Shown here piece by piece: positions 1 through 48,090 of a DNA stretch of 48,090 nucleotides. The translations under genes were made by a program, and so were the position numbers. Under the pieces are notes generated by a model that was not told where the DNA came from, ran no database searches, and worked only from the letters and a program-made list of their open reading frames with translations. Numbering within the stretch: the first letter of the stretch is position 1; each line of letters starts with the position of its first letter. The DNA is taken from assembly GCA_947626095.1 (NCBI GenBank), contig CANQQV010000012.1, positions 1 to 48,090 on the forward strand, given 5' to 3'. The DNA is from an uncultured Bacilli bacterium. GTDB lineage: Bacteria > Bacillota_I > Bacilli_A > RF39 > UBA660.

Positions 1-54
1 TTAAGTGCAATCGGTGCAAGTGTTGTTTCTGTTAGAAAATTAAGAAATAACTAA
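1..54 (+). CDS. 3' end of an upstream gene (partial; hydrophobic stretch plus basic tail, membrane-anchor-like)
   Basis: Frame 1 reads LSAIGASVVSVRKLRNN-stop (TAA 52-54) and is followed by a terminator. Confidence 0.6.
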   Translation, partial: LSAIGASVVSVRKLRNN

Positions 55-67
55 TTATTGATTTAAG

Positions 68-97
68 AAAACGAAGTTATAATGCTTCGTTTTTTTA
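68..97 (+). terminator. Rho-independent terminator
   Basis: AAAACGAAG-8 nt-CTTCGTTTT plus T tract. Confidence 0.8.
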
Positions 98-146
98 TTT
101 ATTTTTTAATTGTTTTTTATCTGTTTATTTATCTATCAAGTCAGTT

Positions 147-224
147 GCCGGTAGATTTCTTGCTATTTTGTTTGACCGAATGGTCAAACAAAAAATCTGC
201 CGGCTGCGCTCCCCATAAATGGGG
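147..224. repeat. GC-rich nested palindrome (REP/MITE-like or structured RNA element)
   Basis: GCCGGTAGATTT(147-158)/AAATCTGCCGGC(193-204) encloses TTTGTTTGACC-GAAT-GGTCAAACAAA; second hairpin CCCCA-TAAA-TGGGG at 211-224. Confidence 0.55.
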
Positions 225-370
225 AAAATAATATATATTGGTGTGGCGCGCGGCAAAATGTTAAATTGATGTATGGTATTAAAATTATATTTCTTTTTAA
301 CTTGTTTTATGGTATAATATTGTGCTATTAAAATTAATAATAGTTTTGTTAATAATTGTTAAAAAAAGTC

Positions 371-400
371 TTGCATTTTACTATTTAATAGTGCTATACT
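371..400 (+). promoter_or_regulatory. sigmaA-type promoter with extended -10
   Basis: TTGCAT(371-376)-18 bp-TATACT(395-400) preceded by TG. Confidence 0.6.
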
Positions 401-406
401 TAGTAT

Positions 407-654
407 GTAGATGAGTATTCATTTTTAGATAGTATTTAGATATTGTTATAAAGATAAAAACTTATCAATTATTGAGGTTTAATTGTTGGCCTTAAACAAA
501 AATTAATTGATACATTACTTTTTAGCTTATGTGTCTGGGCTTATTTTTAAATCCAATCTGATAGATCAACTTAATAATCTCCTAATATGAGTTGATTTAA
601 GTGAAGATGCTTTTGGAATAAGTCGATGAACCTGGTTGAATAAACTAGGTTTTT
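407..654 (+). ncRNA. Candidate structured small RNA of unknown family (~245 nt)
   Basis: Own promoter, no credible ORF, stems 463-471/504-512, 538-547/615-624 and 563-573/588-598, terminator 629-654. Confidence 0.45.
629..654 (+). terminator. Rho-independent terminator
   Basis: AACCTGGTT-GAATA-AACTAGGTT followed by T run. Confidence 0.65.
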
Positions 655-722
655 ACATGGCTTGTTTCTTTATTATATATAAGAGTGGTGTTGTCAATTT
701 TTTATTTTGTTTTTTATTGATA

Positions 723-751
723 TTGACTATTATCTTAAAAAATTGTAAAAT
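723..751 (+). promoter_or_regulatory. sigmaA promoter of T-box leader
   Basis: TTGACT-17 bp-TAAAAT. Confidence 0.7.
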
Positions 752-765
752 ACTTTTAGATTTTC

Positions 766-963
766 TTATGGAAAGACGAGTAGTATATTATGAAGATTTA
801 AGAGAAGACTAGTTGGTGGAAATGTCTAATTGGATGATATATGAAGAACAGCTTTCTTATAGTAAGAACGCATTAATGCGATATAGTAAGTATTGAGAGT
901 ACCTATGTAAAGTAAGGTGGCACCGCGGGCTTGGCTCGTCCTTACAGATTAGGTACTTTTTTT
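766..963 (+). promoter_or_regulatory. T-box riboswitch, specifier AAC (Asn)
   Basis: Stem I GAAAG..CTTTC with AGTA bulge, AGAGA and GGTGGAAA motifs, specifier loop GAA-G-AAC-A (843-850), T-box AAGGTGGCACCGCG (914-927), antiterminator and U tract; upstream of aaRS operon. Confidence 0.92.
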
Positions 964-979
964 AATAGGAGGAATTTTT

Positions 980-2248
980 ATGATTACTAAGCCAAAAGGT
1001 ACATATGATTTATATGGTGATGAAATTAGGAAGTGGCAATATGTTTCACGTGTAGTTGATGAAGTCATGGAACGATATAACTATGGATTAATTAGAACAC
1101 CAATCTTTGAAAGTTCTGAATTGTTTCATCGAGGTGTTGGTGATACGACAGATATAGTTACTAAGGAAACTTATGATTTTGTTGATCGTGGAGAACGTAA
1201 TATGACGTTACGTCCTGAAGGAACAGCAGGTGTTGTTAGAAGTTTTATTGAGAATAAGATGTATGGAGATGCTATCCAACCTATTAAGCTTTATTATAAT
1301 GGAACGATGTATCGTTATGAAAGACCACAATCTGGAAGAGATAGAGAGTTAACGCAGTTTGGGGTTGAGGTATTAGGATGTGCTGATCCAGCAATGGATG
1401 CTGAAGTTATTAGTGTTGCCGTTAATATATTTAAGTTATTAGGACTTAAAGGGATTAAGGTTAAATTAAATAGTTTAGGGGATGCTGAATCACGTAATAA
1501 TTATCGTGAAGCTTTAGTTAAGTATTTTGAGCCACATATTGATGAGTTATGTGAAGATTGTAAAGAAAGGTTAACTAAGAATCCTTTAAGAATATTAGAT
1601 TGTAAGGTTGATAAGGATAGTGAGTTATTTAAGAATGCTCCTTCAATTTTAGATTATTTAAATGAGGAATCGAAGAATAGATTTGCTGATGTACAGAATT
1701 ATTTAGATGTTTTGGATATTGATTATGAAGTTGATTCAAGAATAGTTAGAGGTTTGGATTATTATAGTCATACTGTCTTTGAGATAGAAGCAACAGTTAA
1801 GGATTTTGGCGCTAATAATGTTTTAGCGGCTGGGGGAAGATATGATTCTTTAGTTGGTAATTTAGGTGGACCTGATACACCTGGTATTGGCTTTGCTTGT
1901 GGTATAGGAAGACTAGTTATGGCATTAGATAAGGAAGATATTGTTTTACCGGTTAATGATGAGTTAGATGCCTTTATTTTGTATGTTAATGATACGGAGA
2001 AGGAATATGCTTTAGCTTTAACACAAGACTTAAGATTAAATGGTTTAAAGGTTGAAACAGAGTATATGGGAAGGAATTTAAAAGGTCAATTTAAGCAAGC
2101 TGATCGTTTGAAGGCAAAGTATTTAGTTATTTTGAATGATGAGGATTTAGTTGGCGGTGAGATTCAAGTTAAGGATAATCATACTAAGGAAGTTACAATG
2201 GTTAAGGAAGCGGAAATAGATGATTATTTAGATTTAAATTGTAGGTGA
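980..2248 (+). CDS. hisS: Histidine--tRNA ligase
   Basis: KPKGTYD, LRPEGTAGVVR, YRYERPQSGR, VRGLDYY, GGRYD motifs; RBS AGGAGG. Confidence 0.98.
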   Translation: MITKPKGTYDLYGDEIRKWQYVSRVVDEVMERYNYGLIRTPIFESSELFHRGVGDTTDIVTKETYDFVDRGERNMTLRPEGTAGVVRSFIENKMYGDAIQPIKLYYNGTMYRYERPQSGRDRELTQFGVEVLGCADPAMDAEVISVAVNIFKLLGLKGIKVKLNSLGDAESRNNYREALVKYFEPHIDELCEDCKERLTKNPLRILDCKVDKDSELFKNAPSILDYLNEESKNRFADVQNYLDVLDIDYEVDSRIVRGLDYYSHTVFEIEATVKDFGANNVLAAGGRYDSLVGNLGGPDTPGIGFACGIGRLVMALDKEDIVLPVNDELDAFILYVNDTEKEYALALTQDLRLNGLKVETEYMGRNLKGQFKQADRLKAKYLVILNDEDLVGGEIQVKDNHTKEVTMVKEAEIDDYLDLNCR

Positions 2249-2253
2249 TAGAA

Positions 2254-3621
2254 ATGGATTTAAGAGATTTATTTAAGAATGTTAAAATTAATGATGAAGT
2301 AGTAGTTGAAGGGTGGATTAGAAATCATCGTAAGCAAAAGGAATTTGGTTTTATAGATTTTGCTGATGGTACTGATTTTAAACATTTACAAGTTGTTTAT
2401 GATAATAAAATAGATAATTTTGAGGATGTACAAAAGATGTTAGTTGGTTGTGCAATAAGAGTTAAGGGTATTATTGTAGAATCTCAAGGTAATCAAGATT
2501 ATGAACTTAAAGCGAGTAATATTGAACTATTAGGGGATTGTCCTGCTGATTATCCTATTCAACCTAAAAGACATACAAGAGAGTTTTTAAGAGAGGTAGC
2601 TTATTTACGTCCTCGTACTAATTTATTTCAAGCTGTCTTTAAGGTACGTAGTGTAGCTGCTGAGGCGATTCATGAATATTTTCAAAGTCATAATTATGTG
2701 TATGTTCATACACCTTTAATTACGACTACTGATTGCGAAGGTAGTGATCAGATGTTTAAGATTACAACGCTTAATATGGATAAGTTACCAATGGTTGATG
2801 GCCATGTTGATATGAGTAAAGATTTATTTGGTAAGCAAGCCTTTGTTACTGGTACTGGTCAATTACATGGGGAAGCATTTGCCATGGCATTTAAGAAAAT
2901 TTATACTTTTGGACCAACTTTTAGAACGGAAAATTCTAATACTAAGACTCATGCTAATGAGTTCTGGATGATTGAACCTGAAATTGCTTTTTGTGATTTA
3001 AATGGTTTAATGGATATTGAAGAAGAAATGCTTAAGTATGTTGTTAATTATGTTTTAGAAAAATGTCCTGATGAAATAGATTTCTGTGATAAGTTTGTGG
3101 AAGAAGGATTAAAAGATAAATTAACGAAGTTAGTTAATTCGAAGTTTACAAGAATTACCCATCATGATGTTGTTGATATTTTAAACAAAGCAGATATTAA
3201 GTGGGAGTTTAAACCTTCTTATGAAGATGATATAGCAAAAGAACATGAAAAATATATTACGGAATATTTTAATGGACCAGTATTTATTACTGATTGGCCT
3301 AAAGATATTAAGGCTTGGTATATGAAAACTAATCCAGATAATAAAACAGTAGCAGCAGTAGATTTAGAAGTACCTGGTGCTGGTGAGTTAATGGGTGGAT
3401 CACAAAGGGAAGATGATTATGAGAAGCTTGTTAAACGTTGTAAGGATATGGATGTAAATACGGATTTAGTTGATTGGTTTATTAATTTAAGAAGATATGG
3501 AGGATGTTATCATTCTGGATTTGGAATGGGTTTTGAAAGACTTATTATTTATTTAACAGGTGTAGAAAATATTAGAGATGTTATACCATTCCCTAGAACA
3601 CCGGGAAATTGTGATTATTAG
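2254..3621 (+). CDS. asnS: Asparagine--tRNA ligase
   Basis: HTREFLREVAYLRPRTN, YTFGPTFRTENSNT, EFWMIEPE, GGSQRE, RDVIPFPRTPG; ATG at 2254 follows AGGTGA (ORF track starts at GTG 2245). Confidence 0.96.
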   Translation: MDLRDLFKNVKINDEVVVEGWIRNHRKQKEFGFIDFADGTDFKHLQVVYDNKIDNFEDVQKMLVGCAIRVKGIIVESQGNQDYELKASNIELLGDCPADYPIQPKRHTREFLREVAYLRPRTNLFQAVFKVRSVAAEAIHEYFQSHNYVYVHTPLITTTDCEGSDQMFKITTLNMDKLPMVDGHVDMSKDLFGKQAFVTGTGQLHGEAFAMAFKKIYTFGPTFRTENSNTKTHANEFWMIEPEIAFCDLNGLMDIEEEMLKYVVNYVLEKCPDEIDFCDKFVEEGLKDKLTKLVNSKFTRITHHDVVDILNKADIKWEFKPSYEDDIAKEHEKYITEYFNGPVFITDWPKDIKAWYMKTNPDNKTVAAVDLEVPGAGELMGGSQREDDYEKLVKRCKDMDVNTDLVDWFINLRRYGGCYHSGFGMGFERLIIYLTGVENIRDVIPFPRTPGNCDY

Positions 3622-3634
3622 AAAGGGTGGTTTG

Positions 3635-5395
3635 ATGCAAAAGAACATTTATAGAACGCATCATTGTATAGATATAGATACAAAGTTAGTAGGTAAGAAA
3701 GTAACTGTTAGTGGTTGGATTGAAAATATTAGAGATCATGGTGGAGTATTATTTCTTGATTTAAGGGACAATACAGAGACTTTACAGACAGTTAGTAATG
3801 ATGATAGCTTATTTGTAGGTTTAGCTAAAGAATCAGTTGTTAAGCTATCAGGAACGATTAGAAAAAGAAGTGAAGATACATATAATCCTCGTTTAAAGAC
3901 TGGGGAAGTTGAATTATTAGTTGATACTTTAGAAGTACTTAGTCCTTCATTACATGAATTACCTTTTAATATTATGAGTAGTAAAGAAGCGGGAGAAGAT
4001 ATAAGACTTAAATATCGTTATTTAGATTTAAGAAATAATAAAGTTAAAGATAATTTTAAGTTAAGAAGTGATGTATTACATTTTTTAAGAAATAAAATGT
4101 ATGATTTAGGTTTTATGGAAGTGCAAACACCAATTCTTACAGCTTCTAGTCCTGAAGGAGCAAGAGATTTTGTTGTTCCATCAAGAAATTTTAAGGGTAA
4201 GTTTTATGCTTTGCCTCAAGCACCACAAATATATAAAGAATTATTAATGGTGGGTGGAATTGAAAAGTATTTTCAAATAGCTCCATGTTTTAGAGATGAA
4301 GATGCGAGAGCTGATCGTACTTTAGAATTTTATCAATTGGATTTAGAAATGAGTTATGTAACAGAGGATGAGGTTTTAGAAGTTGGAGAAGATATTTTCT
4401 ATGATGTCTTTACGAAGTTTAGTAAGAAGAAAGTTAGTCCTAAACCATTTAGAAGAATAGCTTATCGTGATGCAATGGAAATGTATGGAACTGATAAACC
4501 TGATTTACGTAATCCATTAATTATTAAGGATGCTAGTGAAACATTAAAAGATACTTCATTTGGACCTTTTAAGAAGAGTTTTATTAAGGTTATTGTAGTA
4601 GATGATATTGGTGATAAACCTAATAGTTGGTTTAATGAAGTAGTAGATTATGCTAGTAGTATAGGAATGCCAGGTATTGGATATTTAACATTAATGAGTG
4701 ATGGTAGCTTTAAAGGACCAATAGATAAGTTTTTAACTAGTGAAGAACGTGAAGCTTTAATTAAAGATTATGAGATGAAAGAAAATAGTGTAATGTTCTT
4801 TATTGCTAATAAGAAACTTAAAGTAGCGCAAAAATTTGCTGGTTTAATTAGAGATGAATTAGGACGTAAGTTAGATTTAATCGATAAAGATAGATTAGAA
4901 CTATGTATTATTAAAGATTTTCCAATGTTTGAATATGATGAAGATGCGAAGAAGTATGAGTTCTGTCATAATCCATTTAGTTTACCTCATAATGGTATTG
5001 CTGATTATGAAAAAGAGGATGTCTTAGATATTTTAGCTTACCAATATGATTTTGTATGTAATGGTAATGAAATGGCAAGTGGAGCAATTCGTAACCATGA
5101 TTTAGACTCTTTAGCTAAAGGTTTTGAAGTAGTTGGTTATACAAGAGATGAAGTAGAAAAAAGATTTAGTTCTATCTTTACAGCCTTTAAATATGGATGT
5201 CCACCTCATGGAGGTATGGCGCCTGGGATAGATCGTATCTTAATGCTTATTAAAGATGAACCAAATTTAAGAGAAGTACAAGTCTTCCCAACTAGTGCTT
5301 CAGGTGCTGATAATATGATGGGAAGTCCTTCTGAACTTACAAGAAGTCAATTAAAAGAATTAGGATTAAAAGTAGAGGTGAAGAATAATGAGTAA
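3635..5395 (+). CDS. aspS: Aspartate--tRNA(Asp/Asn) ligase, likely non-discriminating
   Basis: YRTH, RDHGG, PEGARDF, LPQAPQ, QIAPCFRDED, PPHGG motifs; likely start ATG 3635 after GAAAGGGTG. Confidence 0.96.
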   Translation: MQKNIYRTHHCIDIDTKLVGKKVTVSGWIENIRDHGGVLFLDLRDNTETLQTVSNDDSLFVGLAKESVVKLSGTIRKRSEDTYNPRLKTGEVELLVDTLEVLSPSLHELPFNIMSSKEAGEDIRLKYRYLDLRNNKVKDNFKLRSDVLHFLRNKMYDLGFMEVQTPILTASSPEGARDFVVPSRNFKGKFYALPQAPQIYKELLMVGGIEKYFQIAPCFRDEDARADRTLEFYQLDLEMSYVTEDEVLEVGEDIFYDVFTKFSKKKVSPKPFRRIAYRDAMEMYGTDKPDLRNPLIIKDASETLKDTSFGPFKKSFIKVIVVDDIGDKPNSWFNEVVDYASSIGMPGIGYLTLMSDGSFKGPIDKFLTSEEREALIKDYEMKENSVMFFIANKKLKVAQKFAGLIRDELGRKLDLIDKDRLELCIIKDFPMFEYDEDAKKYEFCHNPFSLPHNGIADYEKEDVLDILAYQYDFVCNGNEMASGAIRNHDLDSLAKGFEVVGYTRDEVEKRFSSIFTAFKYGCPPHGGMAPGIDRILMLIKDEPNLREVQVFPTSASGADNMMGSPSELTRSQLKELGLKVEVKNNE

Positions 5396-5684
5396 ATTTA
5401 CAAAAGAAATGGTTGATGATTATGCTGATAAGTTATTGATTGGGTTAACACCTGAAGAAAATAAAATGGTATTAGATGAATTTGATGTTATTGATGCTAA
5501 TTTGGATTTAGTTAATCAAATACCTAATATAGCAAATGTTGAACCAATGACTCATTGTTTAGATGATTTTGAATATGAATTACGTGATGATGTTGTTGTA
5601 GAATCTGTACCAATAGAAGATTTACTTCGTAATGCTGATGAAACTGATGGTGACGAAGTACAAGTACCAAAGGTAGTTGGGTAG
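5388..5684 (+). CDS. gatC: Asp/Glu-tRNA amidotransferase subunit C
   Basis: 98 aa acidic protein with VEPMTH, LRDD and VPKVV motifs, directly upstream of gatA. Confidence 0.92.
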   Translation: MSKFTKEMVDDYADKLLIGLTPEENKMVLDEFDVIDANLDLVNQIPNIANVEPMTHCLDDFEYELRDDVVVESVPIEDLLRNADETDGDEVQVPKVVG

Positions 5685-5689
5685 GTGAT

Positions 5690-7156
5690 ATGATGAAATA
5701 TATGGATAAATCAATAACAGAATTACATGAATTACTTAAAAGTGGTAAGGTAACTAGTGATGAACTTGTAAAAGAATCATTAAAATTATCACATGAAGTA
5801 GAAGATAAATATAATGCGTTTGTGACGATATTAGATGATGCTAAGGGATGTGAAGTAACTGATAATTTACTTTCTGGTATTCCTTACGGAGTTAAAGATA
5901 ATTATTCAACTAAGGATATATTATCGACTGGTTCATCTAATACTTTAAAAGATTATGTACCATTTTTTAATGCAACTGCTATTGAACATTTAAATGCAGC
6001 GGGAGCAGTTAAAGTTAATAAAACAGCAATGGATGAGTTTGGTATGGGTGGTACTGGTACTACTTGTCATACTGGAACAGTATTAAATCCTTGGGATCCA
6101 ACAAGAATGTGTGCTGGATCATCAGCTGGCTCTGCTTGTGCTGTTGCAGCTGGTGTATATCCTTATGCTTTAGGTAGCGATACAGGTGACTCTATTCGTA
6201 AACCGGCAGCTTATTGTGGAATTGTCGGTTATAAACCAACTTATGGAATGATTTCAAGATATGGCTTATTTGCTTTTGCTTCTTCTTTAGATCATTGTGG
6301 AGTTTTAACAAGAAATGTTAAAGATGCAGCAATAGTAGTTGATACAATGAAAGGAATAGATCCTAATGATATGACATCTTGGGATTCAAGTAAGATTAAT
6401 TTACTTGCTTCATTAACGGGTAAAGTAAAAGGTAAAAAGGTTTGTTATATTAAGGAAATCGTTGATAAGAAGAGATATAAAAATGCTTCTAAAGAGTTAA
6501 TTGAACATTTAGATAATTTCTATAAGACTTTGGATATCTTAAAAGGATTAGGTGTTACAGTAGAAGAAGTATCAGTTGATGAAACGTTACTTAATGCGCA
6601 ACCATCAGTATATGTTGTTATATCTTGTGCCGAAGCAACAAGTAATATGTCTAATTTAACAGGTATTATCTTTGGTCCTCGTGGTGAAGGAAGTAATTAT
6701 ATCGATATGATGAAAGATCATCGTACTAAAGGTTTCTCACCACTTATTAAACGTCGTTTTGTAATTGGTTCTTATGTTTTACAAAAAGAGAATCAAGAAA
6801 GATATTTTAAAAATGCGCAAAGAGTTAGAAGATTATTAGTTGATAGATGGAAAGAAATATTTAAAGATTATGATGCAGTTATTTTACCAGTTGGATCTGG
6901 ACCTGCTAAGAAGTTAGAAGGATCACAAGATATCTTAGATAAGAATACAGCAATCTTAGAAGAACATTTACAAATAGGTAATTTTGGCGGGTTCCCTTCA
7001 ATTACAATACCTGATGGATTTATAGATAATTTACCAGTAGGTATTAATATAACAGGTAATTGTTATGATGATGCGAATGTTTTAAATATTGCCTATGCTT
7101 TAGAACAAGCAATGGATTATCATGATCAAATAGCTAAGGAGGTTTCTCATGACTAA
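5690..7156 (+). CDS. gatA: Asp/Glu-tRNA amidotransferase subunit A
   Basis: Amidase signature GVKDN, MDEFGMG, GSSAGS, GSDTGDSIRKPA, KPTYG. Confidence 0.97.
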   Translation: MMKYMDKSITELHELLKSGKVTSDELVKESLKLSHEVEDKYNAFVTILDDAKGCEVTDNLLSGIPYGVKDNYSTKDILSTGSSNTLKDYVPFFNATAIEHLNAAGAVKVNKTAMDEFGMGGTGTTCHTGTVLNPWDPTRMCAGSSAGSACAVAAGVYPYALGSDTGDSIRKPAAYCGIVGYKPTYGMISRYGLFAFASSLDHCGVLTRNVKDAAIVVDTMKGIDPNDMTSWDSSKINLLASLTGKVKGKKVCYIKEIVDKKRYKNASKELIEHLDNFYKTLDILKGLGVTVEEVSVDETLLNAQPSVYVVISCAEATSNMSNLTGIIFGPRGEGSNYIDMMKDHRTKGFSPLIKRRFVIGSYVLQKENQERYFKNAQRVRRLLVDRWKEIFKDYDAVILPVGSGPAKKLEGSQDILDKNTAILEEHLQIGNFGGFPSITIPDGFIDNLPVGINITGNCYDDANVLNIAYALEQAMDYHDQIAKEVSHD

Positions 7157-8606
7157 GTATATAGCTAAAATTGGTTTAGAGATGCACTGTGAAGTTAGTG
7201 AAACTAATACGAAAGTATTTAGTGCCGCACGTAACTCTTATAGTGAAAAACCTAATACAAATGTAAGACCTCTTGATATGGCTTTTCCTGGTACTTTACC
7301 AGTAGTTAATAAGGAAGCAGTTAGAAAAGCTTTAATGGCGAGTATGATTTTAGGTTGTAGTCAACCAGAATACATGTATTTTGAAAGAAAGAATTATTAT
7401 TATCCTGATTTACCTAAAGGATTCCAACTTACACAAGAAACTAAACCTATTCCTGTAGGAATTTATGGCAAGGTAGAATTTGAATGTGATGGCGAATTAA
7501 AAACAGTTAGAGTTAATAATTTACATTTAGAAGAAGATGCAGCTTCATTAGATCACTTCTATGATACTAGTAATATTGATTACAATAGAGCTGGGGTACC
7601 ATTACTTGAATTAGTTACAGAACCGGATATTCATAGTGCGAAAGAAGCAGTAGCTTTCCTAGAACATATGCGTAGTGTTTATCAGTATTCTGGTATTTCT
7701 GAAGCTGATAGTAAAAAAGGTCAAATTAGATGTGATGTTAACGTTTCAATTATGGAAGATGGCTTAGATGAAGCTGATCCTAAGAACTGGGGAACTAAAG
7801 TTGAAATTAAAAATGTTAACTCATTTGGTGGCGTTAGAGATGCGATTAATTATGAGATAGAACGTCAAACAGAACTTAAAGAAACGGGCGAGTATGATAA
7901 GATGGAACAACAAACTCGTCGTTGGGATGAAGAATCTGGAACAACAATATTTATGCGTAGTAAAGTTGATGCGATTGATTATAAGTATTTTGTTGAACCT
8001 AATATACCTAAGTTTAAAATTAGTAAAGATTGGTTAGAAGAAATAAGAAAGTCGATTCCAGAATTAGCGATGGATCGTAAGAAGAAATATATTGATAGTT
8101 ATGGTTTATCAGCTTATGATGCAGGCGTTTTAGTTAAGGAAAAAGATATTTCTGATTATTATGAAGAATGCGTTAAGTTAGGAATTGATGCTAAAGTAGC
8201 TGCTAACTGGGTAACAGTTAATATTGTTGGGGAGTTAAATAAAGAAGAAAAAAGTATTAAAGATTTTTATTTAACACCTAGTATGTTAAAACAAATTACT
8301 GATGCAATCGGTAGTGGTTTGTTATCTTCAAAACAAGCTAAAGAAGTTTTTGCTAAAGCCTTAGAAGAAAATAAAGAACCTAAGAATTTTATTAGTAAAG
8401 AGAATGCGCAGATTAGTGATGAAGGCGAACTTACAAAGATTATTTGTGAAATACTTGATAATAGTAGTGAACAAATAGCACAGTATAAGGGTGGTAGAGA
8501 TAATATCTTTGATTACTTTGTTGGTCAAGTTATGAAGAATACCCGTGGTAAAGCTAATCCTGTTATGACTAAAGAAATATTACATAAAGAACTAGATAAG
8601 AGATAA
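7149..8606 (+). CDS. gatB: Asp/Glu-tRNA amidotransferase subunit B
   Basis: IGLEMH, RKNYYYPDLPKG, HLEEDA, NRAGVPLLE, RCDVNVS, GQVMK..RGKANP. Confidence 0.98.
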   Translation: MTKYIAKIGLEMHCEVSETNTKVFSAARNSYSEKPNTNVRPLDMAFPGTLPVVNKEAVRKALMASMILGCSQPEYMYFERKNYYYPDLPKGFQLTQETKPIPVGIYGKVEFECDGELKTVRVNNLHLEEDAASLDHFYDTSNIDYNRAGVPLLELVTEPDIHSAKEAVAFLEHMRSVYQYSGISEADSKKGQIRCDVNVSIMEDGLDEADPKNWGTKVEIKNVNSFGGVRDAINYEIERQTELKETGEYDKMEQQTRRWDEESGTTIFMRSKVDAIDYKYFVEPNIPKFKISKDWLEEIRKSIPELAMDRKKKYIDSYGLSAYDAGVLVKEKDISDYYEECVKLGIDAKVAANWVTVNIVGELNKEEKSIKDFYLTPSMLKQITDAIGSGLLSSKQAKEVFAKALEENKEPKNFISKENAQISDEGELTKIICEILDNSSEQIAQYKGGRDNIFDYFVGQVMKNTRGKANPVMTKEILHKELDKR

Positions 8607-8619
8607 TCTAGTTCTTTTT
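8586..8619 (+). terminator. Terminator of the aaRS/gat operon
   Basis: AAAGAACTAGAT...ATCTAGTTCTTT followed by T run. Confidence 0.8.
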
Positions 8620-8691
8620 ATTTATATTTATAGCTTTTAAATTTTTGTTGTGTTATAATTTAATAGAATAGGGGACTTAGGAGGATAAAGA

Positions 8692-10527
8692 ATGAGCGAT
8701 AGTTATTATGATGAAACAATAGAAAAAGAAAAAAGAAAAATTAATGTTTTGGTACGTGTAATTGATGTAGCTATGGATTACTTAGAACCAAAGAATAAAC
8801 GTAAACAAAATATTATACATTCAGCATGGACAAAAGTTAAATATGCAGAAAACGCTAAAGAAAGAAACGCAAGGTTAGCTACTTTTTTACATGTTTTAAA
8901 TGAGAAAGATGCGTTTAAAGAAAAAGCGACTACTTCACATGAAATAAGTCAGACTTTACGTAATAGACTTAGAGGAACTAATATTGAACTTGATTATAAT
9001 GAATTTAGTACTTATGGTTATGAAATAAGTGGTCAAGTTAAATTGGCAATTGCAAAGTTTGCTAGGGAGTATGTTGATGCTGTTAATCATATAGATAGTT
9101 TGAGACGTCAGAAGGAAAGCCAAAATAAGAGAGAACAAGAAAGGCAACATCAAGAGGAATTAGAAACTTTTAAAGAACAAAGCAAAGCTAGCAGTACGCC
9201 AAAATATGATGATGTTTATGCTAGTGTTACTAGTTATGAGAGTGATAGTAATAAAAATATAAATGTTTTGGTTAATGGTCAAGTTATTTTTCACAATTAT
9301 GATGAATTTGAAGTTCGTGAAAAGAAGGCTATTGAATATTTAGAAAGAAAAATTGCGACAACAAGAGCAAGAAGCTATGGCAAGTTTTTCTTAACGACTG
9401 AAGAAGAAAAAATGTTAAATCGTGTTTTAGGCGAAGGTAAAAGTTTGAGAGTTGGATCTTTATTAGAAGAAGGTTTATCAATGCGAGATGTTTTGTTTCG
9501 CTTACAACAATATGAACGAGATTCAAAGATTCCATTTAAGAAAACTGTTTATCGACCTAATTTAGGTGACGTTTTAATGGTGGCAAGTTCAGTTTATTTA
9601 TATTTACCTGATGAATTATTTACACCACTTTCAAATTCAGATGATCAAGCTAAGTTTGAAACTAGACTTCGTAATATTTCTGGTATGAGCAAAGGTTTAG
9701 AAACTTATGAAAAGATATATGCAATGTATTTAAATTATTTTAATGGATTGCCTGATGAAGAAAAGAATAAGATTAAAACTTCATTTATGACTGAGGGTGC
9801 TTACGAGTATTATAAGAAACAATTTAATATTACTTCATTTGAAATAGTTAGTCCTTCTAAGCTTAAAGTTTTGGTGAATTCAAAAATTAAAGATAAGATG
9901 TTAGAAAGTTTTTCAATGTATATGAGTAGTTATCATTATAATGACTTACTTAGGGCTGTTACTTATATGAGTATTGAAGAAGTTGCTAGTTTGTATTCAG
10001 CAATTAAAGCTATACATATTACATATTCACCAATAGATTATACTAGAGATGTAGATAGTCAAATAGCTGGTCAAGAATGGCTTATTCGTGAATTATTAAA
10101 TAACTTTGTTAAGGTTATTTTAGTTAAAATGAATTTGGGTAATTTATCTAATGAAGAAAAAAATAAGAAAGTTGAATATATAGTTAAAGAAATATTACAT
10201 GAAAATATCAGCTTGGAGATTAGTGGACCACAAGAAGAAAATACTCCTGTAGAAGAAGATACTAAAGAAGATAAAACTGTTAAAAGTAGTGATGGAATGT
10301 ATCATTATGTAGCTGGTGGCAAGGAGCAAAAAACGACTAATAAAGCGATGGCAGCAAGATATAATGCCCAAAATCGTTTTTTTGGGATGAGTAAACTTGA
10401 ACAAACAGCTGCTCGTATGTCAGGTAAATGGGGAAAATTTAAACAAATGTGGGAACAAGCGGCAACTATGGATAAAGAAAAACAAGATGAGGTTGCGCAA
10501 AAGCTTGATTTAATGTTTAGGAGGTAA
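8692..10527 (+). CDS. Hypothetical protein (611 aa, helical/coiled-coil, soluble)
   Basis: Long ORF, RBS AGGAGG, TGTTATAAT upstream; no recognisable motif. Confidence 0.85.
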   Translation: MSDSYYDETIEKEKRKINVLVRVIDVAMDYLEPKNKRKQNIIHSAWTKVKYAENAKERNARLATFLHVLNEKDAFKEKATTSHEISQTLRNRLRGTNIELDYNEFSTYGYEISGQVKLAIAKFAREYVDAVNHIDSLRRQKESQNKREQERQHQEELETFKEQSKASSTPKYDDVYASVTSYESDSNKNINVLVNGQVIFHNYDEFEVREKKAIEYLERKIATTRARSYGKFFLTTEEEKMLNRVLGEGKSLRVGSLLEEGLSMRDVLFRLQQYERDSKIPFKKTVYRPNLGDVLMVASSVYLYLPDELFTPLSNSDDQAKFETRLRNISGMSKGLETYEKIYAMYLNYFNGLPDEEKNKIKTSFMTEGAYEYYKKQFNITSFEIVSPSKLKVLVNSKIKDKMLESFSMYMSSYHYNDLLRAVTYMSIEEVASLYSAIKAIHITYSPIDYTRDVDSQIAGQEWLIRELLNNFVKVILVKMNLGNLSNEEKNKKVEYIVKEILHENISLEISGPQEENTPVEEDTKEDKTVKSSDGMYHYVAGGKEQKTTNKAMAARYNAQNRFFGMSKLEQTAARMSGKWGKFKQMWEQAATMDKEKQDEVAQKLDLMFRR

Positions 10528-10529
10528 GT

Positions 10530-10820
10530 ATGCAAGAAGATTTTAATAGTTATATGGAATTTTTTAAGAGTCAGCCTCTAAAAGAAAAACAAAGTATTGT
10601 TATAGAACAGTTAAAAATGTTAGCTGGTTTAACTAATAATATGTGTAAGGAATTAGATGTTAATAATGAGTTATTGCTAAATAAGGAAATAGTAGATTTA
10701 AATAATGGTGATTATACGGAAGATGACTTTGCTGAAGCTTTAATTGTCTATATTAATTCTATTCAAAATTCATTATGTGATTTTAGTAATAAGTTGTCTG
10801 ATGTTGCTGAAAACATCTAA
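10530..10820 (+). CDS. Hypothetical acidic protein (96 aa)
   Basis: RBS AGGAGGT inside the upstream gene end, 2 nt after its stop. Confidence 0.85.
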   Translation: MQEDFNSYMEFFKSQPLKEKQSIVIEQLKMLAGLTNNMCKELDVNNELLLNKEIVDLNNGDYTEDDFAEALIVYINSIQNSLCDFSNKLSDVAENI

Positions 10821-10870
10821 GTATTTATCATTTATTTGATTATGCTTGAAGAAAAAAGATATTTAAGTTT

Positions 10871-10902
10871 AGATATTCTATATTGATAGAATATCTTTTT
10901 TT
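10871..10902 (+). terminator. Rho-independent terminator
   Basis: AGATATTCTA-6 nt-TAGAATATCT then T run. Confidence 0.7.
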
Positions 10903-10963
10903 GTATTTATTTATTTAAAAAAATATGATAAGATGGTATTGATATAATAAAGAGGTGTTGGTT

Positions 10964-12955
10964 ATGTTTGGTAAGATTAAGTTTATATCTGGTAACGTTG
11001 CCCATGTTGAAACTGTAGCTAAAGCTGAAGAATTAGGAGATTTAATGAATGTTCATGTTGTTTTTGAAGCTCCTGATCAATTAATACTTGGGGAAGTAGA
11101 AGAAGTAACTGATGAAGTTATTAAAATAAGATTTTTAGGTGAATTCCAAAATGGTCGTTATGTATCAGGTGTTATTCGTAAACCGGTTTTATCTAGTACA
11201 ATTAGAACAATTAATGATCAAGAATTAAGAGCAATAGTTGGAGTTTATGATGATACAACGTTTAAAGTTGGTCAAAGTTCTATATATACTGATTATGAAG
11301 TATGTGCTGATATTAATAACTTATTTGCTAATCATATGGCTGTATTTGGTAATACTGGTTCAGGTAAATCATGTGGTGTAGCAAGAATTGTACAAAATAT
11401 TTTTTCTAATCCTAAGTTAATATCATATAATGCTAATATTTTTATTTTTGATGCTTATGGTGAATATAAGACAGCTTTTAGTGGTTTAAATAAATTAAAT
11501 CCTAATTATAGTTATAAATTTATTACAACTAATATTCAAGAAGATACTGATTATGAACTTAAAATACCTTTTCATTTACTTAATTTAGATGATTTAACTA
11601 TTATGTTACAAGCTGATAAACATAGTCAAATACCTATTTTGGAAAGAGCTTTAAAGCTAACAAGAATATTTAGTAAAGATGATGAAGTAGCTGAAAAATA
11701 TAAAAACCATTTAATTGCTAAAGCTTTAATCGCGATTTTATATAGTAATCAGATTACGGCTAATAAAAAGAATGATATTTTTAAAGTACTTGAAGTTTGT
11801 CATACTAAAGATTTTGATTTTGATAGTGTTATTCAAGGTTTAGGTTATACAAGAACTTTGTCTGAATGTTTTGAAATTGATAGTAATGGTAACTTCGGTG
11901 AATCTGTTTTAATTACTGATTATATTTTGGATCATATAGATGAAGCAATGGAAATGACTGAAGAACCAGTTAATGCTTTCTATTCAATGAGAGATTTTTC
12001 TCAAGCTTTAGAGTTTACATTAATTAGTGAAGGTTTCCAAAATAATGAGCAGTTATATGATGATTCAATGTTACTTAAGGTTAGATTAAATTCAATTTTA
12101 AATAGTAAAATTGCTAATATATATAAGAGTGATAATTATATTTCAACAGAAAGTTATATTGCTTCATTAGTAGCTGTTGGTAATAAAAAAGCTCAAGTTA
12201 TTAATATTAACTTAGAGGATATCGATGATACGCAAGCGAAGATTATCGTTAAGATAATAGCAAGAATTTTCTTTGATTTCTGTAAAACAAGAAAACAAAG
12301 AGCGACAATTCCTTTCCATTTGTTTTTGGAGGAAGCGCATAGGTATGTTCAAAAAGATGCCGATGTATTCTTAATTGGTTATAACATATTTGACCGTATT
12401 GCTAAAGAAGGTCGTAAGTATGGCGTACTTTTAAATATTATTTCGCAAAGACCTGTTGAAATATCTGAAACAGTTATTGCCCAATGTAGTAATTTCTTAA
12501 TCTTTAAGATGACACACCCTCGAGATATTGAGTATATTAGAACAATGTTGCCTAATATTTCGGCTGATGTTATTGAAAAACAAAAGATTTTACAACCTGG
12601 TAACTGTGTTGGATTTGGTCAAGCGTTTAAGTTACCAATGGTTATTAAGATGGAAATGCCTAATCCAGCGCCTAACTCTAACTCATGTGATGTAAATAAC
12701 TGTTGGCGTATTCAAGGTAATATTGCAAATTCGGCAGCTAATAATGTACCTAGTGCTCCAACTACGACAGTAGCACCTACTAATGGTCCGACGACAACCT
12801 TAGCACCAACGGCTACGCAAAGTACGGCTAAACCAGATTTAATGAGTCCTAGTCCAATTCAAGTAAATCAGCCAACTGATGCTACCTCAACTGGTTTTAA
12901 TGCTGCTCCGGTTAATGGGGTTGTTAATCCGAATTTTATACCACCAGTTAGTTAA
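10964..12955 (+). CDS. HerA/DUF87-family (FtsK-HerA superfamily) ATPase with N-terminal beta-barrel and P/T/N-rich tail
   Basis: HMAVFGNTGSGKS Walker A, IFDAYGEY, LFLEEAHRY Walker B, IAKEGRKYG, SQRP; likely start ATG 10964. Confidence 0.9.
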   Translation: MFGKIKFISGNVAHVETVAKAEELGDLMNVHVVFEAPDQLILGEVEEVTDEVIKIRFLGEFQNGRYVSGVIRKPVLSSTIRTINDQELRAIVGVYDDTTFKVGQSSIYTDYEVCADINNLFANHMAVFGNTGSGKSCGVARIVQNIFSNPKLISYNANIFIFDAYGEYKTAFSGLNKLNPNYSYKFITTNIQEDTDYELKIPFHLLNLDDLTIMLQADKHSQIPILERALKLTRIFSKDDEVAEKYKNHLIAKALIAILYSNQITANKKNDIFKVLEVCHTKDFDFDSVIQGLGYTRTLSECFEIDSNGNFGESVLITDYILDHIDEAMEMTEEPVNAFYSMRDFSQALEFTLISEGFQNNEQLYDDSMLLKVRLNSILNSKIANIYKSDNYISTESYIASLVAVGNKKAQVININLEDIDDTQAKIIVKIIARIFFDFCKTRKQRATIPFHLFLEEAHRYVQKDADVFLIGYNIFDRIAKEGRKYGVLLNIISQRPVEISETVIAQCSNFLIFKMTHPRDIEYIRTMLPNISADVIEKQKILQPGNCVGFGQAFKLPMVIKMEMPNPAPNSNSCDVNNCWRIQGNIANSAANNVPSAPTTTVAPTNGPTTTLAPTATQSTAKPDLMSPSPIQVNQPTDATSTGFNAAPVNGVVNPNFIPPVS

Positions 12956-12981
12956 GAATCTAATTAGTTAGATTCTTTTTC
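12954..12981 (+). terminator. Rho-independent terminator
   Basis: AAGAATCTAA-TTAG-TTAGATTCTT plus T tract. Confidence 0.8.
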
Positions 12982-13040
12982 TTTGTCAAGAAGAGGTAAA
13001 GAGTATTTTGTTTTAGTATAAGGTATGATATAATTAAATT

Positions 13041-13215
13041 ACTCAAGGATAAATGCTTACTTTTTATTAAAAACCGAGTAAGTGATTATAAGGGAGTCTA
13101 ATTGATTTGTGGTGTTGAAGACCTTGCTTTTTAAGTGTAGGGATCCTAAAGCAAAACATGTGACACCCACCTGTGTGGTGCAGGTTTTTTATTCACTAGT
13201 GAGCATCCCTTGAGT
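13041..13215 (+). ncRNA. ssrS: 6S RNA
   Basis: Paired ends ACTCAAGG/CCTTGAGT, Firmicute 6S motif GACACCCACCTG...GCAGGTT, TGnTATAAT at 13026-13034, ~175 nt, and position upstream of tcdA as in B. subtilis aspS-6S-yrvM-yrvN. Confidence 0.85.
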
Positions 13216-13240
13216 TTTTATTTGGAATCTTGGTGAAGAT

Positions 13241-13939
13241 ATGTTTGAACGTATGAAGTTAATACTTAGTGATGAACAAATAGATAAGTTAGTTAATAGT
13301 AAAATACTTATTGTTGGTGTTGGCGGAGTAGGTGGAGCTTGTTTTGAGGCTTTGGTAAGACTAGGTATTGGAAGAATGGATGTAGTTGATGGTGATGCGT
13401 TTGATGTTAGTAATTTAAATAGACAGATTTTAGCTAATATTAATAACATAGGTCATTCTAAGGCTTTAGAAGCTAAAATGAGAGGCTTAAGTATTAATCC
13501 GAGTATTTATATTAATTCTTATGAAATGTTTTTAAATGAAGCTAATATTGGGCAAATTGATGTATCTTCATATGATTATATTATAGATTGCTGTGATACA
13601 ATGACTACTAAGCTATTATTAATTAAAGAAGCTTTACGTAATAAGAAGAAAATAATTAGTTCGATGGGAACTGGTAATAGATTAGATGCTACTAAATTAG
13701 AAATAAAAAGTATTTGGAAAACAAATAATGATCCAGTAGCTAAAGTAATGCGTAAAATGTTAAGAGATAATAATATAAAAGATAAAATACCAGTATTGTG
13801 TTCGAATGAATTACCTTGTAAAATTCATGAAAGAAGACCTGGTTCAGTAAGCTTAGTACCTAATGTTGCAGGTTTTTATATCGCAAATTATGTATTTAGT
13901 GATATAATAAATAGTGGAAGTGATATTGATGGACGATGA
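13241..13939 (+). CDS. tcdA: ThiF-family tRNA threonylcarbamoyladenosine dehydratase
   Basis: GVGGVGG, SNLNRQ, DYIIDCCD, SSMGTGNRLD, DPVAKVMRK. Confidence 0.9.
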   Translation: MFERMKLILSDEQIDKLVNSKILIVGVGGVGGACFEALVRLGIGRMDVVDGDAFDVSNLNRQILANINNIGHSKALEAKMRGLSINPSIYINSYEMFLNEANIGQIDVSSYDYIIDCCDTMTTKLLLIKEALRNKKKIISSMGTGNRLDATKLEIKSIWKTNNDPVAKVMRKMLRDNNIKDKIPVLCSNELPCKIHERRPGSVSLVPNVAGFYIANYVFSDIINSGSDIDGR

Positions 13940-14150
13940 GAAGTTAGAACAAACACCAGAATTAGAAAATATCGAAGAAGTAATGAAGGATAGTACTTTA
14001 GCTAATCCGGAATTAACCTTTTGTGAGAAAACAACGTATTTTGATTTCTTACTTTCCAATGCTAAAGATGAAAAAGAAGAACAAGAAATTAAGGAAACAA
14101 TTAATAATTATTTAGATATTTATGATGAAAAAAAAGATGAAAACGAGTAG
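13929..14150 (+). CDS. Small acidic hypothetical protein
   Basis: D/E-rich ORF overlapping the tcdA end; likely ATG 13929. Confidence 0.7.
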   Translation: MDDEKLEQTPELENIEEVMKDSTLANPELTFCEKTTYFDFLLSNAKDEKEEQEIKETINNYLDIYDEKKDENE

Positions 14151-14153
14151 TTT

Positions 14154-15131
14154 TCATTTTTTATTGACTAAGAATGATACAAGTAATTGGGGATTTTCAT
14201 CATTCATAACTATTTTATAGATTAAATCAATGATTGGCATTTTGATTTTTTTATGTTTAATTAATTTATAAATACTTTTTAAAGTGTAGTAGCCTTCAAC
14301 GGTATTCTTTTTTAAATGTTCTTCTTTTTCTTCTTTGGTAGCTCCAGCACCAATTACACGGCCAAAGGTAAAGTTACGGCTTTTAGTTGAAGTACAGGTA
14401 AGAAGTAAATCACCAACACCAGCAAAGGAAGTAATAGTTTTGGGATTACCACCTAGAGCAGCAATCAAATTTTTAATATCATTTAAAGCTTCAGTAATTA
14501 AGAAACTTTGAGTTGATTCGGGATAATTCATACCATCTAACATACCAGCAGCAACAGCAATAACATTTTTAATACTACCACATATTTGAACACCAATTAA
14601 GTCGGTTGTATCACGAAGTTTTAAAGTATCGTTTTCTAAGACTTCTTTAATACAACGAATGGCTTTTTTACTATGAGAAGCAATGGATAAACCAATAGGA
14701 TTATTAGTAGCCATATCGACAGCAAATGATGGACCAGAGATAATAGATATATGTTTAATTTTTAAAATTTCAAAAGCAATATCGCTTAAGAAGGCACATG
14801 ATTTATCTTCAATACCTTTAGAGGCAATACAGATGATAGTTTTACGATTTATGTATGGTTTAATACTACGACAGATGTCACCGACATAAGCAGCAGTAGA
14901 GGTAATAAAGATTATATCAGCGTTTGTACAAGCTTTTTCATAATCAGTTGTTAATTTAATAAATTTAGGCATTTCAACATCAGGTATTAAACTTTTGATA
15001 TAACCTAATTCTTTATATTCTTCATATTTTTTAGGATCTTCAGTCCACATTATGATATTTTTATTATTTTTACTTAGAGCTTTGGCAATGGCCATACCAT
15101 AAACGCCAGTACCTATAAGGGCAATTTTCAT
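14154..15131 (-). CDS. gpsA: NAD(P)H-dependent glycerol-3-phosphate dehydrogenase
   Basis: GTGVYG, ASKGIE, SGPSFA, KNVIAVAAG, GVGDLLLTCTSTKSRN. Confidence 0.96.
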   Translation of the reverse strand: MKIALIGTGVYGMAIAKALSKNNKNIIMWTEDPKKYEEYKELGYIKSLIPDVEMPKFIKLTTDYEKACTNADIIFITSTAAYVGDICRSIKPYINRKTIICIASKGIEDKSCAFLSDIAFEILKIKHISIISGPSFAVDMATNNPIGLSIASHSKKAIRCIKEVLENDTLKLRDTTDLIGVQICGSIKNVIAVAAGMLDGMNYPESTQSFLITEALNDIKNLIAALGGNPKTITSFAGVGDLLLTCTSTKSRNFTFGRVIGAGATKEEKEEHLKKNTVEGYYTLKSIYKLIKHKKIKMPIIDLIYKIVMNDENPQLLVSFLVNKK

Positions 15132-16330
15132 TTTTGACCACCTTTCATTTCTTCATGTATTTTATTTATATTCATTTCGTATTTATTATTTTTAGGTTGA
15201 TAGTATTTTTTATTTTTAAGATTATCTGGTAGATATTGTTGTTTAACCCATGAATTAGGATAATCATGCGGATATTTATATAGGGGACTATTAGTTTTTA
15301 AATGAACTGGGAGATTACCAGTTGTTCCGTTTTCAATATCAGCTAAAGCATTATCTAAAGCAAGGTGGGCACTATTACTTTTAGGACTTAAAGCCATTTC
15401 CGTAACGATTGTTCCTAAAGGAATACGGGCTTCGGGAAGTCCTACTAATTCTGCGGCATTAATAGCGGCCATTAGTTTGGGGCCAATACCAGGATTAGCT
15501 AAGCCAATATCTTCATAAGCGATAACACTTAAACGACGATAAATACTATCTAAATCGCCTTCAGCAATTAATCTAGCTAAGTAGTGAAGGGAAGCATCAA
15601 CGTCAGAACCACGAATTGATTTTTGTAAACCAGATAAAACGTCATAATGACCATCTTCATCACTATCAGCAAAGAAAACAGCTTTAGCATTAATATTAGT
15701 TACTGTGTCAATAGTTACATGTTTGTTATTACTCCCGTAATAGGCAACTTCAAGTAAGTTAATCGCACTACGCATATCACCACTACTTAATTTAATGATA
15801 GCATTAATTGCTTCGTCATCGATTTTGATACCTGGTAAATATTTGCAAGCACGATTTAGGCCTTCTTTAAGATTACTAGGTGTTAATTCTTTTAATTCAA
15901 AAATTTGACAACGACTACGAATAGCGGGATTTATCTTATGATAAGGATTTGACGTAGTCATCCCAATTAAAGTTATTAAACCATTTTCAATGTAAGGCAA
16001 TAACAAATCTTGTTTATCTTTATTTAAACGATGGATTTCATCCATGATAATAATCATTTCGCCGTTCATTTTAGCTTCTTCAATCACAATATCAAAATCT
16101 TGTTTATTATTAATTGTCGCATTTAACATACGATAGGGTTTATTAATGGTATTAGCAATGGCATAAGCAATAGATGTTTTACCAATACCTGGTTTACCAT
16201 AAAGAATCATACTTACTAAATGATTATTATTAACTAAATTACGAATTATTTTATCTTTACCCACTAAGTGTTCTTGACCAATTATATCGTCAAGAGTTTT
16301 AGGTCTTAAAATATCAGCAAGTATTTCCAT
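15128..16330 (-). CDS. rarA: Replication-associated recombination protein A (RarA/MgsA)
   Basis: LRPKTLDDIIGQEHL, GKPGIGKT, DEIHRLNK, QKSIRGSD, EDIGLA, YKYPHDY. Confidence 0.96.
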   Translation of the reverse strand: MEILADILRPKTLDDIIGQEHLVGKDKIIRNLVNNNHLVSMILYGKPGIGKTSIAYAIANTINKPYRMLNATINNKQDFDIVIEEAKMNGEMIIIMDEIHRLNKDKQDLLLPYIENGLITLIGMTTSNPYHKINPAIRSRCQIFELKELTPSNLKEGLNRACKYLPGIKIDDEAINAIIKLSSGDMRSAINLLEVAYYGSNNKHVTIDTVTNINAKAVFFADSDEDGHYDVLSGLQKSIRGSDVDASLHYLARLIAEGDLDSIYRRLSVIAYEDIGLANPGIGPKLMAAINAAELVGLPEARIPLGTIVTEMALSPKSNSAHLALDNALADIENGTTGNLPVHLKTNSPLYKYPHDYPNSWVKQQYLPDNLKNKKYYQPKNNKYEMNINKIHEEMKGGQK

Positions 16331-16361
16331 GTAACCACCTATTTAATTATAACAAAAGTGA

Positions 16362-16390
16362 TTTACAATTAACAAGAAATTTTATATAAT
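16362..16390 (+). promoter_or_regulatory. sigmaA promoter of xer gene (divergent from rarA)
   Basis: TTTACA-17 bp-TATAAT. Confidence 0.6.
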
Positions 16391-16411
16391 TTTATAGTAG
16401 GGTGGTCTCAT

Positions 16412-17290
16412 ATGAAGGATGAGTATATTCCTAGTACTTATTTAAATAAGTATTTGGAGTATTTGGAATTTGAAAGAAAATTATCAGGTAATACAATTAA
16501 AAGTTATTTTAATGATTTAAAAGACTTTGATATGTATTTTAAAGGTAATTTACTAAATTTAAAGTATGATGATATCCAACAATATATTAGTTCATTAAAT
16601 GATCGTAGTTCAAGAACTGTATCACATTATTTAACCGTTATTAATTCGTTTTATGAATTTTTAATTAACGATAAAATAATTAACGATAATCCGTGTCGTA
16701 ATATTGCATCACCTAAAGTACCAAAGAAATTACCAACTTATTTAACGGAAGAAGAAGTAGATAAGTTACTTGATATTACTTTAGTTACGCCTTATGATTA
16801 TCGTAATAAGGCAATGTTAGAATTACTATATGCGACTGGTTTACGTATTAGTGAATTAATAAATTTAAAAATTACTGATATTGATCCTAATAATGACTTT
16901 GTTAGAGTCTTTGGTAAAGGCAAAAAAGAACGAATTGTTCCAGTCTCAGATTATGTTTTAAATTATCGTAATGTAATATTAAAAGATAAAGTATCAGATT
17001 ATTTATTTATTTCGAATAATTTAACAAATATTACGCGTCAAGGATTCTTTAAAATAATTAAAAAAGAATGTAAGAGGGCAGGGATAGAGAAAAACGTATC
17101 GCCCCATGTTTTACGTCATTCGTTTGCAACGCATTTACTTAAACATGGAGCAGATTTAAGAGTTATCCAAGAGTTATTAGGACATGAAGATATTTCGACA
17201 ACACAAATATATGCGCATTTAGTTAATGAAAGGTTAAAAGAAGATTATGCATATCATCCACGTAATAAAATGAATAGGGAGGATTTATGA
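16412..17290 (+). CDS. xerD: XerC/XerD-family tyrosine recombinase (XerD/RipX-like)
   Basis: LELLYATGLRISE, GKGKKERIVP, SPHVLRHSFATHLL, QELLGH, TTQIY; full catalytic R-K-H-R-H-Y set. Confidence 0.85.
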   Translation: MKDEYIPSTYLNKYLEYLEFERKLSGNTIKSYFNDLKDFDMYFKGNLLNLKYDDIQQYISSLNDRSSRTVSHYLTVINSFYEFLINDKIINDNPCRNIASPKVPKKLPTYLTEEEVDKLLDITLVTPYDYRNKAMLELLYATGLRISELINLKITDIDPNNDFVRVFGKGKKERIVPVSDYVLNYRNVILKDKVSDYLFISNNLTNITRQGFFKIIKKECKRAGIEKNVSPHVLRHSFATHLLKHGADLRVIQELLGHEDISTTQIYAHLVNERLKEDYAYHPRNKMNREDL

Positions 17291-17940
17291 AAAAAATAAT
17301 TATTAAAATAATAATATTTGCCATTGTTTTTGGAGGAATCTTTGGTACAAAAAGATATATCGATTATAAAACATATGATTATAAGCCAGAAGTAAAAGAA
17401 GCTTTAACAAATTACTTTGTTAATAATGATCGAAATAGTTTAGGTGATATATTAAATCTGTTAGATAAGTATAAAGATGATCAAGAGATACGTGAAGGAA
17501 TTCAAAAATATTCATTTGATATTGTCGGAAGTTGGTTTACTTATGTTGATCAGAAATATGCTTGTAGTGAATCTACTTATCGTACTAATAAAAATTCTTG
17601 TATGGTTTTATTAGACGAATTTAAAAATTTAAATGATAAGTTAGTAGTTTTATATGGATATAAATCTAAAGAAGGCTATACAATAATTAGAGATGGCAAT
17701 TATAATAATTTAATAAATCAAACAAGTTCACGTGTGAAAAAAATAGAAAGTAGTTATATTAAGACAAGTCGTAATCCGCAATCAGCAGAAGAAGAAAGAT
17801 TAGAAAAGTGTAAAAAAGCAACAGAATGTGAAAACTGTCGTGATGGTGTATGTAAGTGTTATTATATTGCAAATAGTGTTAGAGAAGAACTTACTTGTCA
17901 AAAGAGTGAAGAATTTATTGAAAGTCTTAAAAATAATTAA
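17287..17940 (+). CDS. Membrane-anchored/secreted hypothetical protein with Cys-rich C-terminus
   Basis: N-terminal hydrophobic helix; C-terminal CKKATECENCRDGVCKC...C; RBS GGGAGG; overlaps xer stop. Confidence 0.85.
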   Translation: MKKIIIKIIIFAIVFGGIFGTKRYIDYKTYDYKPEVKEALTNYFVNNDRNSLGDILNLLDKYKDDQEIREGIQKYSFDIVGSWFTYVDQKYACSESTYRTNKNSCMVLLDEFKNLNDKLVVLYGYKSKEGYTIIRDGNYNNLINQTSSRVKKIESSYIKTSRNPQSAEEERLEKCKKATECENCRDGVCKCYYIANSVREELTCQKSEEFIESLKNN

Positions 17941-17947
17941 TTGAATT

Positions 17948-17978
17948 AAAAAGAGAACCTTATTGGTTCTCCTTTTTT
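17948..17978. terminator. Bidirectional terminator
   Basis: AAAAAGAGAACC-TTATT-GGTTCTCCTTTTTT between convergent genes. Confidence 0.8.
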
Positions 17979-18114
17979 AGTTACATTCTCTTTTAGAGTT
18001 ACTAGAAGATCTAACATTTGTTCTTTCGTTAGCGTTTGAACGTTGTTCGTTAGCTCTATTATTACTTTTAGAACTTTTATTGCTTCTAGAACTTTGATTT
18101 TCTTTTCTGCTCAT
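17977..18114 (-). CDS. Small 45-aa S/N/R/K-rich protein (below ORF-track cutoff)
   Basis: MSRKENQSSRSNKSSKSNNRANEQRSNANERTNVRSSSNSKRECN; perfect AGGAGGT RBS 6 nt before ATG; ends at a terminator. Confidence 0.8.
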   Translation of the reverse strand: MSRKENQSSRSNKSSKSNNRANEQRSNANERTNVRSSSNSKRECN

Positions 18115-18215
18115 AATTTAACCTCCTACTAGTATTATTTACGGATATTAAAATATTATTTATGGAAAAAGATGGTATTTATGAATATTTTATTTATTTA
18201 TTAATATAAAGTAGT

Positions 18216-18944
18216 ATGAAAGAATATTATCCATTAATTATAAGTAGTATAGCAGGTTTAGGGACATTACTAGGTAATATCTTATTATTTATTAAAAATA
18301 AAGATAAGAATAAAATATTAGCTTTAGCTTTAGGTTTATCAAGTGCCGTAATGTTTTTAATATCAGTATTAGAATTAATTCCAGAAGGTTTATTATTAGT
18401 AAGTAGGGAAGTTAATTATATTGTTTTATTATTTTATTCGTTAGCTTTACTGTTTATTGGTTTTATAATAGTTAATTTAGTAGATAAGAAAATTAATAGT
18501 ACGGATTCAGTATATAAAATAGGGATTTTAAGTATGATAAGTTTACTAATACATAATATACCGGAAGGGGTAGTGTGTGCTTTAACTAGTTATAGTAATT
18601 TAGATTTAGGTTTAAAAATAAGCTTTATTATAATGGTCCATAATATTACGGAGGGAATAGCTATTTGTTTACCAATTTATTATGCAACAAATAATAAAGT
18701 TAAAGCTTTTTTATTTACCCTATTTAGTGCAGTGGGGGAGATATTTGGAGCTTTAATTACTATTTTATTATTAAAACCATTTATCAGCTCTTTTCTCCTT
18801 TATGTAATATTAATAATTACAGCTGGAATGATGATTAGTTTAAGTATAGGTAAAATATTTGTTGAAGGAATTAAGTTAAAAAAAAATTTATATTTTATGA
18901 TAGGAATCGTAATTGGTATTAGTGTTGTATTATTTACTTTATAG
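18216..18944 (+). CDS. ZIP-family metal transporter (ZupT-like)
   Basis: Multi-TM with HNIPEG and HNITEG motifs. Confidence 0.9.
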   Translation: MKEYYPLIISSIAGLGTLLGNILLFIKNKDKNKILALALGLSSAVMFLISVLELIPEGLLLVSREVNYIVLLFYSLALLFIGFIIVNLVDKKINSTDSVYKIGILSMISLLIHNIPEGVVCALTSYSNLDLGLKISFIIMVHNITEGIAICLPIYYATNNKVKAFLFTLFSAVGEIFGALITILLLKPFISSFLLYVILIITAGMMISLSIGKIFVEGIKLKKNLYFMIGIVIGISVVLFTL

Positions 18945-18982
18945 ATAGAGAATACATAGTTATTTTCTTTAAATTTATTATC

Positions 18983-19010
18983 GGTTAACATAATATATAT
19001 TATACGAAGT
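18983..19010 (-). other. dif-type XerC/D recombination site
   Basis: Minus strand ACTTCGTATAA-TATATA-TTATGTTAACC; 11-6-11 layout close to B. subtilis dif ACTTCCTAGAA-TATATA-TTATGTAAACT; in a long non-coding gap ~1.7 kb from the xer gene. Confidence 0.85.
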
Positions 19011-19149
19011 TAGGTTAAATTATTAAAAGATTACTTAATTACTTATATTATACCTTATTTATAGATGGTTTTGTTACCTATTATTTAGTTATTTTTATTT
19101 ATATAGATGAATAATTGGTTTTTAAAATTAATTTATTAATTATTTTACG

Positions 19150-19178
19150 TTACAACATTTGTTCGTATTATATATAAT
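19150..19178 (+). promoter_or_regulatory. sigmaA-type promoter overlapped by a LexA (Cheo)-box-like site
   Basis: TTACAA(19150-55)-17 bp-TATAAT(19173-78); ACAAC-ATTT-GTTCG (19152-65) versus consensus CGAAC-N4-GTTCG. Confidence 0.45.
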
Positions 19179-19185
19179 ATATTAT

Positions 19186-19435
19186 ATTAGGAATCGAATT
19201 TATAAAAGATGATATCTTCTTCACTTCATGGAATATCCACTATTTAAATTAGGAATCGAGATTTAAAAAGATGATTAGTTCTCCATCTCGAATTCAATTA
19301 TTTTTGGACTATTTTAGAGACTTTTGATAATAGAATGATTATTTATACTATTTTTGCTATTTGCTTTGAAAATAGGTGCTTAAAATTAGGAATCGAGAAT
19401 TCTTTAGATGATTAGTTGTTCATCTCGTGGAATAT
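19186..19435 (+). repeat. Three imperfect ~50-nt direct repeats (possible degenerate fourth near 19313)
   Basis: ATTAGGAATCGA-N9-AGATGAT at 19186, 19248 and 19385, each followed by a pyrimidine-rich segment able to pair back with AGATG(A). Confidence 0.85.
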
Positions 19436-19478
19436 TTTGATTTTAGATGTATTTAGTTATTTTAAAAATAGTTAAGAC

Positions 19479-19522
19479 TCCCCTCTTGAATTTTAATTTT
19501 TGAAGAGGGGACTTTATTTTTT
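19479..19522 (+). terminator. Terminator closing the repeat-containing unit
   Basis: TCCCCTCTT...AAGAGGGGA followed by CTTTATTTTTT. Confidence 0.7.
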
Positions 19523-19705
19523 AAAATTTATAGTTAATTTGATGATTTGTATGTAATTATAATTTTTATAAATTTTAATATTGAGATGTAGTTTATATTG
19601 TTTTTAGTTTGAAAAGAGGAAACGAGATGATTGGATGATCACTTTTTTAATTCTCGTTTCCCCTACTTCCTATGGGTTTTAATAGGGGAATTAAAAAAGA
19701 AAGGA

Positions 19706-20473
19706 TTAAACCTTTCTTGATTGGATTTCAGCAATTTTTTCAAATACTTCAGCAGCATTAGATTCATTAATTTCAGTGTAACCTAATTCTTTTAAAGCTT
19801 GAATCTTAATTGTATTTAATTGTTGAGTACGAGATAATTTTTCTTCATTTTTTTGTTCAATTTCTTGAACGAAACGTTTATGAGATTCTGCTAACTTACT
19901 ACGAGAAGCACCGCCATTATTATATAGCGTTAAAGCTGAGTATAAAATACCTTCAAAAATAAATTGTTTATCTTCTTGGAATTTATATTCTTCAGGATTA
20001 GTAAAGCCAGTTGTTTTACTCATGTAGCCGAATATATATTTAATTTCAGGAACATTATCTAAAGATTGTAATAGATGATATAGGTATAATATCGCATAAT
20101 AGTTTTCTTCATGGTTATCATTAGTTAATTTTTCTTTTAATAAGTAAGTAATATCACTTAATAGGATTTGTGATTCTTTATTTAAACCTTTAAAATCGAA
20201 TTGACTTTCAAATTCACTAGCATTTTTAACTTCTTGATTTAAACGACTTTCAACACTCATTAAGTAATCGGTCGTGATATTAATTTCATCAATATCTTTA
20301 CTATCACTAATATCTAATAATTTAAATAATAATAATTTCTTTTCTTTTGGCCATTTATTAATATCATTTAGCTCTAAATAGTTATATACCATTTGACGAG
20401 ATACTCCTAAATATTTTGCCAATCTAACTTTGGATATTCCTAATTCTTGAAATAATTCATTTAATTTACGCAT
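19706..20473 (-). CDS. Cro/XRE-like helix-turn-helix protein with long helical C-terminal domain
   Basis: ISKVRLAKYLGVSRQMVYNY HTH at N-terminus. Confidence 0.8.
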   Translation of the reverse strand: MRKLNELFQELGISKVRLAKYLGVSRQMVYNYLELNDINKWPKEKKLLLFKLLDISDSKDIDEINITTDYLMSVESRLNQEVKNASEFESQFDFKGLNKESQILLSDITYLLKEKLTNDNHEENYYAILYLYHLLQSLDNVPEIKYIFGYMSKTTGFTNPEEYKFQEDKQFIFEGILYSALTLYNNGGASRSKLAESHKRFVQEIEQKNEEKLSRTQQLNTIKIQALKELGYTEINESNAAEVFEKIAEIQSRKV

Positions 20474-20492
20474 TTTTATCAGTCCCTTTCGA

Positions 20493-20538
20493 ATGTATTT
20501 TACATCTTCATTATATTGCTATACATTCATTATGTCAA
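20493..20538 (-). promoter_or_regulatory. Consensus sigmaA promoter plus palindromic candidate operator
   Basis: TTGACA(20538-33)-17 bp-TATAAT(20515-10); ATGTA-TTT-TACAT at 20493-20505. Confidence 0.75.
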
Positions 20539-20550
20539 GGAAATAGCAAG

Positions 20551-20578
20551 AAAAAACTAGTTATAAAATAACTAGTTA
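20551..20578 (-). terminator. Terminator of the AAA ATPase operon
   Basis: AACTAGTTAT-loop-ATAACTAGTT with U tract on the minus strand. Confidence 0.75.
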
Positions 20579-22072
20579 AGCGTTTTTAGAGGCATTAATG
20601 GCTCTTTCTTGGCCCCATTTTCTAATTTCGTTTATTTTTTCAGGGTTAGTCTTAGATAAGGAAACGACTTTAGATAATTCTTCAGTAATTAAGTTTTCTG
20701 ATAAAGTTAATTCTTTATTAGCAATTAATTTATAAGCAATTGAACGCATGGTAGCTTCAATATCTGAACTAGCAAAGCCAGTAGTTATAGTGACTAATTT
20801 ATTTAGTAAGTTCTCCCCTAGTTCAACTTTTAAGTATTTGCGGGCATACAACTTTAGAAGTTCTAATCTTTCGTTATTATTTGGTAGATCGACAAAGAAG
20901 ATTTCATCAAAACGACCTTTTCTGACTAATTCTGGAGGTAATGATTCAATACTATTAGCTGTAGCGATGACAAAGACTGGTTTTTGGCATTCTTGAAGCC
21001 AAAATAAGAATTGACCAATCATTTTGGAAGTAACACTAGAGTGGGAATCATTTAAACCTTTTTCGATTTCATCAATCCATAGGACACATGGGGAAACGTA
21101 TTCAGCTGTATCTAAAGCTTGTTTTAATTGTCTTTCTGATTGACCAACGTATTCGCCTTGGACGGTAGCTAAATCAAGATGATATAGTGGAATATTGAAG
21201 ATATTAGCAGCAGCTTTAGAGCATAAACTTTTACCACAACCTGGAACACCTGTAAGTAAGATACCTTTTGGCGATGCTACTCCCCTTTTCTGTAGCTCCT
21301 CTTTTTTAGTTGGATCCATTAAAGTCTTTTTTTCATATAACCATTCTTTTAAAGTATCGAGACCAGCAATTTGGAAATTATCATCAATTGGTACAGACTC
21401 TAAACCAGCGATATCACTAAATAAAGTTTGTTTAGCAAATTTTAATTCTTTTAGATCATCTTTAGTAATTGTACCTTTAACAATTAAAGAGGAAATAATA
21501 TTTTTAATTTCCATTTCACTTAAACCTTGTAAGTACGTAGCAGCATTTTTATAATCATTTTCATCCCAATCAATAGTGATCTGGTTATTATATGGTTTGA
21601 TTGTTTCTTTAATACCTTCTAATATTTCAGTATCAGTTGGGAAATTAAGTTTTAAGCTAACACCTAGTCTTTTGATATTCGGCCATACTTCTTCATTAGT
21701 TATAATGATGATTACACCAGATACTTTTTCCGCTTTTTCGGCAATATTTAATAAGTAACGAGAGACAATTGATGATTCGTTAATATCAGATATATCACTA
21801 ATAATAAAGTTATAGTTTTCTTTGTATTTTAATTCGTTAGATAAGGTGTCTAAAGCACTCATTATTGTTTTATCTTCACTAATAACCGTATTAGTTTCTA
21901 AATCAGTAATACCACTAGACATTTCATATAAACTAAATTGATTATTGGTATTTTTAGCGACTTCACTAATTAATCTTATAATACGATTTTTTTCGATAGT
22001 ATTTAAGATAATTATTGGGATACGAGCTTTTAAGTATCTTGTTAAATATTCTTTTACTTCATTATAATTCAT
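20576..22072 (-). CDS. Ycf46-like AAA+ ATPase (degenerate N-terminal domain plus active C-terminal AAA module)
   Basis: [49 protein letters not shown]; likely ATG 22072. Confidence 0.92.
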
Positions 22073-22508
22073 TATTATCACTCCATTTTATTCGATTATT
22101 ATTTATGATAAGAGCCATAGCTCCACTTTTATCTTCAATATTAGCTTCTTTGATTAAGATTTCATATGTTTTGTCTGTTTCATCTTTGATGGTATTAATT
22201 AGGGTTTGTTGTTCTTCAGGAGTTAAGATGGTAATATCAATCATTTCTTTAAGATATTTTATTTCTTTTTTAAAATTAACTAAGATGATGTCTAAGTAAT
22301 TAATATCATCAAAGATTGTTGTTAAAGCTGATTTAATCTTTTTGACTGATTCACTAAACTTGTAGATGATGACATCACGATATTTTTCACTTAGAAGTTC
22401 TTGTAAATTACTATTTACGGGAGAATTCTTAAGTTTATTTAATAATTCATTATTATAGTTGGGGGTTTTGAGTTTTTTAAAGAGTTCTAAATATTCTTCG
22501 TATGTCAT
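22062..22508 (-). CDS. Hypothetical helical protein (148 aa) in AAA operon
   Basis: Overlaps both neighbours (translational coupling). Confidence 0.8.
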   Translation of the reverse strand: MTYEEYLELFKKLKTPNYNNELLNKLKNSPVNSNLQELLSEKYRDVIIYKFSESVKKIKSALTTIFDDINYLDIILVNFKKEIKYLKEMIDITILTPEEQQTLINTIKDETDKTYEILIKEANIEDKSGAMALIINNNRIKWSDNNEL

Positions 22509-22654
22509 TTGTTACCTCTATTGATCTTTAAAGGTGGTTCAATGGACCATTCAGGAAGATTAGTTATAACTTCTTTATTTTCTTCAACTTTAGTTGGTTC
22601 TTTAGTTTTAGTAATTTGTGATTCTTCTTTGATCTGTTTTATTTGTTCTTCCAT
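22505..22654 (-). CDS. 49-aa protein with LPEWSIEPP motif (missed by ORF track)
   Basis: MEEQIKQIKEESQITKTKEPTKVEENKEVITNLPEWSIEPPLKINRGNK; starts 1 nt after the upstream stop with AGGTGAG RBS; TGA overlaps the next ATG (ATGA). Confidence 0.85.
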   Translation of the reverse strand: MEEQIKQIKEESQITKTKEPTKVEENKEVITNLPEWSIEPPLKINRGNK

Positions 22655-22655
22655 T

Positions 22656-24323
22656 TTACTCACCTACTATAATATTTCTTTCGTTATTACTTGTAACATA
22701 GTTTTTAGTATTTAAATTGTTAATGAAGACTAATAGTTCTTTGTAATGTTCTTCATTTTCCTTTAATTTATTTTGATAATCAACTATTTGCGCCAACTGT
22801 TTTTCTAAGGTTGTTAGATATGAAGTACGTAGTTTATCTTTAGCAATAGTACGAACTTTATTACGATGATTTAATTTATAAAATAAGATTATGTTGCCAA
22901 TTATTATAATGGCAATTAAGATGGTACTTAGTAAACGATTATTTAAGGTAATAAAGATACCAATGATACCGATGATATTAATAATTAGTAAGATAACAAT
23001 TAAATCTTTATCTTCACTATCAAATTCTTTATCTAAGTATAAGTTAAGATCATTTTTGATTTCGTCCATATTGGTACCATCATTAGTTTTAGTTATAAAG
23101 TTGTCTATTTTAAGTGATATTGGTTCATTATGAACGTTTTCTTTATCTTTAGCTAGGGCTTCTAGTAAGAAGTTTTTGATAAGTGAGATAGCAATTTTGA
23201 TTGTTTCATTACTAACTTGGTAGTGTTGACGATAAATAACGATATTAGTTAATAAACTAAATAAATCTTGTTTACTATTATTTACTTGTTCTTCTTTTTG
23301 ATATAGTTCTTCAGCTTGTTCACGATTACCATTACAAGAGATAATTAATTGATTTTTTAAATTGTCATTTTGATATATATGTTCTTTATCTTCGTATTCA
23401 TAGATTAGGTCGCTAAGTATTTCATTAATTTTTTTGTTAGATTTTTCACTATATATTAAATTAGTTAAATGATCTTTAAGACTTGTATAAGTACTTGTAA
23501 TAGCAAGATTATCTTTTAAGATATTAAGGTTTTCACAATTATTTTCTAAGTATGATAATTTAAAGTCATAGGTTTCATATTGACGAATAAAATCTAACCA
23601 TATTTTGATTTGTTTTTCTTTTAATAAAGTTTCACTATTTAATTTTTTTAACCAGTCATTTATTTTAGCAAAGACTAAGTTTTTAGCTTCATCCCCATAT
23701 GCCCCAGTGGCAACTAAATCAAGTATAACAATGAAGTTTTTATCAAGTTCTAGTGGTGATTCGCTTTCAAGATAGTATTGTAACCAACGAAGAGATGTGG
23801 CATCACGATTTAAGTCTAAATTAATTAAAGAAAAGAAAATTGAAGTTTTAGCACTATCTTTTTGTAAAGCATTTAAGACTTCTTTGTTAGTATTTTCTTT
23901 ATCGTTTAAAAGCCAAGAAATTAGTGCGGCTAATGCATTTGATAACCAGTAGTTGGGATTGTGCATGATAATTTCTTCACGTAGATTTTTAAGATATTCA
24001 CGGTTTATTTTGGATGATTTTAAAGCACTTAGAAGTGATTCAGTTGTTCGTCTTACATCGTCGTAGTAACCATATTTCTTTTCAATAATGGCATTATTAT
24101 ACATTATGGCTTGGCGGGCATTAGAAATAATAGTTGTTTCACGGATTTCTTTAACTAAACCTTTAACTTCATCATTTAAGTTTTCAACTTTTTCTTGAAC
24201 ACGATTGACGTCATTATTAACCGTATTAACATGAGCGATAACACCAGTTAGTTCATCAGCTACTGCTCCAAGATTTTTTTCGATTACATCTAAATTAGCT
24301 GCACTTATTGTTAATGCTTCCAT
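22656..24323 (-). CDS. Coiled-coil protein with C-proximal two-helix membrane hairpin
   Basis: N-terminal heptads, KYGYYDDVRR, PNYWL helical region, two adjacent TM segments near residues 445-485; likely ATG 24323. Confidence 0.85.
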   Translation of the reverse strand: MEALTISAANLDVIEKNLGAVADELTGVIAHVNTVNNDVNRVQEKVENLNDEVKGLVKEIRETTIISNARQAIMYNNAIIEKKYGYYDDVRRTTESLLSALKSSKINREYLKNLREEIIMHNPNYWLSNALAALISWLLNDKENTNKEVLNALQKDSAKTSIFFSLINLDLNRDATSLRWLQYYLESESPLELDKNFIVILDLVATGAYGDEAKNLVFAKINDWLKKLNSETLLKEKQIKIWLDFIRQYETYDFKLSYLENNCENLNILKDNLAITSTYTSLKDHLTNLIYSEKSNKKINEILSDLIYEYEDKEHIYQNDNLKNQLIISCNGNREQAEELYQKEEQVNNSKQDLFSLLTNIVIYRQHYQVSNETIKIAISLIKNFLLEALAKDKENVHNEPISLKIDNFITKTNDGTNMDEIKNDLNLYLDKEFDSEDKDLIVILLIINIIGIIGIFITLNNRLLSTILIAIIIIGNIILFYKLNHRNKVRTIAKDKLRTSYLTTLEKQLAQIVDYQNKLKENEEHYKELLVFINNLNTKNYVTSNNERNIIVGE

Positions 24324-24352
24324 CCTAGCCACCTCTACTTTTAATTATAACA

Positions 24353-24922
24353 TTAAATATGAAGAAATGTCATTAAATAACGATGGATATTAGTATTAAA
24401 GATAAATAGAATAAATTCATAGAAGTATAACATACAACTTAAAAGGAGATATTTTTTAATTAATATTTTAATACGATGGCGATCTTTTTTTTGTTTTTTA
24501 AATAAGTATTTACTAATGGTATATGATAAAGTCATTGTAATACGAATTAAGATTAGTTTAAATAAGGTAGGAATTAAATGGTAGATTGTTGTGTATAGTA
24601 AGGAGAATTTAAGGTTATAGGTTTTTAGGGTATTAAAGATAAATCCAGTAGTAAAAGGTTCATAGTAAAGATGAAAAATATTGATTGGTTCAGGAATGAC
24701 GGTTAAACCACAAATTAAGTAAGTACTGGTTTCTTTTATTCTTTTTAAAATGTTGTTAGTAGTAGTTTCTTGTAGTTCCTCTTCTATATTAATTTGGGTG
24801 ATTATTTCTTCTTTAGTAGTTTCACTTTGCGCATTGTAGTAAAAGTAACCGCTTAGTAAGCCGATTAGACTTAAGATAACGATAAAAAGATAAATATACT
24901 TATATTTATTTAGTTTTTTCAT
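24353..24922 (-). CDS. Diverged SpoIIM-like membrane protein
   Basis: 189 aa multi-TM; IGLLSG, ICGLTVIP, FTTGF and C-terminal YFYEF pattern parallel SpoIIM/DUF95. Confidence 0.55.
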   Translation of the reverse strand: MKKLNKYKYIYLFIVILSLIGLLSGYFYYNAQSETTKEEIITQINIEEELQETTTNNILKRIKETSTYLICGLTVIPEPINIFHLYYEPFTTGFIFNTLKTYNLKFSLLYTTIYHLIPTLFKLILIRITMTLSYTISKYLFKKQKKDRHRIKILIKKYLLLSCMLYFYEFILFIFNTNIHRYLMTFLHI

Positions 24923-24995
24923 ATTCTCACCTATTAAATAATATTTACTTAAAGATTAAAATATGTTAAATTATATATAGTTTTGAGGTGAAAAG

Positions 24996-25217
24996 ATGAG
25001 TAGTAATAAAAAGAATAAGAAAGTTAAAGAAGAAAGTTTAGAGCTTGAAGAGAAATCTTTAAAGAAAAAAGAAGAAAATACTAAACCTAAAAAGAAGAAA
25101 AAAATGACCACAGCCCAAAAAAATAAATTAATTATGCAAGTGGCTGCTTGGGCATTGGCTATTATTATGATATTAGGTGTTTTAGTATCAATTTTTGCTC
25201 CTTTATTTTATCAATAA
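24996..25217 (+). CDS. Small tail-anchored membrane protein (DUF4044-like)
   Basis: Lys-rich N-terminus and single C-terminal TM; RBS GAGGTG. Confidence 0.7.
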   Translation: MSSNKKNKKVKEESLELEEKSLKKKEENTKPKKKKKMTTAQKNKLIMQVAAWALAIIMILGVLVSIFAPLFYQ

Positions 25218-25247
25218 AAAAATAATGATTTGCGAATCATTATTTTT
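25216..25247. terminator. Bidirectional terminator
   Basis: AAAAATAATGATT-TGCG-AATCATTATTTTT. Confidence 0.8.
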
Positions 25248-25716
25248 ATTTTTGCTTTTTTAGTAAATCTCTTATTTCTTCTAGTAGAACTACTTCATCA
25301 GATTTAACTGGTTCAGCTGGTTTTTCTTCTTCCTCTTTTTTCTTATTAAAGAAACGATTAATAAATTTAATTATGATGAAGATACATAAAGCAGTTAATA
25401 GGAAGTCAACGGTATTTTGAATAAATTCACCATATTTTAAAACTACTTCACGGCCCCAGACATTGATGCGGCAAACTAAATCGGTAAAGTTAAAACCACC
25501 AACAACAACACCAACTATTGGCATTAAAATGTTGTTTGTTAAACTTGTAACAATATTTGAGAAAGCACCACCGATGATAACACCAACGGCTAAATCCATG
25601 ACGTTACCACGAGCAATGAAAGTTTTAAATTCAGATATAAAACCACTACTCTTCTTTTTAATATCTTGTAATTCATTTTCTAGATGAATACTTTTTTTAC
25701 TACTTTTTTTACTCAT
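25246..25716 (-). CDS. mscL: Large-conductance mechanosensitive channel
   Basis: EFKTFIARGNVMDLAVGVIIGGAF, YGEFI, LLEEIRDLL. Confidence 0.97.
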   Translation of the reverse strand: MSKKSSKKSIHLENELQDIKKKSSGFISEFKTFIARGNVMDLAVGVIIGGAFSNIVTSLTNNILMPIVGVVVGGFNFTDLVCRINVWGREVVLKYGEFIQNTVDFLLTALCIFIIIKFINRFFNKKKEEEEKPAEPVKSDEVVLLEEIRDLLKKQK

Positions 25717-25727
25717 ACTCTACACCT

Positions 25728-26351
25728 TTACTTAATATAATCTTTATTATTTCTTTTTATTTCTGCGAAGTCATCATCTAATTTATTGTATGCATCGTAG
25801 AAGGCATATCTAACTTCGGAATTGATGTCATTATTATCAATTATTCCGTTGAAATTGTCAAGGGCATCCTTTAAGTCAGTTATGTATCTTTCTTCTAGCA
25901 TGTATTCGACAACTTCTAGGAGTAAGTCTCGATTAGCAAAAAGGAAGTCATAAGCGTTATATACTTCACCCATAGCGGCGTATGCGACTTGTTCAATCAT
26001 TTCGTATGGGCTTAGTTCTAAACGTTCGATTCTTTTTTGGTTAATTAAAAATTCATCGTCGGTAATAGTAAAGTCTTTTCCACGTAGACCAAAAGAAGCC
26101 ATACAGTATTTAACTAAGATATGCGCCAGATCATCTTGTTGAAGCATCATCGCTTTTTTACGGGCATTATTGATATTAGAAATATATGTATATTTATTAC
26201 CTTCAGGTTGAGTTTCTTCATCAAAGACACTATCATCATCAAATAGAACATATCTAATAGCTAAAATGGCATTGTTGTAGCCTTGAGATTCTTTAGTTGC
26301 ATAGAAAATATCATCAAGATCTTTAATACGACATAAAGCTAAATCTTCCAT
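25728..26351 (-). CDS. Hypothetical acidic protein (207 aa)
   Basis: Clean ORF with AGGTGA RBS; no motif recognised. Confidence 0.8.
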   Translation of the reverse strand: MEDLALCRIKDLDDIFYATKESQGYNNAILAIRYVLFDDDSVFDEETQPEGNKYTYISNINNARKKAMMLQQDDLAHILVKYCMASFGLRGKDFTITDDEFLINQKRIERLELSPYEMIEQVAYAAMGEVYNAYDFLFANRDLLLEVVEYMLEERYITDLKDALDNFNGIIDNNDINSEVRYAFYDAYNKLDDDFAEIKRNNKDYIK

Positions 26352-26371
26352 CTAATCACCTACTATATTTA

Positions 26372-28558
26372 TTATATCACATCTTTTATTTTATCAATAA
26401 TAGATTGTATTTCTTCTTTAGTTTCGTCAAGTAATTCGACACGATAAGTGCCAAAACCTTTTAATTTAGGTATTTCGTTTAGAAGATTTACTTTTTCATG
26501 ATTAAAAATATGAGTATAACCATCATAAGTTATTAAGTATTCATGATTATTATGGTCTTTTAAATAAGTTTTTTCGTTATTGATATTAAAGATATTGTTT
26601 TTTATAATCATATTTTCTAAGGAACCATAGATGATTATTTCACTATTTCTTTTGTTTTTAATTTGATTTAAAGAGTTTATATTACATTCAACACTTAAAG
26701 TAATGCTATTAACGTTTAAATTAGTTAATGTATTGATACTGTAATCATTAGCGATATTTAAGTAATAGTCGCTTCTAATAGTGTTATCTTTAGCATATTT
26801 ATAGATAGAACCAATCTCAGAGCATAGTAATCTTTCATTTTTTATATCAGCTAATTTTTCATTAACACGATTTAATCTTAAGTAGATATTAGGATATTGA
26901 TGATATTTTTGATAGAGATTGATATCAGTGGTATAGATAATATCAATATTATTTTTAAGGCATGTAAGTAATTGAGTTTCATTTCTGGTTAAGATACTTA
27001 GTTCGGGGTTTACTTTTGTAATTGGTTTAAAGGAAATTAAGGATATTTGATTATTATGAGGAGTTAGATCTTCTTTTAAAGCAATTAATTTAGTCGTAGC
27101 TTTTCTTCTTAGTTCATTTAAATCTTTAATATTGATAAAGATATTATCGTCAATATCAATTGTAATGTGATTAGCAATAAATGGGGTATCTCCTAGTTTA
27201 CTTAGTTGTTTAGTTATTGATTCTTTAGTTATTGGGGCATTTAAAGCCTTTTCAGGCGCTTTATCCTCAATGGTAATATTATTTATTCCTTCAGTAATTG
27301 TTAAGCTTATCGGCTCATTTAAATGGGCTTTAAATGAAATATTGATTGGCAGCTTTTTAGAAGGAATATTATTTATTTCTTGATTTAATTTATAATCAAT
27401 AGTTTTTAAAACAGGACTATTGATGATGTCTTTTTCTTTTAAATGAGCTTTATTAGCTATTAAACAGATATTATTTTTTAATACTTCACTAACTAGTAAT
27501 CCTTTTTCGTTATATAAGGTATTTAGATACATACCAGTGTTAGTATTAGATATTCTAATGGCGTCTTCTTGATGAAGGTTTTCAATTAGTTTAATAGCTA
27601 TTTTATCTTTAATTACTTTTACTACTTTACCAATAATTACTCCTTGGTGATTAGAAGTCTTTTTATTAATAATATTTTCGGCGTTAAAGAGATATCCTTT
27701 CGTAAATTCACGATTATATATTTTAAGTAAGTTAGTTTCGTCTTCTTTAGTTAGAATTAATTCTTTATTTTGGTAATAATCATCTATTAATTTACGGAAT
27801 GTTTTAGTAACTATGGCGACATATTCTTTACTTTTCATACGACCTTCGACTTTTAAAGAATCAATATTAGAATCTAATATTTGTTTTAAATTTGGTAAGG
27901 TATTTAAATCTTTAGTACTTAGTAAGTAGCCTTTATCTACTTCTGTATTATCTTTTATAAGAGTATATGGTAGCCGACATGAACCAACACACATTCCCCT
28001 ATTTGCACTACGATGACCATTTAAAGCACTAAATAGACAGTTACCAGAGTAACAAACACATAAAGCACCATAGACGAAGATTTCTTTTTCAATATCGATA
28101 TTTAAGCTATTAATTGTATCTAAAGATGATTCACGATCAAAGACTACTCTTGGACAACCAAGATCTTTGTAATATTTAATACCTGGTTCATTATGATTAT
28201 GCGCTTGGGTTGATACATGGATGATAAGATTAGGTATTTGTTGACGGGTTATATTAATAAGACCGATATCTTGCATAATAACGGCATCAATATGGTTATT
28301 GTAAAGAAAGCTTAGATAGTTAAGAACTTCTTCTATTTCTTCGTTGTATATCATGGTATTTACGGTAACATATAGTTTAACGTTGTATAAATGGCATAGT
28401 TTAATAGCCGAGATTATTTCTTCATCGGTAAAATTGTTGGAATAAGCACGAGCGCCAAATTTTTTACCGCCAATATATATAGCATCGGCGCCATTATTAA
28501 TGGCAGCGATTAAACATTCCATATTACCAGCAGGAATTAATAGTTCGGTTTTTTGCAT
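26372..28558 (-). CDS. Peptidase U32-family Fe-S protein with DUF3656-like region (RlhA-type RNA hydroxylation)
   Basis: ELLIPAG, GADAIY, CVCYSGNC..NRGMCVGSCR, LKVEGRMK, LSKLGDTPF; likely ATG 28558. Confidence 0.9.
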   Translation of the reverse strand: MQKTELLIPAGNMECLIAAINNGADAIYIGGKKFGARAYSNNFTDEEIISAIKLCHLYNVKLYVTVNTMIYNEEIEEVLNYLSFLYNNHIDAVIMQDIGLINITRQQIPNLIIHVSTQAHNHNEPGIKYYKDLGCPRVVFDRESSLDTINSLNIDIEKEIFVYGALCVCYSGNCLFSALNGHRSANRGMCVGSCRLPYTLIKDNTEVDKGYLLSTKDLNTLPNLKQILDSNIDSLKVEGRMKSKEYVAIVTKTFRKLIDDYYQNKELILTKEDETNLLKIYNREFTKGYLFNAENIINKKTSNHQGVIIGKVVKVIKDKIAIKLIENLHQEDAIRISNTNTGMYLNTLYNEKGLLVSEVLKNNICLIANKAHLKEKDIINSPVLKTIDYKLNQEINNIPSKKLPINISFKAHLNEPISLTITEGINNITIEDKAPEKALNAPITKESITKQLSKLGDTPFIANHITIDIDDNIFINIKDLNELRRKATTKLIALKEDLTPHNNQISLISFKPITKVNPELSILTRNETQLLTCLKNNIDIIYTTDINLYQKYHQYPNIYLRLNRVNEKLADIKNERLLCSEIGSIYKYAKDNTIRSDYYLNIANDYSINTLTNLNVNSITLSVECNINSLNQIKNKRNSEIIIYGSLENMIIKNNIFNINNEKTYLKDHNNHEYLITYDGYTHIFNHEKVNLLNEIPKLKGFGTYRVELLDETKEEIQSIIDKIKDVI

Positions 28559-28593
28559 ATAAATCACCTCTAAAATTATATAAAAAAAGTAGC

Positions 28594-28920
28594 TTAATTG
28601 CTACTTGTTTGTGATTCGATACTTGTAACGAATTCATCAAGTTTTTCTTCGTAACTTGGATCTTCGTCAATACGTGAATCAATATATTCAATGGCGGTTA
28701 AAGTTTTATAAATTTCAGATGTTGGATCAACTTTTTCAACATACTCTGATCCATCTTCTTCAGTTACTTCGAAGAAGACAACATCTGTTTCATCTAGTGA
28801 ATCATCATCTTTAACCCCGATGGCATAATAATAGTTTTTGCCTTCAATTTCTTCTAAGTTATGTAGTAGTAGATAACGTTCCCCTGAATCGATTGTGATA
28901 ACGTTATTTTCTTTAATCAT
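28594..28920 (-). CDS. Acidic DUF1292/YrzB-like protein
   Basis: Acidic beta-rich pattern (GERYLLL..IEGKNYYY..VFFEV); located near a U32 gene as in Bacilli. Confidence 0.55.
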   Translation of the reverse strand: MIKENNVITIDSGERYLLLHNLEEIEGKNYYYAIGVKDDDSLDETDVVFFEVTEEDGSEYVEKVDPTSEIYKTLTAIEYIDSRIDEDPSYEEKLDEFVTSIESQTSSN

Positions 28921-30626
28921 TATAGCTTAGGACCTCCGTTTTCATTTGATATGTAATAGCTACTTAGCATTGTATCTATATCAGCTTTTAAATTTTCTAA
29001 AATTTGTCTTTGTTGTTTTTGTAGTCTAGCAAGTTTTTTATCTAGAGCGTTTTTAACTTTTTCGTAATCAGGTGATGATGGATTTAATTGGCTGATATTT
29101 TCTCTAGCAAGGGCTATTTCAGAATCAATTCTTCTTATTTGTTTATAGTTTTGATTTAATGATTCAAGAATTGCTTGTAAATCTTCACCTAGACTAACCA
29201 TATTTGGATTGTTTGTTGGATCAACTGCTCCGCCACTGTTTGGTCTTGATGGATCAGATGGCGTTGGAGGTACAGGTGGTGTAGCTCCGCCACCGGTGTT
29301 GTTTTGTGGTGTGGTTCTGCCACCATTATTTGGTGGTGGAGTTGGACCATTGCCATTATTATTTGGAGGAGGTGTTTGATTACCGCCGTTATTATTTCTT
29401 GGTGGTGTTGGGCCTCCTTGTGTTTGTTGAGGTTGTTGTTGACTTTGTGTGCGAGTTTGAGTGTTTGTTGGCGTATTACCATTACCATTACTTGGTGCAG
29501 GGGTTGGTGTTGGAGTTGGTGTTCCACCATTATTTTGTCCTTTTGCTGCGGCAATTAATTTTTTTCTTTTACGATTCATTGCCCAACCAAAGACACTTAA
29601 TATTGTTGCTGCTGGTATAGCAGCTGGTAAAATACCTACGGCAAAGCCAGCATATAATCCGACACCGACTAAACCAGTTGTAGCAACTGCATATTTAATT
29701 TTTCTTCGAGTATCATCATTACTCCATGAGCCTTTTACGCCACCAAAGAATGTTTTAAGTGTTTGTAAAGCACCTGGTTTTTGATAATTAAATACTTCTG
29801 CACTTGTTACGCGACGTCTGCCATTATTGGCTTGTTGTTGCTGAGCTGGTTGAGGTTGTCTAGGTTGTTGGGTTTGTGGTCCTTGTTGACCAGGTTGGGT
29901 TTGATTATTAGTTGGAGTTTGATTAGTTTGTTGTGGAGCCGCATTTCTTAAGATTTGACTATAATGGTAGGCATAATATTCAGATTGATTATCTTCCTTA
30001 AGCTCTGGATGTTCTCCTTTGTAATTTGTTTTTTCGTGGGGAAAAGGTTTACGATATTTGCCATCTTCTGTTTGTTCACTTTTTAAACCGTGAACTTTAT
30101 AATATAGTTTAATTTGCTCTTCATATTCTTCTGGTGTCTCGAAAGCAAATTTTGGACGCATAGCTTCATAATTTGTACCTGGAACTTTGCTTCCTTCATG
30201 TTTGAATTGATATATTTGATTTGGGAATTTTATACGTATTGAATGACCTAATATTCTTTCATAATCTGAGGCTTTTTGGGCTAAATCTCTTATTTTTTCG
30301 ATACGAATATTTAATGGTACTTCTTTTTCTTCACCATTAATTGTAATTTTTACCCCAGGAATATCATATAAGTCGTGATCGCTACAAACGTCATTTTCAC
30401 CATATTTAAAGAAAATGTTTTCTAATTCGTTTAAGCAATCATATTCTTCCTTATCTTCTTGTTGAATATATTCCCCTTTGTTTTTGTCTATTTCATATAA
30501 GTTGGCTTGTACACCTGGAATATTTGCTTTTTTACCATCTTCTAAGATAGCTTTTCGACGATTTCTTATAACAGATAGCAATTGGGCATTTAAATCTTCA
30601 CCTTTTACCATTATTTCGTTTTTCAT
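28920..30626 (-). CDS. Hypothetical membrane protein with P/Q/N/G low-complexity linkers and C-terminal coiled coil
   Basis: Q/P tract, two Gly/Ala-rich hydrophobic helices, PTPPPNNGG-type repeats; ATG 30626 or GTG 30635. Confidence 0.85.
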   Translation of the reverse strand: MKNEIMVKGEDLNAQLLSVIRNRRKAILEDGKKANIPGVQANLYEIDKNKGEYIQQEDKEEYDCLNELENIFFKYGENDVCSDHDLYDIPGVKITINGEEKEVPLNIRIEKIRDLAQKASDYERILGHSIRIKFPNQIYQFKHEGSKVPGTNYEAMRPKFAFETPEEYEEQIKLYYKVHGLKSEQTEDGKYRKPFPHEKTNYKGEHPELKEDNQSEYYAYHYSQILRNAAPQQTNQTPTNNQTQPGQQGPQTQQPRQPQPAQQQQANNGRRRVTSAEVFNYQKPGALQTLKTFFGGVKGSWSNDDTRRKIKYAVATTGLVGVGLYAGFAVGILPAAIPAATILSVFGWAMNRKRKKLIAAAKGQNNGGTPTPTPTPAPSNGNGNTPTNTQTRTQSQQQPQQTQGGPTPPRNNNGGNQTPPPNNNGNGPTPPPNNGGRTTPQNNTGGGATPPVPPTPSDPSRPNSGGAVDPTNNPNMVSLGEDLQAILESLNQNYKQIRRIDSEIALARENISQLNPSSPDYEKVKNALDKKLARLQKQQRQILENLKADIDTMLSSYYISNENGGPKL

Positions 30627-30658
30627 AATTTCCACTTCCTTTTTTAATTATAGCATAT

Positions 30659-31999
30659 TTATATTTTATTTTTAAATCCTTTTATCCAATTATAATCTTT
30701 ATTTGGTAAAATTTTGCAAAATACTTCATGAGCATCTTTGTTAAATGTTAGAGTTTTATCTTTTAATTTAATTTCACATTCCGAACCTTTTTTTACGTAA
30801 TATAGAACATCTGATGTTTTAACGGCCATGTATACTACGTTAAAATAAATAAGATTTAAGAAAATATGAAAGTAGCCATTAGCGACCCATGTTAGGTAGC
30901 AGGCGCCTTCATTAGAATAGATACGGTCGTAATTTTCTTTTATTCCTAAAGCATATTTTAGTTCAGTAAAACGATTACGACATTTTTCATCAGTATTTAG
31001 TATTCTTATATAATCATCTTCACTTAAATGAGAATTTATTGATGTAAATATTAGTTTCTTAATATTTAAACAAAGCATAGCATAAATAATAAAATTAACT
31101 AGATTTAGTAAACCTTGATACTCTTTAATAAACATTTTAGTGCCAATAACGATACAAAGAGCAATAAAATAGACTATTATTAGTAATAAGTAGTTATTGA
31201 ATTCTCCTTTGGCTGTTTCTTCTTTATCAATAATTTCAGCTTTGATTTTATGCATATATAATTCAAAGTCGTTTATATGATCTTCTGGTTTATATGTTGT
31301 TAGATTTTCTAATCTTTTTTCTTTGATATATTCATTTATTGTTTCAAGAGAATCTAATGTAAAATAGTATTCTTCTAAGTCGGTTTTTAAGACGATTTCT
31401 TTATTTTGATAATCAACTCTATAGTATCTTATATTGACAAATCTTATTGAAATTATTTCTGGTTTGTCATTTGATTTACAATTTAGTAAAAAAAGTGTAT
31501 CTTGTTTACTATTTGTCCATATATAGTATAATTCACCATGTGTTCCTGATATTTTACGAGTATTATCATTTATATTATATTTGGTTTTTATTTCTTCTAG
31601 AAGATAACTGTAGTAGCCATTTGGACCAGTTACGTATTTTCGTAATTTGGCTTCGTAATCTTCGATTGAATAATAACCATATTTCATTATTTCATTTAGA
31701 TATTTATTAGTTGTGCCTAGGGTTGTTGTTTTAAATATTATCTTTAGAATAATGTTAATGATAATAAATGCTATAAGTGCAAATACTTGGCTTTGAATGT
31801 TAAAATTACCGATGAGAACGATTATTAAAGCTAAGATTAATGGCACAATATTAACAATTATATAATATGGTTTATTATCATGATGAGATGATAAATTAAT
31901 AATATTTCTGTAATATTCTTTACGATAATCTTTAATCTTTGTTTCATATGTAGAAACAAATTTGTTGTTAACCCTTATATTCTTTTTCATATGCTTCAT
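30659..31999 (-). CDS. Membrane protein with internal duplication
   Basis: Two copies of [2 TM + soluble beta-rich domain]. Confidence 0.8.
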   Translation of the reverse strand: MKHMKKNIRVNNKFVSTYETKIKDYRKEYYRNIINLSSHHDNKPYYIIVNIVPLILALIIVLIGNFNIQSQVFALIAFIIINIILKIIFKTTTLGTTNKYLNEIMKYGYYSIEDYEAKLRKYVTGPNGYYSYLLEEIKTKYNINDNTRKISGTHGELYYIWTNSKQDTLFLLNCKSNDKPEIISIRFVNIRYYRVDYQNKEIVLKTDLEEYYFTLDSLETINEYIKEKRLENLTTYKPEDHINDFELYMHKIKAEIIDKEETAKGEFNNYLLLIIVYFIALCIVIGTKMFIKEYQGLLNLVNFIIYAMLCLNIKKLIFTSINSHLSEDDYIRILNTDEKCRNRFTELKYALGIKENYDRIYSNEGACYLTWVANGYFHIFLNLIYFNVVYMAVKTSDVLYYVKKGSECEIKLKDKTLTFNKDAHEVFCKILPNKDYNWIKGFKNKI

Positions 32000-32002
32000 C
32001 CT

Positions 32003-32620
32003 TTATTTTTCGTTAGTATCTGATTTTTTGTCAGGAGCTTTTTCTTTTGTATCAATTACTTTAGTATTACAAATTAGATCGTGTAAACCACGTTCATCAT
32101 CTCTAAAAATCATAAAGCCTAACATAGCGAATAGTAGGAACGTTGAGGCATAAGATACATAATTATTAACTATAAACCATGTATTTTTGTTGCCTAATAA
32201 AAGAACAACTATTGCAATTAATTTAGGAATAAAGTTCGTTACTAATACTGCTCTTAAAATAAATAATGCGGAATCTAAGTTTTTTCCCTTGACTGGAGCT
32301 ACTTTTATATTAAAGATTTTTTTACCAAGTGTTTGGCCATTTAATAAGTAAGCTAAAACACCGAAGTATAGGAATAATAAACCTAGATTGATAATTTGTA
32401 ATGATTTAGTTTTAACTTGCATTTGATATGCGATATCAATCAAGGTATCCTCGTTTATTTCACCTGATCCGTTTTCATAGATTATATTTATATATTCTTG
32501 ACTTATTTTGTCGTATTCTTCCATTTTGGTTTTGGCTGTAATAGCAGAAAAAATTAAGGAAGATATTAGTGATACAAGAAAGATATCGATTACATAAGCC
32601 ATAATTCTTTTAAACTTCAT
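32003..32620 (-). CDS. RDD-family membrane protein
   Basis: KRIMAYVID, GQTLGKKIFNIKV, RGLHDLICNTKV. Confidence 0.93.
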   Translation of the reverse strand: MKFKRIMAYVIDIFLVSLISSLIFSAITAKTKMEEYDKISQEYINIIYENGSGEINEDTLIDIAYQMQVKTKSLQIINLGLLFLYFGVLAYLLNGQTLGKKIFNIKVAPVKGKNLDSALFILRAVLVTNFIPKLIAIVVLLLGNKNTWFIVNNYVSYASTFLLFAMLGFMIFRDDERGLHDLICNTKVIDTKEKAPDKKSDTNEK

Positions 32621-32674
32621 TTCACTCACCTACTTTATATTATAACAGATATCTTTAAGAGAATAAATTAATTT

Positions 32675-33499
32675 TTAAATTTTAGAAGTTGTTGTGAAAG
32701 AATCTAGTATTTTAATTGTATGATTATGTTTATCGATATTATTAACTAAATACATATATTGATTTTCATTTAAAATGATAGCTCTAGTTTTACTACTAAA
32801 AAAATCATTATATAAATTATTTAGATTATCATATGTTTGATAATTAGCTCCATCTATTTTTAAATCTAATACTTTTTTTAAATTGGCAGTATTTTGATTT
32901 TTAATTAAACCGATATTTTTGTTATTGATACTATAAATACTTTGATTAGTATTATTATCGAATGTGATAATGTAATACGTTTTATCTTCATAATAGCTGT
33001 TATTTAAACGATTAATATAACCGTAGACATTATTCATATATATAACACTTGTAAGCATGATAATACTTAGAATAGTTGTAAAGACTTTACCACTTATATA
33101 TTTATTATATGATATGGCAATAAGCATAAAAAATAACATTATAGCAATTATGTAAATATTTATTGTATTTGAAACGATATTTGTTTTTATAAGACCATAA
33201 CTAAAGATAAGAAAGATAAATAAAATAATTGAATTAAAGATGATATGAATATTAGTTTTAAAAATAAAAAATAAATTTTTAATTATTTTAAGAAAAGTAT
33301 TTTGTTTATTATTAGTTTTTTGAGGTTTTACTAATGTTTTTTTTGAAAAAGTGTTATTGCTTTTTTCATTTTTAGCAGTAAGGAAGACATTATATTTTAC
33401 TTGGCTTTTATCAACTAGTTGCGGTTTTTTACTTTGAATTTGTTTGGTGTCTTTATTTTTAATTGCTTTCTTTTTAAGTTTTTTTTGATGATTGCCCAT
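32675..33499 (-). CDS. 3-TM protein with CpsA-accessory/solute-binding-like extracellular domain
   Basis: Basic N-tail, 3 TM, TYYII..NNKNIGL..YQTYDN..RAIILNE. Confidence 0.7.
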   Translation of the reverse strand: MGNHQKKLKKKAIKNKDTKQIQSKKPQLVDKSQVKYNVFLTAKNEKSNNTFSKKTLVKPQKTNNKQNTFLKIIKNLFFIFKTNIHIIFNSIILFIFLIFSYGLIKTNIVSNTINIYIIAIMLFFMLIAISYNKYISGKVFTTILSIIMLTSVIYMNNVYGYINRLNNSYYEDKTYYIITFDNNTNQSIYSINNKNIGLIKNQNTANLKKVLDLKIDGANYQTYDNLNNLYNDFFSSKTRAIILNENQYMYLVNNIDKHNHTIKILDSFTTTSKI

Positions 33500-33517
33500 G
33501 TATTTGCCTCCTTTTTT

Positions 33518-34129
33518 TTAAAAATTATTTAATGTTTTTATTTTACCTTCATATATTGATGTTAATTTACTTTTGTATTTATCATCATTATTTAAATTTT
33601 GATAATCTTCATCACTTATGATAATTGATTGAACTTCGTAGTTTTTTAAAGCGTTTAATAATTCATCACTTGTATCGTAAGTCATATATTCGATATTGGA
33701 AACATTATTTAAGTATTTTTTGACGTTTAAACTATTTTTACTTAACATTCCTATTTTTTTACCTTCTAACTTAGTTAGATTATTATAAGTTGTTGTACTT
33801 TTATGGACGTATACTTCGTAGGTATCATATTTATATTTTTTAGAGTAGATATTTTCTAAATAGGAATATGTATTGTTTAAATTGTTTATATTAAATAGAC
33901 AGGTTATGGTAATAATGATTGTAAGAACAATGCCCATATTATATATAAGATTATGTTTGTTTAAATAACAATATACGATAATTATAAGAGATATTAGGAA
34001 GATAATACTGATAAGAATGATGAGAAAAGTTGGAATGTTTTTGATTGTTATGAAGCCGACTAAAAGGGTTATGTATGAAAAAAGGCAAATGTTAATTAAT
34101 ATGGCATTTAAAATAAATTTTTTTAGCAT
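33518..34129 (-). CDS. 3-TM protein with CpsA-accessory/solute-binding-like domain (paralog of neighbour)
   Basis: TYEVYV..LEGKKIGM..YMTYDT..LLNALKNYEVQSIIISDE. Confidence 0.7.
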   Translation of the reverse strand: MLKKFILNAILINICLFSYITLLVGFITIKNIPTFLIILISIIFLISLIIIVYCYLNKHNLIYNMGIVLTIIITITCLFNINNLNNTYSYLENIYSKKYKYDTYEVYVHKSTTTYNNLTKLEGKKIGMLSKNSLNVKKYLNNVSNIEYMTYDTSDELLNALKNYEVQSIIISDEDYQNLNNDDKYKSKLTSIYEGKIKTLNNF

Positions 34130-34214
34130 AACAATCCCCCTTTTTTATGTATTTGATATCTTAATATAAAATGCTTAAAAAAGCAAATTTTTCATAAAAA
34201 AAAGAGCATAGCTC

Positions 34215-34634
34215 TTATTTATTTTGTAACATTTTTAATAAATCAATTTTAAACATATCTTTAGAAGCATTTTTCTTAGAAATCATTATTCCTTTATAAG
34301 TTGTTAATTCAGATTGATGTCCTTCTAAAAGAATATCAGATGGTGTAATAGTATTTAACATAATAGTTTGTTCTTTAATATATACGGTATATATTAATTT
34401 TACATCACCATGAACTTGTCTGAACATACTATCACTAGGAAGTTTTAGCTCATAAGTTTCAGTACCTGCTTTTTTATTTTGACTTGTTAATTCACCAACA
34501 AATTTACCATTTCTTAATGCTGGATAGTATTCGAAGTTTAATTTTTTATAAGCAAGCATGTTATATTTTTTTAAAGCTCTTTCTAGTTTTTTAAATTCGT
34601 TTTCGTTAATGTAATCTAAAACATATCCTTTCAT
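34215..34634 (-). CDS. Hypothetical protein, possible RelE/ParE-like fold
   Basis: 139 aa, own promoter and terminator; pattern YVLDY..FKKL..YELKL..DVKLIYTV..TIML. Confidence 0.75.
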   Translation of the reverse strand: MKGYVLDYINENEFKKLERALKKYNMLAYKKLNFEYYPALRNGKFVGELTSQNKKAGTETYELKLPSDSMFRQVHGDVKLIYTVYIKEQTIMLNTITPSDILLEGHQSELTTYKGIMISKKNASKDMFKIDLLKMLQNK

Positions 34635-34667
34635 TTTGATTCCCCCTAAACTTCTTTTTGTGCTTAT

Positions 34668-34697
34668 AGTCTAGCATAAAAAGCCTAACCCCGTCAA
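34668..34697 (-). promoter_or_regulatory. sigmaA promoter with extended -10
   Basis: TTGACG-18 bp-TAGACT preceded by TG. Confidence 0.6.
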
Positions 34698-34800
34698 ATT
34701 TTGCCTTATTATTCTGAAAAAATCTATTATATGATGGTTTTGGATTACTATTATAACAACTTCGTTCCCTTTTTTCAAGGAAAATTGACGCTTTTTAGTG

Positions 34801-34834
34801 AAAAAAGTAGCAAAATTGGATCATTTTGCTACTT
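34801..34834 (-). terminator. Terminator after smr gene
   Basis: AAAGTAGCAAAAT...ATTTTGCTACTTT. Confidence 0.75.
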
Positions 34835-35101
34835 TATATTTAATTCCACTATTGTTTCGCCGTCATTTAAGCCATCAATATAATATCTCTTGACTTCTTT
34901 ACGGGTTTTTAAATAGTTATGAGTTGCTTTTCTCAAAGCACCTGTGCCTTTACCATGAATAATTACTATTTGTTTATTTTTTAGTTTTAAGTTATCATTA
35001 ATAAATGATTTTAAAACGGCGATACATGTTAGGCTCGTTTCACCATGAATATCTAAGTGTGGTAGATGATATGTAAATGGATCACGAATAATTCTGGTCA
35101 T
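34829..35101 (-). CDS. Stand-alone Smr/MutS2 C-terminal domain protein
   Basis: LDIHG, IIHGKGTGALR, NDGETIV. Confidence 0.92.
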   Translation of the reverse strand: MTRIIRDPFTYHLPHLDIHGETSLTCIAVLKSFINDNLKLKNKQIVIIHGKGTGALRKATHNYLKTRKEVKRYYIDGLNDGETIVELNIK

Positions 35102-35990
35102 AGATTTTTTTGATTTCTTCTAAGGTTGGAATTGAATTAACGGAGCCAATTTTTGTTGCAGCTAGACCAGCGGCAATACAACCCATTTTTACGGCTTTTT
35201 CAACATCATTACCATTAACTAAAGTATGAGCAAACATGGCTCTAAATATTGAACCACAGCCATGGGTATCACTAACATCTACTTTTAGAGATGGACTTAC
35301 TTTAATTTGACTATTGATACAGTATAGTGCGCCTTTTTCACCTAAAGTAACAACGAATTCGGTATTTAAATATTTTCTTTTTAATTTTTGATATAATTCA
35401 ACGAGCGTTGATGGGACTTGGAAGTCGATTTTAACACCACTTACACTTTCAGCAAACTCTTTTGTACATACAGCGTATTTGGCCTTTTTAAGTAGTTCAA
35501 TAACTGAACTAGTAAGTAAATTAGCGTTTAAAACTGATAGACAATGAGGGAATCTTTCTAGTAAGTTTTTGGCTTGAACTGAATCGTATCCATCAACACA
35601 GATTAAATCTGGGGTAAAATCAAAGTCGCATTTTTTAAGACTTATAAATTTATCTGATAGATTATAAATAGTATGAGTTTTAAGAGCTTTATCAATTAAG
35701 ACGACTGAGATTGATGTATCATTATCATATGATGGTTCAAGATATCTACTATCAATACGTAATTTTTCAAATTCTTTACGAATACGAGTTCCGAAAACAT
35801 CATTACCTAAAACACCAGCAACTGAGGCACTAATGCCCCAACGAGCTAGACAGCAGCCCATAACTCCTGCTTCGCCACCAACATTACCTTGTTTGTCAAA
35901 GAATTCGTTTACACTACCTTCTTTAGGCATTGTATCAACTGGTAAGTCTATTTCATAGCTTACTCTTCCTAAACATATCGCTTTTAGCAT
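35082..35990 (-). CDS. PfkB/ribokinase-family protein with degenerate catalytic motif
   Basis: LGNDVFG, VVTLGEKG, DTHGCGSIF (canonical DTxGAGDxF). Confidence 0.85.
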   Translation of the reverse strand: MLKAICLGRVSYEIDLPVDTMPKEGSVNEFFDKQGNVGGEAGVMGCCLARWGISASVAGVLGNDVFGTRIRKEFEKLRIDSRYLEPSYDNDTSISVVLIDKALKTHTIYNLSDKFISLKKCDFDFTPDLICVDGYDSVQAKNLLERFPHCLSVLNANLLTSSVIELLKKAKYAVCTKEFAESVSGVKIDFQVPSTLVELYQKLKRKYLNTEFVVTLGEKGALYCINSQIKVSPSLKVDVSDTHGCGSIFRAMFAHTLVNGNDVEKAVKMGCIAAGLAATKIGSVNSIPTLEEIKKIYDQNYS

Positions 35991-36063
35991 TTTTCAATCA
36001 CCTTTTATTCTTTTATAATTATAATATATATTTTATTTCTTATCAATTAGTAAATAATACATT

Positions 36064-36094
36064 AGAAAAGATTACTTTGTAAGTAATCTTTCTT
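36064..36094 (-). terminator. Terminator after Zmp gene
   Basis: AGAAAAGATTACTT-TGT-AAGTAATCTTTTCT. Confidence 0.8.
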
Positions 36095-36097
36095 CTT

Positions 36098-39000
36098 TTA
36101 TTCAGTTGGTATAACAAATTCTGTTACTTGTTGTGGTTTATTTTTATCATAAACTTTACCATTAAAGTCATCTGTACCATTTTTGATAGTGTAGTATAAG
36201 TCTTGACGTACAACTGTACTGTTATTAAAGTTTTTAACTTTACTATTAATTATATAATTATTACGATTTGCAACATAATTATCACTATCTACTGGGTATT
36301 TTTCTTCAGCTTCTTGGCGTTTAGTTATTACGGCTTTGGCATCTTCACGTAAAGCATTGTAGAATCTAATAAAGTAGTCATTGACATTTATTTGTTGAAT
36401 ATATGCTAAATTGGTTTTTACTTCATTAAATCTTTGCTGACGATAGACTTTGAAGGTTATGTTATTATTTCCAGTGATGGTTTGAAGTGCCATTAAGTCA
36501 GTTTTATAATCAACGTTTGATTCTTTTTTGTTTCCATTGTCATCAAAGACATAACTCTTACCGTCTGAGGCAACATTAGCTATAGTTTTTTTAATAGAAT
36601 TACGATTACTATAGTATTCAATGTAGCCTGCATCATAACCGGCATAACCTAACATTTCATAAGCCCACCATTTGATACTATATGAGTCTGGTCGTCCTTC
36701 ATCGTTATGTGGCATGTACCAACGAACTTGGTTAATATTTGGACCACCGTAGCGATTAGTTGTAATAGTTGAAGCGATGACACCTGGGTACATAACTAGA
36801 TGATGGTCATATAAATCATCAAGGGTTTGAATATTCCAACTCTTGTATTCTTCTAGTGATACTTCAGAATAGAATGAATGTTGACGTTTTAAGTATTCAT
36901 GACCAGCTAAAGTATTAGTTTTTTCGCGTGGATATGTTACTTCTACAACTAAAGCTGCTTGTTCTTCAACTGGTAGTTTTAAGAAGGCTTGGCCTTCAAT
37001 ATAATCCATAATATAAACTGTATCAAATAGTTTTTGATAGAAGTCTTGGATTTTAGCTGGACTATTAATTCGATCTGGCGTTAAATTAGCGGCGATACGA
37101 TCACCTTTATTATAACGACTTGATAAGTTCATAACAATATCGGCTGGACCAAAGCTTTGAGTTAAGTTACCATCAGCATAGTCTTCACCACCGGCATCGA
37201 AACGACGACCATAGTTCTTTAAGAACAATCTAGCATCCATATTATGAGCTGTTTCATGAGACCAAGTACTATATGTCCAATTACCATCTAAACAACCTTC
37301 AGCACGCCAAATGATATATGCACCGTTGGCTGTTGCAGCATTGCCGTCTGGATAAGCCCACTGACCTATTACTTCGTTAAAGTTTTTATGGAATGGTTCT
37401 TCTGTTGAATATGGATTTTGATTAGTTAGAATTCCATTTTCGTAGGTAAATCTCTTATCTATCTGAATTGTATGAATACTATTAAATACTTCAGCATCGT
37501 TAATAATTAAAGCGGTTGTATTATAATAATCACTCATTCTCGTTGTATAGATAGCTACTCTTTCTTGGAAGGCTTTTTGCTCTTCGGCGTTAAATGGATC
37601 ATTAATATATGTTCTTTCAGCACCGATGACAAATTGACCTGGGGTAGAGATAATATAAGCCGCTCTTTCTGGAAGAGTTAAGATTGGTAAGGCATAATTA
37701 TACCATGTAACACCCGTATTTTTGTCTTGAGTTTTAATATGATCCCATAAACGATATTCAATGTCAGGACGGTTTTTAACGTCTAATTCAACTAAATATC
37801 CTTTAAATTCTTTAGCAAACCAATCAGCAGTTTTTTCTTTAGTTAATGTTGTAACTAAATAGTCTAAGAAGTTTGGTATATTACTTTGTTTAGTGTATTT
37901 ACTTAAGATATTTGTATACACATCGCTTGTACGATTAGTTTCGAAGTTTTTACTATCTTTTAAGTAAGCATTAACGATATTTTTAGTATTCATTTCACTA
38001 TCAAAGCCTGTACTATCGAATAGAATAAAATCATATAGTTTCATACCGGCAATATCAATATCATAGAATCTTCTAAAATAATTATAAACGTATAAGGTTT
38101 TAATGAAGTTTTCATCGTCTTTGATTTCTCTTTCAAGGTAATCACTAATTGCTTCGTTAGTATTACCATTAGCTTGATTTGTAATAGATATATATTTTAA
38201 GACAAATTCACGTAGTTCTTTTTTAGTTGTATCGTTATAGAATTCTTTATATAGACGACTATCAGATCCAGGTGTTAAAGGATCTAAATTATCATCGTAA
38301 TTTAGATTATTTAGATAATTGGTTAAATTATTGACTAGTTGTGAATTGTTATCGATTAGATAGTGATTAAAGGTATAATCAGTTTTTAATGATGTTATAC
38401 GATAGCTAGCAACCATGTCATATAATTTATCAAATTTAACTTCATATTCTTCGAGTGTATTATCTTCATAAACGATTTTTAATTTAGTTATTTTATTATA
38501 ATCACTAGTAGTTAAATAAGTTACTATATTACCGTTTGTATCAAGTGGTATTAAATGTTTGATATTCTTAGTAGCTAAGTTACTATTATTACTGATATTC
38601 TTGGCATTTTTGGCGATTTTCTTACTGTCATAGAATGGTGTTAATTTTATTAAGTTACCGTATAGATGGTATTCTTTTTCTTCTTCGTAATCATCGATAA
38701 CTTGGTCTAAGTCTAAGATTGAGTTTGTTTCAGCCATGAAGATTGGATAACCTTCATATATCGCGGTACTCATGTTCCAAATTTTTGTGTCGAAATGGGC
38801 TTGCTGGTAAATTTCGATAATGGCTTCATCACCAATGTGGAATCTAACATTAGTTACACCATTTTCAGTCGATTCTTTATCTTCTTGTAGTAAATTATAG
38901 TTATTTCTAATTTCTTTAGCGTTGTTAGTAAAACCATTATTAGCTTGACCATATTTGGCGACATTATCAATGAAGGTTGAAGTTGGCGATGAAGAGCATG

Positions 39001-42000
39001 CAAAGTAGCAGGAAATATTTGCTATTTTAGCTGGTCCATTATTTATTTCAACGGCAGCAATATTATTTTTTAATTCACTATTTGTGGCATTGCCAACTAA
39101 GCCACCGATATAATCAGTATTAGCAGTTATTGTACCAATAGCGATGTTATTATATAATTTAGAATTTTCTAATTTACCAACTAAGCCACCAGTATTTTGG
39201 CCTTCGTCTGTTCCTTTAATATTAATGTTATTGATTTTAGATTTTTCAATTAAGGAATTATTAGTTGCTTCCCCTACTAAACCACCAACTTTTTCAGTAC
39301 TATTATTAATATTTAAACGATTAATATTAACATTTGATATTGTAGTATTACTGATTGAATTAGCTATTGCACCTTTATATTTACTATCATTTAAGTTAAT
39401 TGTATCTAGTTTTAAATTTTTAATTGTGCCATTTTTAATTGTTTTAAATAATGGACGATCTAGATTTTTAATACGATAGTTATTACCATTAAATGTACCA
39501 GTATATTCGACATCAAAGATATAATCAGTACTGATATCAAGAGTTGATAAATCAAGATCGGCACCTAAAGTGATATTAGATGATGGATCTTTTTTGATTT
39601 GGTCGATTATTTGAGAAATCGTTGCGGGACGAGCACTATTTGTTACTTCGCCGTTTTCAATTAAGCCAAAGTCGATTCTTAAATCTTGTTTTTCTTCATT
39701 TTTTTCACGAATAACATATTCATAATCTAGAACAAGAATTAAGTGATTATTTTCTTTTAGAACACGTTTAATTTTAGCATGAACAGTTGGTAATTTGGCC
39801 ATATTAATTTTAACAAAGTAGTTTTCAGGATGTGCTTCAATGTCACTAACTGTAACTGTTTCGATAGCTGTTATTTTTTCGATTGTATTTTTATATAAAG
39901 TGACATCAGTTATTTTTTTCATTTCGATATAATTTTTATCTAAGGAGATTACTTCATCTAAAAGTAGAACATTAGTAAAATGATTTATATCATCGATTTT
40001 AATATCACGATCATAATTACCATATACTTTAACGTAGTATCTAATTGTACCATCTTTATTAATAGTTATTTCTTTGTTGAATGGATATGATGCAATTAGT
40101 TCATTATCTTCATTGTATAGATTTACTTTGACATTATCTTCTAAACGATTATAAACGGCATTATCATTATCTTTAAGATTTAACTTGATTTTAACATTAT
40201 CTTCGTTATCTTCGAATTTAAAGTCATAGATACTTATTTTATCTTTTAAGACTTCAATTTGAATACTATTATTATCTTTTAAAGATATTTTTTTACCATT
40301 ACTTAAGATTAAGTCAGTAATGATTAAATCTTTAAGACCAGCAGTATTATAGCCATCTATTTCGGCTTCGTATGTATCATCGTTTTTAGTTAATTGATAT
40401 TCTTTACCTTCGACAATTATGCGATCTAAGTTTGATAATTCGTTATTTTTGATTTTAAAACTAAGTTTTATTTTAGATAATTTTTCAAAATATCTATTGT
40501 TTTGGCCGTTAGTAGTTATGTCACTTAATTCGATATTGGCGTATTTATCTGTGTTATATAAGCCGTATGTTGTTTGATATATTTCAGTGTCTGTATAGTA
40601 ATTAGTAGGTTTTTCTTCAGTTATAGTATTTGTATCTAAATCATATGTTCCATTGAAGGTTAAGTTTAATTCTTCGTCTTTTGGAACTTGAGTGAAAGTT
40701 ATTTCGTTTTCACCATATTTTATTTCATGTGTTTCTTCACCTAAAGTTACGGTACCTTTTTCAAAACCACCTTTATCATCTTGAACATAGAAACGGAATT
40801 TTACTGTGCCATTTGTATAATCTTCATCAAGAATTTTTAAATCTTTGATGGAAGGTTTATCTTTTAAAACATCGATTTTAGTTTCATAAGGAGCAACAGC
40901 AAAATAGGCTTGGCTGATACCTTGGTATGATTCAACTGCTAGTTTAACACGGGTAATATTTAAATTAATAATTCCTGATTCGTTTGGAATGGTAAAGGTA
41001 ATTGTTGTGCCACCATCACCAGTTTCGCCATTAACGGCATTGGTTCCACCATCATAATTTAAGCCATTAATTGTCGCTCCAGAAATGCGGTTATATTTTT
41101 TTCTTAGTTCTGGACTTATATTAACGTATATTTTTATTTGATATTTAGTTTGTCCTTTAGTTGGATATGGGGTTAATTCAAACTTATTATTTTGATTTAT
41201 TTTACCAACTTCAATTTTCGTTATTTTAACGTCGGTTTGCGTCACAATTGCTTTTTCGCCAACATTTACTTCATTGTATGTATGACGGTCTGTTCCTAAG
41301 TTATAGTCGGCTAAAAACTTTACTTGGTATCCACCTGATATATTGTCTTTGTATGATACTGGTATACGGTTACCATTTTGGACGTCATTTAGTTTAGTAA
41401 TTAATTTATTATTAGAATCTACTAAGACTAAATTTAAATGACTTAGAGTTTTATCTTGATCAACGACATGGTAATCGACATATAATTGTTCATTACTTTT
41501 ATCATCTTCAATTTTAATATTATCGACTTTAGGACCAACTTTTAGAACCGTATAACTTAAAGGATTCATGTTATAATCTTGATTAAGATTAAAGACTTTA
41601 TAATTACTTATTTCGATTTTATCAATATTGATATGGTAACGACCGAAAGTATCAGTGTTTAGATCTGTTAATTCAACTTGATAGTGATTTTTTTCATATT
41701 TGGGAGTTGCTTTATATCGATGACCATCTATTTCGATATATTCAACTGTATATCCCTTGTTGTTGGTACTTGTAAATTCAATTATTGGTTTTTGGCCTTT
41801 TTCAATTGCATCTGTTATAGAAATGTTTGATATTTTAAAATCATAGTTACTATTAATTGATAAAGTATGATTATATATTTGTTTGTCTTCATATAGATTT
41901 TTATTACCTGTTATACTATTTAGATCATTAGTATCACGGTCATAAGTAGCAAATATTTGAATGGTATAATCTTGTTCTTTTACAAATTCATAAGTAATAC

Positions 42001-43420
42001 TATTTTCTTTAGCAAGATCATTACGATATACTTCTTTATTTTCTTTATCTTCGATTATTATATAACCATTTTTAAAACTATTTTCTTTATCTTGTAAGAT
42101 GAAAGTTAAAGTGTCTGTTTTCTCATCGAAATTGAATTCATCAACGTAAGGTTCATCTTTTAAAACCTCTTTGATAATGATTAGTTCGGTTTTAATTTCA
42201 CGATTATTGACTAATTTAGCTTTGGTAAATTTAAATTCATGAACACCAGAAGTTTTAGGTGTATCTAAAGTAACCGTATAGTAATTGTTATTATATACTA
42301 CTGGGTAATATTTACCATCAATCATTACTTCTTTAATTTTTTCATTTGGTGTTACGGTAGCACTAAATTCAAGTGTTATTTTTCCTTTTTCGGTATATAA
42401 GTTGTCATTGCTTTCTTTACTTCTTAAAGTTACTTTGTAATTAGTCTTTTCGGTTGTATTACCAGCACTATGACCAGCATCATTAACATCTACTTTGCCA
42501 TCATTATTAACATCGTATTTATTAGATGGTTTACTAGGTTTTACGGTAGTTGAATTTTGATTATTGTTATGATTGTTATTTTCGTTATTATTTTCATTTT
42601 CTTCAGAACTATTTTCTTCTTGTGGTTTTGTACCCTGCATGTTAATTAAGTATTTTAAAATTTCTTTAGCATCATTATAATCTTTATTACCGTCGTTATT
42701 AACATCTTTTTTAGCATCGTTGAATATTAATAATGTACTTAATAAAATGATGAAAATAGCTAATGCTGCACTGGTTAAAATGATAATTTTTTTATCTCTT
42801 TTTTTGATTATGATAAAGATTAAACTAATTAATAATAGTACAGTACCAATTGCGGCACCGATAACTATTGGTTCATTAGTAAAAACTTTGATAATTTCTT
42901 CTTTAGCTTCATTAAATGTTATTTTATTGTTATTTGGGATTGTTTCTTCATCTTTGGCATCACGATTTATTGTCAATTCAACATTGGCATTTTTAAAATT
43001 TGTTTTATTTGCACCATCAGATGAAGAAATATTAGTTAAAGTTATGTTTGTAGTACCGGCTGTGGCATTTTTCTTAACTCTTAAACGAATACGAAATAAA
43101 CTATTAGATATTTCACCAGTTTTATTGATTAAACCGAAACGATTATTTTCTGGATTATATAATAATTCAACAACGTCTTCTTGACCAACAAAGTTTTCGT
43201 TTGATATTTCTTCGAAGACATTTTGGTCATATTTTAAAGTAGCAGTTAGAGCATATAACTTTAGATCTGATGGAATTTCAGCATCAACAGTTACAACATC
43301 ACCAGCTTCTAAATCGCTTTTATCTACTTTTAATGTAACTTCGTTATTGGCTAAGGTTAAAACAGGAAATAACAAAATTGTTAGAATAATAATAAAGAGT
43401 AATTTTTTAATATTTTTCAT
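36098..43420 (-). CDS. Giant surface zinc metalloprotease, M26 (IgA1 protease/ZmpB/ZmpC-like)
   Basis: Signal peptide, two internal TMs, GLUG-like VGGLVG repeats, HETAH (37244-37258) followed by YGRR..GGEDYADG typical of M26. Confidence 0.9.
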   Translation of the reverse strand: MKNIKKLLFIIILTILLFPVLTLANNEVTLKVDKSDLEAGDVVTVDAEIPSDLKLYALTATLKYDQNVFEEISNENFVGQEDVVELLYNPENNRFGLINKTGEISNSLFRIRLRVKKNATAGTTNITLTNISSSDGANKTNFKNANVELTINRDAKDEETIPNNNKITFNEAKEEIIKVFTNEPIVIGAAIGTVLLLISLIFIIIKKRDKKIIILTSAALAIFIILLSTLLIFNDAKKDVNNDGNKDYNDAKEILKYLINMQGTKPQEENSSEENENNNENNNHNNNQNSTTVKPSKPSNKYDVNNDGKVDVNDAGHSAGNTTEKTNYKVTLRSKESNDNLYTEKGKITLEFSATVTPNEKIKEVMIDGKYYPVVYNNNYYTVTLDTPKTSGVHEFKFTKAKLVNNREIKTELIIIKEVLKDEPYVDEFNFDEKTDTLTFILQDKENSFKNGYIIIEDKENKEVYRNDLAKENSITYEFVKEQDYTIQIFATYDRDTNDLNSITGNKNLYEDKQIYNHTLSINSNYDFKISNISITDAIEKGQKPIIEFTSTNNKGYTVEYIEIDGHRYKATPKYEKNHYQVELTDLNTDTFGRYHINIDKIEISNYKVFNLNQDYNMNPLSYTVLKVGPKVDNIKIEDDKSNEQLYVDYHVVDQDKTLSHLNLVLVDSNNKLITKLNDVQNGNRIPVSYKDNISGGYQVKFLADYNLGTDRHTYNEVNVGEKAIVTQTDVKITKIEVGKINQNNKFELTPYPTKGQTKYQIKIYVNISPELRKKYNRISGATINGLNYDGGTNAVNGETGDGGTTITFTIPNESGIINLNITRVKLAVESYQGISQAYFAVAPYETKIDVLKDKPSIKDLKILDEDYTNGTVKFRFYVQDDKGGFEKGTVTLGEETHEIKYGENEITFTQVPKDEELNLTFNGTYDLDTNTITEEKPTNYYTDTEIYQTTYGLYNTDKYANIELSDITTNGQNNRYFEKLSKIKLSFKIKNNELSNLDRIIVEGKEYQLTKNDDTYEAEIDGYNTAGLKDLIITDLILSNGKKISLKDNNSIQIEVLKDKISIYDFKFEDNEDNVKIKLNLKDNDNAVYNRLEDNVKVNLYNEDNELIASYPFNKEITINKDGTIRYYVKVYGNYDRDIKIDDINHFTNVLLLDEVISLDKNYIEMKKITDVTLYKNTIEKITAIETVTVSDIEAHPENYFVKINMAKLPTVHAKIKRVLKENNHLILVLDYEYVIREKNEEKQDLRIDFGLIENGEVTNSARPATISQIIDQIKKDPSSNITLGADLDLSTLDISTDYIFDVEYTGTFNGNNYRIKNLDRPLFKTIKNGTIKNLKLDTINLNDSKYKGAIANSISNTTISNVNINRLNINNSTEKVGGLVGEATNNSLIEKSKINNINIKGTDEGQNTGGLVGKLENSKLYNNIAIGTITANTDYIGGLVGNATNSELKNNIAAVEINNGPAKIANISCYFACSSSPTSTFIDNVAKYGQANNGFTNNAKEIRNNYNLLQEDKESTENGVTNVRFHIGDEAIIEIYQQAHFDTKIWNMSTAIYEGYPIFMAETNSILDLDQVIDDYEEEKEYHLYGNLIKLTPFYDSKKIAKNAKNISNNSNLATKNIKHLIPLDTNGNIVTYLTTSDYNKITKLKIVYEDNTLEEYEVKFDKLYDMVASYRITSLKTDYTFNHYLIDNNSQLVNNLTNYLNNLNYDDNLDPLTPGSDSRLYKEFYNDTTKKELREFVLKYISITNQANGNTNEAISDYLEREIKDDENFIKTLYVYNYFRRFYDIDIAGMKLYDFILFDSTGFDSEMNTKNIVNAYLKDSKNFETNRTSDVYTNILSKYTKQSNIPNFLDYLVTTLTKEKTADWFAKEFKGYLVELDVKNRPDIEYRLWDHIKTQDKNTGVTWYNYALPILTLPERAAYIISTPGQFVIGAERTYINDPFNAEEQKAFQERVAIYTTRMSDYYNTTALIINDAEVFNSIHTIQIDKRFTYENGILTNQNPYSTEEPFHKNFNEVIGQWAYPDGNAATANGAYIIWRAEGCLDGNWTYSTWSHETAHNMDARLFLKNYGRRFDAGGEDYADGNLTQSFGPADIVMNLSSRYNKGDRIAANLTPDRINSPAKIQDFYQKLFDTVYIMDYIEGQAFLKLPVEEQAALVVEVTYPREKTNTLAGHEYLKRQHSFYSEVSLEEYKSWNIQTLDDLYDHHLVMYPGVIASTITTNRYGGPNINQVRWYMPHNDEGRPDSYSIKWWAYEMLGYAGYDAGYIEYYSNRNSIKKTIANVASDGKSYVFDDNGNKKESNVDYKTDLMALQTITGNNNITFKVYRQQRFNEVKTNLAYIQQINVNDYFIRFYNALREDAKAVITKRQEAEEKYPVDSDNYVANRNNYIINSKVKNFNNSTVVRQDLYYTIKNGTDDFNGKVYDKNKPQQVTEFVIPTE

Positions 43421-43600
43421 AAACAGACACTCACCTTTTAAAATACTTTTGTTTGGCTCTATATTCTAGCATAAGTTCTTTTTTATCGCAAGATTTCCTG
43501 TAATTTAGGGAAATTTTAATATTTTTATGGTAATTAACGTTTTTATATGAAGTAAAAAAAGACTAAAATTTTTAGTCTTTAGTTTAAAATATTTATTTTT

Positions 43601-43726
43601 TTAAAATTTTCTTAAGCTATTAATATGGTTTTTAACTTGTGATATTTCTTCTCTTTTCTTTTTTTTATCTGTCTTATTTCTTTCTTCAATTTTTGGACTA
43701 TTTAACGTATAAATAAATTTATTAAA
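43601..43726 (-). pseudogene. Possible 3' remnant of a lost gene
   Basis: 41 open codons (FNKFIYTLNSPKIEERNKTDKKKKREEISQVKNHINSLRKF) without a start codon, followed by terminator 43554-43580. Confidence 0.3.
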
Positions 43727-43732
43727 CTATTT

Positions 43733-44554
43733 TTAACTAAATATATATTTTATGTCTGCTATTTCAAATAGTCCTAAATATTTTACTACTGAACGAGAAT
43801 AATTGTTGTTTGGATCTTTATCAAAATGGTGAGTTGCTTTTGGAAATTTTAAACCCCAACTATGAAAGTTATCTATTGCATCATTTATTATATCAGTACT
43901 TACATCATTAGTTATTTTGTTATATTTTAGTTTTTCAGGTCCTGGTAATTCAAAATTTTCGAAACCCATTTCTTTTAAAACGGTTTCAAGATCTTTATCT
44001 TCTTCAAATGAATGTTTAGCACAACTGAATTGGAACCAGCCATAATCATTAAAGTTGAAAAATGAGGGATTGAAATTATTATGAGTGGAGTTTTCTTTAG
44101 CTCGTTTCATGTAATCGACATTATTTTTGTAATTATCACCAATATGTTCTACCGCATAGTTTGCGATACCTTCTAATTCTTTTACTTTGTCTTCTTCACC
44201 ATAATACTTCCAATATGCAACTGCAAAGTCATTTACTAATTGTTCTTCTTCGGCGACAGGGATATCTACTCCTTTATTGTAATAAATTAAGCCATGACCT
44301 AGTTCGTGAATGACATTATAATATTTGAAATATAAATTAAATCTTTCTTCTGTATTATCTTTTCCAAGGGCTGTTTCAACGTTTTTTTGATCTTCTTCAG
44401 TACTTTGATTATATAAACCAGTAGTAACTGAATAATATCTTGGCGATAAAATATAAATTAGAATTACAGCGGCTAAGATAATTATGGCGATTAAATCTGA
44501 TATTGATATTTTAAATTTGCCAATTTGAATTTTCTTACTTTGTTCTTTGTTCAT
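43733..44554 (-). CDS. Membrane-anchored HExxH zincin-like protein
   Basis: N-terminal TM; NVIHELGH followed by EEQLVNDFA. Confidence 0.75.
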   Translation of the reverse strand: MNKEQSKKIQIGKFKISISDLIAIIILAAVILIYILSPRYYSVTTGLYNQSTEEDQKNVETALGKDNTEERFNLYFKYYNVIHELGHGLIYYNKGVDIPVAEEEQLVNDFAVAYWKYYGEEDKVKELEGIANYAVEHIGDNYKNNVDYMKRAKENSTHNNFNPSFFNFNDYGWFQFSCAKHSFEEDKDLETVLKEMGFENFELPGPEKLKYNKITNDVSTDIINDAIDNFHSWGLKFPKATHHFDKDPNNNYSRSVVKYLGLFEIADIKYIFS

Positions 44555-44603
44555 TTTAACTTCCTTCTTTACTATTAATCTAAATATACAGTATTATTGT
44601 TTT

Positions 44604-44741
44604 GATGGTCAATTAGTTATATAGACTTAACATATATTTTCTTGTTCGCCATTTAGAGTTCCTATTACTCGCCTAGTTGCTGCTCAAGCTATTATCAAAG
44701 AAAAATAAGTTAATTATATTAAAAGACTAAGTAATTTAGTC
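44604..44741 (+). pseudogene. Inverted decayed copy of ppdK 3' end and its terminator
   Basis: 44640-44708 encodes SCSPFRVPITRLVAAQAIIKEK-stop versus ppdK SCSPFRVPIARLAAAQAAIKE (53/63 nt identical by hand count). Confidence 0.85.
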
Positions 44742-46610
44742 ATAATTATTTTTCTTTTTTAATACTAAAGCGCCATAAGAATCTAATTCTTCTTTAGTAG
44801 TTTTGCCTAAAGAATATGTTTTTTCATATGAAGCATATTCTTCTGGTAGAAGAATTTTTATTTTGCCATTTGATCTATTTACGGCGATTAATAAAGATTC
44901 AGTTTTGGTATGTCTTTTAAACATTATATATTCATTATTTATTTCGATTATTTCTAATTCGGCTTCTGCTAAGAATGGTTCTTTTTTTCTAATTTCACCT
45001 ATTTTTTGAAAAAACTTAAGTAAATCTTGATCTTCTTTATGCCAAGGAAATGGGCGACGATTAGCTAAATTACCCATACCTTGTAATCCTACTTCGTCAC
45101 CATAAAAAATTGATAAAATGCCGGGGAAAAAGGTTAAAAAGTATAAATAAGCTTTATATATTTCTTTGCCTTTTTGATATTCTTCAGGAGTTAATTGATA
45201 ATTTTTTTGCCATTCTAAATCACTTTCGTTATTTAAGTTCCAGGCCCATTCGTCAGAATATCTAAATTCGTGAGCACCAAAGATGTTTATTGCTCTAGTA
45301 ATGTCGTGAGTTGAGGTAAAGTTCATTAAAGAGTTTAATGTATCTTTGGGATATTCTGTTTTTAATTGATTTATAACATCACGTAATTTATGGACGTCTT
45401 CGTACTTGAAATATCTAATTAAAGCATCAATTAAGGTATAATTCATAACGGTATCCATACCTTTGCCGCCGGAAATATAGTTTCTATTCATACGCATTGG
45501 ATTTTTCCATACTTCACCAATAATAAAGCCATCTGGTTTATTTCTTTTGACAGCTGTTCTAATGCCTTCAATAAATTCATCACTTAGTTCATCTGCTACA
45601 TCTAGTCTTAGGCCATCAATACCTAAGGAAAACCATAAATCGATTATACCACCTTCACCATAAATATATTTTTGCCACTCTTTATTACTTCCATCACAAA
45701 CAGGAAGGTTTTTCATGCCCCACCAGTAAGCGAAATAAGTTTTATTATCAGCAATATATTTACGATAAAATGGATAATACTTTGATTCTGGGCTCTGTGA
45801 AGCACCTAGTTCAGTAAAATGATTGTATTCATTAAAATACTTACTATCATTACCTGTATGATTAAATACGGCATCTAAGATAATTTTAATTCCTTTTTGA
45901 TGAGCAATGGTACATAATTCTTTTAAGTCTTCATTTGTGCCAGCATATGGATCTACTTTTTCGTAATCAGATGTATCGTAACGATGATTAGACTGTGACC
46001 AAACAACTGGGCTTAAATAGATGATACTAACGCCTAAGGATTTTATGTAATCTAATTTTTCAATAATCCCTTTTAAGTCACCACCATAGAAATCAGCATT
46101 CCAAATACCATTTTCATCAGGACCTATTTTTATATCTTCATCCCAACTAGAATGAATTGTTCTATTTTCCATAGGTGGTAATGGCTCTTCTCTTCCTTTA
46201 TTAAAACGATCAACAAAGATATGATACATTATTTTTCCTTTAGCCCACTCTGGGACTTCAAAATTAACACTCATTTGCCACATTTCACTTGGAGATATTG
46301 TCGATACTTCATTTTGATTCTCTTTTTTTAAATAAATTGATTGATTATTAACGTTAAAAGAAAAATAGTAATGATATATGGCTTTAGTTGGTAAAGAGAT
46401 GGACGTTTTAAAGTAAGAAAACTGTTCATCATTTTTTATGTGGTCTAGTCTAAATATTTCTCTGGTACTATTATTTTCAACAATAAATGATACAGATGAT
46501 ATCCCACCTAACGTCATAGGTATTTTGATTGCTATATCGTATTTGGCACCACTTTCGTATGTTTCAGTTTTTATTATTTTAAACTCTGTCTTTTCTAAAA
46601 TATTTTCCAT
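44736..46610 (-). CDS. GH13 neopullulanase/cyclomaltodextrinase-like glycosidase
   Basis: YHIFVDRF, GGDLKGI, LDAVFNH, GLRLDVAD, IGEVW, STHD, FYGDE. Confidence 0.93.
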   Translation of the reverse strand: MENILEKTEFKIIKTETYESGAKYDIAIKIPMTLGGISSVSFIVENNSTREIFRLDHIKNDEQFSYFKTSISLPTKAIYHYYFSFNVNNQSIYLKKENQNEVSTISPSEMWQMSVNFEVPEWAKGKIMYHIFVDRFNKGREEPLPPMENRTIHSSWDEDIKIGPDENGIWNADFYGGDLKGIIEKLDYIKSLGVSIIYLSPVVWSQSNHRYDTSDYEKVDPYAGTNEDLKELCTIAHQKGIKIILDAVFNHTGNDSKYFNEYNHFTELGASQSPESKYYPFYRKYIADNKTYFAYWWGMKNLPVCDGSNKEWQKYIYGEGGIIDLWFSLGIDGLRLDVADELSDEFIEGIRTAVKRNKPDGFIIGEVWKNPMRMNRNYISGGKGMDTVMNYTLIDALIRYFKYEDVHKLRDVINQLKTEYPKDTLNSLMNFTSTHDITRAINIFGAHEFRYSDEWAWNLNNESDLEWQKNYQLTPEEYQKGKEIYKAYLYFLTFFPGILSIFYGDEVGLQGMGNLANRRPFPWHKEDQDLLKFFQKIGEIRKKEPFLAEAELEIIEINNEYIMFKRHTKTESLLIAVNRSNGKIKILLPEEYASYEKTYSLGKTTKEELDSYGALVLKKKNNYD

Positions 46611-46718
46611 AAGCCCACCTTTATTATAGTTTTATCTTACCATTAATATATCATAAGAAATGAGAAAACGCTATCATTGAATAAAATTTCTTGTTTTAGA
46701 AAAACTATTTTTATAAAG

Positions 46719-46746
46719 AAAAAAGACTAAGTTTCCTTAGCCTTTA
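46719..46746 (-). terminator. ppdK terminator
   Basis: Minus strand AAAGGCTAAG-GAAA-CTTAGTCTTTTTT. Confidence 0.75.
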
Positions 46747-46754
46747 ATCATTTG

Positions 46755-48089
46755 TTATTTTGCTTTTTTAGAGCTTTTCTTTGCTTCTTTTGCAGCTTGT
46801 CTTTCTTTGATTGCAGCTTGGGCAGCAGCTAGACGTGCAATAGGAACTCTAAATGGAGAGCAAGATACATAAGTTAATCCTACATTATGGCAGAATTCAA
46901 CTGATGATGGATCTCCACCATGTTCACCACAAATACCAAGTTTGATATTTGGTCTTGTTGCTTTACCTTTTTCAGCTGCCATCTTAACTAGTTGACCAAC
47001 ACCTGTTTGATCTAATCTAGCAAATGGATCTTGTTCGTAAATCTTATTTTCATAGTAAGAACCTAAGAATTTACCAGCGTCATCTCTTGAGAAACCAAAT
47101 GTCATTTGAGTTAAGTCGTTTGTTCCAAATGAGAAAAATTCAGCTTCTTTAGCAATAGCATCAGCAGTTAAAGCAGCACGTGGAATTTCAATCATAGTAC
47201 CAATATGGTATTCCATGTTTGATTTTCTTTCTTTTTTAACTTGTTCAGCTGTTTCAACAACGATGTCTTTAACGAATTTTAATTCTTTAACTTCACCAAC
47301 TAATGGAATCATAATTTCAGGAACGATATCGTATCCTTCTTCTTCTTTAACTTCAATAGCAGCTTCCATTAAAGCTCTAGTTTGCATCTTAGCTATTTCT
47401 GGATAAGTAACAGCTAGACGGCAACCTCTATGACCCATCATTGGGTTAAATTCATGTAATTCAGCGCATTTTGCTTTTAGATGTTCTACTGTAACATTCA
47501 TATCTTTAGCTAATGCTTTAATATCTTCTTCCTCTGTAGGTAAGAATTCATGTAAAGGAGGATCTAAATAACGAACTGTCATTGGTAATCCTTTTAATTC
47601 TTTATACATAGCTTTGAAGTCGCCTTTTTGGAATGGTATTAATTCATTTAAGGCTTCTTCACGAGCTTCTACTGTTTCTGATAGAATCATTTTTCTAATT
47701 TTTGGAATTCTTTCTGGATCAAAGAACATGTGTTCTGTACGACATAGACCAATACCTTCAGCTCCTAATTCAACAGCTTTCTTAGTATCAGTTGGATTAT
47801 CAGCATTAGTTCTAACGCCTAATCTTCTATATTTATCAGCCCATTCCATAACACGGCCGAATTCGCCAGCGATTGTTGCATCAACAGTTTTAATTTCACC
47901 ATCGTAGATGTTACCTGTTGAACCATCGATAGAAATGACATCTCCTTCATGGAATGTTTTACCAGCTAGAGTAAATTCTTTTTTAGCTTCATTCATTTGA
48001 ATATCGCCACAACCTGATACACAGCAAGTACCCATACCACGAGCAACAACTGCAGCATGTGAAGTCATACCACCACGAACAGTTAAGAT
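46755..48089 (-). CDS. ppdK: Pyruvate, phosphate dikinase (5' part outside the window)
   Basis: RGGMTSHAAVVARG phospho-His motif, GIGLCRTEHMFF, EFNPMMGHRGCR, SFGTNDLTQ, GICGEHGG. Confidence 0.98.
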   Translation of the reverse strand: MLTVRGGMTSHAAVVARGMGTCCVSGCGDIQMNEAKKEFTLAGKTFHEGDVISIDGSTGNIYDGEIKTVDATIAGEFGRVMEWADKYRRLGVRTNADNPTDTKKAVELGAEGIGLCRTEHMFFDPERIPKIRKMILSETVEAREEALNELIPFQKGDFKAMYKELKGLPMTVRYLDPPLHEFLPTEEEDIKALAKDMNVTVEHLKAKCAELHEFNPMMGHRGCRLAVTYPEIAKMQTRALMEAAIEVKEEEGYDIVPEIMIPLVGEVKELKFVKDIVVETAEQVKKERKSNMEYHIGTMIEIPRAALTADAIAKEAEFFSFGTNDLTQMTFGFSRDDAGKFLGSYYENKIYEQDPFARLDQTGVGQLVKMAAEKGKATRPNIKLGICGEHGGDPSSVEFCHNVGLTYVSCSPFRVPIARLAAAQAAIKERQAAKEAKKSSKKAK

Positions 48090-48090
48090 A

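Follow-up and report, generated by a model that had tools for sequence, protein, structure and literature searches.

LhrC1-4 and Qrr are sibling small RNAs encoded in tandem, so that several related hairpin RNAs lie head to tail. ToxI-like RNAs are direct repeats, near-identical and 34-45 nt in length, which have A-rich borders, lie behind a promoter-like site and are closed by a terminator. In sponge RNAs of the CsrB/RsmZ type, similar hairpin modules are also arranged in tandem; these RNAs are non-coding, their number of modules varies between genomes, and the GGA motifs that characterize them are many, reside mostly in hairpin loops and are conserved family-wide. CRISPR and TIGR arrays place fixed motifs around a short, more variable segment, and REP/BIME elements are imperfect palindromes, clustered in intergenic regions near gene ends in either orientation and scattered genome-wide. 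In Thermococcus, dif is enclosed by two convergent genes, and the intergenic sequence around it is both required and sufficient to form an SMC boundary, which is independent of Xer and dif and established via the DNA-binding protein TrmBL2 (PMC11840125). In bacteria, XerD-bound dif-like sites termed XDS unload Smc-ScpAB, as the same paper reports (PMC11840125).

Beside a dif-like site in a stretch of 48,090 nucleotides from an uncultured, Candidatus Coprovivens-like Bacilli bacterium (referred to as the window, at its full length) lie several copies of a hairpin-forming repeat of approximately 60 bases, which is a conserved family in a group of uncultured gut bacteria. The module is conserved between genomes, is restricted to one locus, and changes in copy number and orientation. 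The element is not described in the literature consulted on dif and terminus repeats and small RNAs, on Coprovivens, and on XerD and SMC unloading. Like LhrC1-4 and Qrr, the units follow one another head to tail and each retains the identity of its position, but no seed or target was identified for them, and separate promoters for most units are not possible since the 62-nt spacing leaves no room. With ToxI-like RNAs they share direct repeats behind a promoter-like site, closure by a terminator and A-rich borders. However, they recur at a 62-nt period with 73-83% identity, their commonest state is a single copy (31 of 50 genomes), and downstream of them lie an inverted unit and a convergent HTH gene rather than a gene of the ToxN/AbiQ family, so that the type III antitoxin proposed in an earlier, sequence-only reading of this DNA is not supported. 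The guide array of CRISPR or TIGR type that was proposed alongside it fares no better: fixed motifs do surround a short segment, but the 9-nt variable segment (positions 17-25, approximately 93% A/T by estimate) is a low-complexity linker forming a structural bulge on the 5' side between half-stems, the flanking "repeats" vary instead of being identical, and a scan of ORFs in the window revealed no Cas or Tas gene. The units resemble CsrB/RsmZ-type sponges in being tandem, similar, non-coding hairpin modules of varying number with a possible promoter and terminator of their own and with GGA in the modules of the window's clade. Here, in contrast, GGA lies in the stem flank and not in the hairpin loop, and the modules are larger and carry a fixed bulge. 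Nor is GGA conserved family-wide or found mostly in loops, as it is in CsrA/RsmA sponges: positions 10-11 read GG or GA in the window's clade and GC in distant units (TTTGCAWCGA), and this replacement of GGA by GCA in distant relatives likewise removes the AGGA sponge that had been suggested. The units have in common with REP/BIME elements that they are imperfect clustered palindromes, intergenic, near gene ends and found in either orientation, but they occur at one locus within the bases searched. With the Bacillus XDS sites and the Thermococcus TrmBL2 boundary they share their setting at the terminus, next to dif and in a gap where genes converge; as far as the descriptions in PMC11840125 allow a comparison, those elements consist of dif-like half-sites or A-tract-rich regions, whereas the units are bulged palindromes in 62-bp tandem arrays.

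The intergenic interval beside dif

The units occupy an intergenic interval (18945-19705) in which a gene for a ZIP-family transporter (18216-18944, plus strand), forming the left border, converges on a gene for a 255-aa protein with an N-terminal HTH (19706-20473, minus strand). From left to right the order is dif, spacer, box with promoter-like site, c1, c2, c3, T1, c4, T2 and the terminator of the HTH gene, c1 to c4 being repeat units and T1 and T2 further hairpins. The 28-bp dif-like Xer site (18983-19010, not assigned to a strand) is context and lies outside the repeat family; it resembles the dif of Bacillus, is identical at 27 of 28 positions in close relatives, and is separated from the conserved box by approximately 140 nt of unconserved spacer. 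A XerD gene is located 2 kb from this site. Genes point rightwards up to the dif region and leftwards past it, and because of this flip in gene orientation and the proximity of XerD the region is regarded as the replication terminus.

The 27-nt pattern ATTAGGAATCGA-N9-AGATGA has three exact matches in the window, versus 0.00 expected from 100 shuffles, in agreement with the three units placed at 19186, 19248 and 19385 by the sequence-only reading. A repeat search also returned three copies of 48 nt at spacings of 62 and 137 nt, two of them matching the reference copy at 73% and 83% identity. As delimited with two covariance models (R1 and R2, described below), unit c1 extends over 19182-19243 on the plus strand (R1 55.5 bits; R2 52.2 bits, E 4.6e-8); it ends in GGAAT at its 3' end, has no closing strand, and is 82-86% identical to its counterparts in the two closest genomes, L001 and L002. 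Unit c2 (19244-19305, plus strand; R2 63.9 bits) possesses a closed outer stem, GGAATCGAGA / TCTCGAATTC, with 4/5 plus 5/5 pairs, followed by a T-run in the 3' flank AATTATTTTT. Unit c3 (19381-19442, plus strand; R1 66.4 bits, R2 63.3 bits) again ends in GGAAT. The earlier reading had described this array correctly as far as these three units are concerned, but missed the outer CGAGA / TCTCG arms, hairpin T2 and an inverted unit, c4 (19608-19669, minus strand; R1 43.8 bits, R2 42.3 bits), whose closed stem GGGGAAACGAGA / TCTCGTTTCCTC is followed by TTTTC and which is present in L001 and missing from L002. A decayed unit that it had suspected near 19313 did not materialize, the best model matches in 19300-19380 reaching only 2-6.7 bits (E at least 0.22, filters off). 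A unit-like stretch, TAGGAATCGTAATT, at 18901 in the 3' end of the ZIP gene is considered a chance likeness because it attains a model score of 3.1 bits.

Besides the units, three further hairpins are found. T1 (19479-19522, plus strand), detected by inverted-repeat search and folding, is a GC-rich hairpin with 12-bp arms (19479-19490 / 19500-19511, 92% complementary) and a 9-nt loop, and is followed by the T-run TTTATTTTTT. It thus has the GC-rich stem and U-run of an intrinsic terminator, as had been claimed for the end of the array; its absence from the terminator scan arises from the loop of 9 nt, the limit of the scan being 8. T1 is 79-87% identical in L001 and L002, and the stem is kept in both. 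The T1 motif AGGGGACTT recurs in a 5' leader at 8670, with a count not above chance. T2 (19660-19688, not assigned to a strand) is a second CCCCT...AGGGG hairpin, the 3' half of which overlaps the 5' end of c4, and is kept in L001 and L002. A bidirectional terminator of 8 pairs (19697-19718, both strands), of a type for which 0.1 sites are expected in shuffles, lies at the HTH stop codon.

Upstream of c1, a promoter-like TTACAA-17-TATAAT (19150-19178, plus strand; listed by the scan as GTTACA-18-TATAAT, 10/12) is present, as the sequence-only reading had stated. Promoter-like sites in the A/T-rich stretch are, however, found at shuffle level (7 versus 6.6 +/- 2.7), and although TATAAT or TATTAT is kept in L001 and L002, the spacing to the box is not, with approximately 25 additional bases between box and -10 in L002. 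A second, weak promoter-like site, TTGATA-16-TACTAT (19324-19351, plus strand; 9/12), lies in the c2-c3 spacer, which is 60-63% conserved. The box itself (19152-19165, plus strand; core ACATTTGTTCG at 19155-19165) resembles the LexA box of Firmicutes (Cheo-box), CGAAC-N4-GTTCG. It matches this consensus at 12 of 14 positions, but such near-matches occur at chance level in the window (8 versus 5.2 expected), and no SOS genes are found in the window. What does hold of the LexA-like site proposed earlier is the conservation of its 11-nt core: the exact 11-mer precedes the array in nine genomes, those of the window and of eight loci, and has 11 copies in total, since two genomes (L010 and L012) each have a second, inverted copy past the terminator. 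The box is identical at 14 of 15 positions (93%) in L001 and L002, versus 54-55% for the adjoining spacer. Its conserved form is asymmetric, (T/A)AAC-ATTT-GTTCG in 11 copies, with one half-site consistently TAAC. An interpretation of the box as a Xer half-site was rejected, since other genomes show no likeness to dif past TTCG, and the box pair was rejected as the ends of a MITE, since a second box exists in only two of nine genomes. The idea that each unit is a sigma-A promoter was also discarded: single-unit species offer TTGCAT-17-GATAAT, but array units have poor hexamers, the conserved positions are not those of the hexamers, and the sequence downstream lacks conservation.

Distribution and evolution of the repeat family

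Relatives were obtained by a genome search with an alignment of the HTH protein (16 of the 120 matches listed), and the best 80 of 300 confirmed relatives, with up to 4 kb on each side of the HTH gene, constitute the set of loci. The covariance model R1 was built from 29 units picked by the exact motif GGAAWCGA and gave 89 matches at E <= 1; 10 of these, being out of region, overlapping or weak and gappy, were dropped, and the remaining 79 were realigned to build R2. At E <= 0.01, R2 identifies 89 units in the window and in 49 of the 80 loci, all of them downstream of the HTH gene at one locus; neither the remaining 47 kb of the window nor any other flanking sequence of the loci contains a unit, the search covering 674,910 bases (the 48-kb window plus about 8.7 kb per relative). 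Likewise, the best R1 matches in the loci all fall within the interval downstream of the HTH gene (56/56) and reach no further than dif wherever a dif-like site was found. The family gave no match at gathering score in Rfam 15, and at E <= 10 the region 18900-19750 produced nothing but chance-level matches to the terminator hairpins. The sole gathering-level Rfam match in the window is a 6S RNA at 13036-13221. Plasmid and phage collections returned no match.

The order XerD, a 217-aa protein, ZIP, dif and HTH is general among the 80 loci, ZIP being found in 51 and XerD in 46. Downstream of the HTH gene, 74 loci extend for at least 600 nt, the other 6 of the 80 being shorter; 63 of these 74 have a dif-like site (no more than 5 mismatches in 26) on this side at a distance of up to 2.6 kb. 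According to R2, one unit is present in 31 of the 50 genomes, two in 9, three in 3, four in 4 and five in 3; with R1, one genome (L010) has seven at a period of approximately 60 nt. Some genomes are devoid of units (L031, L056, L067), dif being approximately 25-40 nt from the HTH terminator there. Of the 89 units, 68 point towards the HTH gene, as c1-c3 do, and the remaining 21 share the orientation of c4. Within arrays all units are co-oriented, and both orientations occur in one genome only in the window and L001. The 21 oppositely oriented units do not differ from the others in physical position; relative to them the GC hairpin lies upstream, so that this hairpin is constantly on the HTH side whatever the orientation of the units. 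A hairpin ACTCCCCT...AGGGGA(C/G)T, as in T1, follows the units in many relatives, and a conserved GC hairpin with T-run does so in the window, L001, L002 and L012.

In comparison with the two closest genomes, the HTH proteins of which are 97-98% identical to that of the window, units c1-c3 are 79-91% identical and the spacers 49-63%. Both genomes contain an additional unit between c1 and c2; the comparison across strains that the sequence-only reading had called for thus reveals units gained and lost between close genomes. An array position retains its own sequence from genome to genome, and the units are therefore seen as old paralogues under constraint rather than as a recent, decaying duplication. 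A strain-specific decaying repeat, the outcome which that reading had named as fatal to it, is also at odds with the occurrence of units in 50 genomes and with their slower evolution relative to the spacers.

Unit anatomy and base pairing

A unit comprises approximately 56-62 nt and is a nested inverted repeat with an A/T-rich bulge of approximately 10 nt in its 5' side. The outer arms span positions 9-18 and 43-52, with the core CGAGA / TCTCG, and the inner arms positions 29-31 and 40-42, with TGA / TCA around a loop of 8 nt. The AGATGA / TCATCT hairpin noted earlier is present, as the inner arms are often lengthened to this form, in which they compete with the outer stem for its inner part. 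Across units, pairing amounts to 88-91% for the inner 3 pairs and to 57-62% for the outer helix. The 79 aligned units all share G15 and A16, and conservation reaches at least 90% at T29, G30, A42 and T45. Single units from species outside the array clade take the form TCTAATTTGCAWCGA - A/T linker - AGATGR - loop - YCATCTCGWTGCAA. In arrays, a GGAAT end replaces the closing strand (16 of the 79 units).

The evidence from pairing is mixed and the covariation modest. In the proposed register, 67.9-69.4% of cells are paired; shifting the partner by 1-3 columns lowers this to 32-47%. Changes on both sides affect 101 cells, compared with 78 +/- 6 in shuffles, none of 500 shuffles reaching 101, in a control that ignores relatedness and on an alignment (A9) that was fitted to the structure. 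Pair types switch, for example between AU (21) and CG (18), between GC (34) and AU (18), or among AU (39), GC (11) and GU (19), and two compensating changes in the inner palindrome distinguish L073 from L074. G-U pairs and A-C mismatches occur at 58 versus 67 in the outer stem and 43 versus 28 in the inner; G-U being about equal to A-C, the counts do not favour an RNA from a given strand. RNAalifold, applied to 22 units selected outside the array clade, returns a 6-pair inner stem alone (-3.5 kcal/mol, covariation term 0.01). Folded singly, the four units of the window give discordant z values of +1.67, -0.06, -3.43 (c3, -17.0 kcal/mol) and -4.98 (c4, -22 kcal/mol), and the fold of the 340-nt array is unremarkable (z -1.38). 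As the sole structure, the 6-pair inner stem was set aside, and a long outer stem with a short inner stem is preferred because position 44 covaries better with 17 than with 27; the two nevertheless remain alternatives. A 5' A/U hairpin with GGAAUCGA in its loop was rejected, being paired at 53.4% versus 53.5% in shuffles.

Candidate functions of the units

With guide array, type III antitoxin and AGGA sponge removed as unsupported, the units are tentatively interpreted as a locus-specific structured small-RNA module that would bind a protein. Transcription would start near the conserved box, on the side of dif, run in the direction of the HTH gene and stop at closed modules that have U-runs and at the GC-rich hairpin T1, yielding a small non-coding RNA. 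A protein may dock in a sequence-specific manner on each module, and tandem duplication (1 to 7 copies) would make such sites more numerous and might enable the RNA to bind or titrate several copies of its partner; guiding by base pairing would play no part. What we infer are transcription and its strand, the binding of a protein and a possible control via the box; on the mixed pairing evidence, the protein-binding RNA is placed first, ahead of a DNA array, terminators, micro-ORFs and, last, a mobile relic. As to a partner, no Cas, Tas or ToxN/AbiQ gene is found among the neighbours scanned with Pfam, NCBIfam and PADLOC, consistent with the lack of an adjacent Cas, Tas or ToxN gene noted in the sequence-only reading, and the orphan RelE-like ORF that had been mentioned as a candidate was not found among these neighbours either. 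The HTH protein has weak Pfam HTH matches only and 6198 relatives, the named ones belonging to 'Candidatus Coprovivens' and 'Bacilli bacterium' MAGs; its family is narrow, with 324 representatives at E <= 0.001. An AF2 model (pLDDT 77.5) has no PDB match at E <= 0.001, the best fold match being ElrR (E 0.3, TM 0.18).

A function as double-stranded DNA, which the sequence-only reading had offered as its alternative in the form of iterons for a terminus-binding protein, is the main rival and only somewhat less probable. The units would then form an array of protein-binding sites at the terminus, with the core TGA-N8-TCA inside CGAGA...TCTCG, at which a dimeric protein, possibly the HTH neighbour, would stall or unload SMC, replication forks or RNA polymerase, or aid Xer recombination. 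This view is supported by a conservation that concerns chiefly particular bases and less the pairs, by the missing excess of G-U over A-C together with the weak support from folding and RNAalifold, by the occurrence of both orientations at one physical position between dif and the GC hairpin, and by the location within a few hundred bases of dif, where gene orientation flips. The sites of Fur/Zur and FNR, cre sites and the DnaA box seem to differ from the inner palindrome in spacing or key bases. Published analogues exist in the archaeal TrmBL2 boundary and the bacterial XDS sites, as these are described in PMC11840125. By analogy with the former, the units might even constitute an undescribed terminus-specific nucleoprotein element, a roadblock at dif with a dedicated protein, perhaps the HTH protein, and thus a bacterial counterpart of the archaeal boundary, although this seems unlikely. 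Against a DNA array, 31 of the 80 loci lack an R2 unit at E <= 0.01 despite the HTH gene, which is present in all 80 (6 of the 80 extending for less than 600 nt downstream), and the HTH gene's promoter region, with its conserved TTGACA-17-TATAAT, contains no unit-like site. Since the HTH gene is found in every locus, unit-less ones included, the protein is tied to the units by adjacency alone, and since the XerD-ZIP-dif-HTH synteny is general, this adjacency means little. Moreover, a site for a symmetric dimer needs neither a strand-asymmetric A-rich bulge nor strict co-orientation, and some pairs switch type in a compensating manner.

It is improbable that the units are mere intrinsic or bidirectional terminators between the convergent ZIP and HTH genes, multiplied by slippage, with the sole role of stopping transcription into dif or the opposing gene. 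From the ZIP stop (18944) up to the units, the terminator scan found no plus-strand terminator-like site, a U-run follows many of the closed units, with A-runs upstream (c2, c4, the last unit of L010, L071, L066 and L080), the units are stacked with T1, T2 and the HTH terminator, and inversion is tolerated. However, ordinary terminators would not account for bases that stay invariant, or for a bulge (10 nt) and a loop of constant length, across genomes with HTH proteins only 75% identical, nor for the missing closing strands; about a third of the closed units inspected lack a U-run, and the spacers evolve freely while the units do not. Translation of the unit into a micro-peptide from the near-invariant NTG, to act in signalling or as a leader and perhaps to be recognized by the HTH regulator in an RRNPP-like manner, is very improbable. 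Besides the near-invariance of T29 and G30 (column 28 being A, T, G or C), it can draw on ten-codon frames with the same stop place in seven single-unit species, on a few synonymous differences between close species, and on the convergence with an HTH gene whose product has a weak, Rgg-like top fold match. Yet this match to RRNPP proteins is not significant, and the combination of an HTH and TPR-like peptide-binding domain with a translated short ORF, which marks RRNPP/Rgg systems, was not found. Frames from the conserved NTG, such as MISCSSRGIF in c3 and MDNYPSRCKF in distant relatives, vary from approximately 4 to more than 25 codons, and the start position is ATA, CTT or ACG in some units. 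These micro-ORFs were rejected because codon periodicity is absent and no properly spaced Shine-Dalgarno is found in the units: column entropy is 1.03, 1.11 and 0.93 at codon positions 1, 2 and 3, third positions being most conserved and those of TCA and TCT invariant, and AGGA lies 16 nt from NTG, in contrast to the window's genes with a Shine-Dalgarno 5-10 nt upstream. The sequence-only reading was right that the region lacks an ORF, none of at least 30 aa being present in 19000-19660. Least probable of all is a mobile element, whether a relic or miniature form that targets dif (IMEX-like) or a MITE bounded by terminal inverted repeats. At a single site beside dif, units do vary in presence, orientation and number, inverted box copies flank array and terminator in L010 and L012, and a degenerate dif-like stretch follows the box in the window (19165-19182 in a dif search, approximately 19158-19186 by eye). 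But a second box is confined to two of nine genomes, in the other genomes no dif-like sequence follows the box, neither a recombinase nor other cargo nor a match in the plasmid and phage collections was found, and unit positions keep their identity between genomes, which fits vertical descent.

If the tentatively preferred protein-binding RNA is correct, the units would represent an undescribed multi-module small RNA of widespread but uncultured gut Bacilli, in which duplication, loss and inversion of modules are unusually readable over about 50 species and which may possess an operator-like box. If they act as a DNA element, they would represent a new kind of terminus-organising site beside dif in bacteria. 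Whether RNA or DNA, the family offers a compact, conserved motif of approximately 60 nt that is experimentally tractable.

The HTH gene and its promoter

The gene for the 255-aa helix–turn–helix (HTH) protein lies on the reverse strand at 19706–20473. The protein is lineage-specific, and no fold match was found for it. Its promoter, located at approximately 3890–4000 in the numbering of the 80 related loci assembled around relatives of the gene (L001–L080), has the canonical form cTTGACA-17-TATAAT...TGTAAA and is strikingly conserved, even among species whose HTH proteins are as little as 75% identical. In the window, the −10 element is flanked by the inverted repeat AATGTAT...ATACATT.

Neighboring genes, a 6S RNA, and a leader motif

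The 501-aa AAA ATPase encoded at 20576–22081 (reverse strand) resembles IetA, the ATPase component of the anti-phage system Iet, scoring 96 bits in PADLOC and 66.5 bits against the NCBIfam IteA model, the latter far under the cut-off of 510. No protease partner was seen for this ATPase, and just 14 of the 80 loci have its gene adjoining the HTH gene. A further reverse-strand ORF of 2440 aa (36098–43420) is without a Pfam family at E ≤ 1e-5. On the forward strand, 8692–12955 encodes a 611-aa protein and a 96-aa protein, both without Pfam matches, followed by a 666-aa HerA-like (DUF87) ATPase; these three genes may form a functional cassette. Within the 5′ leader of the 8692 gene, directly ahead of the Shine-Dalgarno sequence, the forward strand carries the motif ATAGGGGACTTAG (8668–8680), which matches exactly the 3′ half of the GC-rich hairpin located 3′ of the repeat unit in one related locus (L045). 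The count of this motif was not above chance. A Rfam search of the whole window returned a single gathering-level match, a 6S RNA (RF00013) on the forward strand at 13036–13221, with 48.2 bits versus a gathering score of 46.4.

Box copies and a candidate relic unit around the array

Upstream of the LexA-box-like core (the box, 19155–19165), a search of 901 nt with the covariance model of the hairpin-forming unit family yielded a weak forward-strand match at 19109–19156 (14.4 bits, E 0.004), which may be the remnant of a unit located between dif and the box. A 45-aa ORF with a very high content of Ser, Asn, Arg, and Lys, located on the reverse strand (17977–18114) with the 217-aa gene on one side and the ZIP gene on the other, contains a copy of the box with one mismatch; such a copy is also found in L002. 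In two related loci, L010 (~3320–4210) and L012 (~4790–5580), an additional lipoprotein-like gene separates the HTH gene from the array, and the box occurs a second time, inverted, right past the array terminator. The array and its terminator are therefore bracketed by inverted repeats of 11–15 nt in these loci.

Follow-up and report, generated by a model that had tools for sequence, protein, structure and literature searches.

A four-gene AAA+ ATPase operon from an uncultured Bacilli bacterium as a probable member of an unnamed, widely transferred module

In CBASS, the TRIP13/HORMA arrangement places within an immune operon an AAA+ remodeller that resets or restrains a sensor or effector, and the anti-phage system IetAS is said to pair the AAA+ ATPase IetA with the subtilase IetS. 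We analysed a 48,090-nt stretch of DNA from an uncultured Bacilli bacterium (contig CANQQV010000012.1; "the window" denotes the whole of this stretch), which carries four adjacent genes, A to D, encoding a membrane-anchored helical protein, a short peptide, a small helical protein, and an AAA+ ATPase; most relatives carry a fifth gene, E, of about 160 aa. The concept of an AAA+ remodeller resetting or restraining a partner is shared with TRIP13/HORMA, but TRIP13 models matched D at E ~3e-3 only, and the module contains no HORMA protein, cyclase, or nucleotide-activated effector. IetA was the best PADLOC match of D (6e-28), and IetAS resembles the module in being an accessory system with a classical AAA+ ATPase at its centre. 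However, this match was limited to the AAA part of D (residues 258-491), and A, B, C, and E have no IetAS counterpart. The score of D against NF042959 (IteA) was 66.5 with a cut-off of 510, and the operon contains no subtilase.

By sequence, the nearest relatives of the AAA domain of D are the D2 rings of VAT (2.9e-52) and p97 (~1e-43). This domain shares with the Cdc48/p97/VAT family the Walker A and B motifs, a YVG pore loop, sensor-1, and the SRH arginines. In contrast to that family, D has one recognisable AAA domain, its N-domain matches no PDB chain, and no ubiquitin-like system lies near the module; the family model (TIGR01243) gave a score of 116.6 against a cut-off of 802.65, with a single AAA stretch matching. 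The short motifs that the module partners carry on flexible tails echo p97 cofactor motifs and C-terminal tail docking. With Vps4/CdvC and ESCRT-III the module has in common a classical-clade AAA+ ATPase, several small helical partners with a conserved peptide after a linker, and membrane association, whereas the folds of A and C were not ESCRT-III-like in the searches run. The MIM1 and MIM2 motifs are unlike the module tail, which is an R-x-hydrophobic-hydrophobic sequence at the very C-terminus. D scored 87 against the Vps4/CdvC model (NF041006; cut-off 650) and had no MIT match, while neither A nor C matched Snf7 or PspA_IM30 in Pfam at E<=0.1. Fold searches with A and C returned generic helical bundles or TPR-like matches only, among the matches listed, and no ESCRT-III, PspA, or Vipp1 chain among the best 50. 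FtsH (TIGR01241) was rejected with a score of 82.8 against a cut-off of 600 and no Peptidase_M41 match, as was a dynamin-like protein, with no GTPase or dynamin match in A, B, C, or D. The comparison with ESCRT-III/PspA, dynamin, and alpha-pore-forming toxins proposed in the first-pass annotation thus yielded nothing in favour of a link to A or C in the searches run: there were no Pfam matches, and the fold matches listed were only generic helical or TPR-like ones.

No known anti-phage system was recovered from PADLOC-DB v2.0.0, a release without systems described after 2023: A and B matched no family, C gave one weak match (HEC-02B, E 0.0021), and D matched through its generic AAA part only. 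Neither A nor B had a family match in Pfam, NCBIfam, or PADLOC, C had none in Pfam or NCBIfam, and E had none in Pfam, NCBIfam, PADLOC, PHROG, PDB, or Atlas. Judging from these searches, every one of the five proteins except D falls outside the described families. The gene set as a whole matched no characterised system in Pfam, NCBIfam, PADLOC, PHROGs, PDB, or the literature, in agreement with the earlier statement that it had no assigned function, and a literature search found no published description of the module.

In the window, the four genes are translationally coupled minus-strand ORFs within 24323..20576: A (22656..24323, 555 aa from its ATG), B (22505..22654, 49 aa), C (22062..22508, 148 aa), and D (20576..22072, 498 aa). 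A longer ORF of gene A with a GVG start begins at 24332 (558 aa). A single nucleotide separates the A stop from the ATG of B, the B stop overlaps the ATG of C (ATGA), the ATG of D lies 11 nt within C, and a GGAG/AGGTG-like site precedes every start codon. Directly 3' of the D stop, an intrinsic-terminator-like hairpin with a T-run was found on the same strand (20551..20577), with a 10-bp AT-rich stem, a 3-nt loop, and a folding energy of -8.2 kcal/mol (z = -3.4; 1 of 200 shuffles folds equally well). Because it has fewer than three G-C pairs, this hairpin had been left out by the automated terminator scan. The four ORFs, the span that they occupy, their tight coupling, and the closing terminator given by the first-pass annotation were all borne out. 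On one side the operon borders genes for MscL and a SpoIIM-like membrane protein, and on the other housekeeping genes. We consider it very probable that A-B-C-D is a real operon and belongs to an unnamed, widely transferred module.

D consists of a module-specific N-domain (approximately residues 1-229), one AAA+ domain, and a conserved C-terminal helix. The AAA+ domain matched PF00004 with 102.8 bits (2.5e-29; cut-off 21.2 bits) and is of the classical clade. Its sequence motifs, all on the minus strand, are Walker A GVPGCGKS (21227-21250), the pore loop YVG (21140-21151), Walker B VLWIDEIE (21062-21085), sensor-1 ATAN (20954-20965), and the arginine fingers RKGRFD (20906-20923). In an alignment of 15 sequences from across phyla, Walker A, Walker B, the pore-loop tyrosine, the sensor-1 asparagine, and both arginine fingers were invariant, and the N-domain had a mean column identity of 68%. 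A profile of the N-domain found no similar chain in the PDB, and its hhalign comparison with the AAA domain of D itself, made to see whether it might be a degenerate, D1-like AAA domain, gave only a weak match (probability 2.3%, E 0.02, 101 columns over the sensor-1/lid region). The N-domain was found only within the module. With all catalytic and pore motifs present, the earlier assignment of D to the classical-clade AAA+ ATPases holds, and D is predicted to be an intact substrate-threading unfoldase.

In the AF2 model (mean pLDDT 82.8), A comprises, from the N- to the C-terminus, a helical hairpin of low confidence (pLDDT 40-62), a helical-repeat core, a beta hairpin, a TM hairpin, and a long helix that ends in the tail ERNIIVGE. 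A TPR-like stretch of three repeats (residues 88-215 of the 558-aa ORF; 23688..24071, minus strand) contains the motifs that are best conserved in the family, PxYWL, KTSLFF, and WLxxYL; the TPR-like fold match for this stretch was below the noise bar for helical repeats. The TM hairpin that had been noted in the roughly 555-aa protein could be placed at residues 441-460 and 465-482 (22878..23003, minus strand), with a loop of 4 residues, an acidic N-side flank, and a basic C-side flank, and 83 of 94 relatives have a hydrophobic stretch, no shorter than 34 residues, at the equivalent position. A has no signal peptide and most likely lies on the inner face of the membrane. It contains no recognisable enzymatic or toxin domain, and assigning the effector step to it is a guess.

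The model of B is of low confidence. The peptide ends in a C-terminal motif, LPEWSIEPPLKINRG (22514-22558, minus strand), which is conserved across phyla in the pattern [FL]PxW[DNS][IL]xP(P)xx-hydrophobic-hydrophobic-[RK][RK]. B was present in 8/8 loci of the genus and in 5/5 more distant Bacilli loci, and in 70 of 73 loci from other phyla the motif closes an ORF upstream of D, one of these cases being seemingly spurious. In-frame fusions of A and B were found at loci L018 (598 aa), P0253, and P0383, and B in some lineages is simply the C-terminal end of A. The 49-aa ORF proposed from the sequence alone is thus real, given its conservation in the genus and in other Bacilli and its fusion to A in several lineages.

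C was modelled as a compact helical bundle (AF2 pLDDT 92.9) and, in the lineage of the window, has no linker and no RRxIL tail of the kind typical of most relatives. E is absent from this lineage; elsewhere it immediately precedes A or immediately follows D, so that the gene order is E-A-B-C-D or A-B-C-D-E, and its residues C91, H100, and H111, together with D103 and E138, are invariant. Where E is present, A, C, and D share a basic-hydrophobic C-terminal tail (for example, RRRNILI, RRRVLF, RRAVLA, and TRKVLV). The pattern [RK]x[IVLM][IVLMF] was found within the last 10 residues of A in 62/67, of C in 52/59, and of D in 60/65 cases, compared with 37 of 613 other ORFs, and it is not a ribosome-binding-site artefact because the arginine codons are mixed. 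ClpX reportedly recognises MuA-type C-terminal tags (C-motif 2, RRKKAI), which we take the tails of A, C, and D to resemble in having basic and then hydrophobic residues at the extreme C-terminus. E and the D tail were both present in 75 loci and both absent in 12, while E occurred without the tail in 2 and the tail without E in none; this association (87 of 89 loci concordant) rests on one lineage and hence on one evolutionary event. The C and D tails are absent from the window variant, so that a tail mechanism would apply there to A and B only. The window operon is a reduced, E-less form of the widespread five-gene module, a relation that the first-pass annotation does not mention, any more than the common tails or the conserved B motif. 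Since the module is kept without E throughout a whole bacterial family, E is not essential to its core.

A profile search with A retrieved 710 cluster representatives at E<=1e-3, of which 332 passed E<=1e-30; their length was 550-620 aa in nearly all cases. A genome scan confirmed 196 relatives. A D homologue including the N-domain lies downstream of A on the same strand in 73 of the 80 loci kept; in the other 7 the contig ends first. An HMM scan of 96 loci detected A in 94, C in 91, D in 89, and E in 82. The module was found in at least six phyla, and the order A-B-C-D is the same in Proteobacteria, Bacteroidota, Bacillota, Cloacimonadota, and others, which runs counter to the refuting outcome named in the first-pass annotation, that the genes do not co-occur elsewhere. 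All four genes are syntenic in 8/8 loci of the genus, and other Bacilli keep the order in 5/5 loci despite differing flanks. Of 399 genomes sampled from the phylum, 6 carried full-length A. Among the other genomes of the genus, 14 of 24 had A, whereas none of 16 genomes from other families did.

Within the genus, the module behaves as a 3.9-kb block that is present or absent at one chromosomal site amid housekeeping genes. In all four genus genomes without A in which the site was visible (G002, G012, G019, and G022), the site is empty and the SpoIIM-like gene abuts an HTH gene. The constancy of the site also fits vertical descent followed by loss. Elsewhere, the module is carried on two Komagataeibacter plasmids (26 and 38 kb), where IS3 and integrase genes adjoin it, on a 643-kb Comamonas plasmid, and on the 14-kb Streptococcus satellite phage Javan368, whose terminal cargo it forms. 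Identity to a proteobacterial-type query reached 67% in a Desulfovibrio MAG and 58% in a Peptococcaceae MAG, but 46-51% in Paenibacillus, a pattern that does not track taxonomy. The module very probably moves horizontally, as a unit, between many bacterial phyla. Two scans of viral contigs in IMG/VR yielded no relatives, and only 1 of 50,697 phage records carried the module, so that it is not typical phage cargo; most copies are chromosomal.

The five nearest ORFs were surveyed around 30 diverse loci (141 ORFs). Clear defence genes lay beside the module in 5 of the 30 loci, a raw count uncorrected for background, and comprised Kiwa KwaA and KwaB, AbiD, a type IV Mrr enzyme, PD-Lambda-1, and a PDC-S37/Hhe-like helicase-nuclease. 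About six further loci had weaker or mobile-element neighbours (CHAT, WYL with an integrase, RES, Cpta toxin, transposases, and DUF4062), and most flanking genes were ordinary metabolic, transport, or regulatory ones. Of the functions considered in the first-pass annotation, a defence-like accessory role is favoured by mobility and neighbourhood.

Our best reading, put forward tentatively and at somewhat less than even confidence, is that the module is a membrane-tethered AAA+ remodelling machine of an accessory, defence-like kind. A role in defence or in conflict between genetic elements is likewise plausible but short of probable. In such a machine, D would form a ring at the membrane on A and would remodel or unfold A or A-C assemblies, gripping its partners through short tethered peptides, namely the B motif and the R-x-hydrophobic-hydrophobic tails. 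In the E-bearing form, the tail of D itself would probably dock onto E, given that the two come and go jointly. The tag might be read by D, the host ClpX, the TPR-like domain of A, or E, and B and C may serve as adaptors, as the first-pass annotation proposed. The module would be one of the accessory systems carried by mobile elements, most likely acting in anti-phage defence or abortive infection, and might work by the ATPase D holding or resetting a membrane-active A, whose release would disturb the membrane. This specific tag-and-remodel mechanism is doubtful. Rather more speculatively, the module may represent a new membrane-anchored class of immune or conflict system, in which a Cdc48-like unfoldase is combined with a shared C-terminal tag and a Pro-Trp peptide, infection leads to the release or assembly of A and a breach of the membrane, and the window holds a naturally minimised four-gene version; it would then be a prokaryotic counterpart of p97-cofactor and Vps4-MIM logic. 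Four of its five proteins have no family, name, or structure, and the fifth is a textbook protein-unfolding motor. If anti-phage, the module would add an unfoldase-driven, membrane-based mechanism to bacterial immunity, and the shared tail motif would supply a simple, testable grammar for the choice of clients by an AAA+ ring. The four-gene version in the window, without E and the C and D tails, marks the minimal core.

The same features could be read as a quality-control or envelope-stress module, in which D extracts or unfolds damaged or mislocalised membrane proteins in the manner of Msp1 or FtsH, with A as the membrane adaptor and B and C as regulators. Such a device would still be a new bacterial Msp1/Cdc48-like pathway, and it would suit a membrane-anchored A, a threading D of the same clade as FtsH, Msp1, and Cdc48, and the position of the window operon between the SpoIIM-like/MscL and housekeeping genes. 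We regard it as unlikely, however, because a core factor would be expected to be retained, whereas the distribution is patchy in both phylum and genus, related species have clean empty sites, and plasmids and a phage satellite carry the module; D, moreover, has no protease domain and no TM segment. The invariant cysteine, histidines, and acidic residues of E, its place directly before A or after D, and its concordance with the D tail could instead be read, for the full five-gene form, as those of a two-part AAA+ protease, with E as a small peptidase or other catalytic partner docked by the D tail, as proteasomal ATPase tails dock on the 20S particle, and with A, B, and C as membrane-bound substrates or adaptors; the window variant, deprived of this partner, would retain only the unfolding activity. 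This is quite unlikely, given that E matches none of the families searched, that its correlation with the tail comes from a single lineage, and that a whole bacterial family dispenses with it.

Two further explanations turn on the nature of A. A bacterial counterpart of ESCRT-III/Vps4 or PspA, in which D would disassemble a membrane-bound polymer of A or C via MIM-like C-terminal motifs, could account for the several partners whose flexible linker leads to a short conserved terminal motif, beside a classical AAA+ ATPase, for the long helical hairpin at the start of A, and for the match of D to the CdvC model (1.1e-24 over the AAA part). It is very unlikely in view of the missing Snf7, PspA_IM30, and MIT matches, the CdvC score far below its cut-off, the generic bundles and TPR-like repeats among the best 50 fold matches, and the low pLDDT of the hairpin itself. 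Carriage on small non-mobilisable plasmids beside RelE/ParE and HicAB pairs, the RES and Cpta toxin genes near the module in two loci, and the TM hairpin of A would suit a toxin-antitoxin-like addiction or competition module, in which A is a membrane-damaging toxin checked by D and stabilises plasmids or satellites rather than acting against phages. Five genes and about 4 kb are large for addiction, though, the copies are mostly chromosomal, and the toxicity of A is purely hypothetical, so that this explanation too has a poor chance of being correct.

Upstream of the operon, a promoter-like site (ATGACA-18-TATAAT with an upstream TG; 24344..24373, minus strand) lies within the 3' end of the SpoIIM-like gene, about 20 nt 5' of the ribosome-binding site of A. 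It is a consensus match only (11 of 12), and this AT-rich region contains no excess of promoter-like sites (54 seen, 50.2 expected). The gene downstream of D has its own perfect TTGACA-17-TATAAT promoter at 20538..20510.

Four ORFs on the minus strand of the window (24323..20576) encode A, a helical protein with a transmembrane (TM) hairpin (555 aa), B, a short motif peptide (49 aa), C, a helical bundle (148 aa), and D, a classical-clade AAA+ ATPase (498 aa), each with the start favored by alignments to relatives. The four genes are translationally coupled: the TAA of A and the ATG of B are 1 nt apart, the ATG of C overlaps the TGA of B, the ATG of D lies 11 nt within C, and a GGAG/AGGTG-like site is found 5′ of every start. 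A promoter-like site at 24373..24344 on the same strand had 11 of 12 matches and an upstream TG, in a region where consensus promoters were not commoner than in shuffled sequence, and a 10-bp AT-rich hairpin with a T-run (−8.2 kcal/mol, z = −3.4) directly followed the D stop codon. The five sequencing runs listed with a match were DNA runs from gut metagenomes, with no RNA run among them. The first-pass annotation had described a tightly coupled operon for a ~555-aa coiled-coil protein with a TM hairpin, a 49-aa peptide, a 148-aa helical protein, and a Ycf46-like AAA+ ATPase, closed by a terminator; its description and coordinates were therefore correct. The next gene downstream (HTH255, 19706–20473, minus strand) has a separate, perfect TTGACA-17-TATAAT promoter at 20538..20510. 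Its product is 255 aa long and begins with an HTH, and the remainder belongs to no family.

Within the genus, which source names of relatives label “Candidatus Coprovivens”, A was present in 14 of 24 other genomes, and the order A-B-C-D was kept with the same neighbors in all eight loci from other species; A was not found in any of 16 relatives drawn from other families. Of five A-negative genomes of the genus, four (G002, G012, G019, and G022) contained the HTH255 gene directly adjoined by the gene for a SpoIIM-like membrane protein, with no trace of A to D. Since A to D were intact in all eight loci and the empty sites were clean, the module is a 3.9-kb presence/absence block. HTH255 was rejected as a member, because it is transcribed from a separate promoter, occurs with or without the module, empty sites included, and is missing from the module flanks in other families; it was 81–98% identical across the genus, a conservation above that of every module gene. 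In the window the SpoIIM-like gene (24353–24922, minus strand) lies directly upstream of the module and matched PF01944 weakly (25.5 bits vs. a cut-off of 26.9). A 61-aa ORF takes its place in L014 and L015, loci from two distant species within the genus.

In a word-indexed search A seemed restricted to the genus. When 1.84 billion representatives were searched with a full profile, 710 proteins were recovered at E ≤ 1e-3, of which 332 passed E ≤ 1e-30; almost all were 550–620 aa long and matched from end to end, and the source names included Bacilli and Cloacimonadota MAGs. In an even sample of the phylum, only six of 399 genomes had a full-length match to A: G000, three genera from its family, and members of two other families. 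In the five non-self genomes, the order A-B-C-D was kept with different flanks. Only these six were counted, and 22 further matches, short and weak (E 3e-6 to 9e-4) and covering the TM and coiled-coil part of A, were set aside as compositional. Among 185,579 species genomes scanned, 196 relatives were confirmed, from which 80 loci were kept for analysis. These comprised Burkholderiales (Paraburkholderia, Variovorax, Cupriavidus, Achromobacter, Comamonas, and Noviherbaspirillum), other Gram-negatives (Stenotrophomonas, Moraxella, and Desulfovibrio), Bacillota (Paenibacillus, Cohnella, and Planomicrobium), Bacteroidota (Flavobacterium, Sphingobacterium, and Chitinophaga), as well as Cloacimonadota, Vulcanimicrobiota, and Thermoanaerobaculia. 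In 73 of the 80 loci, the strand that carries A also encodes a D homologue about 750 nt further downstream, while in the remaining seven the contig ended first. The D homologues included the N-domain, with E values of 1e-47 to 1e-59 for residues 1–250.

When the ORFs of the 80 loci were clustered, a fifth conserved gene emerged, E, which encodes a protein of about 160 aa. It was located directly 5′ of A in 67 loci, and directly 3′ of D in two Bacilli (G420 and G289) and a Streptococcus satellite phage. The N-terminus of E read M-x-R-x-I-L in 59 of 68 sequences, and its invariant residues were C91, H100, and H111, together with D103 and E138. The E profile had no match in the PDB at E ≤ 10, and the ESM Atlas contained nothing above 0.76. 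Of 96 loci scanned by HMM, 94 had A, 91 had C, 89 had D, and 82 had E. The finding of the first-pass annotation is real and more general than it had been presented: the gene set is an unnamed, mobile AAA+ module of five genes that crosses phyla, and the window holds a naturally minimal version with four of them. E was found neither in a six-frame search of the genome to which the window belongs, which is 91% complete, nor in any locus of the window's family.

In the E-bearing form, A, C, and D have C-termini of one kind, in which a low-complexity linker leads into a basic-hydrophobic tail, for example RRRNILI, RRRVLF, or RRAVLA. A match to [RK]x[IVLM][IVLMF] lay within the final 10 residues of 62 of 67 A sequences, 52 of 59 C sequences, and 60 of 65 D sequences, compared with 37 of 613 unrelated ORFs of these loci. 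The tails are not an artefact of ribosome-binding sites, because the arginine codons CGC, CGT, CGA, CGG, and AGA were used in mixed proportions, and because the tail is also found on D, the last gene. They presumably resemble the MuA-type ClpX tag. E and the D tail were both present in 75 loci and both absent in 12, while two loci had only E and none had only the tail. All 12 loci lacking both belong to one lineage, the window's family, and their joint absence therefore counts as one event. The window's variant retains the B motif and the A tail ERNIIVGE, whose R and I are invariant in the genus, but E has been lost from it, as have the C and D tails.

D matched PF00004 at 2.5e-29, and its nearest solved relatives were the D2 rings of VAT (2.9e-52) and p97/Cdc48 (about 1e-43). 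D carries Walker A, Walker B, a YVG pore loop, sensor-1, and both SRH arginines, all without variation across phyla, and is by its motifs an intact threading AAA+ enzyme. It scored below every curated NCBIfam cut-off, including those of Cdc48 (116.6 vs. 802.65), CdvC (87 vs. 650), FtsH (82.8 vs. 600), and IteA (66.5 vs. 510). The N-domain of about 230 aa had a mean column identity of 68% across phyla, and its profile yielded no credible PDB chain match. Walker-B-like and sensor-1-like strands were discernible in it by eye, and a profile comparison with the AAA domain of D itself gave a weak match (probability 2.3%). Longer fused forms of the N-domain were not found, which is weak evidence. Over its full length, D matched phrog_8638 (“unknown function”) at 1.5e-84, yet tblastn of the N-domain against 50,697 phage records returned only the satellite Javan368, so that viruses seem to encode D-like ATPases of more remote kinship.

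A, the partner of D, is membrane-anchored. Its AF2 model was all-helical (mean pLDDT 82.8) and comprised a long N-terminal hairpin (pLDDT 40–62), a helical-repeat core, a beta hairpin (residues 405–416), the TM hairpin, and a long C-terminal helix. No enzymatic motif stood out among the invariant residues. The A model had no Foldseek match in the PDB at E ≤ 1e-3; among the BFVD viral structures nothing reached this threshold either, and only long coiled-coil proteins of the SMC/Rad50 type appeared. In the ESM Atlas, A fell only into “hypothetical protein” clusters. C was modeled as a compact helical bundle (pLDDT 92.9), also without a Foldseek match at E ≤ 1e-3, and a VIA-wide comparison of the A and C models gave only generic helical matches among the matches listed.

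B carries a single motif, which reads LPEWSIEPPLKINRG in the window, FPEWDLLPATPFVRRVK in Paraburkholderia, and FPDWDIIPPTQFINPRIK in Flavobacterium, and was found in 70 of 73 loci, one of them apparently spurious. In G005 (598 aa), P0253, and P0383, B is fused to the C-terminus of A, so that the peptide is genetically part of A and acts as its extension. Its fold was uncertain in complex predictions (partner pLDDT < 50), and the prediction for the D N-domain and C with B as partner, run without controls, scored 0.00 (mark 0.32) and carries no weight either way. The B of G420 (L049:9651–9959) has 102 aa, with an N-terminal CxxC...CxxC stretch resembling a zinc ribbon before the usual C-terminal motif. 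Three proteobacterial or Desulfovibrio loci (L056, L057, and L059) had no recognizable B motif and contained either a far longer ORF in place of C (about 360–380 aa) or extra DNA between A and D, and may represent a variant architecture.

The gene set is transferred and lost as a unit. It was found on two Komagataeibacter nataicola plasmids of 26 and 38 kb alongside IS3 and integrase genes and two toxin–antitoxin pairs, on a 643-kb Comamonas plasmid, in a Fusobacterium record, and at the end of the 14-kb Streptococcus satellite phage Javan368, where it makes up the final 4.6 kb. Identity values among the relatives cut across taxonomy. On the K. nataicola plasmids, RefSeq annotates E, A, B, and C as “hypothetical protein” and D as “AAA family ATPase”. 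Two scans of IMG/VR viral contigs, each limited to two short peptide patterns, returned no relative of the module, and only one record of the phage collection contained it, which counts against a phage origin.

The survey of neighbors covered 30 diverse loci and, in each, the five ORFs closest to the module, 141 in total. Most of these ORFs were ordinary genes, and five of the 30 loci had clear defence genes, with one locus each for Kiwa (KwaA 2.3e-53 and KwaB 1.3e-105), AbiD (1.7e-63), a type IV Mrr enzyme (3e-82), PD-Lambda-1 (5.4e-78), and a PDC-S37/Hhe-like helicase-nuclease (2.7e-101). By general expectation this rate, although from a small sample, is probably several-fold above chance. 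CHAT, WYL with an integrase, RES, a Cpta toxin, transposases, or DUF4062 were found in about six further loci. Searches with the window, Paenibacillus, Paraburkholderia, and Flavobacterium versions of A, B, C, and E gave no covering Pfam, NCBIfam, PADLOC, or PHROG family. No published description of this gene set was found in literature searches, and passages of the DefensePredictor paper (PMC13092281) contained no matching system, although figures or supplements of this and other recent defence-discovery papers could hold one.

We propose that D would engage A via the B motif and the tails, and in full five-gene systems also C, while the D tail would dock on E where E exists. The output would be a membrane event mediated by the A hairpin, which may serve defence or conflict between elements. 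Such a module would work like the Cdc48–cofactor, Vps4–ESCRT-III, IetAS, and TRIP13–HORMA systems, but is a member of none of them. A defence-like role, possible rather than probable, is the best supported guess. Competing explanations are quality control of the envelope, a polymer cycle like that of ESCRT, a protease formed by E and D, and an addiction module.

Several other regions of the window were also recorded. At 8692–13939 (plus strand), a 611-aa ORF without a Pfam match is followed by a HerA-like DUF87 ATPase (666 aa, 1.7e-24) and a ThiF-family protein (232 aa), which may form a second accessory or defence-like set. A 2440-aa ORF at 36098–43420 (minus strand) had no Pfam match at E ≤ 1e-6. 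The run of seven ORFs at 28594–34634 (minus strand; 108, 571, 446, 208, 274, 203, and 139 aa) had a Pfam match, to the RDD family, for only one of them, and the local GC content peaked at 0.393 at 29–30 kb, compared with about 0.27 elsewhere. Two tandem class II (D/K/N-type) aminoacyl-tRNA synthetase genes with a 44-nt overlap, located at 2245–5395 (plus strand), adjoin HisRS and GatA/GatB.
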